54,136 nt of DNA, from positions 1-54,136 of the forward strand of contig JBIOXZ010000086.1 in assembly GCA_044869895.1 (NCBI GenBank), read 5' to 3'. The notes beneath the pieces are model-generated. The model did no database searches. It was not told the origin of the DNA and saw only the letters and a list, made by a program, of their open reading frames with translations. This DNA comes from Actinomycetota bacterium. Its GTDB lineage: Bacteria > Actinomycetota > UBA4738 > HRBIN12. Shown in pieces: positions 1 to 54,136 of this stretch; position 1 is the stretch's first letter, and each line of letters starts with the position of its first letter. The position numbers and the translations under genes were made by a program.

Positions 1-294
1 CGATGCCACGACCACCGGCAGATCCCGCCGGGCGACCTTGGTCGCCCGCCCCGGCACCGCGAGACGAGCGAGGTCCGCGTCCGCGACGCCGACGCGGACC
101 TGACCGGCGTCCACGGCGATCCACGCTGGCACGGCCCCGGTGGCGCGGATGGCGCCGGCCATGGCCCCGGCCGCTTCGTGATTCTGTGGAACCGGCAGCC
201 CCTGCGCCAGGACGCTGGTCTCCAGGGCGACGACCGGCCGCCTGCCGGCCAGGGCGTCGGCCACCTCCTCCGAGATCCGAATCGGCCCGGTCAT
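1..294 (-). CDS. psuG: pseudouridine-5'-phosphate glycosidase, N-terminal part only (gene continues past the left edge; absent from ORF track)
   Basis: A reverse-strand ATG at 294-292 opens MTGPIRISEEVADALAGRRPVVALETSVLAQGLPVPQNHEAAGAMAGAIRATGAVPAWIAVDAGQVRVGV...ATKVARRDLPVVVAS. This follows the YeiN/PsuG N-terminal pattern (PVVALES..hGmP.PQN...GAVPA.IA...KvSRRDLP). The start overlaps the stop of the upstream PfkB kinase as ATGA. Confidence 0.8.
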   Translation of the reverse strand, partial: MTGPIRISEEVADALAGRRPVVALETSVLAQGLPVPQNHEAAGAMAGAIRATGAVPAWIAVDAGQVRVGVADADLARLAVPGRATKVARRDLPVVVAS

Positions 295-1163
295 CCAGCC
301 TTGGGCCACAGGTCGGGACCCGCCGCCACCCGGGCGCCCGCGGCGCATCCCGCGCGAAGGGCCTCCCCCGGCGACGCCCCCGTCGCCAGGGCCGCCAGGA
401 ACACGCCGTCGAAGGCATCGCCGGCGCCGGTCGGATCGGCCTCCACGACGGGCTCGCCCTCGTACCGGATCAGGAGGCCCTCCCATGACATCGCCGCGCC
501 GCGCGGGCCGCGCTTGACGCACACGACGTGGTATCGCTGGGCCAGGGCCTCCGCGGCGTCCTCGCCCCGCCGGCCGCACAGCACCTCGGCCTCGAGCTCG
601 TTCACCAACAGGACCGACGCCGACTCCGTCGCGGCGAAGAACCGAGTCGAGCCGAACTCTCGCAGGAGCGGCCAGGACGCAGCGTCCACCGCGACGTAGC
701 GAGCCTTCGCCCGCTTCAGGGCGGCCATCGCGGCGGGAAGCGATGCCTCGTCGAGCAGGAGGTAGCCCGAGACCAGCACGGCGCTCGCCTCGATCTCGGC
801 GGGGAGGTCGCTCGGAGATAGCCGGGCGTTCGCCCCGCGGTCGGCGACCATCGATCGCTCGCCCGCCGAGTGGACGACCAGCATCGAACCGGTGCGGGCC
901 TGGGGGTCCACCGCGAGCACGGTCTCCACGCCGTGCTCGGCGATCGACTCCTGGAGCAGCCGACCGCTGAGGTCGTCGCCGACCCGGCCGTGGAGCCGGA
1001 CCGTGGCCCGGGTCGCTGCACCCCACACGGCGGCGTTCGCCGCGCTTCCACCGGGTCGCACCGACACCCGCCCGTGGACGTCGCCCCCCTGGGCCAGCGC
1101 CGGCGCCTCCACGCTGACGTCGACCATCACGTCGCCCACCGTGACCAGGTCCATGGCCGACAA
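291..1163 (-). CDS. psuK: PfkB/ribokinase-family carbohydrate kinase, probable pseudouridine kinase
   Basis: 290-aa ORF with PGGSAANAAV near the N-terminus and the C-terminal PfkB signature DPTGAGDAFDG. It is translationally coupled (ATGA) to psuG downstream. Confidence 0.75.
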   Translation of the reverse strand: MSAMDLVTVGDVMVDVSVEAPALAQGGDVHGRVSVRPGGSAANAAVWGAATRATVRLHGRVGDDLSGRLLQESIAEHGVETVLAVDPQARTGSMLVVHSAGERSMVADRGANARLSPSDLPAEIEASAVLVSGYLLLDEASLPAAMAALKRAKARYVAVDAASWPLLREFGSTRFFAATESASVLLVNELEAEVLCGRRGEDAAEALAQRYHVVCVKRGPRGAAMSWEGLLIRYEGEPVVEADPTGAGDAFDGVFLAALATGASPGEALRAGCAAGARVAAGPDLWPKAG

Positions 1164-1196
1164 CCCTACCGCGAGGGTCGGAGGCCCCTCGGCGAC

Positions 1197-2270
1197 TTAG
1201 GTTCGGTCGCGGATGCCCGCAGCCTCCTCCGCCCATCGGCCGAACGCGCCCCAGAACGGATCCAGACCGGGGTGCTCCAGCGGTTCCTCGCCCCGATCGG
1301 TGACGAGGACGGCACCACGCTCGGGCTCAGTCACCTGCCCCACGACCGCGGCCTCGATGCCGGCATCCCCGAGCGCCGACACGAACGGGTCGGCCCGGCC
1401 CCGGACGACCGTGCAGATCAGGGTGCCTTCGGAGATCGACGTGTACGGGTCCATCCCGACGTGCTCGCAGACCGCTCGGACCTCGGGCCTCACCGGGATC
1501 GCGGCCTGCTCGACCCGCATCCCCACCCTGGAGGCGGAGGCCACCTCGGTGAGGCCCCCGAACACACCACCCTCCGTCGCGTCGTGCATCGACGTCACAC
1601 CGGCATCGCGCAACCCGAATTCCCGGGCGACCGCCGCCTCCGGCACCACGGTCATCCGCTCGAACAGCGCGTCGGCCGCCTTCACGACGTCCTCGCCCAC
1701 GCCCTTGGCCAGACGCTCGGGGAACGTTGCCGCGAACAGCGCGGTGGCCTCGATGGCCGCGCCCTTCGTGACCACGATCGCGTCGCCGGGTCGCGCCATC
1801 GTCGGCGTCACGTAGCGGTCCTCCAATCCCAAGGCCATGCAGACGGCCCCGCCCACCATGGGCCATGCGCAGCCCTCGTACCGGGCGGTGTGTCCGGTCA
1901 CAACGGCGATCCCGATGTCCCGACACGTCCGGTGGAATGCATCCCACAGGGCGGTCAGCTCCTCGTCGGTGACCTCCGGTGGCAGATTCAGGTCCACGGC
2001 CATCCACCGAAGGGGAAGGCCGCTCGTGGCGGCGTCCGAGGCCAGGATGTGCACAGCGAACCACGCCGCCCGATCCCAGCCGTAGGCCGGGACGACGAAC
2101 ACCGGGTCGGCGGTCAACGCCATGACAACGCCATTGGCCACCCGCACCACGCCCACGTCGACACCGTGCTCCGGGCCCACCAGAACATCGGGGTCCTTGG
2201 CCCCCAGCCGCCGAAGGATGACCTGCTCGAACAGCTCCGCCGTGGCCTTGCCCAGACGCGGCTCCGCCAT
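1197..2270 (-). CDS. AIR synthase-related (PurM/HypE/ThiL-fold) protein, function unassigned
   Basis: 357 aa with the two-domain PurM-like layout (GVDVGVV...ALTADP; HDATEGGVFGGL). It lacks the ThiL GDDAA-type motif. It lies 6 nt downstream of thiE on the same strand. Confidence 0.7.
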   Translation of the reverse strand: MAEPRLGKATAELFEQVILRRLGAKDPDVLVGPEHGVDVGVVRVANGVVMALTADPVFVVPAYGWDRAAWFAVHILASDAATSGLPLRWMAVDLNLPPEVTDEELTALWDAFHRTCRDIGIAVVTGHTARYEGCAWPMVGGAVCMALGLEDRYVTPTMARPGDAIVVTKGAAIEATALFAATFPERLAKGVGEDVVKAADALFERMTVVPEAAVAREFGLRDAGVTSMHDATEGGVFGGLTEVASASRVGMRVEQAAIPVRPEVRAVCEHVGMDPYTSISEGTLICTVVRGRADPFVSALGDAGIEAAVVGQVTEPERGAVLVTDRGEEPLEHPGLDPFWGAFGRWAEEAAGIRDRT

Positions 2271-2276
2271 CCCGGG

Positions 2277-2924
2277 TCAGCCTCTCGGCACGGATGCCGC
2301 CGCGTGGACGGCCTCCACCAGCCGCCGGGTCGCCGCCACCGGGTCCGACGCCGTCCCTACCGCGGAGACGACCGCGACGCCGGTGGTCCCCGTCGCAAGG
2401 ACCTTCCGCGCATTCGAGGGATCGATCCCGCCGACCCCGACGACCGGCAGTGACGTCGCCTCGACGATGGGTCGAAGTCCGTCGAGCCCGATCGGGACGG
2501 CCTCGGCCTTGGTCGGTGTGGCGAACACGGTGACCCCCAGGTAGTCGGCTCCGGCCCTCTCGGCCGATTCGGCCTGCTCCGGCGTCGCCACGCTGATCCC
2601 AAGCACTCCCCGTGGACCCAGTCGCTCGCGGGCGCTCTCCGGATGGTCACCCTGGCCGGCGTGCGCCCCCCCGGCCCCGACCGCGACGGCGATGTCGATC
2701 CGGTCATTCACGACGAACAGGACCTGGCCCCTCCGGCAGCGCCGTTCGATCTCCCCCGCCACCGACAGCAGCTCGTCGTCCGAGAGCTCCGGCGCGCGGA
2801 GCTGAACCACGTCGGCGCCGCCCTCGATCGCCGCGTCCGCCACCTCGATGTGCCCACGGCCCTGGACGAGCCCATTCGAGGTGATGACATGGACCCGGAG
2901 CCGCTCCGGATCGATCGTGCCCAT
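2277..2924 (-). CDS. thiE: thiamine-phosphate synthase
   Basis: ThiE-like motifs are present (VQLR.PE, FVVNDRIDIA.A.GA.G.H.GQ.D, GVS..T..QA..A...GADYLGV..vF.T.TK, GGI). I trimmed the start to the second Met (MGTIDPE) because the first 6 codons of the track ORF lie inside the riboswitch 3' arm. GGAGGGA lies 5 nt upstream of ATG 2924. Confidence 0.9.
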   Translation of the reverse strand: MGTIDPERLRVHVITSNGLVQGRGHIEVADAAIEGGADVVQLRAPELSDDELLSVAGEIERRCRRGQVLFVVNDRIDIAVAVGAGGAHAGQGDHPESARERLGPRGVLGISVATPEQAESAERAGADYLGVTVFATPTKAEAVPIGLDGLRPIVEATSLPVVGVGGIDPSNARKVLATGTTGVAVVSAVGTASDPVAATRRLVEAVHAAASVPRG

Positions 2925-3128
2925 CGTTCCCTCCGCCCGCATTACCGGGATCAGGTTCCTCGGGTCGTCGGCGCTTTTGTCCTAGGGGCTATCGCTTCGC
3001 TGCTTGAGCCCCGTTCTGAGGGCTGTCGCTTCGCTGCTTGAGCCCCGTTCTGAGGGCTATCGCTTCGCTGCTTGAGCCCTCGAGCCGGCCTCTCAGCCCG
3101 GTTGTCCCGAGCTCCCCGGTGGTTCCAC
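2922..3128 (-). promoter_or_regulatory. TPP (THI-box) riboswitch in the thiE leader, with an atypically long insertion between the CUGAGA element and the ACCC strand
   Basis: The reverse strand reads ...CCACCGGGGAGCUCGGGACAACCGGGCUGAGAGG... (5' half; GGGG-P3 hairpin-CUGAGA at + coordinates 3117-3091). It then reads ...ACCCGAGGAACCUGAUCCCGGUAAUGCGGGCGGAGGGAACGAUG (3' half; + coordinates 2965-2922). This matches the conserved ACCUGAUCyGGnUAAUnCCrGCGnAGGGA core. The SD and AUG of thiE are embedded in the 3' arm. Confidence 0.7.
2987..3080. repeat. 34-nt direct tandem repeat, 2.8 copies
   Basis: Copy 1 is ggctatcgcttcgctgcttgagccccgttctgag (2987-3020). Copy 2 is ggctgtcgcttcgctgcttgagccccgttctgag (3021-3054) and differs by 1 nt. 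Copy 3 is ggctatcgcttcgctgcttgagccc (3055-3080) and is truncated. The copies abut with no spacers. The repeat lies inside the riboswitch leader. Confidence 0.95.
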
Positions 3129-3142
3129 CTCAGTATAGGTCG

Positions 3143-3859
3143 CTATCGACGGCCGGCTTGGGCCCGAGCCAAGGCCCGTTCCCGCGCCACCCGCTTCCAA
3201 TCGCTCCTCGTCCTGGACAACAGGATGTCCGTGACGATCTGCAAGGCGCCGATGCCGGCCAGGACCCAGACGGCCCACGCCGGGCCGTTCGCGGCGAGGC
3301 AGAACCCAAGGGCCGCGAACGGCGCGACCTTCGTGGCCAGGGCGCCGGACGCGTGCATCCAGGCCCGCGCTGCCGGGGACGCTCGAAGGTAGGAGGCGTA
3401 GTCGATCTTCAGCCCGGGCCACGGAGGGAACCCGATGTAGTAGGCCAGAAACGAGATACCGACCAGCCGACCGACTGCCCAATGCGCCAGGTCGTGGACG
3501 CACACCAACCACGCCACGCCAGCGACCACGTAGGCCCATCCGGACACGGTCGGGTTGTCGCACCGCATGCCGTAAACGGTCGCCGCCGCTCCGAACAACA
3601 CGCCGATCAGGAGCACCATGTTCCCGAACCACACCGGGAACCGGAACCGGACGCTCGTCTCGAACGCCTTGCGGTCGATCCGGCCGGCCTGGTCCGCCCA
3701 ATGCTCGGCCAGCATGGGCTCGACCTTCACTCGACGGAGCAGCCGCCAGAATCCGAGCCCGGAGAGGTCCGTCTGACCCGCATCCACAGCCGTTTCCATG
3801 CGGGCGAACGCGTCCTGATAGTCCTCCCCGTCCGGTGGAAGACCCCCGGGTTCGCCCAT
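3143..3859 (-). CDS. hypothetical polytopic membrane protein
   Basis: 238-aa ORF with about 5 hydrophobic segments (VWFGNMVLLIGVLFGAAATV, AYVVAGVAWLVCV, ALGFCLAANGPAWAVWVLAGIGAL) and GC3-rich codons. I recognise no family. Confidence 0.6.
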   Translation of the reverse strand: MGEPGGLPPDGEDYQDAFARMETAVDAGQTDLSGLGFWRLLRRVKVEPMLAEHWADQAGRIDRKAFETSVRFRFPVWFGNMVLLIGVLFGAAATVYGMRCDNPTVSGWAYVVAGVAWLVCVHDLAHWAVGRLVGISFLAYYIGFPPWPGLKIDYASYLRASPAARAWMHASGALATKVAPFAALGFCLAANGPAWAVWVLAGIGALQIVTDILLSRTRSDWKRVARERALARAQAGRR

Positions 3860-3928
3860 CCGGCCTCCGTTCCACGCTACGATGGGCCCCGGCCCTTCAC
3901 ACGTCGCCCGCGCGCGGGAGGTCCAGCG

Positions 3929-5794
3929 ACGTCCAGCCGTACAGAACCGGATCGCACGGTCCGCATCTCCGAGACCACGTCCACCCTAACCACGCTCGAC
4001 GGCCGGTACCAGGTCCTGGAGCGCATCGCAGCGGGGGGGATGGGTGAGATCTTTCGGGCCCACGACGCCGTCCTGGCGCGCGAGGTGGCCGTCAAGGTCC
4101 TCCACCCCAATCTGGCCTCGGATCCGGGCTTCGTCGACCGCTTCCGCCGGGAGGCCCGGGCCGCCGCGGGGCTCAGTCACCCGAATATCGTCGGGGTGCA
4201 CGACTGGGGGGCCGTGGACGGCGTGTACTTCATGGTCATGGAGTTCGTTCGGGGCCAGAGCCTTCGCGACGTCCTTGCCGCCGAGGGGTTGCTTGCCCCG
4301 GCCCAGGCCGCGGACGTCCTGCTGCAAGTGCTCGCGGCCCTCGAGCATGCACACCGAAAGGGCATCGTTCACCGAGATGTGAAACCCGAGAACGTGCTGG
4401 TCACCCGGGACGGCGTGGCCAAGGTGACCGACTTCGGGCTGGCGCACGCGTACGCGGAGGCGCGCTCCACTCAGACGGCGACGATCTCGGGGACCGCCCT
4501 CTACCTCGCGCCCGAGCAGCTCCTGGGCGAGCCGGCCGACCCCCGCACCGACCTCTACTCCGTTGGGATCGTGGCATTCGAGCTGCTCACGGGGAGCGCG
4601 CCCTTCACCGGCGAGACGTCGGTGGCCATCGCGTACAAGCATCTGCGCGATCGCGTCCCCCGGCCCTCGGCCCGAAACACGACGGTGCCGAAGGGCCTCG
4701 ACGGCTGGGTGGGATCGATGACGGAGAAGGACAGGGAGCTCCGTCCGGAGTCGGCCACCGAAGCGGGTCGGGATCTCGCCGCCGAGGCCGCGACATTCCC
4801 GGCCGCCCCGCCGATCCAGCAGCTGGTCCGTGAGGTACCTCTTTCGTCGCAGCAACGAGACCCGGGACGCGCCCCGACGGTGGTCATCCCCCGCGACAGG
4901 GCTACCGGACGGCGACGGCGAGGTGGATGGCTCCTGGGCTCGTTGCTCGGGGTGCTCGCCCTGGCGGCCGCGGCGTGGGGCGGATGGACGTACCTGATCC
5001 CTCACAACGTGGACGTCCCACGGGTCCTCGGCCTGCCGGTTGCCGTCGCCACGGCTCGCCTCACCGACGCCGACCTCGAGGTCTCGGGCGACGCCGGTCG
5101 GTACTCGCTCCAGGTGCCGGCAGGCCGTGTCCTGCAGGTCCAGCCACCTCCCGGGACGGTCGTTCGCACCGGGACGAGGGTGACGCTGACGCCGTCCCTT
5201 GGCCCTCGACCCGTGCCGGTGCCGGACCTCGTGGGGAAGACCATCCCCGCGGCCCGGGACCTCTTGCGGGAGGCCCACCTCGCGCTTGGCAAGCGAGGTA
5301 CGCGATTCAGCGACGGGTTCCCGGAGGGTCGGATCATCGGCCAGAGCGAGCCGGGGACCGGAACGGCCCCCCAAGGAAGCGCGATCGACGTCGTCGTGAG
5401 CAAGGGCCCGACGCCCCAACCGGTGCCCGAGGTGGTGGGAAAGCCCGAGGAGGAGGCCAGGCGCATGTTGACCCCCTGGGTGGTGAACGAGCGAGGGGAG
5501 TACTCCGACGGCGTACCCCGTGGCCGGGTGATCGCTCAGGATCCCGACCCCAGCGCCAAACTCCAGCCCGGCGAAGCCGTCACCATCGTGGTGTCGCTGG
5601 GGCCGAAATTCTTCGAGGTTCCCAGCTTCGTGGGGAAGACGCGAACCGAGGCCGTCGCGGCGATCCAGGCCCTTGACCTGCACGCCTCGGTCATCCCAGT
5701 GCCGGGCGCGAATGGCGACACGGTCAGAGGCCAGCTGCCCGAGGGCGGGACCAGGGTCCGGGCCGGCTCCACGGTGACGCTCTACGTGGCGTGA
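3929..5794 (+). CDS. pknB: Ser/Thr protein kinase with transmembrane segment and four PASTA repeats (PknB-like); start codon unresolved
   Basis: Kinase motifs are present: GRYQVLERIAAGGMGEIF, VAVKVL, HRDVKPENVL, DFGLA, APEQ. A TM helix follows (WLLGSLLGVLALAAAAWGGW), then 4 PASTA-like units (VPRVLGLPV.., VPDLVGKTI.., VPEVVGKPE.., VPSFVGKTR..). The 5' boundary is approximate (see finding). The first ~300 codons of track ORF 3038.. are antisense to gene 3143..3859 and are not part of it. Confidence 0.85.
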   Translation, partial: TSSRTEPDRTVRISETTSTLTTLDGRYQVLERIAAGGMGEIFRAHDAVLAREVAVKVLHPNLASDPGFVDRFRREARAAAGLSHPNIVGVHDWGAVDGVYFMVMEFVRGQSLRDVLAAEGLLAPAQAADVLLQVLAALEHAHRKGIVHRDVKPENVLVTRDGVAKVTDFGLAHAYAEARSTQTATISGTALYLAPEQLLGEPADPRTDLYSVGIVAFELLTGSAPFTGETSVAIAYKHLRDRVPRPSARNTTVPKGLDGWVGSMTEKDRELRPESATEAGRDLAAEAATFPAAPPIQQLVREVPLSSQQRDPGRAPTVVIPRDRATGRRRRGGWLLGSLLGVLALAAAAWGGWTYLIPHNVDVPRVLGLPVAVATARLTDADLEVSGDAGRYSLQVPAGRVLQVQPPPGTVVRTGTRVTLTPSLGPRPVPVPDLVGKTIPAARDLLREAHLALGKRGTRFSDGFPEGRIIGQSEPGTGTAPQGSAIDVVVSKGPTPQPVPEVVGKPEEEARRMLTPWVVNERGEYSDGVPRGRVIAQDPDPSAKLQPGEAVTIVVSLGPKFFEVPSFVGKTRTEAVAAIQALDLHASVIPVPGANGDTVRGQLPEGGTRVRAGSTVTLYVA

Positions 5795-6621
5795 GGATCG
5801 GGGCCCACGTCCCCACCAGGGGCAGCCTCCTGTCGGCCATCCGGGCCGCGCACGAGTGCGGCGCGGAGGCCATCCAGGTCTTCATCTCCAACCCTCGAGC
5901 ATGGGCGGCGCCCCGGATCTCCGCCAAGGAGGCAGACGCGTTCCGCGGAGCTTGGGCCCAGTCCGGTCTCGGTCCGATGTTCGTGCACGCCCCCTACGTG
6001 GTGAACCTCGCGTCGCCCGTTCCTGAGTTCCTGGAGCGCTCGATCGACGTCGTGCGCCGCTCGGTGATGGCCGCCTCGACCGTCGGCGCGAACGGCTACG
6101 TCGTCCACGCCGGGTCCGGTGGTCCGGGCGAGCCCGCCGAGGCCTTCCACCGAGCGGTCGCGGCGTTGCGAGCTGTTCCGCCACTGGGCGACTGCGACGT
6201 CGTCATTGAGCTCACCGCGGGGACCGTCGGCTCGGTTGCCGCCACGTTCCCCGAGGCAGCCCGCCTGTTCGACGCGGTGGACGATCACCGGTTGAAGCTC
6301 TGTGCCGACACGTGCCACCTGTTCGCCGCGGGGTATGCGCTCGACGAGCCCGAAGGGGTGGCCGCCTGCTTCGAGGAGTTGCATGCGAGTGGCTTGGACG
6401 ATCGGCTCGTCCTCATCCACGCGAACGATGCGAAGTACGAACGAGGATCCCGACGGGATCGCCACGAACACATCGGTCAGGGCGCCATCGGGGTGGAGGG
6501 CTTCTTCGAGATCCTCCACCGACCCGAGGTCCAGGACCTCGCGCTCGTCGTCGAGACGCCGGGCCGACTCGACGATCATGCGCGCGACATCGCGACCCTT
6601 CGCCGCCTCGCCGCCGACTGA
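5791..6621 (+). CDS. nfo: deoxyribonuclease IV (endonuclease IV, AP endonuclease family 2)
   Basis: 276 aa reading MRIGAHV...IQVF..NPR.W...HAPY..NLAS...VVH.G...IELTAG...CADTCH.FAAGY...IHANDAK...G...DRHE.IG.G.IG. The GTG start overlaps the kinase stop (GTGA). Confidence 0.85.
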   Translation: MRIGAHVPTRGSLLSAIRAAHECGAEAIQVFISNPRAWAAPRISAKEADAFRGAWAQSGLGPMFVHAPYVVNLASPVPEFLERSIDVVRRSVMAASTVGANGYVVHAGSGGPGEPAEAFHRAVAALRAVPPLGDCDVVIELTAGTVGSVAATFPEAARLFDAVDDHRLKLCADTCHLFAAGYALDEPEGVAACFEELHASGLDDRLVLIHANDAKYERGSRRDRHEHIGQGAIGVEGFFEILHRPEVQDLALVVETPGRLDDHARDIATLRRLAAD

Positions 6622-6624
6622 AAG

Positions 6625-7248
6625 CTAGGGCTCGAGCTCGGCGCGTGAGCCTTCCTGGTAGGAGTACCGCTCCTCGCGCCAAGGATCGGCGTGGACGTGG
6701 TAACCGCGCACCTCCCAGAACCCGCGCTTGTTCTGCTCGGCGAACTCCAGGCCCCGCAGCCACTTCGCGCTCTTCCACGCGTAGCGCTTGGGGACGACCA
6801 GCCGAAGGGGGAACCCGTGCTCGGGCGCGAGCGGCTCGCCGTTGTGAGCCCAGGCCACGAGGACGTCGTCGTCCAGCATGGCCTGGAGCGAGAGGTCCGA
6901 GGTGTATCCGTAGTCGCAGTGGGCGATGACCCACTTCGCCTCGGGCTTGGGTTTCGCCTTCTCCACCAGGACCCGGAAGGGGATGCCGGACCACTGGTTG
7001 TCCAGCGTCGACCACCCTGTGACGCAGTGCATGTCTGCCTGGACGTCGGCGGGGCCGAGGCCTTTCAGCTCGCCGTAGGTAAGGGTGTAAGGGTTCTCGA
7101 CCGCCCCGGAAACTTCGAGGTCCCAGGTGCCCTGGTCGAACCTGGGGATGGGCCCGTAGTGGAGCACGGGCCACCCCTTCACCAGGCGCTGGCCGGGTGG
7201 GACACGCTTGGCGATCTCCTCCGGGTATCGCTGGCCGAACAACTTCAT
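6625..7248 (-). CDS. small molybdopterin-dependent oxidoreductase (sulfite-oxidase fold, YedY/MsrP-like catalytic domain)
   Basis: The sequence has the typical SUOX-fold Moco domain: WDLEVSGAVENPYTLTYGELK...MHCVTGWS...W.G.P...NGEPL..EHGFPLRLVVP..Y.WKSAKWL. I trimmed the start to MKLFGQ (ATG 7248), which overlaps the ltaE stop. Confidence 0.7.
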   Translation of the reverse strand: MKLFGQRYPEEIAKRVPPGQRLVKGWPVLHYGPIPRFDQGTWDLEVSGAVENPYTLTYGELKGLGPADVQADMHCVTGWSTLDNQWSGIPFRVLVEKAKPKPEAKWVIAHCDYGYTSDLSLQAMLDDDVLVAWAHNGEPLAPEHGFPLRLVVPKRYAWKSAKWLRGLEFAEQNKRGFWEVRGYHVHADPWREERYSYQEGSRAELEP

Positions 7249-8309
7249 CGTCCCTCCCCGCGCGCGGCCGCCGCGACCGTTCGCCACGCCGCAACGGCCG
7301 TCTCGGTGTCCTGATCGGTCACATCGATGTGGGTAACCATCCGCACCTTCCCGGACACCAAGGTCGCGCCCACGCGCTGTTCCTTCAGCCGGGCGATGGC
7401 ATCGAGCGGCTCCATCCGCACCGCTTCGGTGTCCACGTAGACCATGTTCGTTTCAACCGCTGCCGGGTCGAGCGCGCCGGGCATCGCCTCGGCCACGCCC
7501 TCCGCCAGTCGCCGGGCCCGGACGTGGTCCTCGTGGAGTCGCGTGGGCCCATCCTCCAGGGCCACGAGGCCCGCGGCGGCGACCACCCCGGCCTGCCGCC
7601 ACGCCCCCCCGAACAGGATCTTCAGCCGACGGGCCTCCCGAACGATGTCGGTCGGCCCGCAGATGAGCGAGCCGATCGGCGCGCCCAGACCCTTGGAGAC
7701 GCAGAACATCATGGTGTCCACCTCGGCGCAGAACTCGGCGACGTCGGTTCCACTCGCCACCGCCGCGTTGAAGATCCGCGCCCCATCCAGGTGCACCGGG
7801 AGCCCGGCCTCCTGCGCCACCTTACGGATGGCCCGGAGGTCCTCGACCGACATCACGGTCCCGCCGGCGTGCCCGTGCGTGTTCTCCACGGCAACGAGGT
7901 CGACCACCTCCACGTCGTACGGCTCGTCGGGTTCCAGGGCACGGCGCACCTGGTCCGCCGAGATCTGTCCCCTGCCGTCACCGGCGATGGCCTTGAAGGC
8001 GATCCCCGAGAGTGCGGCGGCGCTCATCACCTCCGTCGTGGTCACGTGGGCCCTTGACTCTGCCACGACCAGGTGACCGGTCCCACGGAAGTGCAATCGG
8101 AGCGCGATCTGATTGGCCATGGTCCCCGTGGGGACGTACAGCGCCGCCTCCTTGCCGGTGATCTCGGCCGCCCGGTCCTGGAGCCGGTTCACGGTGGGGT
8201 CGTCGCCGAACCAGTCGTCGCCCACCTCCGCTTTGGCCATGGCCGTTCGCATGGCCGGCGACGGCGTGGTGACGGTATCGGAGCGAAGGTCGACCTGGTA
8301 CGTGTCCAC
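7245..8309 (-). CDS. ltaE: low-specificity L-threonine aldolase (PLP-dependent)
   Basis: The N-terminus reads DLRSDTVTTPSPAMRTAM...GDD.FGDDPTVNRLQ...P.GTMANQIAL...ENTH...GG, and the PLP-lysine context is FCVSKGLGAP. Confidence 0.85.
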   Translation of the reverse strand: MDTYQVDLRSDTVTTPSPAMRTAMAKAEVGDDWFGDDPTVNRLQDRAAEITGKEAALYVPTGTMANQIALRLHFRGTGHLVVAESRAHVTTTEVMSAAALSGIAFKAIAGDGRGQISADQVRRALEPDEPYDVEVVDLVAVENTHGHAGGTVMSVEDLRAIRKVAQEAGLPVHLDGARIFNAAVASGTDVAEFCAEVDTMMFCVSKGLGAPIGSLICGPTDIVREARRLKILFGGAWRQAGVVAAAGLVALEDGPTRLHEDHVRARRLAEGVAEAMPGALDPAAVETNMVYVDTEAVRMEPLDAIARLKEQRVGATLVSGKVRMVTHIDVTDQDTETAVAAWRTVAAAARGEGR

Positions 8310-8333
8310 GGTCCGGCAGTATATGGGCCAGGT

Positions 8334-9482
8334 TCAGTACAGGAACATCGGCTTACCGTCGACGTGCTGGATCTTCGGCCGGTAGTTCTGCACGTCGTAC
8401 AGCGCCCCGACGTCGACGCGCTTCACCCCCTGGCGAACCACGGCGATCGGCACGTTCACGTAGTTCCCGTTGCGCAAGGCCACCAGGCGCCCCACGTTTG
8501 TCTCGATCACCAGGTCCGCGGCCATGACCGCGTAGTTGATGGCCACCATGAGGTCGAGGGAGTCGGGCGTGCCGGACCGCATGAGGTACCCGAGCTGCTG
8601 GTAGATGATCCCCTCACCGGTGATCTGCTTCAGGGCTTCGCCCGTGATCTGGCCGACGCCCCCGAGCTTGCGGTGCCCGTAGGCGTCCTCGTGCTTCCCC
8701 ATCACCATCTTGCCGCCGACCATGGTGGCGCCCTCGGAGATCGTCATCATGGCGTACCTGCTGGGGTTGGCCGCCTTGTCCTGCATCAGCAACCCGGCGA
8801 GGCGCTCGATGTCGAACGGGACCTCCGAGATAATGGCCCGGTCCACTCCGGCCAGGTACGCAGAGACGAGCGACGTTTCCCCACTGTACCGTCCGAACAC
8901 CTCCACCACGGCCAGGCGCTCGTGCGAGCCCGCGCTGGTGCGGAGCTGGTGGGCGAAGTTCACCGTTCGGGTGATGGCCGTGGAGAACCCGATGCAATAG
9001 TCGGTTCCGTGGACGTCGTTGTCCATGGTCTTGGGGATGGCCACCACCGGCACCCCTTCGTCGTGGAGCCGGAGGGCGAACGACAGCGTGTCGTCGCCGC
9101 CGATGGGGATCATGGCGTCGATCCCGAGCCGCTCCAGGGCCTTCAGGACGTGGGACGTGTGGTCACGGGGTTCGTCCTCCGGACCCTCGGTCCGCAGGAA
9201 CGACGGCTCGTCCTTGGCCTTGACCTTGGCCGGATTCGTTCGGGACGTGTGCAGGAACGTCCCGCCCGATCGGTCGATGGTCCGCACCACCGCCGGCGTG
9301 AGCGCCACCGTATTGGCCGCCACCGACTGGCCGTCCTCCGGATCGCACTCGAGGAGCCCGGCCCATCCCCGGCGTATGCCCACCACCGAGTGCCCCTCCT
9401 CGGCGGCCCGATTGGTCACCGCCTTGATGCAGGCGTTCAGCCCGGGGACGTCGCCCCCGCCGGTCAGCACACCGATCCTCAT
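8334..9482 (-). CDS. pfp: 6-phosphofructokinase, PPi-dependent-type signature (GGDD)
   Basis: The sequence reads [22 protein letters not shown]...[12 protein letters not shown]...[18 protein letters not shown] trimmed the start to Met41 of the track ORF; it overlaps the stop of the upstream pfk paralog as ATGA (9479-9482). Confidence 0.8.
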
Positions 9483-10549
9483 CCGAAGAACACCTCGGCC
9501 ATCCGGTACAGCGCCTCCGGAACCCGCCGGACCTCGGCGATAGCTTCCTTGAGTGGCACGGTGGTGATCTCGCTTCCCTTGGCCGCCACCATCGTCCCCC
9601 ATTCTCCTCGCGCGGCGGTGTCCACGGCGGCGATGCCCAACCTGGTGGCCAGGATGCGGTCAGTCGCCACCGGAGTGCCACCCCGCTGGACGTGGCCGAG
9701 GACGGTGACCCGTGTCTCGAATCCGGTCATCCGCTCGATCTCCGGGCCCAGGACCGCGGAGATCCCCCCGAACCGTGGGAACCCGCGCTCGTCCACCGGG
9801 AGCTCGGGAAGGGTCAGGGTGTCGGGCTTGGGGACGGCTCCCTCGGCCACCACCACGATGGAGAACGATCGTCCCCGCGAATGTCGCCGCTGCAGGTGCG
9901 CGGTCACGTCCCGAAGGTCGAACGGCATCTCGGGGATCAGGATCGCGTCCCCGCCGCCGGCCGTGCCCGCGAAGAGGGCGATCCATCCGGCGCTCCTGCC
10001 CATCACCTCAACCAGCATCACCCGGTTGTGGCTCTCCGCCGTGCTGTGCAGCCGGTCGATAGCGTCGGTGGCGATCTGGACGGCCGTGTGGAATCCGATG
10101 CAGAAGTCCGTGCCGGAGAGGTCGTTGTCGATGGTCTTGGGGATCCCGATGACCGCGAGATCCTCCTCGGTCATGCTGGCCGCCGCTCCCAGGGTCCCCT
10201 CTCCGCCGATGGCGATCAGCCCTTCGATCTGGAGCTCCTCGAACGTGGCCCGGACCCTGTCGATGCCGCCTTCGTGGTACGGATCGGCCCCCGAGCTGCC
10301 CAGGATGGTTCCTCCCCGGTGCAAGATCCCGCGCACCGATTCGATCGAGAGCTCGATGACGTCCCCGTCCATCACCCCGCGCCAGCCGTTGCGGAACCCC
10401 ACGACTTCCCATCCCCGGCCGCCGATGGCGCTTCGGACGACGGCACGGATCGCCCCGTTCAGGCCCGGACAGTCCCCTCCGCCGGTCAGCACGCCTATGC
10501 GCTTCGTCGGAACGGGCCCCTTGGACGGCCGGGCGGAGGTAGTTGCCAT
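9479..10549 (-). CDS. pfkA: 6-phosphofructokinase, ATP-dependent-type signature (GGEG)
   Basis: The sequence reads [23 protein letters not shown]...[12 protein letters not shown]...[18 protein letters not shown]...LGHVQRGG. I trimmed the start to [10 protein letters not shown] (ATG 10549). Confidence 0.8.
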
Positions 10550-10621
10550 GGCGGTACGACCGATTCTACGCTGGGCCCCTCGGGCGCCCATCATGGAGGG
10601 GGCGAACGAGACGGGGGAAGA

Positions 10622-11677
10622 ATGCGAACGAGGGGCTTCGCCCTGATCGTCGCGCTCACGGCCATCCTGGTCTCGGCGCCGGCCGCTGCATCTCCTATCG
10701 GACAGCAGCTCTCACAGGCCCGAGCGGACAGGGAAGCCAAGCTCGTCAGGCTTGCCCAGCTCCGCGGCGAGCTGAAAGCCCTGAACGTTCGCTATTCGGT
10801 CCTGGAACGCCAGGCCGGCAGGGCTTCCCTTCAACTGGTGGAGGCGACCCTGGAGGCCCAGGAAGCTCGGTTCGCGGTGGCGGCGGCCCAGGCCATGCTC
10901 GACCTCCATGCGAGGACGGTCTACGAGGTCGGCCCGAGCGGCGTCATCGAGGCGCTGCTCTCCGCTGAGACCTTCGCCGATGTGGCCGCAGCAAACGAGT
11001 ACTCCGCCCGGGCGTTGGGAGCGGACGCCGACGTGCTGCAGGCCAGCGAGTCGGCCCAGGCCGTGCTGGCCGTGAAGCGGGCCGACGCGGCCCTCGTGCG
11101 GCAGCGCCTCGTCTCGAAGCAGACCGCGCTGGCGTCGATCCTGGCCGAGATGCGGAGCGCGGTGACCGAGGCGGCGCGCCTGGCCGATCAGGCCGGGCGG
11201 ACGGTGGCCTCGCTCGAGGCGCAACAGGCGGCCATCGAAAGTGCCATGGAGCGAGAGGCGGGCAGGGACCTGATCGTCGGCGGAGTGGTGGGTGCGGACC
11301 AGTCCAAGCTGCTCGCGCTCCTCGGGCCGACGGGCGGCCGGACGTGTGAGATCCCCGACGGCCTGCGCGACACGGGCAAGAGCTTCTCCGGCCTGGCTAC
11401 CTGGTACGGATGGGAGTTCGCCGGACAGGGCACGGCGAGCGGGGCCGTCTTCGATCCCCGCCTGTTCACGGCGGCCAACCGATGGCTGCCGTTCGGGTCG
11501 TTCGTCCGGGTTCGATACGGCGGCACGTGCGCGATCGTGCTGATCAACGACCGAGGACCGTTCGGCGACGAGGATCGGGTGCTCGACCTGTCCATGGCGG
11601 CGGCGAGCTACCTGGGGATCGGGCTGTCGCCCGTGCAAGCGGACGTCCTGGTTCCGGCGGCCGGCATCGCCGGTTGA
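10622..11677 (+). CDS. secreted RlpA-like double-psi beta-barrel (DPBB) protein with long coiled-coil N-terminal region
   Basis: The signal peptide is [24 protein letters not shown]. An Ala/Leu/Gln/Arg-rich region follows. The C-terminus is [66 protein letters not shown], the RlpA/3D-type motif. The first ~310 codons of track ORF 9692.. are antisense to pfkA. Confidence 0.75.
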
Positions 11678-11713
11678 GCCAACCCCGCGTCGGCGTTGGG
11701 TACAGTTGGCCCC

Positions 11714-11851
11714 ATGGTCGCCGCCTGGGGATTCCTGGAATGGTTCTTCGTCATCGCGCTGCTCGGGCTGACCGGCGCGGTGGGCCTGGCCTTCGTGTAC
11801 ATCGTGGCCCAGCTGTTCCTGAATCCCGGCCGCAAGGCCAAACGCACCTGA
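11714..11851 (+). CDS. 45-aa single-pass membrane mini-protein (below the ORF-track length cut-off)
   Basis: ATG 11714 opens MVAAWGFLEWFFVIALLGLTGAVGLAFVYIVAQLFLNPGRKAKRT and ends at TGA 11849-11851. There is one clear TM helix followed by a basic tail. Nearly every codon ends in G/C, like bona fide genes here. There is no strong SD. Confidence 0.45.
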   Translation: MVAAWGFLEWFFVIALLGLTGAVGLAFVYIVAQLFLNPGRKAKRT

Positions 11852-11881
11852 TGTTCGTACCCGCTCGAATCGCCCAGGGCC

Positions 11882-12589
11882 TCAGCCGGCCTCCGGAGGG
11901 CTCTCGGGCTCGGGCAGCCTGAGCTCCGCCACGACCGGCAAGTGGTCCGAGGCCAGCCTGGCGTCGGGTCCGGGCGGCACGATCACCCGAAGGGCGCCCA
12001 CACCCTCCGACACGAACAGGAAGTCGATCCTGGCCGAGGGCTCGGAGGCCGGAAACGTCTCGCCGGAGACGTCGCCGCCCAACAACCACGCGTCCCAGTA
12101 CCGCTTGGCCAGGAAGGCCACCGCCCTTCCGTCGGGTAGCTCGTTGAAGTCCCCGCCGATCAGGACCGGCCCGGCAAGCCCTCGGGCGATATCGGAGATC
12201 TCCTCGACGCTGTGGATCCGTTCGAGCGGATGGAGCCCGAGATGCACCGAGATGGCCCACATCCGAAACCCGGACCGGCCGACCTGGGCGATGAGCGCGC
12301 CCCGCGGATACAGACGGCGCCGTACGTCCCTGAACCGGTGGAGGCGGCGCGACAGGATCCGCCACGGCGGCCGGACGAGCACCGCGTTCTTCACCCTCCG
12401 GCGAAGGGGAGACCACGGATCGGTGGCCGCGTCCATGCTCAAGGCCTTGGAGAACCGGCGGAGCCGGCGGCGGCTGCCGGTCTCGTTCAGCACCACGAGG
12501 TCGGGCCGGAAGTGGCCCACCAGCCGGATCACGCGGTCCGATCCGTCCTGGAACCCACGGACGTTGTACACGACCACTCGAAGCTGCAC
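11882..12589 (-). CDS. endonuclease/exonuclease/phosphatase (EEP) family protein
   Basis: 235 aa with VVYNVRG...PDLVVLNE...VHL...GGDFN...DHLPVVAEL, which is the EEP catalytic motif order. Confidence 0.75.
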   Translation of the reverse strand: MQLRVVVYNVRGFQDGSDRVIRLVGHFRPDLVVLNETGSRRRLRRFSKALSMDAATDPWSPLRRRVKNAVLVRPPWRILSRRLHRFRDVRRRLYPRGALIAQVGRSGFRMWAISVHLGLHPLERIHSVEEISDIARGLAGPVLIGGDFNELPDGRAVAFLAKRYWDAWLLGGDVSGETFPASEPSARIDFLFVSEGVGALRVIVPPGPDARLASDHLPVVAELRLPEPESPPEAG

Positions 12590-12619
12590 GGGGGGAGCCT
12601 ATCCCGGGCCCGGCCGGCC

Positions 12620-13558
12620 TCAGGGAACGATCCTGGTCCCGGCCCGGCCCGCGAGGACCTCCGAAGCGTCCTCCAGGTCGCCGATGAAGGCTCGACGGCC
12701 CTCTTGGGCGTCCACGAACTCGATGGCAGCCTGGACCTTGGGACCCATGGACCCGGCGGTGAACTCGCCGGCCTCCATGAGCTGCCCGGCCTGTGCCACG
12801 GTGAGCCGTTCGATCGGTGCCGCCAGATCGGTCCCGAAGCCCTTCACCACGTTCTTCACGTCGGTGAGGATCAGGAGCACCGAGGCCTCCACGTCCCGGG
12901 CCAGGATGGCCGCCGCCAGGTCCTTGTCGACCACACCCTCCACTCCCACCAGCCTGGGACCCTCCTCGATCACGGGGACGCCGCCTCCGCCCGAGGCGAT
13001 GACGACGACCCCTTCCGCCACGAGCGAGCGGATCACCGGGGCCTCCACGATCGAGTACGGCGCGGGGGAGGGCACCACCCGGCGCAATCCCCCGTGGGGA
13101 TCGGGGCGCATCACGTAGCCCCGCTCGGCCTCCAGCTGCTTCGCCTCGTCCTGCTCGTAGAACGGACCGATCGGCTTGGTGGGGTTCTCGAAGGCCGGGT
13201 CGTCGGCCCGGACCCGGGTCAGCGTCAGGACCGCTGCGACTGGCCGCTCCATCCCCCGCTCGTAGAACACGTCGCCGATGGTGACCTGGAGCAGGTACCC
13301 GATCTGGCCCTGGCTCTCGGCCCCGCAGACGTCCAGGGGCATGGGATGGACCGACCTCCGAGCCGATTCCTGCTGGAGGAGGATCCGTCCGACCTGGGGC
13401 CCGTTGCCATGGGTCACGACCACTTCCCACCCGGCGGATGCGATGTCCGCGACCTTCTCGGCCGCCCGACGGGCCGAGTCGTACGCGTTCTCGAACGTGT
13501 CCTCCTCGTCTCGGCGGAGCAGGGCGTTCCCGCCGAGGGCGACCACGACGCGTTCCAT
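12620..13558 (-). CDS. arcC: carbamate kinase
   Basis: The sequence reads VVALGGNALL...VVTHGNGPQVG...SQG.IGY...GGGGVPV...DKDLAAA.LA...L.ILTDV, typical of the amino-acid kinase family (ArcC). Confidence 0.85.
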   Translation of the reverse strand: MERVVVALGGNALLRRDEEDTFENAYDSARRAAEKVADIASAGWEVVVTHGNGPQVGRILLQQESARRSVHPMPLDVCGAESQGQIGYLLQVTIGDVFYERGMERPVAAVLTLTRVRADDPAFENPTKPIGPFYEQDEAKQLEAERGYVMRPDPHGGLRRVVPSPAPYSIVEAPVIRSLVAEGVVVIASGGGGVPVIEEGPRLVGVEGVVDKDLAAAILARDVEASVLLILTDVKNVVKGFGTDLAAPIERLTVAQAGQLMEAGEFTAGSMGPKVQAAIEFVDAQEGRRAFIGDLEDASEVLAGRAGTRIVP

Positions 13559-13585
13559 GGGGAAGGCCTCCTGTTCGTTGGGGAA

Positions 13586-14896
13586 CTAGAGCACGGGGGC
13601 CAGCGCGTTCGCGATCGTGGGCGAGCCGTCGAGCACCTCGAGCTCGTAGCGCACCCGCACCGCGGGCTTCGTGATGTTGATGACATGCCGAAGGTCGATG
13701 GGCGACGCGATGACCACGAGGTCCGCATCAACCATCTCGATCATCTTCTCCATCTCCCGGAGCTGGACTTCCGAATAGCCCATCGCCGGGAGCACCGGCC
13801 CGACGTCGTACTTGCGGTAGGTCTCTTCGAGCGTCCCGACAGCGTAGGGGCGGGGGTCGACGATCTCGGCCGCGCCGTTCCGCTTGGCCGCCACGACGCC
13901 TGCCCCGAACTTCATGTCGCCGTGGGTGAGGGTCGGCCCGTCCTCCACAACCAGCACGCGCTTGCCGGCCATCTCCTGTCCGCCTTCCACGGTCACCGCG
14001 CTGTTCGCCCTGACGACCATGGCTCTCGGATTGATCCGGTCGATCGTGCGCTCGATCTTCCCCACCTGCTCTGGAGTGGCCGAGTCGATCTTGTTGATGA
14101 CGACGACGTCGGCCATCCGAAGGTTGGCCTCTCCTGGATGGTAGGTGGTCTCGTGACCCGCGCGAAGCGGGTCCGCAACCACGACATGGACGGTCGGCCG
14201 GTAGAACGGGAGGTCGTTGTTCCCCCCATCCCAAAGAAGCACATCGCACTCGCCCTGGGCTTGGCGCAGGATCTCTCCGTAGTCGACTCCGGCGTACACC
14301 ACGGTGCCTGCGTTGATGTGCGGTTCGTATTCCTCTCGCTCCTCGATCGTCACGTTGGCCCGGTCGAGGTCCTTCAGCGCGGCGAACCGCTGGACACGCT
14401 GGGCGACCAGGTTCCCGTAGGGCATGGGGTGGCGAACGGCGACCACGCGCTTGCCTGCGCGTCGAAGGGTGGCCGCCACGGCGCGAGTGGTCTGGCTCTT
14501 CCCCGCCCCCGTTCGCACGGCGCACACGGCGACGACGGGCACCGCGGCCTCGAGCATGGTGTCACCGGGGCCGAGAAGCACGAGGTTCGCGCCCGCGGCC
14601 AGGACCTCACTCGCCTTGTGCATCACGTCCAGGTGGGAGACGTCCGAGTACGCGAACACGACGTCGGACACGCCAAGCTGCTTGATCAACCGGGTGAGCT
14701 CGCGTTCCTCATAGATGCGGATCCCCTTTGGGTAGAGCCGCCCGGCCAGCTCACGCGGGTAGATCCGATCGTCGATGAACGGGATCTGAGTCGCTGTGAA
14801 CGCGACAACCTGGTACCGCTTGTCGCCACGGAAGACGACGTTGAAGTTGTGGAAGTCGCGCCCAGCGGCGCCCATGATCAGCACGCGCCGCGGCAT
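13586..14896 (-). CDS. P-loop protein of the COG2403 / cyclic-2,3-diphosphoglycerate-synthetase-like family ('predicted GTPase')
   Basis: 436 aa with IMGAAGRDFHNFN...FTATQIP...AVRTGAGKSQTTR (Walker A)...RHPMPYG...TIEEREEYEP...WDGGNND...VEDGPTLTHG...PAMGYS. A good SD (GGAAAGGA) precedes ATG 14896. Confidence 0.7.
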   Translation of the reverse strand: MPRRVLIMGAAGRDFHNFNVVFRGDKRYQVVAFTATQIPFIDDRIYPRELAGRLYPKGIRIYEERELTRLIKQLGVSDVVFAYSDVSHLDVMHKASEVLAAGANLVLLGPGDTMLEAAVPVVAVCAVRTGAGKSQTTRAVAATLRRAGKRVVAVRHPMPYGNLVAQRVQRFAALKDLDRANVTIEEREEYEPHINAGTVVYAGVDYGEILRQAQGECDVLLWDGGNNDLPFYRPTVHVVVADPLRAGHETTYHPGEANLRMADVVVINKIDSATPEQVGKIERTIDRINPRAMVVRANSAVTVEGGQEMAGKRVLVVEDGPTLTHGDMKFGAGVVAAKRNGAAEIVDPRPYAVGTLEETYRKYDVGPVLPAMGYSEVQLREMEKMIEMVDADLVVIASPIDLRHVINITKPAVRVRYELEVLDGSPTIANALAPVL

Positions 14897-15041
14897 CCAG
14901 GGTCCTTTCCAAAGGGTCCGAAGGGGTGTGATGCGCGGGGCGGAACCGGCCCGCTCTTCACGACGAGCTTACCGCACGAACGGCCGAGATTCCATCCGCC
15001 GCAAGGGGTTCCGCCTCGGCCTGACGGCCTCGGCCGGGCCC

Positions 15042-17270
15042 TCAGCCGGAGCCGCGGGGCCCGCGGGCGGTGGTTCGGACGATCGAGCGCCCCTTGGTCT
15101 CCGAGCCAACCAGGCTGACGACGTCGGCCCGAGGCATGCTGAAGGAGAAGGTCGAACCCTCGCCCGGCTCGGAGACCAGCCACAGCCGGCCGGACATGGC
15201 CTCGACCAGCTGGCGGGCGATGTACAGGCCGAGGCCCGTGCCGCCAGTACGCCGGTCGGATCCGTTCTCCACCCGGAAGAACCGGTCGAACACCCGGTTC
15301 TGGTCCGACAGCAGGATCCCGGTCCCCCGGTCTCGAACCGAGACGACGCCCTCTCCACCCACCGAGTAGGCGCTGACCTCCACCGGGGCGTCCGCGGGTG
15401 AGTACTTCACGGCATTGGACACCAGGTTGGCCAGCACCTGTTGGATCCGGAACCCGTCGGCGTTGACCAGGATCGGCGTGTCGGGCTGGATGAAGGTGAT
15501 CGAGCGCTTGGGATGCTGAGCGGCGATCTCTGCGATCTGCTCCTCCACCAGCCGGGTCAGCTCGATCGGCGAGGGGTCAACGAGCAGCGCTCCGGAGTCG
15601 ATCTGCGACACGTCGAGCAGGTCGGTGATCAGCCGCTCCAGCTTGTCGGCCTGGCGCAGCATGATCCGGTAGTACTCCCGGCGTGCCTCCGGCGAGTCCT
15701 CCGCCGTCCCCTGGAGCAGGCTGGCCAGGAAGCCCTTCAGCGGCGTGAGCGGCGACCTGAGCTCGTGGGACACCATGGCCACGAAGTCTTTCTTCATCTG
15801 CTCGGTCTGCACCTCCGTGGTCACGTCGTGCGCCACCACCACACAAGCCTTCTGCGCTCCTTCCCGGTCCCTGATGGGCGTGCCCGTGTGCCGGATCCAT
15901 CGCCGCTCCCCCTCCTTGGTCACGAACAGCGAGTCGCTGGCCTCCCCCGGCTCGGTCCGATCGAACAACGCGACCAGATCGTCGCCGCCCGGGGACGGAC
16001 CACCGAGGACCTCCTCGTACACCCGCCCTTCGACCTCCCTGCAGGTGAAACCGGTGATCCGCTCCATGGCCGGATTCCACGACAGGATCCTGCCGTCATG
16101 GGAGATCACGAATACGCCGTCCGAGGTGTGGTCCACGATCTCGGCCAGCTGAGCCTGCTGGAAGGTCTGTGCGAACAGCCGGTGGTTCTGGATGAGAACG
16201 GAGATCTGCGACGCCAGGGTCTCCAGGACCGACCGCTCCGAGGGGGAGAGTGGCTCCTTGCGGTAGATGGCCAGGACCCCGTTCGCGTCCTCCTGCCCAC
16301 CGATCAGCGCGATCTGGGGACCGAGGTCCTCGTGGACCCGAACGAACGCCTCGAGCCGGCCGCGAACGCCGCTGCCCCCGGCCTCTGAGGTGAATGAGCG
16401 CTTCCCGTCGGAGCCGTGCACGGTGATCCGGTCATGCTCCAACACCACGAGCTCGACCGCCTCGGCCTCGAGCATCTGCTCCAAGACGACGAGGAACGGC
16501 TGAAAGTCGTCGGCGGCCGAGAGCGGAGCGGCGAGGGCCCGGCCCGCCTCGTAGAGGTCGCGCATCCGGTTGCTCTCGCGCACCGTGCGGACCCACTGGC
16601 CGTACGCCAGGTAGGAAAGGACGATGGGGAACGCCAGAAGCGGCAGGCCAGCCGGGTTGGTGGCCCACAGGATCGCACCCAGCACACCGAGGGCGGTGTT
16701 GCCCGCCCAATGCAGCACGTTCAGCCCGAGCGGCGGCAGGAGCACGGTCAGGAATCGCTTCCGCTCCACCAGCGAGACCACGAGCACGACGAGGTTCGCG
16801 TTCACCAGGAAGTAGGCCGACATGGCGATGGCCACCGCCGCCCACGTCCACGGCTGGAGGGCGGACCCGGGGCGAAGCGCGTGGAATGCGATCTCGGCCA
16901 GGGTGATGCCGACCACGAACTGACTGACGTTGAAGGCGATCTTCATCGGGGCCCACCGCCGGGCCAGGTGGCCGACCAGGACGCCCGCCGCCACGGCGAA
17001 GGTGAGCACGCTGGAATGCGCGAGCGGCAGGGCGGCGGCCCACAGGGCGTCCGTGAGGGAGAAGTTCACGGTCTCGGTACGGTGCCGGAGCGGGATCGAG
17101 AACTGTTCGGCCACCGCAATGCCCACCGTCAGGGCGGCGAAGGCGAGCACGTCCTTCATGGTCCACGACGGCACGTCGGCCAGGCGCACCCCGAGGGCGA
17201 GGGCCGCGGCGGCCGCCGTGAAGAGGATCAGGCGGCGGGCCGAGATCGGGAGGGTCATCGGTACCCCCAT
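15042..17270 (-). CDS. sensor histidine kinase: multi-TM N-terminal domain, PAS, HisKA, HATPase_c
   Basis: About 8 hydrophobic helices occupy the first 230 aa. A PAS-like segment follows (DGVFVISHDGRILSWNPAMERITGF). The H-box is SHELRSPLTPLKGF and the ATPase motifs are NLVSNAVKYS, RDRGTGI and GGTGLGLYIA. Confidence 0.85.
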   Translation of the reverse strand: MGVPMTLPISARRLILFTAAAAALALGVRLADVPSWTMKDVLAFAALTVGIAVAEQFSIPLRHRTETVNFSLTDALWAAALPLAHSSVLTFAVAAGVLVGHLARRWAPMKIAFNVSQFVVGITLAEIAFHALRPGSALQPWTWAAVAIAMSAYFLVNANLVVLVVSLVERKRFLTVLLPPLGLNVLHWAGNTALGVLGAILWATNPAGLPLLAFPIVLSYLAYGQWVRTVRESNRMRDLYEAGRALAAPLSAADDFQPFLVVLEQMLEAEAVELVVLEHDRITVHGSDGKRSFTSEAGGSGVRGRLEAFVRVHEDLGPQIALIGGQEDANGVLAIYRKEPLSPSERSVLETLASQISVLIQNHRLFAQTFQQAQLAEIVDHTSDGVFVISHDGRILSWNPAMERITGFTCREVEGRVYEEVLGGPSPGGDDLVALFDRTEPGEASDSLFVTKEGERRWIRHTGTPIRDREGAQKACVVVAHDVTTEVQTEQMKKDFVAMVSHELRSPLTPLKGFLASLLQGTAEDSPEARREYYRIMLRQADKLERLITDLLDVSQIDSGALLVDPSPIELTRLVEEQIAEIAAQHPKRSITFIQPDTPILVNADGFRIQQVLANLVSNAVKYSPADAPVEVSAYSVGGEGVVSVRDRGTGILLSDQNRVFDRFFRVENGSDRRTGGTGLGLYIARQLVEAMSGRLWLVSEPGEGSTFSFSMPRADVVSLVGSETKGRSIVRTTARGPRGSG

Positions 17271-17273
17271 CGT

Positions 17274-18965
17274 TCAGCTCCACACGTCCGCGCTCCAGGA
17301 GACAGCGCTCCAGGAGGCCGCGCTCCACGTCATTCCGCTCCAGGAGAGGGCACTCCAGGAGACCGCGCTCCATCCCGGGGTGACCGCGGTCAGCTCACCC
17401 CAGGGCGAGGTGTACCAGGCGTACGCGGACCAGGACATGGCCGGCCACGGGAGTCCGAGGGCGTCGATCTCGCCGATCACCTTGTCCGGGATCCCGTCAC
17501 CGTCGATGTCGGCGTCCACGTGGAACGACCCTCTGCTGGCCTCGAGCGAACCGGTGCCGGTCGACGGAACGAGGCCCAGATTGGCCGGCATGACGCCGTT
17601 CGGGTTCCTCGCTGCTTGGAGAGCGCTCCCAACGTCCACCATTCCGGCGCCCGCGCCGAAGCCGTAGTTGCCGTTCTTGTAGGCCGTCTTCACCAGGACG
17701 CCTTTGGCCAGGTCGGGAGTGAGCCACGGGTTGGCCTGGAACATCAGGGCGGCCACGCCCGAGACGATGGCCGCGGCCTGGGACGTGCCGGTCCCCTTGA
17801 AGTAGGAGTCGCCGATGCGGGCGTCCGGATACAGCGTGTCGATCGTGCTTCCCGGGTCGCGCAGCGACACGATCGTGATGCCGGGCGCGATGATGTCGGG
17901 TTTGCTGAACCCGCCGGGGGATCCCCGGCTCGAGAACGCTGCGACGGTCGTGCTGCTGCGGTCCGGTGTTCCGTGATTGTCGGCGGCGCCCACGGTCAGC
18001 ACGAACGGGTCGTCCCCGGGCTTGTTGATCGTGTCGCCGCCGGGTCCACGGTTCCCGGCGGAAGCCACCACCAGGATGCCGGAGAACCACGCCTGCTCCA
18101 CGGCGTAGTCAAGGGGGTCGATGCCGTAGCTTTGGTCGGAGTCCGTGCCGAAGGCCAGGTTCAGGACCCGGATGTTGTAGGTGGTGCGGTTCGCCACGAC
18201 CCACTGGAGCCCGGCGATCACCACGGAGACGTCGGTGGAGCCATCGGGCCCTGCCACTTTGACGGACACGAGGTTCGCGCCGGGGGCGACCCCCCTCCAT
18301 TGACCGTCCGAGGCAGCGCCGGTCCCGCCGATGATCCCTGACATGTGCGTGCCGTGGCCATACCGATCGAACCCGTCGTGCTCTGGCGTCAGGTCCACCC
18401 GGGCAAGCAACCGGTCGCCGAGATCCTCCGACTCGGTCACACCGGTGTCCAACAGGGCGACCGTCACACCCGCGCCGTCGTAGTCCGCGTCGACCTGGTT
18501 CAGCCGGATGCTCTGCCGCCACGCCGTATTCGGGGCGAGCCTGTTGTACAGGGACGTTGGGGAACTGCTCATGCGGATCTCGCCGTCGCCCCAGACCAGG
18601 CCGACCGAGCTCGACCGCGCCAGATCGGCCAGGGCCGAGCCGGCGACGCTTGCCGAGAAGCCGCCCACGATCGAGAGCTCGTGTGTGACCGTCCCGCCGA
18701 GTGATCGGACGAGCCGCTCGGCAGCATCCGAAGGGGGCAGGGTCTCGCGGACGATCACGTTGACCGTGGATGCCGGAGCTGCCGCGGCCTCGGCGGCCAG
18801 GCCGGGATCGACCTTGGCGGCGATGGCCGAGGACCCGTCGGGTCGAGGCTGGACCCCCAGGAGAGCGAGAAGGGTGAGGGCCACCGCTGCGGCCAGCGAT
18901 CGCACGGTTCGATGCGAAAGGATCGTAGGTCGCACGATGTCCGCCGCTCTGACCGCCACCGTCAT
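17274..18965 (-). CDS. secreted subtilisin-like serine protease (peptidase S8) with C-terminal Trp-rich pentapeptide repeats
   Basis: The catalytic triad contexts are VALLDTGV (Asp), HGTHMSGIIGG (His) and GTSQAAAIVSG (Ser). I chose the start at MTVAVRAADIV...AAAVALTLLALLG (signal-like; ATG 18965). The track ORF extends to 19058. Confidence 0.8.
   Translation of the reverse strand: MTVAVRAADIVRPTILSHRTVRSLAAAVALTLLALLGVQPRPDGSSAIAAKVDPGLAAEAAAAPASTVNVIVRETLPPSDAAERLVRSLGGTVTHELSIVGGFSASVAGSALADLARSSSVGLVWGDGEIRMSSSPTSLYNRLAPNTAWRQSIRLNQVDADYDGAGVTVALLDTGVTESEDLGDRLLARVDLTPEHDGFDRYGHGTHMSGIIGGTGAASDGQWRGVAPGANLVSVKVAGPDGSTDVSVVIAGLQWVVANRTTYNIRVLNLAFGTDSDQSYGIDPLDYAVEQAWFSGILVVASAGNRGPGGDTINKPGDDPFVLTVGAADNHGTPDRSSTTVAAFSSRGSPGGFSKPDIIAPGITIVSLRDPGSTIDTLYPDARIGDSYFKGTGTSQAAAIVSGVAALMFQANPWLTPDLAKGVLVKTAYKNGNYGFGAGAGMVDVGSALQAARNPNGVMPANLGLVPSTGTGSLEASRGSFHVDADIDGDGIPDKVIGEIDALGLPWPAMSWSAYAWYTSPWGELTAVTPGWSAVSWSALSWSGMTWSAASWSAVSWSADVWS
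17277..17381 (-). repeat. 15-nt periodic coding repeat (about 6-7 units) encoding xxSWS pentapeptides
   Basis: The protein tail reads TPGWS AVSWS ALSWS GMTWS AASWS AVSWS ADVWS-stop. The DNA shows reiterated gcgctccaggag-type units. The + strand 'ALQE' ORF is the shadow of this repeat. Confidence 0.85.
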
Positions 18966-19142
18966 CCGACTTGCTCCGTCCCTTGGTGTTTGCCCATACG
19001 AAGGACGGGGCCAGTGTCCGACCCTCGGGGCATAGGCCGCATCGTCCGGCTGGGTCACTCATCGTGGGTGGACGGGTGATTCTCTTCGTACCGAAAGTCG
19101 TAGGACAGACGCGGCGCAGAGGTTGTTCGGCGAGGGCCTTGA

Positions 19143-19817
19143 CTAGCCGCTCAGGTCCTCCCGAAGGTCAATGTCGCGAAGCGTGCTCGCATGCGGATCG
19201 AGGGGGTGCCATGTGCCCTCATCCAGCCCTGCCACCCGGAGAGCGGTGAGGAGCGCCCTGAGGCTCCGCTCCCCCCGACCGAGCAGCGCGTGCGACGCCT
19301 GGCGCGCCGGCTCCACCCGGAGGGCCACCGGGAGCGGTCGCAGGGTCCCCACGTGCTCCAGCGCCACAGCGTCCGCTCCGGACCTCCGGACCTGACCGAG
19401 CATCTCCAGAAGGACGGACGAGGACATGTCGGGCATGTCTCCGGCCGCGACGAGCGCGAGCTCGGTCTCGACGTCGGCCAACCCGGCGGCGAGCCCGGCG
19501 AGCGGCCCCCGGCCTTCGACCGGATCACGCGCCACGCGCAGGCCGGGACGGATGGGAAGATCCGGTTCCGGGCCGTGCGGGCCCACGACCACCACCACCT
19601 CGAGGCACACGTCCGACAGCCTGAGCACGGCGTGGTGCAGGAGCGGCGCGCCCCGGTAGGGCTCCCGCAACTTGTCCCGGCCGAACCTGGAGGACCGCCC
19701 CCCCGCCAGAACGATGCCGGTGACCGGATCGGGGCCCTTCGGGGTCAGCGCTCGGCCTCCGGCCGGGCCCGCTCGCGGTTCTGCACGAACTCGAAACCGA
19801 ACCGGCCCTTGATACAC
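19143..19817 (-). CDS. mobA: molybdenum cofactor guanylyltransferase; true start probably downstream of the listed GTG
   Basis: The sequence reads GIVLAGGRSSRFG.DK...PLL.H...VVVVG...RD...GPLAGL.AGL...LVAAGDMP. The first 24 codons overlap the upstream gene and use atypical A/T-ending codons (see finding). Confidence 0.75.
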   Translation of the reverse strand: MYQGPVRFRVRAEPRAGPAGGRALTPKGPDPVTGIVLAGGRSSRFGRDKLREPYRGAPLLHHAVLRLSDVCLEVVVVVGPHGPEPDLPIRPGLRVARDPVEGRGPLAGLAAGLADVETELALVAAGDMPDMSSSVLLEMLGQVRRSGADAVALEHVGTLRPLPVALRVEPARQASHALLGRGERSLRALLTALRVAGLDEGTWHPLDPHASTLRDIDLREDLSG

Positions 19818-20703
19818 AGGTGCCCCCGGGTGATGTCATGGTCGAGCGGCGAGGTCACCTTCACGATCGCGTTGTCCTGGACGTGGAGTTCGAGGTCGCA
19901 CCCAACCCCGCAGTACGGGCAGATCGTCTCCACCACGGTCTGGTCGGATTCTTCCCAGGTCCCTTCCCGCCGCATCTCGTGCTCCGACCTGAACATCAAT
20001 GCTCCGGTGGGACACACGCCGATGCAGTTGCCGCAGTACACGCAAGCTGAATCGGGAAGTTGCACGTCGAACTCCGTCGAGATCCGGGCGTCGAACCCCC
20101 GACCGGCCACGGCGATGGCGAACGTGTTCTGCGCGTCCACGCCGCAGGCCTCGACGCACTTGTAGCAGAGGATGCAGCGCGAGTAGTCCCGAACGTAGAG
20201 GTCGTTGTCGACCTTCACCGGCTGGCCGACGGTCTCCGCCGCCGCGCCGTCGGGAGCCGGGTGGTGACCGGGGTGGCGCGCGTCGCGCTCCCCGGCCGCG
20301 GCCGGCGGCGCGGCCTGCCCGTACCGCTCGGGCTCGGCCCCGTACGCACCGACCCACCGCCTGACGTCCGGCGACGCCAGCGAGAGGTCCACGGACGAAG
20401 AGAGGAACTCGAGGACGAGGCGCCGGGACGTGCGGACCCGATCGGAGTCCGTCACGACCTTCATCCCGGGCTCGACCGGACGAGCGCAGGCCGGCGCGAG
20501 GACCCGCGACCCCTCCACCTCGACGACACACACTCGGCACACGTTCACCGGCGTGAGGTTCTCCAGGTAGCACAAGGTGGGCGTGTCGATCCCCTCGGTC
20601 CGGCAGGCCTCGAGGATGGTGGAGCCCTCAGGTACCCGGACCGGCTTCCCGTCGATCTCCATGTCGACGAGCCGCTTCGGCGGTGCGAGGGAAACGACCT
20701 GGC

Positions 20704-20707
<4 letters not shown>
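19745..20707 (-). CDS. formate dehydrogenase Fe-S subunit, equal to the N-terminal half of an FdsA/FdhF-type alpha subunit (2Fe-2S, 2x4Fe-4S ferredoxin motifs, Mo-bisPGD 4Fe-4S cap)
   Basis: The 2Fe-2S motif is CYLENLTPVNVCRVCVVEV...APAC. The ferredoxin motifs are CILCYKCVEAC and CVYCGNCIGVCP. The cap motif is CPYCGVGCDLELHV...GHLCIKGRFGFEFV (compare E. coli FdhF CPYCASGC...LCLKGYYGWDF). The ORF stops right after the cap. The GTG start overlaps the stop of the NuoE/F-like gene (GTGA). Confidence 0.8.
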
Positions 20708-22551
<1,844 letters not shown>

Positions 22552-22561
22552 CCGACCTCCT

Positions 22562-24499
22562 TCACTCTCCGCCCCCGCCGCCGGCAGCCTGCGCCGGCTG
22601 CTCGATCCGGTCGATCCGGATCGCACTGGCCTTGAACTCCGCCGTGCCCGACTTCGGGTCCCATGCGTCGATCGTCAGGGCGTTCGTATCCACGTCGTCG
22701 GGGAAGTGCAACGTCATGAAGGCCAGGCCGGGCCGGAGCGTGCGATCAACGTGCACCGGGGCCTCGATCTTTCCCCGCCGCGAGGACACGAGCACCCGCT
22801 CATCCTCCGTCACGCCCACCCGATCCGCGTCTTCCGGCGAGACGCACACCGCCTCCTTCCGCCGAAGCGGCGACGAGTACAGGCCCGACTGCACCCCGGT
22901 GTTGAACGAATCGAGGCGCCTTCCCGTCGTCAGCCGGATGGGGAACTCCTCGGACAGCTCGTCGACCGGCGGCTCGAAGGGAACGACGCTGAACGGGGCC
23001 GCGGCCCCCCGCTTCTGTGGATCCTCCTCCCACAACCGCGCGTGGAGGAAGGTGGAACCGGGGTCGTCCTCGTCGAGGCACGGCCACTGGATACCGTTCA
23101 TGGCCTCCAACCGTTCGTAGGTCATGCCGTGGTGCATCGGCGACAGCGAGCGCAACTCGTCCCAGGCCGCGTGGGGGGTGAGGACTCCCCAGTCCCTGCC
23201 GAGGCGCTTGGCCATCTCGGCGAGGATCCAGATGTCGTCCTTCGCCTGTCCGGGGGGCTCGAGCGCCTTGCGCACCCGCTGCACTCGGCGTTCGCTGTTC
23301 GTCACCGTCCCCTCGGTCTCGGCCCAGGCTGCGGCGGCGGGCAGGACTACATCGGCCATCTCCGCGGTCTGCGTCAGGAGGATGTCCTGCACGATCAGGC
23401 AGTCCAGGTCCTCGAGCAGATGCTTCGCCCGGCTCGAGTCGGCCTCGGAGGTGGCTGGGTTCTCTCCGATCACGTACAGGGCGGTGAGGTCGCCTCGTTC
23501 CATGGCCTCGAACATCAGTGACAGGTGCCAGCCGTACTTCGGAGGGATGGCGCAGCTCCACGCTCTCTCGAACCTCGCCCGGGCCTCCGGCATCGTCTGG
23601 ATGTCCTGGAAGCCGGGAAGCTTGTTGGGGATGGCTCCCATGTCGCCGCCGCCCTGGACGTTGTTCTGGCCCCGAAGCGGGTTCAGGCCGGATCCATACC
23701 TCCCCACGTGCCCGCACAGCAGGCCGAGATTGATCAGGGCCAGCACGTTGTCGACGGCGTTGTGGTGCTCGGTGATACCCAGGGTCCAGCAGATCTCCGC
23801 TCGGTCGGCCCGAGCATAGGCGTGCGCGAACTCCTCGATGACCTTGGCCGGCACCCCGGTCGCGCGTTCGCCCTCCTCGAGTGTCCAGGGCTCGACCGAA
23901 GCTGCATAGTCGTCGAACCCGGAGGTCCCAATCCGGATGAACGTCGGGTCGTGGAGCCCGGCGCGGATGATCTCGCGAGCCATGGTGTTCGAGAGCGCGA
24001 TGTCGGAACCAACGTCGATGCCGAGCCACACGTCGGCCCACTCGGCGGAAGTGGTCCGGCGGGGATCGACGACGTACAGCCTTGCGCCGTTCCGGATGCC
24101 CTTGAGGACGTGGTGGAAGAAGATCGGATGCGTCTCCCGCGCATTCGACCCCCACAGCACGATGAGATCGGTGTTCTGGATCTCCTCGTACGAACTGGTC
24201 CCGCCGCCTGCTCCGAACACCGTGGCCAGACCGACCACGCTGGGAGCGTGTCAGGTGCGGTTGCAGCTGTCGATGTTGTTGCTGCCCAGGACCTGACGCA
24301 TGAACTTCTGCGCGACGAAGTTCATCTCGTTCGTGGCCTTGGAGCAGCTGAACAGGCCAACCCCCTCGCCGCCGTTCCGCTGCCGCGCCGCACGCAGCCC
24401 TCCTGCGGCCCGGTTCAGGGCCTCGTCCCAGGTCGCCGCGCGAAGCGCACCGTTCTCGCGGACCAACGGCTCGGTGAGTCGGGTCCGGCCGTTCCCCAT
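22562..24499 (-). CDS. fdhA: formate dehydrogenase catalytic (molybdopterin) subunit, selenocysteine-containing. One gene of 645 codons read through TGA at 24253-24251; it lacks the usual N-terminal Fe-S cap
   Basis: Track ORFs 24251..24499 and 22562..24238 are in the same frame and separated only by TGA plus 4 codons. The joined sequence is ...SNNIDSCNRT-U-HAPSVVGLATVFGAGGGTSS..EIQNTD, which parallels E. coli FdhF ...NNVDCCARV-U-HGPSVAGL..G.GAMSN..EI.NTD. Downstream motifs are typical MopB/FDH (RGQNNVQG, TVTNSERR.QR). The strong SD GGAAGGAAGGAGG lies 8 nt before ATG 24499. Confidence 0.85.
24222..24238 (-). promoter_or_regulatory. bacterial SECIS apical hairpin for the fdhA UGA
   Basis: The reverse strand reads UGA-CACGCUCCCAGC-GUGGUC-GGUCU-GGCCAC. 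This is a 6-bp stem with a GGUCU loop that begins 12 nt after the UGA. The loop GGU-CUG codons are in the same register (codons 7-8 after UGA) as in the E. coli fdhF SECIS. Confidence 0.75.
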
Positions 24500-24554
24500 C
24501 GAGCTGGCCTCCTTCCTTCCCGACGAAGCCGATTCTAGTCCTGGGCGTCACGCA

Positions 24555-25409
24555 TCAGGTCAGGGCGATCCGCTCGGGATGCGAGTACACGTTGAACCTG
24601 CCGTCGCGAACGAACCCGACCACGGTCTGGCCCATGCGTTCTGCCAGGTCGACCGCGAGCGATGAGGGCGCCGAGACCGCCGCCACGACGGGGATCCCGG
24701 CGACACCGGCCTTCTGCACGATCTCGAAGGACGCTCGGCCCGAGACCAGGAGGATCCTCTCCGACAGCGGCAGGTCGCCGGCCAAGAAGGCCTCCCCGAC
24801 GATCTTGTCCACCGCGTTGTGACGGCCCACGTCCTCTCGGAGCGACAACAGCTTGCCGGTTGGGGCGAACAGCCCGGCCGCGTGGAGCCCTCCGGTCTGC
24901 TCGAACACCTTCTGGGCCCGGCGAAGCTCGCCCGGCAGGCCCTCGATCACGTCGCGCGCCACCTCCGGGCCCGGACCGATCGAGGCGCACTGCACCTCCA
25001 CGTGCTCCAGGCTCGCCTTCCCACAGATCCCGCACGAGGAGTTCGCGTAGAAGTTTCGGGACAGCGTGCCCGGGTCGAACGGGCGGGCCAGGTTCACCGT
25101 GACCACGTTGTAATGCTGTTCGTCCTGGTCCAGGTCCTCGCAGTAGCTCACCTTTCGGACGTCGTCGCGGGCCCGGATCAGCCCCTCGGTGAACAGGAAC
25201 CCTACGGCGAGGTCGAAGTCGGCGCCTGGGGTCCGCATCGTGACCGCGACCGACACGGCGTCCTGCCCCGGACCCTGGGCCCGGATCTCCATGGGCTCCT
25301 CGGTGGCCAGGCGATCGGCCAGCTCGTGCGCCGCGCCGTCACGGACGGCCAGCACCTTGGCCTGGGTGACATTCCGGCGCAGGGGGATGGCCTGGCCCAC
25401 GGGACCCAT
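24555..25409 (-). CDS. fdhD: formate dehydrogenase accessory sulfurtransferase
   Basis: The sequence reads EEPMEIR...TMRTPG.D.DLA.GFL.TEG...SSCGICGK.S...GG.HAA.LF...EDVGRHNA.DK..G...L.VSGR.SFE.VQKA..AGIP...AVSAPSSLA. Confidence 0.85.
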   Translation of the reverse strand: MGPVGQAIPLRRNVTQAKVLAVRDGAAHELADRLATEEPMEIRAQGPGQDAVSVAVTMRTPGADFDLAVGFLFTEGLIRARDDVRKVSYCEDLDQDEQHYNVVTVNLARPFDPGTLSRNFYANSSCGICGKASLEHVEVQCASIGPGPEVARDVIEGLPGELRRAQKVFEQTGGLHAAGLFAPTGKLLSLREDVGRHNAVDKIVGEAFLAGDLPLSERILLVSGRASFEIVQKAGVAGIPVVAAVSAPSSLAVDLAERMGQTVVGFVRDGRFNVYSHPERIALT

Positions 25410-25494
25410 TATGCGACTCGGGCGGGTCAGGCCGACCGCAGGGTATCCTCACGTGGCGTTTGAACGAGCGGTCAAAATGGAGGCCGTCGGACCG

Positions 25495-27165
25495 ATGAAG
25501 AGCGGGCTCGAGATCGCGCAAGGGGCCCTCCTGCGGCCCATCACCGAGATCGCCGCGGCGGCTGGTATCGAGGAGGGCGAGCTCGAGCCCTTCGGCCGTC
25601 ATCGGGCGAAGGTTTCCCTCTCGGCGATGGAGCGGCTGTCCGGCCGGCCCGACGGGAAATTCGTGGTGACCACGGCCATCACCCCGACGAAGGCCGGCGA
25701 GGGAAAGACCACCACCTCGATCTCGCTCACCCAAGGCCTGGGGAAGATCGGTCAGAAGGTCGTCCTCTGCCTACGGGAGCCTTCGATGGGCCCCGTGTTC
25801 GGCATCAAGGGTGGCGGCACGGGCGGGGGCTACGCCCAGGTGGTGCCGATGGAGGACATCAACCTCCACTTCAACGGCGACTTCCACGCCGTCACCGCGG
25901 CGCACAACCTGCTGTGCGCCGCCCTCGATGCGTCGATCTACTTCGGGAACCCGCTGGGGATCGACCCGGGCACCATCACCTGGCCGAGGACCCTCGACGT
26001 GAACGATCGCGAGCTCCGTTACACGGTGGTCGGGCTCGGCGGCAAGGCGCACGGCGTTCCCCGCGAGAACTCCTTCGTCATCACCGCGGCGTCGGAGATC
26101 ATGGCCGTGCTCGCACTGGCGTCCGATCTCCAGGACCTCCGGACCCGCCTCGGTCGGATCGTGGTCGGGGACACCGTCGAGGGTAAGCCGGTCACCGCCG
26201 AGGACCTCAAGGTCGCGGGGGCCATGGCGGTGGTGATGAAGGACGCGATCAAGCCCAACCTGGTACAGACGCTCGAGGGGCAGCCGGTGCTGATCCACGC
26301 CGGGCCGTTCGGGAACGTCGCCCACGCGAACAACTCGATCGTCGAGGATCGGATCGCCCTCAAGCTCGCCGATTACGTCGTCACGGAGGGCGGTTTCGCC
26401 AGCGACCTCGGGTTCCAGAAGTTCGCCGACATCGTGTGCAGGTTCGGCGGCTTCGTCCCCAATGCCGCCGTGCTCGTCGCCACCGTTCGGGCGCTGAAGT
26501 CCCACGGCGGCATGGCCTTCGAGGAGCTCGGCACCGAGGACCCGGATGCCCTTCGCCGAGGTTCGGAGAACCTGGCGGCGCACATCGACATCGTGAAGGC
26601 GTACGGCCTGCCATGCGTCGTGGCCATCAACCGATTCCCCACCGACACCGACGGGGAGGTGGCCTTGGTCGACGAGCTTGCTACCCAGCTGGGCGCGGAG
26701 CGGGTCGTGGTGAACGACGGGTTCACCCGAGGAGGCGAGGGAGCCCTCGACCTGGCCCGGGCCGTCGTGGAGGCGTGCGAGCGGCCGAGCGGCTTCTCTC
26801 AACTCACACCGCCGGGCGCGCCGATCAAGGAACAGGTCGAGGCCATCGCCACGCGACTGTACGGGGCCGACGGAGTGGCCTATCTGCCGCAGGCCGAGAG
26901 GGACATCGCCCGTATGGAGTCGCTGGGATTCGGGCAGTATCCCGTCTGCATGGCCAAGACCCAGCTCTCCCTGACGCACGACCCCACCGCCCTGAACCGG
27001 CCGAAGGGGTGGCGACTGCCGGTCAGAGGTGTGGTCCCCTCGGCCGGCGCCGGCTTCGTGGTGGTGCTGTGCGGCGACATGCAACGGATGCCCGGGTTGG
27101 GGCGGACCCCGGCCTTCACGAACATCGACATCGACCGGGACGGACGCACCGTCGGGCTCTATTAG
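25495..27165 (+). CDS. fhs: formate--tetrahydrofolate ligase
   Basis: The sequence reads MKSGLEIAQ.A.L.PI.EIA...GI....EP.G..KAK...VTAI.PT.AGEGKTTT...L...L...G, then MEDINLHF.GD.HA, PVL.H.GPF.N.AHG.NS and P.V.A.N.F..DT. I chose the start at the second Met (25495; GGAGG 11 nt upstream). The alternative ATG is at 25477. The upstream part of track ORF 25189.. is antisense to fdhD. Confidence 0.85.
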   Translation: MKSGLEIAQGALLRPITEIAAAAGIEEGELEPFGRHRAKVSLSAMERLSGRPDGKFVVTTAITPTKAGEGKTTTSISLTQGLGKIGQKVVLCLREPSMGPVFGIKGGGTGGGYAQVVPMEDINLHFNGDFHAVTAAHNLLCAALDASIYFGNPLGIDPGTITWPRTLDVNDRELRYTVVGLGGKAHGVPRENSFVITAASEIMAVLALASDLQDLRTRLGRIVVGDTVEGKPVTAEDLKVAGAMAVVMKDAIKPNLVQTLEGQPVLIHAGPFGNVAHANNSIVEDRIALKLADYVVTEGGFASDLGFQKFADIVCRFGGFVPNAAVLVATVRALKSHGGMAFEELGTEDPDALRRGSENLAAHIDIVKAYGLPCVVAINRFPTDTDGEVALVDELATQLGAERVVVNDGFTRGGEGALDLARAVVEACERPSGFSQLTPPGAPIKEQVEAIATRLYGADGVAYLPQAERDIARMESLGFGQYPVCMAKTQLSLTHDPTALNRPKGWRLPVRGVVPSAGAGFVVVLCGDMQRMPGLGRTPAFTNIDIDRDGRTVGLY

Positions 27166-27353
27166 CCGGCGAGCAGCGACCCTCCCTCCACTCGGATCCA
27201 CGCGGCCCGGCTGACCACCTCGTTCCGGTCGAAATCGAAGATCCCTCCGCCCGCGGGGGCCGCCTCCCAGAGCGCCCCGCACTCGGGACAGGACCACAAG
27301 CTCTGCGCTTGAGGCTCCGTGTGCATGGGTGGCGCGCACGTGTGCAACGGCAT
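27162..27353 (-). CDS. hypothetical 63-aa protein with possible zinc-ribbon cysteines
   Basis: The sequence is MPLHTCAPPMH...WSCPECGALWEAAP... with mostly G/C-ending codons. It overlaps the fhs stop convergently by 4 nt. I recognise no family. Confidence 0.35.
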   Translation of the reverse strand: MPLHTCAPPMHTEPQAQSLWSCPECGALWEAAPAGGGIFDFDRNEVVSRAAWIRVEGGSLLAG

Positions 27354-27373
27354 GATTCGACCTCCCGGCTCGA

Positions 27374-27391
27374 AATCACATACCTGTGATT
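27374..27391. promoter_or_regulatory. perfect 7-bp inverted repeat AATCACA-tacc-TGTGATT (candidate operator)
   Basis: This A/T-rich palindrome sits in an otherwise GC-rich 89-nt intergenic gap, 21-38 nt upstream of the ATG of ORF 27162..27353 and downstream of the GcvT-like gene. Confidence 0.3.
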
Positions 27392-27442
27392 CCCGACAGC
27401 CTATCGCACCGGAGGGGCGATGTGGGCGAACGAACCGGAGGA

Positions 27443-28555
27443 TCAGCTGCGAGGCCGGGTCTTCTGCGGGTCGTAGAGGGGAAGGACGTCGACGGTTGCC
27501 GGGACCGTCGACTCCCCCACTGCCACCTCCACGGCGTTCCCTAGGTTCGCCTGGTCGGATCGGAGGACGGCGATCCCGATCTTGCCGTACCTCGGGCTGT
27601 CCGTGGGGCTGGTGAGCACGCCCACCTGCTCGCCCTCTTTCGTCACCGCGGCGCCGTACTCGGGGAGCGCTTCGGCCTCGTACCGGAGGGTCACCAACCG
27701 GTTCGGTGGGGCCTTCGCCAGGTCCTCGAGCGCGTCCCGGCCCAGCGGCTCCCCCGGCGCGTGGAGTTTGACGAACGGGTCGAAGTTGAAGTCGAAAGGA
27801 GATCGCTCGTGCGCCTCGTAGTCGTAGTCCGTGACGATCAGGCCGGCTTCGATGCGAAGGATCTCGATGGCGTCAGCCCCGAACGGCGTGATCCCCGCCT
27901 TGTTCACAACGACGTCCCACAGGTCCTGGGCGTTCGCCGGGTCCCTGAGGAACAGCTCGTACCCGAGCTCGCCCCCGAAGCCCGTACGGGACAGGTAAAC
28001 CGGAACCCCACCCACTTGGACCGGCTGTGGGATGAACCGGAAGTACCCGAGGCCGCTGATGTCTGTCTCGGTCAACTCCTGCACGACGTCTCGAGACCGA
28101 GGTCCGAGGACGCCGAGATGCGGCATCCGGGGGGCGATCCACTCGAACTCCACCCCCAGTCCCTTCAGCGCCTCCTGGAAGTACTCGTCGTGGTCCTTCC
28201 CGTTGGTCATGACCCAGGCGTGGTCCTCCGCCACCTTGAAGACCGTGCCGTCGTCGACCATCAGGCCGTCTTCGTCGAGGAACGCGCCGTACCGAACCTG
28301 TCCCACATCGAGGCCAAGGATGTCGTTGGAATGGACCCGACGGGCGGCCTTCAGCGCGTCCGGCCCCCGGAAGTCCCACTTGTTCAGCGGCGAGACGTCC
28401 CACACGGCCACATCGTCCCGCACGGCGTCGTATTCCTCCCGTACGTTGCCGAAGTTCTCCGTCCACATCCACCCGCCGTCGGCGACGTGCGTGCCGCCGG
28501 CGGCCACGATCACGTCGTGGAACGCGGTCTTCAGGGCCTCTTCCTCCTCGGCCAT
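27443..28555 (-). CDS. aminomethyltransferase-family (GcvT-like) folate-binding protein
   Basis: 370 aa with the GcvT-like pattern: V.DVS...K....GPDA......ND......G...Y......DG...DD......W......SRTG..GE.GYE......FG.....LR.EAG....D. Confidence 0.75.
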   Translation of the reverse strand: MAEEEEALKTAFHDVIVAAGGTHVADGGWMWTENFGNVREEYDAVRDDVAVWDVSPLNKWDFRGPDALKAARRVHSNDILGLDVGQVRYGAFLDEDGLMVDDGTVFKVAEDHAWVMTNGKDHDEYFQEALKGLGVEFEWIAPRMPHLGVLGPRSRDVVQELTETDISGLGYFRFIPQPVQVGGVPVYLSRTGFGGELGYELFLRDPANAQDLWDVVVNKAGITPFGADAIEILRIEAGLIVTDYDYEAHERSPFDFNFDPFVKLHAPGEPLGRDALEDLAKAPPNRLVTLRYEAEALPEYGAAVTKEGEQVGVLTSPTDSPRYGKIGIAVLRSDQANLGNAVEVAVGESTVPATVDVLPLYDPQKTRPRS

Positions 28556-28594
28556 GCGCTCGCCTCCGCTTCCTCGGTGTTCGGGCCTATCGAA

Positions 28595-29179
28595 TCACGA
28601 TCCTGACTCGCCGTTCAACCCGTGCTCGGTCATCACCAGGTCGACCGGACGGTCGCCTCGCCCATGCGGCACTTCATTCACCAGCTGTATGGAGAAACAG
28701 ATGCCGATGGTGAGCGCATCCGGCCGCAGAGCGGCGAGAAACCGATCGTAGAACCCACGGCCGTAGCCGACCCGGTGGCCGGACCCGTCGAAGGCCAGAC
28801 CCGGCACGATGACCACATCGATCTCCTCCGGAGCGACCTTCTCCCCTCCCGCGGGCTCCGTCGCCCCGAACGAGGTGGGTCTCACCCGGTCGCCGGAGCG
28901 ATACGCCACGGCCACGATGTCCCGGCCCTCCACGCGAGGAAGCGCCACACGCCGTCCATCGCGTTCCAGCCGCCCGATGATCGGGGCGGTGTCCACCTCC
29001 GAGCCGAAGGAGGAGAACGCCATGACCGTTGTTGCGTCCGCGACTGCGGGGAGGGCCAATACCTTTCCGGCCACCTCCTCGCTCATCCGCTCACGCTCCC
29101 CGGACGACAGCCCATCCCGGAGGGCCCGGGCTTTCCTCCGCAGCGCCCGCTTCTGCCGCTTCAGATCCGCCGATCTCAC
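28595..29179 (-). CDS. 5-formyltetrahydrofolate cyclo-ligase
   Basis: The sequence reads LKRQKRALRRKARALR...V.AF.S.G.E.DT.P......G..V.LPRV......P....VVIVPGLAFD..G.R.GYG.GFYDRFL. The start is the GTG overlapping the upstream stop (GTGA at 29176-29179). The upstream part of the track ORF is out-of-frame shadow. Confidence 0.8.
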   Translation of the reverse strand: MRSADLKRQKRALRRKARALRDGLSSGERERMSEEVAGKVLALPAVADATTVMAFSSFGSEVDTAPIIGRLERDGRRVALPRVEGRDIVAVAYRSGDRVRPTSFGATEPAGGEKVAPEEIDVVIVPGLAFDGSGHRVGYGRGFYDRFLAALRPDALTIGICFSIQLVNEVPHGRGDRPVDLVMTEHGLNGESGS

Positions 29180-30078
29180 CCTCGGGGCCGGCCGCTCCTG
29201 AGGGCATGCTCGGCGATCAACTCGATCCGGTCTCCGGGACCGGCCGCGACCAGGACGACCCACGAGGCACCCGCGCCTTCCAGGCCGTCGAGCCACCCCG
29301 CCAGGGAGCGGACGCTCCCGGACCACACGTTGGTCTCCAACAGGCCCTTCCTGTCCCGCGCGTCCAGGAGCCGGCTCGCGTCGTCCTCGTCCTCGCCGAC
29401 GAGCACGATGCCCGCCCATGTCGCCGCTACATCCCTGCCCTCGGCGGCCTCCCGCAGCAGGGTCGCTTTGCGGGCGAACTCCGGGATCGACATCCCCCAA
29501 CCATTCCACGCATCGGCCTCTCGCGCGGCGATGCGAACCACCTCGTCGGCGAAGCCACCGACCCAGACCGGAGGACCTCCGGGCGTGACCGGTCGAGGAA
29601 GGAGCGGTCCACTCACGGGGGGGATCCGGCCATCACCGGGCCAGGGACTTCCCGCGAAGAGCGCCTTGACCGCACGGACCGTCTCGACCAGGTGCTCTCG
29701 CCGTTCCCCTTTCTCCAGGTACGTCAGGCCGTATGCCTGGTGCTCCGGCTTGTCGATGGGATCCCCGGTTCCGATGCCGAGCACCATGCGCCCGCCGCTG
29801 ATGTCGTCCACTCCCGCGGCCATCTTGGCCAGGAGTCCGGCGGGGCGGATTGAGGCCCTGGTCACCAGGGTGCCGACAGCGACCCGCTCCGTCGCTGCCG
29901 CCACCGCGGACAGCGAGGCGAATGCCTCGAGCGAGGGCCGGTCGGTCGGCGCCCCCGGGGGAAAGAAGTGGTCGAAGGCGAAGACCCCGTCGTAGCCAAG
30001 CGCTTCCGCCCGCTGGGCGAACGATGCCACCCGTTCGGGATCCCCCGAGAACAAGGGCAGGATCAGGCCGACGTTCAT
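29176..30078 (-). CDS. luciferase-like monooxygenase (LLM) family oxidoreductase, possibly F420-dependent
   Basis: The sequence reads MNVGLILP...AE.LGYDGVF.FDH......E.F..L.A.AA.T.R...GTLV......A.LAK.AA..D..S.GR..LG.G.G. I trimmed the start to Met26 of the track ORF. Confidence 0.7.
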   Translation of the reverse strand: MNVGLILPLFSGDPERVASFAQRAEALGYDGVFAFDHFFPPGAPTDRPSLEAFASLSAVAAATERVAVGTLVTRASIRPAGLLAKMAAGVDDISGGRMVLGIGTGDPIDKPEHQAYGLTYLEKGERREHLVETVRAVKALFAGSPWPGDGRIPPVSGPLLPRPVTPGGPPVWVGGFADEVVRIAAREADAWNGWGMSIPEFARKATLLREAAEGRDVAATWAGIVLVGEDEDDASRLLDARDRKGLLETNVWSGSVRSLAGWLDGLEGAGASWVVLVAAGPGDRIELIAEHALRSGRPRG

Positions 30079-30106
30079 CGCGGGATGCCTGCCCTCCCTT
30101 GGCCTC

Positions 30107-31060
30107 TCATCCCCCCAGCTCCTCAAGGGCGAGCACCGCCGCTCCGACGGCACCGGCGTCGTTCCCCAGCCGCGCGCCGACGAGCGGAACCGGGGGCCTG
30201 TGCTCGTACCCCTCGACCGCCTCGACGAACGCGGCCTCCGCCGGGCGGATCACCAGTTCCCCCGCCTCCACCACCCCGCCCCCGATCACGACGATCTGCG
30301 GGTCGAGCACGTTCACCAACCCGGCGATCCCCTCCCCGAGTCGCCTCCCGACCTGGCTCAGGATACGGATGGCCACGTCATCGCCGGCCTTGGCTGCCCT
30401 GGTCACGGTCTCGCCGGTCACGTGCATGGGGTCGTGGTCCGCGAGCTCGGCGATGAGCGACTGGGGACGGTCGGCCGCTGCTTCCCGTCCCAGGCGCCCG
30501 ATCGCCTGTCCCGAGGCCACCTGCTCGAAGCACCCGCGGTTGCCGCAGCCGCAGAGCGGCCCGTCGGGTTCGACGATGATGTGCCCGATCTCCGCGGCGA
30601 ACCCATGGGCTCCACGGAACAGGCGGCGGCCAGCCACGATCCCTCCCCCGATGCCGGTCCCCACCGTCACCAGCAGCATGTGCCGGTACCCACGGCCGGC
30701 GCCGAATCGATACTCGCCCCACGCGGCCACGTTCGCGTCGTTGTCGACCTGGCACGGTAGCCCGAGCGCGTCACTCATACGCTCGCCGATCGGGAGCTCT
30801 CGCCATGCCAGGTTCGGTGCGAACCGCAGGACACCGCGGTTCGCGTCCACCATGCCGGCGGCACCCACGCCGATCGCCACCACCTGGGACTCGAGCAATC
30901 CCTTGGCCGCCTCGATCATCGCCGCGATGGTCGCCTCCGGGTCATCCGCGGGCGTCACCGAGCGCGAGCGAGCCAGGATGGACCCATCCCTGCTCACCCG
31001 AAGGGCCTCGATCTTCGTGCCCCCAACGTCGATGCCGAGCGCCTGGGCCGCCTCCGACAC
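30107..31060 (-). CDS. ROK-family glucokinase
   Basis: The sequence reads LGIDVGGTKI...VGVGAAG.VD...DNDANVAAWGE...VTVGTGIGGGIV...G..G.A.E.GH, with the ROK zinc motif CGCGNRGCFE. Confidence 0.85.
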   Translation of the reverse strand: MSEAAQALGIDVGGTKIEALRVSRDGSILARSRSVTPADDPEATIAAMIEAAKGLLESQVVAIGVGAAGMVDANRGVLRFAPNLAWRELPIGERMSDALGLPCQVDNDANVAAWGEYRFGAGRGYRHMLLVTVGTGIGGGIVAGRRLFRGAHGFAAEIGHIIVEPDGPLCGCGNRGCFEQVASGQAIGRLGREAAADRPQSLIAELADHDPMHVTGETVTRAAKAGDDVAIRILSQVGRRLGEGIAGLVNVLDPQIVVIGGGVVEAGELVIRPAEAAFVEAVEGYEHRPPVPLVGARLGNDAGAVGAAVLALEELGG

Positions 31061-31072
31061 GTCCCGCCCTCT

Positions 31073-32212
31073 CTAGAAGCGAAGCAGCGCGCCGATGCCG
31101 CCGTATCGGGCCAGCCCATCGGGATGAACGATCGTCTCCACCCGGCTGCCTTGCCGCACCGCCCGGGCCACCGCCTCTTCGACCACATCGGCCACCGGCT
31201 CCATCGTCGAGCCGCACGCCGGGCACCTCGTTCCTCGTTCCGTGAGCCGGCCGCACGTGGGGCAGGAGAATCCCGGGGCGGACAGATCGAGGCCGACGAG
31301 GATCTCCGCCGCGCGCCCTTCCGCTACGGCCGCGAGCGTACCCGGGAGGCCGGTCACGGCCTTGCCCCCGGACTCGGCGGCCGCCCGCAGGGCTTCCACC
31401 TTCGCGGCCTCCTTCGTTCGCTCCTGCTCCTCCTCCACCTCCAGGCATCGGGCGGCCACCTCGTCCAGGGTCGCCGTCATGGTGAGGGTGACGCTGGCCC
31501 GGATCCGCTCCCGAAGGTACGGATGCAAGGTGTGTTCGAGATCCAGATGCGCCTCCGCCGGGCCTGCCAGCGCCAGAGAGTCGAACGGGCTCGTCTTGAG
31601 GAGCCGGAACAGCGCCTCGGCCACTCGCTTCAGGTGTCGTTGGCGGTGGTCGTCCACGTGACGCTGCATCCGCATCTGGGACCAGCCACCCTGGTCGTGC
31701 CGGCCCGGGACGTCGTCGATGAAGTGGGTGACCTCCTCGACCCGTCCGAGCTCTGAGAGGAACAGCCGGGCCTTCTCGTAGTCGACGAGGGCCAGGCACA
31801 TCGGGCGGTGGGTCTCCAGCACCTGCTCCAGCGGGAGGACGTCGGCCGCCGAGGCCACTGTGGCGCGATCGCGAACCGGCCGGGGGAGGCGGACCTCCTG
31901 CCACAATCCGGCGGCATTGGCCGAGAACAACGCCAGACCTCGGGTGTCCCCCCGTTCGAACTCGTCGCGCACGAAGGAGCCGATCGCTTCGAGGTCACCC
32001 ATGACCGAGCGCAACGCCTCCTTCGACAGCCCTTTGCCTTCCGCTTGGGCCCGACCCCGGCGCAGCAGGTCGTCCAAACGAACCTCGTAGTCGGACTTGC
32101 GAGGGTACCGGCGCCCGTCCACCGTGAGATAGACCGACGTGATGGGGATGCCATCGGGGTTCCATTGCACCAGCTTTCGCACCACAGAGTGGTCGACGTT
32201 GGTCATGCTCAT
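31073..32212 (-). CDS. eRF1/Pelota-superfamily protein (bacterial aeRF1-like), GGQ replaced by GGW, with a Cys4 zinc-ribbon insert in the C-terminal domain
   Basis: The central segment VPGRHDQGGWSQMRMQRHVDDHRQRHLKRVAEALFRLL...LALAGPAE aligns with human eRF1 [36 protein letters not shown]...LVLAGSAD. The C-terminal ...YGGIGALLRF parallels eRF1 GFGGIGGILRY. The insert is CPTCGRLTERGTRCPACG. The start at Met62 of the track ORF overlaps the upstream stop as ATGA. Confidence 0.75.
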   Translation of the reverse strand: MSMTNVDHSVVRKLVQWNPDGIPITSVYLTVDGRRYPRKSDYEVRLDDLLRRGRAQAEGKGLSKEALRSVMGDLEAIGSFVRDEFERGDTRGLALFSANAAGLWQEVRLPRPVRDRATVASAADVLPLEQVLETHRPMCLALVDYEKARLFLSELGRVEEVTHFIDDVPGRHDQGGWSQMRMQRHVDDHRQRHLKRVAEALFRLLKTSPFDSLALAGPAEAHLDLEHTLHPYLRERIRASVTLTMTATLDEVAARCLEVEEEQERTKEAAKVEALRAAAESGGKAVTGLPGTLAAVAEGRAAEILVGLDLSAPGFSCPTCGRLTERGTRCPACGSTMEPVADVVEEAVARAVRQGSRVETIVHPDGLARYGGIGALLRF

Positions 32213-32472
32213 GCGATCTCGATCCTCTCGAGCTTCGTCGCCGCGCCGCCGGTGTCGGCGACCCGCGTGTCCAACAGCGTCTTCGCCGCAAGGAGGAACT
32301 CCCGGGTGGCGACCAGGAGGTGATCCACCACCTCCGGGCTGGACCGGTTCACCGTCGCAAGGGCGAATCCGATGGGGCAGAACGTCACGGGACACACGTG
32401 CTCGCCCTGTTGATCCCCATCACTCGTTGAAGCGGCTGCGCTCCCGCGTCTTCCGGACCGTCCATCAGACAT
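32209..32472 (-). CDS. 87-aa hypothetical protein with CPVTFCP motif
   Basis: The sequence is MSDGRSGRRGSAAASTSDGDQQGEHVCPVTFCPIGFALATVNRSSPEVVDHLLVATREFLLAAKTLLDTRVADTGGAATKLERIEIA. Its ATG overlaps the ArsA stop by 8 nt and its TGA overlaps the ATG of the eRF1-like gene (ATGA). Only the last 87 codons of track ORF 32209..32943 are taken. Confidence 0.55.
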   Translation of the reverse strand: MSDGRSGRRGSAAASTSDGDQQGEHVCPVTFCPIGFALATVNRSSPEVVDHLLVATREFLLAAKTLLDTRVADTGGAATKLERIEIA

Positions 32473-33688
32473 TCGCTCTCCCCCTCCGGTCGTTCCGGGC
32501 GTCCCGCGAGGAACCCGGCTCGGGCTCCTTGGAGAACGCGATCTCCAGATGGTCCTCGACGAAGTTCGCCCCTCGGACCTCCAGGCGCTTGAGCGTTTGA
32601 GGCAGGATGAGGTTCCGCTTGTACGAACCGACCCGGACGAACAGCTCGTCCCCCCGGCGGTGGATGTCCATGTCGTCACGAGAGACGAACGGCAGCCGCA
32701 TGGTGAGGGAGTAACCGTTCCCCCTGCGGCGAACCCTGATGGGATGGTCCCGATACAGGATCTCGGTGACGTCGCCGTCCCCGTACACCTCCTGCGCCAT
32801 GGCTTCCAGCAACTCGACGCCGACCATCTCCCGATCGAACAGCCGGGACGTGAGGATGGGCACCGGCTCGAAGGACTCGCGCACCGTCTGCAGGTGCTCA
32901 GCCTGGATGTCCTTCCATGTACCGAAGTACGGGTCGGTGACATCGTCGGGGATGATGCGGTTCACGACCACCGCGTCGACGCGATAACCGAACAGCCCCA
33001 GATACGTGTACGTTCGCCTGGCCTCCGCGATGACCATCTTCTCCGGGTTGACCACCAGCCGGACGGTCGACGTGCGCTCGTCGGTCAGGATCCGTCGCAC
33101 CGCCTCCAGGTTGTGGTGCAGCCGCTCAACGGCACCGAAGAACTGATCCCCGGCGATGGGGAGCGTGGTGATCTTCGTCATGAGTGGGCGGACGGCCTTC
33201 ACCACCCGGCGCTCCACCGGGAAGATCCTCTCGATGTACCAGTTCATCACCTCGGGAAGCGAGAGGAGGCGAAGCGTCTCCGCCGTGGGTGCGCAGTCCA
33301 CCACCAGGAGGTCGTACCTGCCCTCGTCGACGTGGCGCTTGACGTCGATCAGGCTGAAGATCTCGTCCAGTCCGGGGATGACGGAGAGCTCCTCTGCCTG
33401 GATGGTCTCGACCCCGGCCCAGTTCATCAATTGGATGAAGTACTCCTGGATCTCCCGCCAGTTGGTTTCCAGCCGGGCCTGGGCGTCGATCTGCTCGGCC
33501 CACAGGCTCCGAGCGATCGGGGTGGCCTGGTCCACGACGTCGCGGTCGAAGGAATCGGCGAGCGAATGTGCGGGGTCGGTACTCATGATCAACGTCCGGG
33601 CACCGGCTCCAGCCGCCTTCACGGCGGTCGCGGCGGCAACGGTGGTCTTGCCCACGCCGCCCTTTCCCGTGAAGAGCAGGACTCGCAT
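32465..33688 (-). CDS. ArsA/Get3-family P-loop ATPase
   Basis: The deviant Walker A is FTGKGGVGKTTVAAA and the family signature is STDPAHSLADSF. Length is 407 aa. Confidence 0.85.
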   Translation of the reverse strand: MRVLLFTGKGGVGKTTVAAATAVKAAGAGARTLIMSTDPAHSLADSFDRDVVDQATPIARSLWAEQIDAQARLETNWREIQEYFIQLMNWAGVETIQAEELSVIPGLDEIFSLIDVKRHVDEGRYDLLVVDCAPTAETLRLLSLPEVMNWYIERIFPVERRVVKAVRPLMTKITTLPIAGDQFFGAVERLHHNLEAVRRILTDERTSTVRLVVNPEKMVIAEARRTYTYLGLFGYRVDAVVVNRIIPDDVTDPYFGTWKDIQAEHLQTVRESFEPVPILTSRLFDREMVGVELLEAMAQEVYGDGDVTEILYRDHPIRVRRRGNGYSLTMRLPFVSRDDMDIHRRGDELFVRVGSYKRNLILPQTLKRLEVRGANFVEDHLEIAFSKEPEPGSSRDARNDRRGRANV

Positions 33689-33777
33689 CTCCGGTTAGCT
33701 TAGCGAGTCCCGGGAAACCGACCTCAGGCCGCCCCTTGGTCCGCCCGCTTATGGCTAAAGACGCGGCGAACGATCGC

Positions 33778-34221
33778 CTACGCGAGCTCGACCCGCCGCT
33801 TCAATCCCTCGAGCGCGTTCTCGATCACGCGTTTCGCCCCCTGGGTCCTGACGAATCCCGGGAGCAGGACCCCGAGCTCGACGCTGAGCCGGTAGGTGAC
33901 CTCGGTCTCCCGATCGTCCAGCTCGTTCAGCAGGTATTCCCCGCGGATGTTGCTGACGGCCCCTCGCGCCTCCTTCGTCACCCAGGAGACACCGGCGTCG
34001 CCGGGCGCGTAGCGGTAGGCGAGCGTGTACGACGCCCGTCCGAGGACTGGCACGTCCACTTCGAAGGCGACCTCCGTCCCCACCCCGCCTGCCCCCCGCT
34101 GGAGCACCCGTGCCGTCTTCACGTCCGCCCACTCCGGGTAGGCCTCGTAGTCCGTGATGACGTCCATGACCTCGGCCGCAGATGCCTCGATGACGATGGA
34201 CCCCTCGGCGTGCTCCCCCAT
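33778..34221 (-). CDS. SRPBCC-superfamily (polyketide cyclase/dehydrase-like) protein
   Basis: 147 aa starting MGEHAEGSIVIEASAAEVMDVITDYEAYPEW... with a START/Bet v1-like pattern. The upstream 200 codons of the track ORF are shadow. Confidence 0.65.
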   Translation of the reverse strand: MGEHAEGSIVIEASAAEVMDVITDYEAYPEWADVKTARVLQRGAGGVGTEVAFEVDVPVLGRASYTLAYRYAPGDAGVSWVTKEARGAVSNIRGEYLLNELDDRETEVTYRLSVELGVLLPGFVRTQGAKRVIENALEGLKRRVELA

Positions 34222-34244
34222 GGCGTGAGGAATGGTAACGGCCG

Positions 34245-34910
34245 CTACCGGCCGCGGATCGCAGGAAGGGCGATCGCGGTGGCCAGGCCCACCGCGGCCA
34301 GGATGAGGCCGACCAGCCCCCACAGGAGCTTTCGCGGGCCGATGAGCGGGTCGATCCCCGAGGCCAGGCGGTAGGCGTCGACCGCCGAGGTCGACCAGGC
34401 CACGAAGCTGGCCACCAGGAACAGCGAGAAGAGCGACGCGGTCGAGCCCAGGCCGCCCCGACCGAGCCGCGACACCACCAGGAGCAACAACGTGCCGAAC
34501 GGGACGAGGAACGTCACCATCCGGGCGACGCCGTCCAGTGAGCGGCCGCACTTCCACTGCCCCAGCCCCGGGAAGAGGAGCGACCACAGGGCCGCCGTCT
34601 TCGGGTCGATCTCTGGACGCCGCTCCGGTTCCTGGAACAGCCGGGCGAACGGCGTGCCGCATGCCACGCAGAGGTTCATGGCGATGGGATTCGCATTGCC
34701 GCACACCGGACACGGCCACGTCGGCTCTCCCTCGGAACGCCGCGGCGGGGCCTGGACCTTCTCCCGCGGGACCGACCGGGGGGCTTCCAGGGACGCGTAA
34801 CACTGTCCGCACCAGTCCGCGTCGACCGCGGTGAGCGCACCACAGCTGGGACAGCGACGTTCCACGCTCATCGCGCTCATCACACGACCTATTTCGGCGC
34901 GGATCGCCAT
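34245..34910 (-). CDS. double zinc-ribbon membrane protein
   Basis: Two zinc-ribbon motifs are present: CPSCG...CGQC and CPVCG...CVACG. Three to four TM helices follow (LWSLLFPGLGQW, MVTFLVPFGTLLLLVV, LFSLFLVASFVAW, LLWGLVGLILAAVGLATAIAL). The start is ATG 34910 (alternative 34880). Confidence 0.65.
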   Translation of the reverse strand: MAIRAEIGRVMSAMSVERRCPSCGALTAVDADWCGQCYASLEAPRSVPREKVQAPPRRSEGEPTWPCPVCGNANPIAMNLCVACGTPFARLFQEPERRPEIDPKTAALWSLLFPGLGQWKCGRSLDGVARMVTFLVPFGTLLLLVVSRLGRGGLGSTASLFSLFLVASFVAWSTSAVDAYRLASGIDPLIGPRKLLWGLVGLILAAVGLATAIALPAIRGR

Positions 34911-34947
34911 CCGATGAAGCCCCAGCCGTGCCTCGCGGAAAGCCGGC

Positions 34948-36081
34948 TCAGGCCTCGGCTTCCCGGAGCCACCATCCGAGCTGCGCCGCGGCCCGGGGCC
35001 ACGTGTAGAAACGCTCGACCCGCTCCCGGCCGGCCATGCCCATGTGCTCCGCCAGCGCGCGGTCCTGGAGCAGCCCGGAGACGGCGTCCGCGACTTGTTC
35101 CACGTTCCGCCCGTCCACCAGGATCCCGGTCTCACCGTCGACCACGGATTCCCGTGCACCCCCGGAGTCCCCCACGACGACCGGTCGTCCACACGCGGCG
35201 GCCTCGATGAAGACGTTGCCCCACCCCTCGACCTCCAGGCCGCCGAGACGAGTGCGGCACGGCATGGCGAACACGTCACCCACCGCGTAGTAGCTCGGCA
35301 GGTCCGCTTCGGAAACCTGTCCGGCGAAAGCGACGGATCCGGAAGGGGCAAGCGCCGCCAGACGCTCCAGCGTCGAGCGATGCGGGCCGTCGCCCACGAC
35401 CAGCAGCACGGCGTCGGGCACGCGCCTTCGGACGAATGCCATCGCCCGGATCAAGACGTCCTGGCCCTTCCGGGCCACCAGCCGGCTGACGCACGCCACC
35501 ACCGGCCGGCCGTCCAGTCCGTGGCTTTGGCGGACCTGATCGGTGGAGAGGCCGGGACGGAACGCCTCGATGTCGGCGCCGGGATACATCACGGATACCG
35601 GCACGCCATCGGGCACCGCGGTCCGCACCACGCGCGCGATGAACGCGCTGCACATCACGGGAACACGGGCGGCCCGCGACGTCATGTATGCAAGTCCGGC
35701 GTGGGCTCCGGGTAAGAGCGAGAGCCAGTAGTCGAACCCGTGGGCGGCCACGAGGTACGGGACGCCCCGGCTCGCCAGGCTCGGTCCCATGGCCGCCAGG
35801 GGCATGGCATCCCCGAACACCACCACCTGCGCACCCGATCCATCGACGAGCTCCGCCAGCATCCGTCGCGTCGCCGGGGTGGGCCACAGGAATCGATGAG
35901 GGGCTCGAACGATGCGGTAGGCCTCGACGGCGTCGAAGGCGTCCGTCCCTTCCCCGGAGGGGGCGAGTACGGTCATCCGATCCGCCGGTAGCTCGCGGAC
36001 CAACGCGTGAAGCGTCCGCTGGATCCCTCCCACCCGCGGGGGAAAGTCGTTCGTGACCAGCAGCGTCCGCGGGATCTCCAC
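34948..36081 (-). CDS. GT4-family glycosyltransferase (PimB-like mannosyltransferase type)
   Basis: The sequence reads LLVTNDFPPRVGGIQ..., with the C-terminal EX7E-type region GLEVEGWGNVFIEAAACGRPVV. Length is 377 aa. Confidence 0.8.
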   Translation of the reverse strand: MEIPRTLLVTNDFPPRVGGIQRTLHALVRELPADRMTVLAPSGEGTDAFDAVEAYRIVRAPHRFLWPTPATRRMLAELVDGSGAQVVVFGDAMPLAAMGPSLASRGVPYLVAAHGFDYWLSLLPGAHAGLAYMTSRAARVPVMCSAFIARVVRTAVPDGVPVSVMYPGADIEAFRPGLSTDQVRQSHGLDGRPVVACVSRLVARKGQDVLIRAMAFVRRRVPDAVLLVVGDGPHRSTLERLAALAPSGSVAFAGQVSEADLPSYYAVGDVFAMPCRTRLGGLEVEGWGNVFIEAAACGRPVVVGDSGGARESVVDGETGILVDGRNVEQVADAVSGLLQDRALAEHMGMAGRERVERFYTWPRAAAQLGWWLREAEA

Positions 36082-36102
36082 GGCCGCCTATCCTCTCAGA
36101 CG

Positions 36103-36885
36103 GTGGATGCAGACAGGCTCGAGGACCAGGTCGACGCGCTCGACGAGCGCCGGGCGTTCGTCGACGGCGCTCGCCTGCGGGCCGTCGAGGTGACGGGAAG
36201 CGACGCCGGCCGGTGGTTGAACGATCTGGTGACGGCGTCGGTGGAGGACATCCCCCCAGGTGGCACCGCCCGCTCACTCCTCCTCACACCCACCGGCCGT
36301 GTGCGAGCCGATTTCCACATCGTTCGAACCGACGGTGCGTTCCTCCTCGTCCAGGAGCCGGACCAACCCGCCGGCATCGACGACCTGCTCCGGCCGTACG
36401 TGCTGTCATCCGATGTGGCCGTGCAACGCGTCGCCGGCACTCCCATCGTCCTCCTGCCCTCGGATCGCGGATGGAGGGTGACACGCGCCGCCGGCGACGG
36501 TGCCGTGGAGGCGAGCCCGGAGGCCGGCGAGGTTTGGCGGATCCGGCGAGGGGTGCCCCGGTTCCCCTCGGACCTCGACGAGGAATCGCTTCCCGCCGAA
36601 GCCGGGTTGGAGTACCTCATCGACTTCACCAAGGGATGCTTCCTGGGCCAGGAGGCGGTGGCCAAGGTCCGGAACCTGGGTCACCCACCACGGGTCGTCC
36701 TGGCCCTCCGGGCCGCCGTCCCCGTTGGGTCCGGTGAACCGGTCGTCGCCGATGGCCGGGATGTCGGCGCGGTCTCGAGCGTGGCGCCGCCCCGCGACGG
36801 GTTCGCCCTGCTCGCGCGGGTCCGGTGGGATGCGAGGACGCGTCCGCTGACCACGGCCTCGGGTGCCCAGCTCACGCCGGTGTGA
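36103..36885 (+). CDS. ygfZ: YgfZ/GcvT-like folate-binding protein
   Basis: The sequence reads V.GSDA..WLNDL......LLL.P.G......W...R...G.P.......P.EAGL....I.F, with the YgfZ signature TKGCFLGQE. GTG 36103 is the first start outside the divergent GT4 gene. Confidence 0.7.
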   Translation: MDADRLEDQVDALDERRAFVDGARLRAVEVTGSDAGRWLNDLVTASVEDIPPGGTARSLLLTPTGRVRADFHIVRTDGAFLLVQEPDQPAGIDDLLRPYVLSSDVAVQRVAGTPIVLLPSDRGWRVTRAAGDGAVEASPEAGEVWRIRRGVPRFPSDLDEESLPAEAGLEYLIDFTKGCFLGQEAVAKVRNLGHPPRVVLALRAAVPVGSGEPVVADGRDVGAVSSVAPPRDGFALLARVRWDARTRPLTTASGAQLTPV

Positions 36886-36893
36886 GCTCGTTC

Positions 36894-36926
36894 CGGCCGC
36901 CCGTTACTACGGCGGTCGCGACTTTT
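36894..36926 (+). terminator. candidate intrinsic terminator after ygfZ
   Basis: An 8-bp stem forms between CGGCCGCC (36894-36901) and GGCGGTCG (36911-36918, one G-U pair), with a 9-nt loop. It is followed by cgaCTTTTc. Confidence 0.35.
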
Positions 36927-37030
36927 CAAGACTACATTTGGCCCTCGGCCGCGGACGAGAATGGGTGTCGCATGCTCGAACGGCCGCCCGGCCGCTGGTC
37001 AGACTCGATTTGGACCTCGGGGGGGATCGA

Positions 37031-37312
37031 GTGGTGAGCAAGGAGCGCACGAGCGGCATCGACCTCCAGACACTTCCTCGAAACCCTTCACCGCCGGACA
37101 TGTGGCAGGACAAGGCGGCCTGCCATGGCCTGGACCCCGACGTGTTCTTCCCCACCTCCGAGGAGGAGGCGGGGCCGGCGCTCGCCTACTGCTCGGGCTG
37201 CGGCATCCGGGAGATGTGCCTGGCCTGGGCGCTGAAGAACGGCGAACGCTACGGGGTGTGGGGCGGCCTGACGGAGCAGCAACGCCGCCGTCTGGTCCGG
37301 TTCGTGGCCTGA
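37031..37312 (+). CDS. whiB: WhiB-family [4Fe-4S] transcriptional regulator
   Basis: The sequence reads W.DKAAC.G.DPDVFFP...YCSGCGIREMCL.WAL.NGERYGVWGGLTE..RRRL. The GTG at 37031 follows GGGGGA. An alternative WhiB1-like start is MWQDKAAC at 37100. Confidence 0.8.
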   Translation: MVSKERTSGIDLQTLPRNPSPPDMWQDKAACHGLDPDVFFPTSEEEAGPALAYCSGCGIREMCLAWALKNGERYGVWGGLTEQQRRRLVRFVA

Positions 37313-37360
37313 GCATCCCGGCTGGTCACCTCGGGGCCGGGCCGCCCATACTGGCTGGCC

Positions 37361-38404
37361 ATGAGCGAAGTCACGGTGAGAGCGGCGGCGCCGCTTCGCA
37401 TCAGCTTCGTCGGGGGTGGAACCGACTTCCCCCACTGGTATGAGCCACACGGGGGAGCGGTCCTTTCCGCGACGATCGATCATCACGCCGAGGCCACGCT
37501 TCGGCCCAGGGACGACGATCGCATCCGGATCCGATCCCTCGATCTGCACCAGGTGGTCCAATACCCCCTGCACGAGTCGCCCGAGTACGACGGTGTGATG
37601 GACCTGCCGAAGGCGGCCATCGACCGGGTCGGCGTTCACCGGGGGGTCGACGTCGAGGTGCGCTGCGATGCGCCGCCAGGAAGCGGCCTCGGCGGCTCCT
37701 CGGCGGTGGTCACCGCGATGGCCGGCGCGCTCGCCGCCTTCGCCGGTCGTTCGTTCACCGCGGACGAGCTGGCTCGGACGAGCTATGCGATCGAACGTGA
37801 GGACCTGGGGATCGCCGGAGGCTGGCAGGACCAGTACGCCGCGGCCTACGGCGGGTTCAACCTCCTCGAGTTCTCCGCGCGGCGGGTCGATGTCATCCCG
37901 GTTCGCGCGGAGCCCGAGGTGCTCCGACGGCTGCAGGCGAACCTGCTCCTCTGCTACACGGGGCAGGTCCGGGCGAACCTCGGGCTCATCGATACCCAGA
38001 TCCGGCTGTTCCGGGAGGGGCGCGAGGAGACGATGCAGGGGATGAAGCAGCTCCAGGCGATGGCCTACGAGATGCGGGATGCCCTGGAGTCAGGGGACCT
38101 GGACAGCCTGGGCGAGATGCTCCACGGGGCGTACGAGAGCAAGAAGCGGATGAATCCACACATCGCTGAAGGCACGAGGATCGAGCGCCTGTTCGACGCG
38201 GCCACGAAGGCCGGAGCGACCGGCGGAAAGATCTGCGGGGCCGGCGGTGGCGGATACCTCCTCCTGTATTGCCGGCAAGACCGCCAACCCGAGGTCCGGG
38301 CCGCGCTCGAAAGCCTGGGAGGCAGGCTGGCCTCGTTCGCCTTCACGACAACCGGGATCGAGGCTCAGGTGGCGAATGTGGTGTGGAGGCCCGCGCGCCG
38401 ATGA
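37361..38404 (+). CDS. hddA: GHMP-family D-glycero-alpha-D-manno-heptose-7-phosphate kinase
   Basis: The sequence reads APLRISF.GGGTD.P.....GG.VL.ATI, with GHMP motif PPGSGLGGSSA and GWQDQY.AA.GG. It is operonic with gmhB and gmhA. Confidence 0.75.
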   Translation: MSEVTVRAAAPLRISFVGGGTDFPHWYEPHGGAVLSATIDHHAEATLRPRDDDRIRIRSLDLHQVVQYPLHESPEYDGVMDLPKAAIDRVGVHRGVDVEVRCDAPPGSGLGGSSAVVTAMAGALAAFAGRSFTADELARTSYAIEREDLGIAGGWQDQYAAAYGGFNLLEFSARRVDVIPVRAEPEVLRRLQANLLLCYTGQVRANLGLIDTQIRLFREGREETMQGMKQLQAMAYEMRDALESGDLDSLGEMLHGAYESKKRMNPHIAEGTRIERLFDAATKAGATGGKICGAGGGGYLLLYCRQDRQPEVRAALESLGGRLASFAFTTTGIEAQVANVVWRPARR

Positions 38405-38961
38405 CCCGACGGTTCGTGCTGCTCGACCGGGACGGGACGATCAACCAGGAAGTCGACCACCTCGACCGGCCCCACCAGGTCGCACTCATCCCCGGAGCCG
38501 CGGCGGCGCTACGACAGCTCAGGTCGGCCGGCCTCGGGCTCGTCGTCCTCACCAACCAGGCGAACGTCGGACGTGGACTCCTCCCGACCGACCGGCTGGA
38601 GGAGATCGATACCCGACTGACGGAGCTCCTCTCCGACGAGGACGCGAGCCTCGACGGGCTCTACGTCTGCCCGCACGCACCGGAGGACGGGTGCGATTGC
38701 CGCAAGCCGAGGGCGGGGCTGGCCCTCCGCGCCGCGACGGACCACGGGTTCCGGCCGGACGACTCGTTCGTCGTCGGTGACCACGCCGCAGACATGGGAC
38801 TTGGCCGCACGATCGGGGCCGTCACGATCCTGGTCCGAACTGGCCACGGGGAGGACGAGCTGAAGACGGGGGCGGGTGCCCAGGCGGACCACGTCGTGGC
38901 CGACCTCCGGGAGGCGGCCGGCGTGATCCTCGACAGCGTCGTATCTGGGGTCCGTCCGTGA
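38401..38961 (+). CDS. gmhB: D,D-heptose 1,7-bisphosphate phosphatase (HAD-IIIA)
   Basis: The sequence reads LLDRDGTIN, LTNQ, the CPH.P...C.CRKP zinc motif and VGD. The start overlaps the hddA stop as ATGA. Confidence 0.8.
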   Translation: MTRRFVLLDRDGTINQEVDHLDRPHQVALIPGAAAALRQLRSAGLGLVVLTNQANVGRGLLPTDRLEEIDTRLTELLSDEDASLDGLYVCPHAPEDGCDCRKPRAGLALRAATDHGFRPDDSFVVGDHAADMGLGRTIGAVTILVRTGHGEDELKTGAGAQADHVVADLREAAGVILDSVVSGVRP

Positions 38962-39545
38962 CCGTCGCCGATCGCATCGCCGGATATCTGGGGGAAACCA
39001 TGGACACCGTTTCGGCGACAGCCGAGAGCTGCTCCCAGGAGATCGCCCGGGCCGCCGCCACCATCGCCGAGTGCGTTCGAGGTGGTGGCAAGGTCCTGAT
39101 CTGCGGGAACGGCGGAAGCGCCGCCGACAGCCAGCACCTGGCGTGCGAGCTGGTCAGCACCCTGACCGTGGACCGGCGGCGCCCGGCCATCCCGGCCCTG
39201 GCGCTCACGACCGACACCTCGATCCTCACCGCGGTGTCCAATGACTTCGGTTTCGAGGGCGTCTTCGCCCGACAGGTGGAAGCCCTGGGAGTGGCCGGCG
39301 ACGTGCTGATCGGGATCTCGACGAGCGGGAACTCCGAGGACGTCGTCCTGGCAACGGAGCAGGCGGCGCGGCAGGGGATGCGGACCGTTGCGCTGACCGG
39401 GGAGTCCGGCGGGAAGCTCGGGCCGCTCGCCGACGTCGCGATCCGGGTCCCGAGCTCGAAGACCTCGCATGTTCAGGAGGCCCATCTCGCCGTTGAGCAG
39501 CTCATCGCCTTCCTGGTCGAGGACGACCTCTACCCGCGCCGCTGA
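38958..39545 (+). CDS. gmhA: phosphoheptose isomerase (SIS domain)
   Basis: The sequence reads ICGNGGSAADSQH.A.EL...L.TD.S.LTA..ND.....F.RQ......GDVL.GISTSGNS..V. The start overlaps the gmhB stop as GTGA. Confidence 0.8.
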   Translation: MTVADRIAGYLGETMDTVSATAESCSQEIARAAATIAECVRGGGKVLICGNGGSAADSQHLACELVSTLTVDRRRPAIPALALTTDTSILTAVSNDFGFEGVFARQVEALGVAGDVLIGISTSGNSEDVVLATEQAARQGMRTVALTGESGGKLGPLADVAIRVPSSKTSHVQEAHLAVEQLIAFLVEDDLYPRR

Positions 39546-39584
39546 TTGTCGGACCTGCCCCCCACCTTCACATCCGGGCGAGGC

Positions 39585-39613
39585 TTGACCATCGAACACC
39601 TGTTCGGTATCGT
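39585..39613 (+). promoter_or_regulatory. candidate sigma-A-type promoter for the exonuclease gene
   Basis: TTGACC (39585-39590), a 17-nt spacer, then TATCGT (39608-39613). GGAGG at 39634-39638 lies 7 nt before the GTG at 39646. Confidence 0.35.
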
Positions 39614-39645
39614 CGGGTGCCCGCGGCCCCGGCGGAGGCCGACCC

Positions 39646-41277
39646 GTGCTGGCCCAACCGGTTCAAACGACCTTGCAGGAGGGGATCCCTCTCCGTGAGG
39701 TGACCTTCTGCATCGTCGACCTGGAGACGACCGGGGGGTCCCCGGCCGACTCCCGGATCACCGAGATCGGAGCGGTGAAGTACCGGGGTGGTGAGCGGAT
39801 CGGGGTGTTCGAGACGCTCGTGGCCCCCGGGACGACGATCCCCAGGTTCATCACCCACCTCACCGGCATCGACGACGCCATCGTCCGAGACGCACCGACC
39901 CTGGAATGGGCGCTCCCGGGGTTCGTCGAGTTCGCCCGGGGGTGCGTGTTCGTGGCGCACAACGCCCAGTTCGACTTCACGTTCCTGAACGCGAGCCTGG
40001 TTCGGCTGGACTACGAACCGCTTCCACCGCCTCCCGTGTGCACCGCACGGCTGGCTCGCCGCGTCGTGTGGCCCGACGTGCCGAACGTGCGGCTCCATAC
40101 GCTCGCGGAGTACTTCCGGACGAGGGCGCGTCCAACGCACCGGGCCCTTCCCGACGCCGAGGCGTGCGCCGAGGTGTTCCAGGGCCTCCTCGACCTCGGA
40201 AGGCGGCTTGGGATCCTGACTCTCGGCGACCTCCACGAGGCCGTGACGGCAAGGGGACGTCCGAACTTCGGCAAGATCCGGGTGGCCGACCACCTCCCAC
40301 GGGGACCCGGTGTCTACCTGTTCAAGGGCCGCGACGGGCGGGTGCTCTACGTGGGCAAATCCAAGGACATCCGCGGCCGGGTTAAGAGTTACTTCTATGG
40401 TGACTCCCGCAAGCAGGTCCAGGATCTCCTCACCGAGACCGCTGCGGTGGAGGGGGTCCGGTGCGCCTCCGAGCTCGAGGCGCTGGTACTCGAAGCCCGG
40501 CTGATCCGGTCCCACCGGCCCAAGCACAACCGGAGGGGCAAGCGGTGGCGACGGTACGTGTATTTGAAGGTCGATACGTCCGAGGCCTTCCCCCGCCTCA
40601 AGGTGGTCCGCGAGGCGAAGGGGGAAGGCGCGTTCCTCGGACCCTTCGGCACGACCGAGCAGGCCCGGCTGGCCAAGGAGGCGCTGGAGGAGGCGTTCCC
40701 CATCCGCCGATGCACGAAGAGGATGCGGGCCTCCACCAGGTTCTCGCCGTGTGCGCTCGGCGAGATGGGTCGCTGTGTGGCCCCCTGCGACGGCCGCGCG
40801 AGCCTCGAGCACTACGGAGAGCTCGTCCGGAGCCTCCTCTCCTCCCTTTCGTCTCCGGGCGGGCTCCTCGAAGTGCTCGAGGTACGGATGGACGATCTCG
40901 CTGGACAGGAACGGTTCGAGGAGGCGGCGCTTGCCCGCGACCGGCTGCGTGCGCTCGCCGACGCGCTGGCGCGGGCTCGCGTGGACGAGTGGCTGCTCCG
41001 GCCGGGCCGGCTCGACCTCCGCGACGCCGACGCCAACCGGCTCCCGCTGGCCGGCGGCGCGCTGGTGCGAGGCGGCGACGTGCTGCCGATCTCGCGGCCG
41101 TGCCCCAGGGAGCGCGCCGACGAGCTCGCCGCGGTCCGATCGTGGCTGCTCCACAATCCCGCCCGGGTGGAGCGGGCCGACCGTCCGCCCGCGGAGCCGG
41201 TGGAGGGCGGCGCCGCCCTCCACCGGCTCCTCACCCGACTGCGCTCCGCGGACCGAACTGGCGAGGGCGCCCACTAG
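39646..41277 (+). CDS. DEDDh 3'-5' exonuclease (DnaQ/epsilon-like) fused to a GIY-YIG/UVR (Cho/UvrC-N-like) nuclease domain
   Basis: The Exo motifs are FCIVDLETTG, HNAQFDF.FL and H.AL.DA. The GIY-YIG region is GVYLFKG.DGRVLYVGKS.D.R.RV.SY...R...E. The UVR-like segment is ERFEEAALARDRLRAL. The architecture matches the M. tuberculosis Rv2191 type. Confidence 0.8.
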   Translation: MLAQPVQTTLQEGIPLREVTFCIVDLETTGGSPADSRITEIGAVKYRGGERIGVFETLVAPGTTIPRFITHLTGIDDAIVRDAPTLEWALPGFVEFARGCVFVAHNAQFDFTFLNASLVRLDYEPLPPPPVCTARLARRVVWPDVPNVRLHTLAEYFRTRARPTHRALPDAEACAEVFQGLLDLGRRLGILTLGDLHEAVTARGRPNFGKIRVADHLPRGPGVYLFKGRDGRVLYVGKSKDIRGRVKSYFYGDSRKQVQDLLTETAAVEGVRCASELEALVLEARLIRSHRPKHNRRGKRWRRYVYLKVDTSEAFPRLKVVREAKGEGAFLGPFGTTEQARLAKEALEEAFPIRRCTKRMRASTRFSPCALGEMGRCVAPCDGRASLEHYGELVRSLLSSLSSPGGLLEVLEVRMDDLAGQERFEEAALARDRLRALADALARARVDEWLLRPGRLDLRDADANRLPLAGGALVRGGDVLPISRPCPRERADELAAVRSWLLHNPARVERADRPPAEPVEGGAALHRLLTRLRSADRTGEGAH

Positions 41278-41280
41278 ACT

Positions 41281-42465
41281 GTGCTCGTGGAGGCCGCGGT
41301 CATCCTGGAGGGCGCGCGAACGCCCATCGGTAGGTTCCTCGGCGCGTTCTCAGAGGTCTCGGCCGTCGAGCTCGGCACGCTCGCGGCGCAAGAAGCGATG
41401 CGCCGGGCCGGGGTCGAGCCCGAGCAGGTCGACCAGACGATCATGGGCCACGCTCGCCAGGCGGGCAACGGGCCGAACACCGGACGCCAGGTCTCGGTGC
41501 GAGCCGGTGTGCCGAAGGAGGTCTCTGCCTACAACGTCAACATCGCCTGCGGGTCGGGGATGAAGGCCGTCCAGCTGGCGGCCCAGCAGATCGCGCTGGG
41601 CGATGCGGAGGTGGTCCTGGCAGGGGGCATGGAGAACATGACCCGTGTCCCGTACCTCCTCGACCGGATGCGGACCGGTTACAGGGCGGGGGACGCGACG
41701 GCCTACGACGCGATGTACCGGGACGGCCTCCTGGACCCGCTGTGCGGGCTCATCATGGGCGAGACCGCGGAGAACCTCGTCGACCTGTACGACATCTCGC
41801 GGGGGGAGCAGGACGAGTTCGCCGTGGAGTCGCAGCAGAAGGCCGAGGCGGCGAAGGATCGGCGCGTGGCCGAGACATTCCCCGTGCAGACCCCCGACCC
41901 CAAGCGCTCGGGCACGATCACGGTGGGAGAGGACGAGCATCCGCGCCCCGAGACCACGCTCGAACGACTCGCGGCGTTGCCACCGGTCTTCCGGGAGAAC
42001 GGGAGCGTGACCGCGGGCAACTCCTCCGGGATCACGGACGGCGCGGCTGCTCTGGTGGTGATGTCCGCGTCGCGAGCCGCCGCCGAAGGCCGTCAGCCCC
42101 TCGCGCGGATCGCCGGGATGTCGTGGGCCGGCGTGGACCCGGCGGCCATGGGCATCGGTCCGGTCCCGGCAACCAAGAAGGTGCTGGAGAAGACGGGCCT
42201 GTCACTCGCCGACATCGACGTGATCGAGATCAACGAGGCGTTCGCCGCGCAGGTCATCGCGTGCGAGCGGGACCTCAAGTTCGACCGCGACAAGCTGAAC
42301 CCGCGGGGCGGCGGCATCTCCCTCGGACACCCCATCGGGATGAGCGGGGCTCGCCTCCTCCTCACCCTCGCGTACGAGATGCGCGAGATGGGCCACGCGC
42401 TCGGCCTGGCCACGCTATGCATCTCGGGCGGCCAGGGCCTGGCCGTGATCCTGGAGCGCGGGTGA
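41281..42465 (+). CDS. acetyl-CoA C-acetyltransferase (thiolase II)
   Basis: The sequence reads ARTPIG.F.G...N..CGSGMKAV..AA..I..G......AGG.ENM, then NE.FA.Q, GGAI.LGHP.G.SGAR and CI.GGQG. Confidence 0.85.
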   Translation: MLVEAAVILEGARTPIGRFLGAFSEVSAVELGTLAAQEAMRRAGVEPEQVDQTIMGHARQAGNGPNTGRQVSVRAGVPKEVSAYNVNIACGSGMKAVQLAAQQIALGDAEVVLAGGMENMTRVPYLLDRMRTGYRAGDATAYDAMYRDGLLDPLCGLIMGETAENLVDLYDISRGEQDEFAVESQQKAEAAKDRRVAETFPVQTPDPKRSGTITVGEDEHPRPETTLERLAALPPVFRENGSVTAGNSSGITDGAAALVVMSASRAAAEGRQPLARIAGMSWAGVDPAAMGIGPVPATKKVLEKTGLSLADIDVIEINEAFAAQVIACERDLKFDRDKLNPRGGGISLGHPIGMSGARLLLTLAYEMREMGHALGLATLCISGGQGLAVILERG

Positions 42466-42539
42466 GGCGTAGCGCGCCGAGCGGGTGGGAGACGAACGAG
42501 TGAAGGGCACGGTGCGGGACGGACGGGAAGGGAACTGAG

Positions 42540-42824
42540 ATGGTCCACGCGGTCGTCCTGATCCAGTGCGAGATCGACGAGATCCAGGAGGCCGCCCAGG
42601 CCATCGCCGCCATCGACGGCGTGAGCGAGGTCTATTCCGTGGCCGGGGAGTTCGACCTCGTTGCCGTGGTGCGCGTGGTGAACCACGACGACCTGGCCAA
42701 CGTGATCCCGCAGGGCATCGGCAAGGTCGCGGGGATCGTTCGGACCGAAACCCTCATCGCCTTCCAGGTCTACTCCAAACACGACCTCGAGCGCCTGTTC
42801 TCGATCGGCTTCGACGAGTCCTAG
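42540..42824 (+). CDS. stand-alone Lrp/AsnC-type ligand-binding (RAM) domain protein
   Basis: 94 aa reading MVHAVVLIQ.E......A..IA.I.GV.EVYSV.GE.DL.A.VRV...D.L.....I....GI..T.T.IAF. Confidence 0.65.
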   Translation: MVHAVVLIQCEIDEIQEAAQAIAAIDGVSEVYSVAGEFDLVAVVRVVNHDDLANVIPQGIGKVAGIVRTETLIAFQVYSKHDLERLFSIGFDES

Positions 42825-43177
42825 TCCTCGGGAAGCTCGAAGCCGACGGGGAGGGCGGTCTCCCGCCATTCGTCCAGGTCACCGGTGTAGCGCGGTCGGT
42901 ACTTCTCCATCACGAGCCGACGGGCCAATGCGTCTTCGTCGGTATCTTCGACCACGTAGGCCCGGCAGATCATGTCGCGATCGCCGATCCGAAGGCCGAC
43001 CGTCGGATTGACCCGGATGTTCTTCACCCAGTCACTTGCGTCACCGCCACCGGAGAGCACGTAGACCCTGGAGTCATGGAGGGCGAACCAGATCTCGATC
43101 GTGTGGGGACGGCCTGACGACCTCCCCGTGGTGGTCACGTAGCAGAAGTCGAGCTCGGAGAGCTCTGCCTCCTCCAC
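42821..43177 (-). CDS. PNPOx-fold / deazaflavin-dependent nitroreductase-like (DUF385-type) protein
   Basis: 118 aa reading TTTGRSSGRPHTIEIWF...VYVLSGGGDASDWVKNIRVNPTV.LRIG. The GTG start lies 2 nt after the stop of the upstream mini-ORF. Confidence 0.55.
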   Translation of the reverse strand: MEEAELSELDFCYVTTTGRSSGRPHTIEIWFALHDSRVYVLSGGGDASDWVKNIRVNPTVGLRIGDRDMICRAYVVEDTDEDALARRLVMEKYRPRYTGDLDEWRETALPVGFELPED

Positions 43178-43179
43178 CG

Positions 43180-43287
43180 CTACCGGATGGCCCAGATCAC
43201 CAGCGCGACGATCACCACGATGGCCGCCACCAGCATGACCAGGTCGGCCGCCCTCACCTTCCCGGGCCGCATGGCATTGAACCCCAC
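43180..43287 (-). CDS. 35-aa single-pass membrane mini-protein
   Basis: The GTG at 43287 lies 5 nt after GGAGG and opens (M)GFNAMRPGKVRAADLVMLVAAIVVIVALVIWAIR. It is wedged between two stops with 1-2 nt gaps. An alternative ATG is at 43272. Confidence 0.4.
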   Translation of the reverse strand: MGFNAMRPGKVRAADLVMLVAAIVVIVALVIWAIR

Positions 43288-43288
43288 G

Positions 43289-43564
43289 TCAGCCTCCCCC
43301 TGCGGGACCAGGCAGCCGGTAGTACTCGCGGAACTTGGCCTCAGACAGCCAGTACGCGTGTTGACGGACCGTGGAGGCGTACGTTCGGGCCTCCGTCTCG
43401 TCGCTGCATGCACGGGTCGAGACCTCGCGGCCGGAAGGATCCACGATCACGACGACCAGACCCGCTTCCTCCCGGCGTACGTCGACGCGGTAGCCGTTCG
43501 GTTCCGGGGCGTCCGCAGCGCCGCTACGTTCCGTGGGTGCGCTCCAGCCGCTCGAGGTGCTCAC
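43289..43564 (-). CDS. hypothetical small protein (about 91 aa; start uncertain)
   Basis: The C-terminal 70 aa look protein-like: GYRVDVRREEAGLVVVIVDPSGREVSTRACSDETEARTYASTVRQHAYWLSEAKFREYYRL. The only canonical in-frame start upstream of this segment is GTG 43564 (41-nt overlap with the previous gene). GTG 43450 would remove the first beta-hairpin-like segment. Confidence 0.4.
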   Translation of the reverse strand: MSTSSGWSAPTERSGAADAPEPNGYRVDVRREEAGLVVVIVDPSGREVSTRACSDETEARTYASTVRQHAYWLSEAKFREYYRLPGPAGGG

Positions 43565-43805
43565 GGATCCGGCGGATGACCGAGTCGATGTCCAGCACGA
43601 ACTGGGGTTCCATGTCGGCCACCTTCTCCAGCGCGTTCTCCAGGGTGTTGCCGGCGGCCTCGGCGTCCCTGAGCGAATCCACCAGGACCACCGCGTAGTC
43701 GGCCTGGAAGGGCTTCCCGTCCCAAGGGCAACGGCCGCCGTTCTCGATGACCTGCTCCACGAGGAACTCACGCCCGTCCCGCCTGCACGTCCCCTTGATC
43801 TTCAC
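43524..43805 (-). CDS. hypothetical 93-aa protein
   Basis: The GTG overlaps the receiver-gene stop (GTGA) and opens (M)KIKGTCRRDGREFLVEQVIENGGRCPWDGKPFQADYAVVLVDSLRDAEAAGNTLENALEKVADMEPQFVLDIDSVIRRIREHLERLERTHGT. I recognise no family. Confidence 0.5.
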   Translation of the reverse strand: MKIKGTCRRDGREFLVEQVIENGGRCPWDGKPFQADYAVVLVDSLRDAEAAGNTLENALEKVADMEPQFVLDIDSVIRRIREHLERLERTHGT

Positions 43806-44197
43806 GCGCGCTCCTTCGCCATCACGAGCTCGAGCACGCGGTCGGCGAGCTCGAACGGGTCGAGAGGCCTGACGAACCAGGCGTCGGCCCCCGACCACTT
43901 GGCCAGCCATTCGTCCTGGCGGCGCTCCAGCAGGATCACGATGGCGCCGGGATAGGGCTCGTTCGCTCCCCGCAGGTCCCGAGCAAGGGCGAACGCGCCC
44001 ATCCGGGAAGCGATCTCGTCCGCCACCACGGCGTCCGGGCGTTCCCGCCAGGCCTTCCTTCGCCCGTCCTCGCCGTCCGCCGCCTCCACGAACTCCAGCC
44101 GCTCACCCAAGCGCCGTTCGATGTTCGCAACTGCCAGGCGGGTCATGGTCCTCGAGTCGGGGTCCGGAGAGACGAGCAGGACCTTCACGGGCGGCAT
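43802..44197 (-). CDS. stand-alone response-regulator receiver (CheY-like) domain protein
   Basis: The sequence is MPPVKVLLVSPDPDS...PDAVVADEI...GAIVILLERR...GADAWFVRPLDPFEL, which has the D/D...D...K-type REC layout and no output domain. I trimmed the start to Met88 of the track ORF. Confidence 0.65.
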   Translation of the reverse strand: MPPVKVLLVSPDPDSRTMTRLAVANIERRLGERLEFVEAADGEDGRRKAWRERPDAVVADEIASRMGAFALARDLRGANEPYPGAIVILLERRQDEWLAKWSGADAWFVRPLDPFELADRVLELVMAKERA

Positions 44198-44275
44198 CCT
44201 ACCAAGGGGTCCTGGTGCCTTTGCCCTGTCCCAACGCGTCGGATATCGTCCGGCGGGCCCTGGCGAGGAGGAGCG

Positions 44276-44965
44276 GTGGAGACCATCTGGAAGGCCGCGC
44301 TTGCCGAGTTCATCGGCTCCTTTGGGTTCGTCTTCGTCGGCGCCGGCTCCGTGATCGTGGCCGGCCCCTACGGGAGCGGACTGCTCGGGGTGGCCTTGGC
44401 GACCGGGCTCGCCGTCGCGGTGATGGTGTCGGTGACGGCTCCCATATCGGGCGGGCACGTGAACCCGGCCGTCACCGTCGGCGTGTGGGCCGCCGGCAAG
44501 ATCGCATCGGGCAGGGCGCTGGCGTACGTAGCGGCCCAGTTCGGTGGGGGGATCTTCGCCTGCCTCCTGCTCCGGTTCGTGGTCCCCCTGGCGGTGTGGA
44601 AAGCGGCGAACCTGGGGACGCCGGTACTCGCTAACGGGATCGGCCAGGGCAAGGGCATCCTCATCGAGGCCCTCCTGGCCTTCTTCCTCGTGTTCACGTT
44701 CTTCGCCACCCTCCTCGACGACCGAGGGCTCGTCCCGCAGGCGGCCGGAGTGATGGTGGGGTCGGTGCTCGCCTTCGACATCCTGGTCGCCGGGCCGTTC
44801 ACCGGGGGGGCCGTCAACCCGGTCCGTTCATTCGGCCCGGCCCTGGTCTCCGGGACCTGGAACGGCTGGTGGGTGTACTGGGTGGGACCGGTCGCCGGTG
44901 GGGTGATCGGCGCGGTCCTCTACTGGTCGGCCTTCATGCGGGACCGCGAGCCCGCCGTGCCGTAA
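44276..44965 (+). CDS. MIP-family channel (aquaporin/glycerol-facilitator-like), second motif NPV
   Basis: There are six hydrophobic helices. The first motif is SGGHVNPAVT and the second is GGAVNPVRSFGPA. The GTG start follows GAGGAGGAG. Confidence 0.85.
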   Translation: METIWKAALAEFIGSFGFVFVGAGSVIVAGPYGSGLLGVALATGLAVAVMVSVTAPISGGHVNPAVTVGVWAAGKIASGRALAYVAAQFGGGIFACLLLRFVVPLAVWKAANLGTPVLANGIGQGKGILIEALLAFFLVFTFFATLLDDRGLVPQAAGVMVGSVLAFDILVAGPFTGGAVNPVRSFGPALVSGTWNGWWVYWVGPVAGGVIGAVLYWSAFMRDREPAVP

Positions 44966-44975
44966 CGAAACCGAG

Positions 44976-45164
44976 CTACGGCTCGTATTTCGGCTTTGCC
45001 GTCGGTCCTCTCCATGGGTAGCCCATGGTGTGCTGCCAGCAGTTGGGACCGGGATTGTAGATGGACAGTCGGGTGCCGCAGACCGTGCAGTTTCGGACGG
45101 TGGACGGCGTGCCCGGCCGCCCGGTGGGCTGTTCGTCCTTGTGCTTGGGCGCCTGTTTGGCCAC
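44976..45164 (-). CDS. 62-aa hypothetical zinc-ribbon-like protein
   Basis: The sequence is MAKQAPKHKDEQPTGRPGTPSTVRNCTVCGTRLSIYNPGPNCWQHTMGYPWRGPTAKPKYEP, with a CxxC...CxxH arrangement and mostly G/C-ending codons. Confidence 0.45.
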   Translation of the reverse strand: MAKQAPKHKDEQPTGRPGTPSTVRNCTVCGTRLSIYNPGPNCWQHTMGYPWRGPTAKPKYEP

Positions 45165-45250
45165 TGGAAGCTCCGGGAACCGGTGGTCGATGGCTCGGGG
45201 CCATCATATTCGGGCCTCTCTCCGACGTCTAGCCGACGCTTTCCTTGCAA

Positions 45251-45275
45251 CAGGCCTCGTGGTGAGGGAGGCCTG
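45251..45275 (-). terminator. hairpin downstream of korB (weak terminator candidate)
   Basis: CAGGCCTC (45251-45258), a 9-nt loop, then GAGGCCTG (45268-45275) form a perfect 8-bp stem 20 nt past the korB stop. There is no clear U-tract. Confidence 0.3.
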
Positions 45276-45294
45276 CCCGACCGGACCCAGGTCG

Positions 45295-46353
45295 CTACCC
45301 TACGGTCCAGGTGTCGCCCGAGTGCAACAGCGTTGCCAGGTTCCCCCGTCCCAGCCGCTCGGTGGCCACCTCGATCTGCTTGTCCATGGCCTCACCGTAG
45401 ACGGGTCGTTCCACCTCCCGGAACACACCGATGCACGTGGGCTCGGTGGGCCCGTGTGCCAGGTGGGCCAGCGCGAACGCGAGCGACGGACGCCCGTGCA
45501 CATCGTGGACCACGATGCTCTCCGAGGCCACATCGTCTACGCCGGCCAGGATCAGCCGACCGTTCTCCCCCACCGCCACGCACCGGTTGTCCTCGTCGAA
45601 CACGATCGGCTTACCGTGCTCCAGACGGATCTGGTTGTGGACCCCTTGCGGCTTGTCGCGAAGGAGATCGAAAGCGCCGTCGTTGAACACGTTGCAGTTC
45701 TGATAGATCTCGACGAACGCCGCTCCTCGGTGGGCCGCCGCCTGTCGCAAGATCTGCATCAGGTGCTGGCGGTCGTTGTCGACCGTCCGGGCCACGAAGG
45801 TTGCCTCCGCTCCCAGGGCCAGAGCGATGGGGTTGAACGGATGGTCCACCGAGCCGAACGGCGTGGACTTCGTGACCTTACCCTCCTCGCTGGTGGGCGA
45901 GTACTGGCCCTTGGTCAGGCCGTAGATCTGGTTGTTGAACAGCAGGATCTTTATGTTCACGTTGCGCCGGAGGGCGTGGATCAGGTGGTTGCCCCCGATC
46001 GACAGGCCGTCCCCGTCACCGGTGACGACCCACACGTCGAGGTCCGGACGGGCGGTGGCGATCCCCGTGGCCAATGCCGGCGCCCGGCCATGGATCCCGT
46101 GCACCCCGTACGTGTCCATGTAGTACGTGAACCGTCCGGAGCACCCGATGCCCGACACGAAGACGGTGTTGTCGGGCGTGATCCCAAGCTCCGGCATGAA
46201 CGCCTGAACAGTGGCAAGGATGGCGTAGTCGCCACACCCCGGGCACCACCGGACCTCCTGATCGCTGGTGAAGTCCTTCTTGGTCAGTGTCCCCACGGGT
46301 CGCTGACCGTTCCCGCCGTCGGCGGCGGCTTGCTCGTGCTCGACGTCGCTCAT
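45295..46353 (-). CDS. korB: 2-oxoglutarate/2-oxoacid:ferredoxin oxidoreductase beta subunit (TPP-binding)
   Basis: The sequence reads WCPGCGDY.IL......GIGCS.R.....T.G.H..HGRA...ATG......VTGDGD...IG.NH..HA.RRN. The ATG overlaps the korA stop (ATGA at 46350-46353). The upstream 440 codons of track ORF 45295..47676 are shadow. Confidence 0.85.
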   Translation of the reverse strand: MSDVEHEQAAADGGNGQRPVGTLTKKDFTSDQEVRWCPGCGDYAILATVQAFMPELGITPDNTVFVSGIGCSGRFTYYMDTYGVHGIHGRAPALATGIATARPDLDVWVVTGDGDGLSIGGNHLIHALRRNVNIKILLFNNQIYGLTKGQYSPTSEEGKVTKSTPFGSVDHPFNPIALALGAEATFVARTVDNDRQHLMQILRQAAAHRGAAFVEIYQNCNVFNDGAFDLLRDKPQGVHNQIRLEHGKPIVFDEDNRCVAVGENGRLILAGVDDVASESIVVHDVHGRPSLAFALAHLAHGPTEPTCIGVFREVERPVYGEAMDKQIEVATERLGRGNLATLLHSGDTWTVG

Positions 46354-48191
46354 CCCGTCATCACCTTCAGGATCTCCTGCTCCAGATCCTCGGCGAAGAT
46401 CGGGAGCCCCTGGACCTTCGTGTAGCTCTGCGCGTCCACCAGGAACCGGCCTCGGATGAGGAGCGCGAGCTGTCCCGAGTTCATCTCGGGGATCAACACC
46501 TTGGGGTAGCGCTGGACAACGTCGGCGATGTTCGACGGGAACGGGTTGAGATGGGACAGGTGGGCCGTGGCCACCTTCTTCCCCTGGTCGCGGACCCGCC
46601 GCGCCGCCGCCCTGATGGTCCCCCAGGTGGACCCCCACCCCAGCACCAGGAGCGTGGCGTCGCCCTCGGGATCGTCCACCTCGAGGGCCGGGACATCCTT
46701 GGCGATCCCCGCCACCTTGGCCGCTCGCAGCTCGGTCATCAGCCCGTGGTTCTCGGGCTCGTAGCTGATGTCGCCGGTCCCGTCCTCCTTCTCCAGGCCG
46801 CCGATCCGGTGGCGAAGGCCCGGTGTGCCTGGGATGGCCCACGGCCGCGCCAGGTTCTCGTCGCGGAGGTACGGCAGGAACTCCGTCCCCGCGTTCGGAC
46901 CGGTGGCGAACCCCGGGTCGATCGTGGGAAGCGTATCGGCGTCGGGGATGAGCCACGGCTCCGAGGAATTCGAGAGGAACGTGTCCGAGAGCAGGATGAC
47001 CGGTGTCCGGTACTTCACCGCGATCCGGACCGCCTCGATCGCCGCGTCGAAGCATCGGGACGGCGAGGAGGACGCCACGATCGGCACCGGCGACTCGCCG
47101 TGCCGTCCGTACATGGCCTGGAGCAGGTCGGCGGCCTCGGTTTTCGTCGGCATCCCCGTCGATGGCCCGGCCCGCTGGACGTCGACGATGACCATGGGGA
47201 GCTCGAGGGCGACCGCCAGCCCGAGGGTCTCCGCCTTCAGGTCCATGCCCGGGCCGGAGGTGCCGGTGACCCCCAGCTGCCCCACGAACGCCGCGCCCAG
47301 CGCCACGTTCGCCGCGGCGATCTCGTCCTCTGCCTGGAGCGTCCGCACGCCGAAGTTCTTCAGCCGCGAGAGCTCGTGCAGCAGCTCCGAGGCGGGGGTG
47401 ATCGGGTAGCTCGCGTAGAACAGCGAAAGCCCGCTCCGCTGGCTCGCGGCCACCAGCCCCAGCGCCAGCGCCTGGGCTCCGGAGACATTCCGATACACAC
47501 CCGGCTCGGCCGGAGCCGGCTTCACCTGGTAGGAGTGGGCGAACAGCTCGGTCGTCTCGCCGAAGTTGTAGCCGGCCTTGAACGCCGCCACGTTCGCGTC
47601 GTAGACCTGCGGCTTGTCGCCGAACTTCTTGTGCAGCCAGTTCAGGGTGACATCGATGGGCCGGCCGTACATCCACGACACCAGGCCCAGGGCGAACATG
47701 TTCTTCGACCGCTCGGCCTCCTTTCGGGTCAGGCCGAGCTCCTCGACGGCCCGCACGGTGATCGAGGTCATCGGGACCTTGTAGACCTGGTAGCCCTCGA
47801 GGGTGCCGTCCTCCAGTGGGTTGGAGGAGAACCCGGCCTTCTCCACGTTCCGTTGGACGAAGGCGTCCTCGTTGACGATGACGGTCCCGCCCTTCTGGAG
47901 CAGATGCAGGTCGGCCTTCAGGGCCGCCGGATTCATGGCCACCAGGACGTTCGGGTGGTCGCCCGGGGTGGTGATGTCCTCGGAGGCGAACTGGATCTGG
48001 AAGGCGGAGACCCCGTGGACGGTACCGGCAGGGGCCCGGATCTCGGCGGGGAAGTCCGGGAGGGTCGCCAGGTCGTTCCCCAGGACGGCAGTGGCATTGG
48101 TGAACCGGTCGCCGGTCAACTGCATGCCGTCACCCGAGTCACCGGCGAACCGGATGACGATCCGGTCTTTCTCTTCGACGTCCTTCGGCAT
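46350..48191 (-). CDS. korA: 2-oxoglutarate/2-oxoacid:ferredoxin oxidoreductase alpha subunit
   Basis: 613 aa reading IRFAGDSGDGMQLTG..F......GND..T.PDFPAEIRAP.GT..GVS.FQ, the typical KorA N-terminus. The pairing matches actinobacterial KorAB (Rv2454c/Rv2455c type). Confidence 0.85.
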   Translation of the reverse strand: MPKDVEEKDRIVIRFAGDSGDGMQLTGDRFTNATAVLGNDLATLPDFPAEIRAPAGTVHGVSAFQIQFASEDITTPGDHPNVLVAMNPAALKADLHLLQKGGTVIVNEDAFVQRNVEKAGFSSNPLEDGTLEGYQVYKVPMTSITVRAVEELGLTRKEAERSKNMFALGLVSWMYGRPIDVTLNWLHKKFGDKPQVYDANVAAFKAGYNFGETTELFAHSYQVKPAPAEPGVYRNVSGAQALALGLVAASQRSGLSLFYASYPITPASELLHELSRLKNFGVRTLQAEDEIAAANVALGAAFVGQLGVTGTSGPGMDLKAETLGLAVALELPMVIVDVQRAGPSTGMPTKTEAADLLQAMYGRHGESPVPIVASSSPSRCFDAAIEAVRIAVKYRTPVILLSDTFLSNSSEPWLIPDADTLPTIDPGFATGPNAGTEFLPYLRDENLARPWAIPGTPGLRHRIGGLEKEDGTGDISYEPENHGLMTELRAAKVAGIAKDVPALEVDDPEGDATLLVLGWGSTWGTIRAAARRVRDQGKKVATAHLSHLNPFPSNIADVVQRYPKVLIPEMNSGQLALLIRGRFLVDAQSYTKVQGLPIFAEDLEQEILKVMTG

Positions 48192-48378
48192 TCTGCCCCG
48201 GCCGGGCGTCGCCCGGCCGCCTCCTCAGGGTTTCGGGGATTCGCATCTAGCGTAGCGCGCGGTGGCCGAACCAACAGCCGCACCTGGTCCCTTCGTGCTC
48301 CTGCCGTTCATCTCCCGCCGGACGCGCTAGGCTCCCGGAGCCCGATTGGGTCGGCCACCGGACATCAGGAGGACCTCC

Positions 48379-49407
48379 ATGGCATACAAGCGCATCGTCC
48401 TGGCGACCGACGGCTCAGCCTTCGCCGAGAGCGCCGAGCACGTGGCCGCCACGCTGGCCCGGGCGACGAAGGCCAAGGAGCTGCTGATCGTCCACACGTA
48501 CGCGCGTCCGGACCGGGCCCAGGCTGCCGTCGAGCGTGCCGAGGCCGCCGCCGGGGCCGAGGGGCTGGAGCCCGAGGTGGTCCTCCGCGACGGGGCGCCC
48601 GCCGAGGACATCGTGGAGGTGGCTGACGTACGGGAGGCGGACCTGATCGTCCTGGGCAGCCGGGGGCTCTCCCTGGGGGCGCAGATCATCGGCAGCGTGG
48701 CCGCCAAGGTGTCCCGCCACGCGCCGTGCGACGTCCTCCTGGTTCGGGAGCGACCGGTCGGGCAGCGGGTGGAGGGGGCGATGCCCTATGCGAGGATGCT
48801 CGTGGCAACCGACGGCTCCTCCACCGCGGATCGGGCCGCCAGGAAGGGCTATGCCCTGGCCACCCGGCTCGGGGCGTCCGTGACGTTGGCGTTCGTGGGG
48901 CATCCGAAGACCGGCGAGCTGATCCTCAAGGACACCGCGGCCACCATCGGCGAGGGCGCCGCCCCGCCCACGATGCTGATCCTCCAAGGAGACCCGGCCG
49001 AGGCCATCATGGAAGCCGCCGCGCGTGAGGGATTGGACCTCATCGTCGTGGGCAACCGGGGGCTGGCCGGGGCCAAGGGCCTCTTCCTGGCCTCGGTCCC
49101 CAAGAAGGTCTCGGAGTACGCCCCCTGCGACGTGCTGATCGCGCGCACCGTGGCCCAGAGCCTCTCGGAGATCGGCAAGGGGGAGGGGGGGATCGTCGCC
49201 ACCGGAGACCACAAGGTGGCCGTCTACCGGGACGAGAAGGGCGTCGTGCACGCGCTCTCGGCCAAGTGCACCCACATGGGGTGCACCGTGAAGTGGAACC
49301 CCTCGCAGAAGACCTGGGACTGCCCGTGTCACGGGTCGCGGTACTCGCCCTTCGGCCTGGTGGTGAACGGGCCCGCCGCCAAGCCGCTCGAGCCCACCGA
49401 CCTGTAA
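48379..49407 (+). CDS. tandem universal-stress-protein (UspA x2) domains fused to a C-terminal Rieske [2Fe-2S] domain
   Basis: Usp unit 1 is YKRIVLATDGS...DLIVLGSRGLS......GSVA.KV..HAPCDVLLV. Usp unit 2 is MLVATDGS...DLIVVGNRGL.G.....SV..KV...APCDVLI. The Rieske motif is CTHMGC-x13-CPCHGS. The start is ATG 48379, 6 nt after AGGAGG. Confidence 0.8.
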   Translation: MAYKRIVLATDGSAFAESAEHVAATLARATKAKELLIVHTYARPDRAQAAVERAEAAAGAEGLEPEVVLRDGAPAEDIVEVADVREADLIVLGSRGLSLGAQIIGSVAAKVSRHAPCDVLLVRERPVGQRVEGAMPYARMLVATDGSSTADRAARKGYALATRLGASVTLAFVGHPKTGELILKDTAATIGEGAAPPTMLILQGDPAEAIMEAAAREGLDLIVVGNRGLAGAKGLFLASVPKKVSEYAPCDVLIARTVAQSLSEIGKGEGGIVATGDHKVAVYRDEKGVVHALSAKCTHMGCTVKWNPSQKTWDCPCHGSRYSPFGLVVNGPAAKPLEPTDL

Positions 49408-49420
49408 CGCCGTCGGGCGT
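49407..49420. terminator. short hairpin bridging two convergent stop codons
   Basis: ACGCC-gtcg-GGCGT gives a 5-bp stem spanning exactly from the TAA of the Usp-Rieske gene to the TGA of the convergent membrane-protein gene. It is too short to call with confidence. Confidence 0.2.
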
Positions 49421-49902
49421 CAGAACGGCTTGAACATCATCAGGTAGGCGATGAACACGAGAGCGGCGAAGCCGAATGCCGCGCTCGTCAACGAGAGCCC
49501 CGAACGCAGCATGGCCTCGAGCTCCTCGTCGCTCCGCCGGGGAACACCCGACGGCCGGATCTCGACCGCCTCCTTCAGCCGCTGATAGTAGGGCCGGGCC
49601 ACGATCGACATCTCCGCGCTGACGGCCACCAGGATGCCGATGGAGACCCAGAACCAGCCCTGACGGGTGTAGATCCCGCTCTGCACGCCCGCCACGATGC
49701 CGAACACGGTGAGCCAGGCTAGCGAGACGTACATCCCCCGCACCGACGAACCCGAGAACTGCAGGAGCTCGGCGATCCTCGTCCGATCGCGCTCCGTTCG
49801 GAGCCGGAGGGCAACGATCATCGACACGCCGTGGTACATGACGAACGCGAGCACGCCGAGGACGTGCAGCAGCTTCCACCAGTTGTACGCGATCGCCAGC
49901 AT
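49420..49902 (-). CDS. 4-TM integral membrane protein (DUF2269-like, tentative)
   Basis: The sequence reads MLAIAYNWWKLLHVLGVLAFVMYHGVSMIV...LAWLTVFGIVAGV...WFWVSIGILVAV...AAFGFAALVFIAYLMMF. The ATG overlaps the upstream stop (TGATG). I trimmed the start to Met42 of the track ORF. Confidence 0.6.
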   Translation of the reverse strand: MLAIAYNWWKLLHVLGVLAFVMYHGVSMIVALRLRTERDRTRIAELLQFSGSSVRGMYVSLAWLTVFGIVAGVQSGIYTRQGWFWVSIGILVAVSAEMSIVARPYYQRLKEAVEIRPSGVPRRSDEELEAMLRSGLSLTSAAFGFAALVFIAYLMMFKPF

Positions 49903-50426
49903 CAGTCGGCGGGCGGCCGCTCGGCCCGACGAAGCCGGCCGGCCAAGACCGAAAGCATCCAGGCGGAGACGCCGGGCTCCTCGGCGACCAGTCGGTCGAA
50001 CGCCCGCTTGAAGATCCGGATGCACAGTATTGGGGTCGCGGCCACGACCGATGCCGTGCGCTCCCCGCCATCGAGTAGCGCCAGCTCACCGAAGAAGTCG
50101 CCCGGGCCGAGCGTGGCCAAGGTTCGCTTCCCCCTGATCACCCGGGCATCCCCCTCGACGATCGCGAAGAAGGCTCCTCCCCGCATCCCCTCGATCACGA
50201 TCGCCTCTCCTGGCCGGAACTCGACCTGGTCGGCTCGGTCGGCCAGAGCGCGCAGGTGACGACGGGACAGCCCGGCGAACAGCGGGACGCGGGTCAAGAG
50301 GTCCAAGCCCCGCTTCCCCAGTGGTCGGTCGGATCGGGCATGGCCCGAGGCAGGTCGTGATGGCGCCCGGGAGGACGAGATGGAGGGCGGCACCAGCCCG
50401 GCCAGCGAATCGAGCGCGTCCTTCAT
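49902..50426 (-). CDS. cyclic-nucleotide-binding domain protein without a DNA-binding domain
   Basis: 174 aa reading VPLFAGLS...L..LA......F..GE.I..EG..G..FF.I..G...V......LA.LGPGDFFGELALLDG..RTASVVA. There is no HTH after the cNMP domain. Only the last 174 codons of track ORF 49902..51965 are taken. Confidence 0.7.
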   Translation of the reverse strand: MKDALDSLAGLVPPSISSSRAPSRPASGHARSDRPLGKRGLDLLTRVPLFAGLSRRHLRALADRADQVEFRPGEAIVIEGMRGGAFFAIVEGDARVIRGKRTLATLGPGDFFGELALLDGGERTASVVAATPILCIRIFKRAFDRLVAEEPGVSAWMLSVLAGRLRRAERPPAD

Positions 50427-50540
50427 CGGCCTCCCTCCCGGTCGAGCCGCGAGCCTATCGCAGGCGTCCAGCCATCGGGACGGGACCGGGCGTCGGGATC
50501 GTTCTGACTCGGGGTCACAGAGCTGCGTTAGCATTACTGG

Positions 50541-54136
<3,596 letters not shown>

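Follow-up and report, generated by a model that had tools for sequence, protein, structure and literature searches.

Overlapping genes for a Get3-like ATPase, a conserved small protein and a family-10 aeRF1 homologue in an uncultured actinobacterial lineage

Three overlapping minus-strand genes, encoding a Get3/ArsA-fold ATPase, an 87-aa protein and an aeRF1-like protein, raise the question of whether such tight coupling reflects a common function, and of whether an aeRF1-like protein with Trp in place of the catalytic Gln of GGQ could still free a nascent chain from the ribosome. The ATPase gene (32465..33688, 407 aa), the mini-ORF (32209..32472, 87 aa) and the aeRF1-like (baeRF) gene (31073..32212, 379 aa) lie within a window of 54,136 nucleotides, the whole stretch of DNA that was analysed. 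Their coordinates bore out the overlaps given in a preliminary description of this DNA: the mini-ORF ATG lies within ATGTCTGA, which makes the overlap with the ATPase stop 8 nt long, and the mini-ORF and aeRF1-like genes share 4 nt as an ATGA junction. The motifs GKGGVGKTT, DPAHS, CPVTFCP, GGWSQ, CPTC...CPAC and a C-terminal GGIGALLRF were all found, and the SRPBCC, GT4 and ROK assignments of neighbouring genes were each confirmed by Pfam; the double-zinc-ribbon membrane protein was seen as CxxC pairs in the translation and had no Pfam match. The SRPBCC (Polyketide_cyc2) gene lies directly upstream (33778..34221, minus strand), 89 nt before the ATPase gene, and the ROK-family kinase gene (30107..31060, minus strand) lies downstream, 12 nt past the baeRF stop. 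Beyond ROK the co-directional string continues with an LLM gene (29176..30078) and a 5-FTHF cyclo-ligase gene (28595..29179), two unrelated genes that likewise overlap by 4 nt. The locus belongs to an extended, densely packed housekeeping operon that has been passed on vertically in an uncultured soil Actinomycetota lineage.

Searches for other functional context were also performed. No Rfam match was identified over the whole window, and scanning 28.5-37.5 kb for promoters and terminators gave nothing, a result that is uninformative for a high-GC actinobacterium. PADLOC, which covers known anti-phage defence systems, returned no significant match for the three proteins and their neighbours; a 'conflict system' reading, with no component matched, is unsupported here. 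Transcription of the trio region is weakly supported by assembled RNA contigs from related organisms, one of which, a metatranscriptome contig, covers the ArsA 3' end, the mini-ORF and the baeRF 5' end; coverage in these data was even over all genes, DNA carry-over is possible, and they are silent on translation.

Gene order was compared among related species-level genomes with enough upstream DNA for testing. The order ArsA, mini, baeRF was observed in 55/55 of these genomes, so that the ordered triad is conserved within one actinobacterial clade; the ArsA/mini overlap (-8 or -4) was kept in 40/55 and the mini/baeRF overlap (-4) in 35/55. Analysis of a related lineage revealed that the gene order around the trio is kept throughout, ArsA and mini included, with the baeRF gene missing at that position and the mini stop overlapping the ROK start. 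ArsA adjoined mini in four of five such contigs (L082, L083, L084 and L086), the fifth (L085) starting too near mini for adjacency to be tested, and the mini proteins of these contigs retained every conserved feature. SRPBCC and ROK were syntenic in related loci, SRPBCC in all of them including those without baeRF. Family-10 genes (the family of the baeRF protein, see below) in Thermoleophilia, Gaiellales and Chloroflexota had no ArsA or mini gene nearby, and neither was present at any of 16 distant family-10 loci with >1.3 kb of upstream DNA. Because the baeRF-less lineage keeps both genes, distant family-10 genes stand alone and 4-nt overlaps are generic in this operon (tight junctions extend to the ROK, LLM and folate genes), ArsA and mini are, on gene-order evidence, a stable pair and the baeRF gene a separable neighbour. 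The earlier proposal that tight coupling denotes a functional module is weakened by the same three observations. The picture of baeRF loss versus insertion was mixed: ArsA placed the baeRF-less group within the triad clade, LLM placed it outside and ROK was neutral, and the neighbour-joining tree carried no support values.

These data bear on a reading in which the three products form an integrated machine, the ATPase and mini-protein working physically with the baeRF factor, for example in ribosome delivery or in receiving a released, possibly hydrophobic chain, as a bacterial counterpart of Vms1-Cdc48. The invariant order with start/stop overlaps in most genomes is consistent with such a machine, as are the transcript-derived contig spanning all three junction regions and the basic N-domain loop and Cys4 ribbon peculiar to the ArsA-linked baeRF clade, features that could reflect co-adaptation and hence argue against separability; the factor could, besides, be encoded at another site in the baeRF-less genomes. 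However, the extended synteny persists without baeRF, family 10 occurs alone in other lineages, junctions with the ROK, LLM and folate genes are equally tight, the 572 family representatives included no fusion proteins, and conservation inside a single clade of vertical descent gives weak evidence for function. We consider an integrated machine unlikely.

No match was obtained for the mini-ORF in local Pfam (a copy without PF27253), NCBIfam or PADLOC, and a Foldseek search of its model against the PDB found none; homologues up to 80% identical carry the precomputed Pfam family PF27253 'AF_1253'. Alignment revealed a variable, low-complexity N-terminus followed by a core with 13 invariant residues (C27, V29, C32, P33, P46, H51, L52, A55, R57, E58, L61, A62 and R70), which includes the Cys-x4-Cys-Pro element (32374..32394, minus strand). 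The C-terminal LERIEIA tail (32212..32232, minus strand) conforms to L-E-[RK]-[ILV]-x-[IVL]-x-COOH in 175/175 homologues. The AF2 model confidently predicted a helical hairpin (helices 33-43 and 46-73). No fusion of the mini-protein to the ATPase or the baeRF protein was detected among the 572 family representatives, where long matches were frameshifted read-throughs or unrelated chimeras. The missing database and PDB fold matches would suit an ORF that is non-functional as a protein, a mere spacer or translational-coupling device between two genes. Against this, the reading frame and invariant residues are kept at 33-70% identity, the tail is universal, dN/dS in the core is about half that of the N-terminus (0.47 versus 0.96), Pfam catalogues the family, the gene stays beside the ATPase even with a different downstream gene, and the hairpin is confidently predicted. 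A spacer role is thus highly improbable, and by these sequence signatures the mini-ORF is a real gene of the PF27253 family.

The ATPase comprises an ATPase domain (about 32774..33688, minus strand; Pfam ArsA_ATPase, 303 bits) and a C-terminal alpha-crystallin domain (ArsA_HSP20, about 32534..32719, minus strand; 77 bits), and passes the Get3/ArsA/TRC40 model TIGR00345 (266 bits, cutoff 135). Its best PDB sequence match was 3zq6 (2.6e-51), with Nostoc All4481/3igf at 6e-26. Comparison of 50 orthologues showed an invariant P-loop (a deviant Walker A, GKGGVGKTT) and switch I (DPAHS) and a switch II fixed as DCAPTAETLRLL, which holds the protein's single Cys, C132. Several known identities were rejected. 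The arsenical pump ATPase ArsA was excluded by score (TIGR04291, 105 vs 650 bits), by a single-domain rather than tandem two-domain architecture, by DCAPTAE instead of the DTAPTGH signature and by the absence of ars genes near the ATPase gene. The protein has no CxxC, which sets it apart from eukaryote-type Get3 with its CxxC zinc-bridged dimer. It scored 162 vs 325 bits on the Get3d/NosAFP equivalog NF050088, with the alpha-crystallin domain present and active-site motifs intact, and kinship with BagAB (Rv3679/Rv3680) was limited to weak N-terminal matches (52/47 bits vs cutoffs of 400/521). The single domain, alpha-crystallin domain, lack of CxxC and presence of a nucleotide site are four of the features of bacterial 'group 6' Get3-like proteins (PMC6593721), which are also marked by a TRC40-insert/hydrophobic groove, and make the ATPase a candidate member.

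The third protein gave its best match among aeRF1-clan models to Pfam baeRF_family10 (PF18854; 96.3 bits, gathering threshold 27.1); the next best, acVLRF1, scored 46.6 bits, above the Pfam cutoff and weaker than family 10. A PDB profile search matched Balon Msmeg1130 over the full length (1.9e-14) and aRF1/eRF1 over the M- and C-domains (1e-10 to 1e-11), the N-domain aligning with Balon and not with aRF1. The AF2 model (pLDDT 72.7, pTM 0.67) was closest in Foldseek to Balon 8v9l (TM 0.74-0.75), then to aRF1/eRF1 and then to Pelota, and these full-length matches (E 1e-22 to 1e-6) indicate a three-domain eRF1/Pelota fold. The eRF1-fold assignment made in the preliminary description therefore agrees with profiles and structure searches alike, and profile and model evidence assign the protein, a full-length bacterial aeRF1 homologue with N, M and C domains, to baeRF-1 family 10. 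No NIKS motif was found in its sequence. Its N-domain loop V31-K39 (VDGRRYPRK; 32096..32122, minus strand) is specific to the ArsA-linked clade, where it reads V/I-D-G-R-R-x-P-R-K; the corresponding stretch is L-D-P-x-x-x-P-T in unlinked family-10 proteins, and ADP of Balon Msmeg1130 aligns at this place. The C-domain zinc ribbon, C317-x2-C320 ... C330-x2-C333 (31214..31264, minus strand), has three Cys residues (C317, C320 and C330) invariant in 78 family-10 sequences, and a fourth, C333, that is Cys in 57/58 ArsA-linked proteins and Asp in 16/20 unlinked ones. The ribbon was correctly noted earlier but is no new insertion, as it is an ancestral feature of the aeRF1 superfamily C-domain (PMC6514570). 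No relative of the baeRF protein was found on viral contigs.

We then analyzed the M-domain loop, P169-H185 (PGRHDQGGWSQMRMQRH; 31658..31708, minus strand), which contains G175 and G176 (31685..31690), W177 (31682..31684) and Q179 (31676..31678), all on the minus strand. Profile alignment to aRF1 places W177 at the classical catalytic Gln position, as first described, and the reading that the motif had been mis-registered was dropped. The family-wide invariant motif is nevertheless GRH[DE]QGG-x-[SA]-Q: among 78 homologues position 177 varies (W in 63, R in 14, L in one) and Q179 never does, giving a GxxQ/GGxSQ context like that of Vms1 and acVLRF-1. D166, V168, P169, R171, H172, Q174, G175, G176 and Q179 are invariant down to ~30% identity, 9/14 family-wide invariant residues fall in 166-179, and the loop is the most conserved 20-residue window (0.876 vs 0.585 overall). 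Loop length is constrained in active families, and Burroughs and Aravind set family 10 apart as one that retains the conserved Gln and is probably active (PMC6514570). Vms1 Q295, in a GxxQ context, is needed for release, and ANKZF1 cuts off the 3'-CCA (PMC7026593). Since the loop is the best-conserved stretch in the 78 homologues, loss of catalysis is unsupported, and the earlier conclusion that this protein cannot hydrolyse peptidyl-tRNA lacks support; judged by this conservation pattern, the family-10 loop is probably catalytic.

Balon, whose ribosome-bound structures (PMC10901736) make the view that bacterial aeRF1 families are essentially uncharacterised outdated, suggests another role: a non-catalytic hibernation factor that, under stress, fills the A site of ribosomes, whether idle or translating, and releases no peptide. 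Balon from P. urativorans and its relatives Msmeg1130 and Rv2629 (PMC10901736; PDB 8v9l, 8v9j, 8v9k, 8rdv) provide the closest solved structure and the best full-length PDB sequence matches, and share with the third protein an N-domain without NIKS and a QMRxQR start of the post-loop helix; Trp/Arg at the classical catalytic position also suits this role. On the other hand, the Balon-family NCBIfam cutoffs were missed widely (59 vs 480, 51 vs 320 and 24 vs 330 for NF052288, NF052289 and NF052287). Balon has no GG or GGQ, its lasso loop stays outside the catalytic centre (PMC10901736), and loops in Balon families are poorly conserved and length-variable (PMC6514570, PMC10901736); Msmeg1130 aligns ERAGQ where the third protein has an invariant GG-x-[SA]-Q as its top-conserved element. 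Together with EF-Tu(GDP), Balon binds in the ribosomal A site via a C-domain beta-hairpin, whose place is taken here by the Cys4 zinc ribbon, and no RaiA/HPF gene lies near the trio. A Balon-type role is therefore possible but doubtful.

Certain features of the loop region speak against catalysis. Q179 aligns with a Gln of non-catalytic Msmeg1130 (GQMREQR) and may be structural, the classical catalytic site of aRF1/eRF1 is occupied by W/R177, and the closest solved structure is that of a hibernation factor, the protein's own loop being modelled with low confidence up to a helix that begins at residue 179.

The explanation that we favor, at about even odds, is that of two adjacent, separable units, an ATPase/PF27253 chaperone-type pair and a family-10 codon-independent rescue factor. 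In the first unit, a Get3-like SIMIBI ATPase with an alpha-crystallin domain would be bound by its dedicated small PF27253 partner. The likeliest contact would place the partner's invariant C-terminal I-x-I tail in the alpha-crystallin beta4/beta8 groove, in the style of small heat-shock proteins; the partner's Cys-x4-Cys/His residues may make up a site for metal or redox chemistry, and the pair may serve hydrophobic clients as chaperone or holdase. The docking idea is drawn by analogy, and the alpha-crystallin domain of Get3d lacks typical sHSP oligomerisation features (PMC10248533). In the second unit, we infer by homology with Balon, eRF1 and Pelota that the family-10 protein may attach to the A site of the ribosome and, because its N-domain is Balon-like and NIKS is missing, would do so independently of a stop codon. 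Its fixed-length GRH[DE]QGG-x-[SA]-Q loop could then reach the peptidyl-transferase centre and, on stalled ribosomes, set the nascent chain free, either through ester hydrolysis or through cleavage of the tRNA 3' end in the manner of Vms1; if release occurs, the protein would be a codon-independent rescue factor.

Among bacterial aeRF1 homologues, studies have to our knowledge dealt with the non-catalytic Balon type alone. Family 10, with three domains and an invariant GG-x-x-Q, is the best candidate for a catalytically active factor of archaeal origin that works in release or rescue in bacteria independently of a stop codon. For bacterial Get3-like ATPases with an alpha-crystallin domain, the small obligate partner described here, with its sHSP-like I-x-I tail and Cys/His site, offers a concrete interaction to probe. 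A bolder version, in which the GxxQ loop frees chains and the PF27253 adaptor passes them to the Get3-type holdase or targeting ATPase within one ribosome-rescue machine, is distinctly improbable; if true, it would parallel the Vms1-Cdc48 step in a prokaryote and, for the first time in bacteria, connect a Get3-family chaperone with the ribosome. Lineages with and without baeRF in otherwise identical operons provide a natural comparison for cooperation of the two units. If the trio does not cooperate, it is a caution that overlapping start and stop codons in compact actinobacterial operons do not by themselves indicate common function.

The third protein shares its three-domain architecture, loop Gln and C-domain zinc ribbon with baeRF-1 family 10 (PF18854; Burroughs and Aravind 2019, PMC6514570), and nothing contradicts its membership; the ArsA/PF27253 neighbourhood and clade-specific N-domain loop are absent from the main text of that paper, which gives only HPF associations for baeRF-1 families. 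The displaced Gln is common to Vms1/ANKZF1 (GxxQ) and acVLRF-1/aVLRF-1 (GGxSQ), and close homologues bear the NCBI name 'Vms1/Ankzf1 family peptidyl-tRNA hydrolase'. VLRF-1 proteins, which act on split large subunits, have lost the N domain, the C domain or both, whereas the third protein keeps all three domains; acVLRF-1/Vms1-like membership (NF041024, PF18859) was rejected on this unreduced architecture and on a score of 20.8 vs the NF041024 cutoff of 125, the GGxSQ motif type being common to both. Similarity to aRF1/eRF1 covers the M- and C-domain alignment, the GG, the Arg-rich helix, the C-terminal GGIGxxLR[FY] and the zinc-ribbon position, but the codon-reading motifs NIKS and YxCxxxF are missing and Trp/Arg occupies the GGQ Gln site; classical aRF1/eRF1 identity (TIGR03676, 67 vs 234.7 bits) was rejected. 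Because RF1/RF2, the classical bacterial factors, are never displaced by baeRF-1 proteins (PMC6514570), a primary release-factor role is unlikely. The ATPase resembles Get3d and bacterial 'group 6' proteins (PMC10248533, PMC6593721; PDB 3igf) in its single Get3 domain with a C-terminal alpha-crystallin domain and in the lack of a CxxC zinc motif. Unlike Get3d, whose Nostoc and Arabidopsis sites are degenerate, it has an intact P-loop and switch I, a switch II of DCAPTAET and an ATPase domain nearer to 3zq6 than to Nostoc 3igf, and it has a dedicated PF27253 partner, of which we found no counterpart described for Get3d.

A preliminary description had placed three co-directional minus-strand genes with overlapping ends in the window (54,136 bp, GC 69%), and this layout was confirmed, as was every motif quoted with it. 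The genes encode a 407-aa ArsA/Get3-like ATPase (32465..33688, -), an 87-aa mini-protein (32209..32472, -) and a 379-aa bacterial aeRF1 homologue (baeRF; 31073..32212, -). The ATPase stop and the mini-ORF start, whose ATG lies within ATGTCTGA, overlap by 8 nt, and the mini-ORF and the baeRF gene overlap by 4 nt, with the baeRF start in ATGA. The GC3 of the three genes was 0.78-0.88, and their codon-position GC pattern was that of this genome's real genes. Other junctions in the window comprised an 89-nt spacing between the SRPBCC and ATPase genes, a 12-nt spacing between the baeRF and ROK genes, and a 4-nt overlap as GTGA between the LLM and 5-FTHF cyclo-ligase genes (28595..30078, -).

The remaining window was ordinary core chromosome, with thiamine and purine-type enzymes, a PknB-type kinase with PASTA domains, two phosphofructokinases, a histidine kinase, a subtilase, a folate/C1 cluster, a thiolase, an aquaporin, a 2-oxoacid:ferredoxin oxidoreductase and a USP-Rieske protein; no HPF/RaiA, mobile-element or defence genes were found in it. 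GC was flat along the window except over the ATPase region, where it fell slightly to 0.652. A molybdopterin oxidoreductase gene (22562..24499, -) was split by a single in-frame TGA (24251..24253; context NIDSCNRT-TGA-HAPSVVGL) and probably encodes a selenoprotein rather than being a pseudogene, because the TGA falls where formate dehydrogenase alpha canonically carries Sec or Cys. As a SECIS candidate, the hairpin after the TGA showed no folding advantage over shuffled sequence (z = -0.25). The C1/folate cluster around this putative Sec formate dehydrogenase (20704..29200) included a NuoF-like subunit (20704..22626), formate-THF ligase (25189..27165), a GcvT-like aminomethyltransferase (27443..28555) and 5-formyl-THF cyclo-ligase (28595..29179). 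In a single 353-aa protein (48346..49407, +), three stretches matched universal stress protein domains and a Rieske [2Fe-2S] domain lay at the C-terminus, an uncommon architecture. We also observed two adjoining phosphofructokinase-family ORFs (8334..10594, -; 8334..9602 and 9479..10594) that overlap by ~120 nt as called.

To examine conservation of the trio, one genome per GTDB species was scanned, yielding 79 loci. The neighbourhood was conserved at all 55 testable loci (baeRF identity at least 43% and sufficient upstream DNA), each carrying SRPBCC, ArsA+HSP20, mini, baeRF, ROK and LLM genes in that order. The ArsA/mini overlap was -8 or -4 in 40 of the 55 and the mini/baeRF overlap -4 in 35, and precomputed Pfam labels gave an identical gene order for an independent metagenome contig. 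All triad genomes were from uncultured Actinomycetota, most of them from soil. The actinobacterial block of SRPBCC, ArsA, mini, baeRF and ROK also occurred on a 4.8-kb contig bearing the label Candidatus Velamenicoccus archaeovorus (Omnitrophota; L013, JBHGAT010000163.1), which is probably mis-binned; its ArsA was 81% identical to that of the window.

Analysis of the ATPase against Pfam revealed matches to ArsA_ATPase (303 bits) and ArsA_HSP20 (77 bits), and it scored 266 bits against the GET3/ArsA/TRC40 model TIGR00345 (cutoff 135). Arsenical pump identity was rejected (TIGR04291, 105 vs 650, one domain only), as was the BagAB type, and the NosAFP/Get3d equivalog cutoff was missed (162 vs 325). 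The nearest solved structure by sequence was 3zq6 (2.6e-51), that of an archaeal Get3 homologue; Nostoc All4481 (3igf), which has an alpha-crystallin domain, was further away (6e-26). The P-loop GKGGVGKTT and the switch I motif DPAHS did not vary among 50 orthologues, and switch II was fixed as DCAPTAETLRLL, which departs from the DTAPTGHT signature. No CxxC motif was found in the ATPase. Its architecture is compatible with that of the bacterial 'group 6' Get3-like proteins, which have no assigned function (PMC6593721, PMC10248533). An SRPBCC lipid-binding-fold gene always lay directly upstream and may belong with the ATPase; both formed part of a larger block, conserved throughout the lineage, of GHMP kinase, WhiB, YgfZ/GcvT-like, GT4, double-zinc-ribbon membrane protein, SRPBCC and ArsA genes (window 33778..38404, and the related contigs L084 and L086).

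The mini-protein had no match in local Pfam, NCBIfam or PADLOC libraries, and its 1,024 homologues carried the very recent Pfam accession PF27253 ('AF_1253'). The family is small, since an exhaustive profile search yielded only 572 representatives at 50% identity (E <= 1e-3). A variable, low-complexity N-terminus precedes a conserved core of ~60 residues (dN/dS ~0.96 and ~0.47, respectively), and C27, V29, C32, P33, P46, H51, L52, A55, R57, E58, L61, A62 and R70 were invariant. In the AlphaFold2 prediction the N-terminus is disordered, residues 33-43 and 46-73 form a helical hairpin (pLDDT ~95) and the C-terminal tail is extended; no fold match was found in the PDB. The tail ended in L-E-[RK]-[ILV]-x-[IVL]-x-COOH in 175/175 sequences examined. 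In small heat-shock proteins an I-x-I motif docks into the beta4/beta8 groove of the alpha-crystallin domain. The tail is an I-x-I motif of this kind, and we infer that it may dock likewise; because the ATPase carries an alpha-crystallin domain, its beta4/beta8 groove would be the preferred candidate contact. The searchable literature yielded no account of ArsA and PF27253 as a pair, or of this pair lying next to baeRF family 10. A divergent PF27253-like protein of 215 aa (P0363) has CAVCPIG (Cx2C) replacing Cx4C and long acidic N- and C-terminal extensions; the family may include members outside the ArsA-linked clade.

In two long matches of the exhaustive search, the mini-protein sequence ran directly into ROK-like sequence. 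Five contigs of a related lineage (L082-L086) contained no baeRF gene, and combined they otherwise kept the extended synteny of the triad loci, with SIS, GHMP kinase, WhiB, YgfZ-like, GT4, SRPBCC, ArsA+HSP20, mini, ROK, LLM and 5-FTHF cyclo-ligase genes. ArsA and mini were adjacent in the four that extend far enough upstream, the mini stop overlapped or closely abutted the ROK start, and the mini-proteins kept all conserved features, tail included (FEKIDIG). The ROK/LLM and LLM/cyclo-ligase junctions were 4-nt overlaps, as was cyclo-ligase/RNase T in three contigs; nearly every operon junction in these contigs was a 4-nt overlap, whatever the gene function. From this synteny and the window junctions we conclude that ArsA and mini are the stable pair, that the baeRF gene can be separated from them, and that stop/start overlap is generic operon packing in these genomes and says little about shared function in this lineage. 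By ArsA identities and an NJ tree, the group without baeRF falls within the triad clade, a placement that ROK and LLM distances did not give; the baeRF gene was either lost in the baeRF-less lineage or entered the triad clade by a single insertion.

The tight coupling had been taken to suggest a functional module of all three proteins; the overlaps and gene order stand, and the module is left as a less likely reading. Such cooperation is improbable given the extended synteny without baeRF and the generic junctions. It is further opposed by the 20 family-10 loci of lower identity (29-40%, loop motif kept), found in Gaiellales, Thermoleophilia, Solirubrobacterales and Chloroflexota, none of which had ArsA or mini nearby (16 with >1.3 kb of upstream DNA) and whose neighbours were mutually unrelated. 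In its favour, a basic N-domain loop, VDGRRYPRK (LDPxxxPT in unlinked members, ADP in Msmeg1130), and a full Cys4 zinc ribbon (Cys3-Asp in 16/20 unlinked members) set the ArsA-linked baeRF clade apart, which could reflect co-adaptation or shared ancestry alone. A 684-nt metatranscriptome contig of a relative, running from the 3' end of ArsA through mini into the 5' end of baeRF, also fits co-transcription, with DNA carry-over possible. Two adjacent units would best explain the locus: a Get3-like ATPase and its dedicated PF27253 partner, and a family-10 baeRF-1, probably an A-site factor that is codon-independent and catalytically competent.

The baeRF protein is a clear member of baeRF_family10 (96 bits, cutoff 27), with weaker Pfam matches to acVLRF1, baeRF families 2, 3 and 12, and eRF1_2. 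A profile of 21 homologues matched Balon Msmeg1130 over its full length (1.9e-14), and its matches to aRF1/eRF1 covered the M and C domains (1e-10 to 1e-11). The best match of the AlphaFold2 model (pLDDT 72.7, pTM 0.67) was Balon 8v9l (TM 0.74-0.75, E 1e-22), followed by aRF1 and eRF1 and then Pelota/Dom34. The proposed eRF1 fold is therefore supported by three independent methods. Close homologues are labelled 'Vms1/Ankzf1 family peptidyl-tRNA hydrolase' by NCBI. The N-domain aligns with that of Balon, in contrast to aRF1, and no NIKS motif was found in it, so any A-site binding should be independent of the stop codon.

Profile alignment to archaeal aRF1 paired GGwaQmRmqR with GGQSQRRYER, placing W177 at the classical catalytic Gln position, as originally described. 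Across 78 family-10 members, down to ~30% identity, position 177 was variable (W 63, R 14, L 1) and D166, V168, P169, R171, H172, Q174, G175, G176 and Q179 were invariant; stretch 166-186 was the best-conserved window of the protein (0.876 vs 0.585 overall). Q179 also aligns with a Gln of non-catalytic Msmeg1130 (GQMREQR), which is without GG; Q179 alone is no proof of catalysis, and the invariant GG and loop make the stronger argument. Gln-less baeRF families have poorly conserved loops of variable length, whereas family 10 has been singled out as a baeRF-1 family with a conserved Gln that could be an active hydrolase (PMC6514570). The claim that GGW prevents peptidyl-tRNA hydrolysis is not supported, given this, the invariant GG/Q179 loop and its likeness to Vms1, where the essential Q295 lies in a GxxQ context (PMC7026593) with the same arrangement as G176-x-x-Q179.
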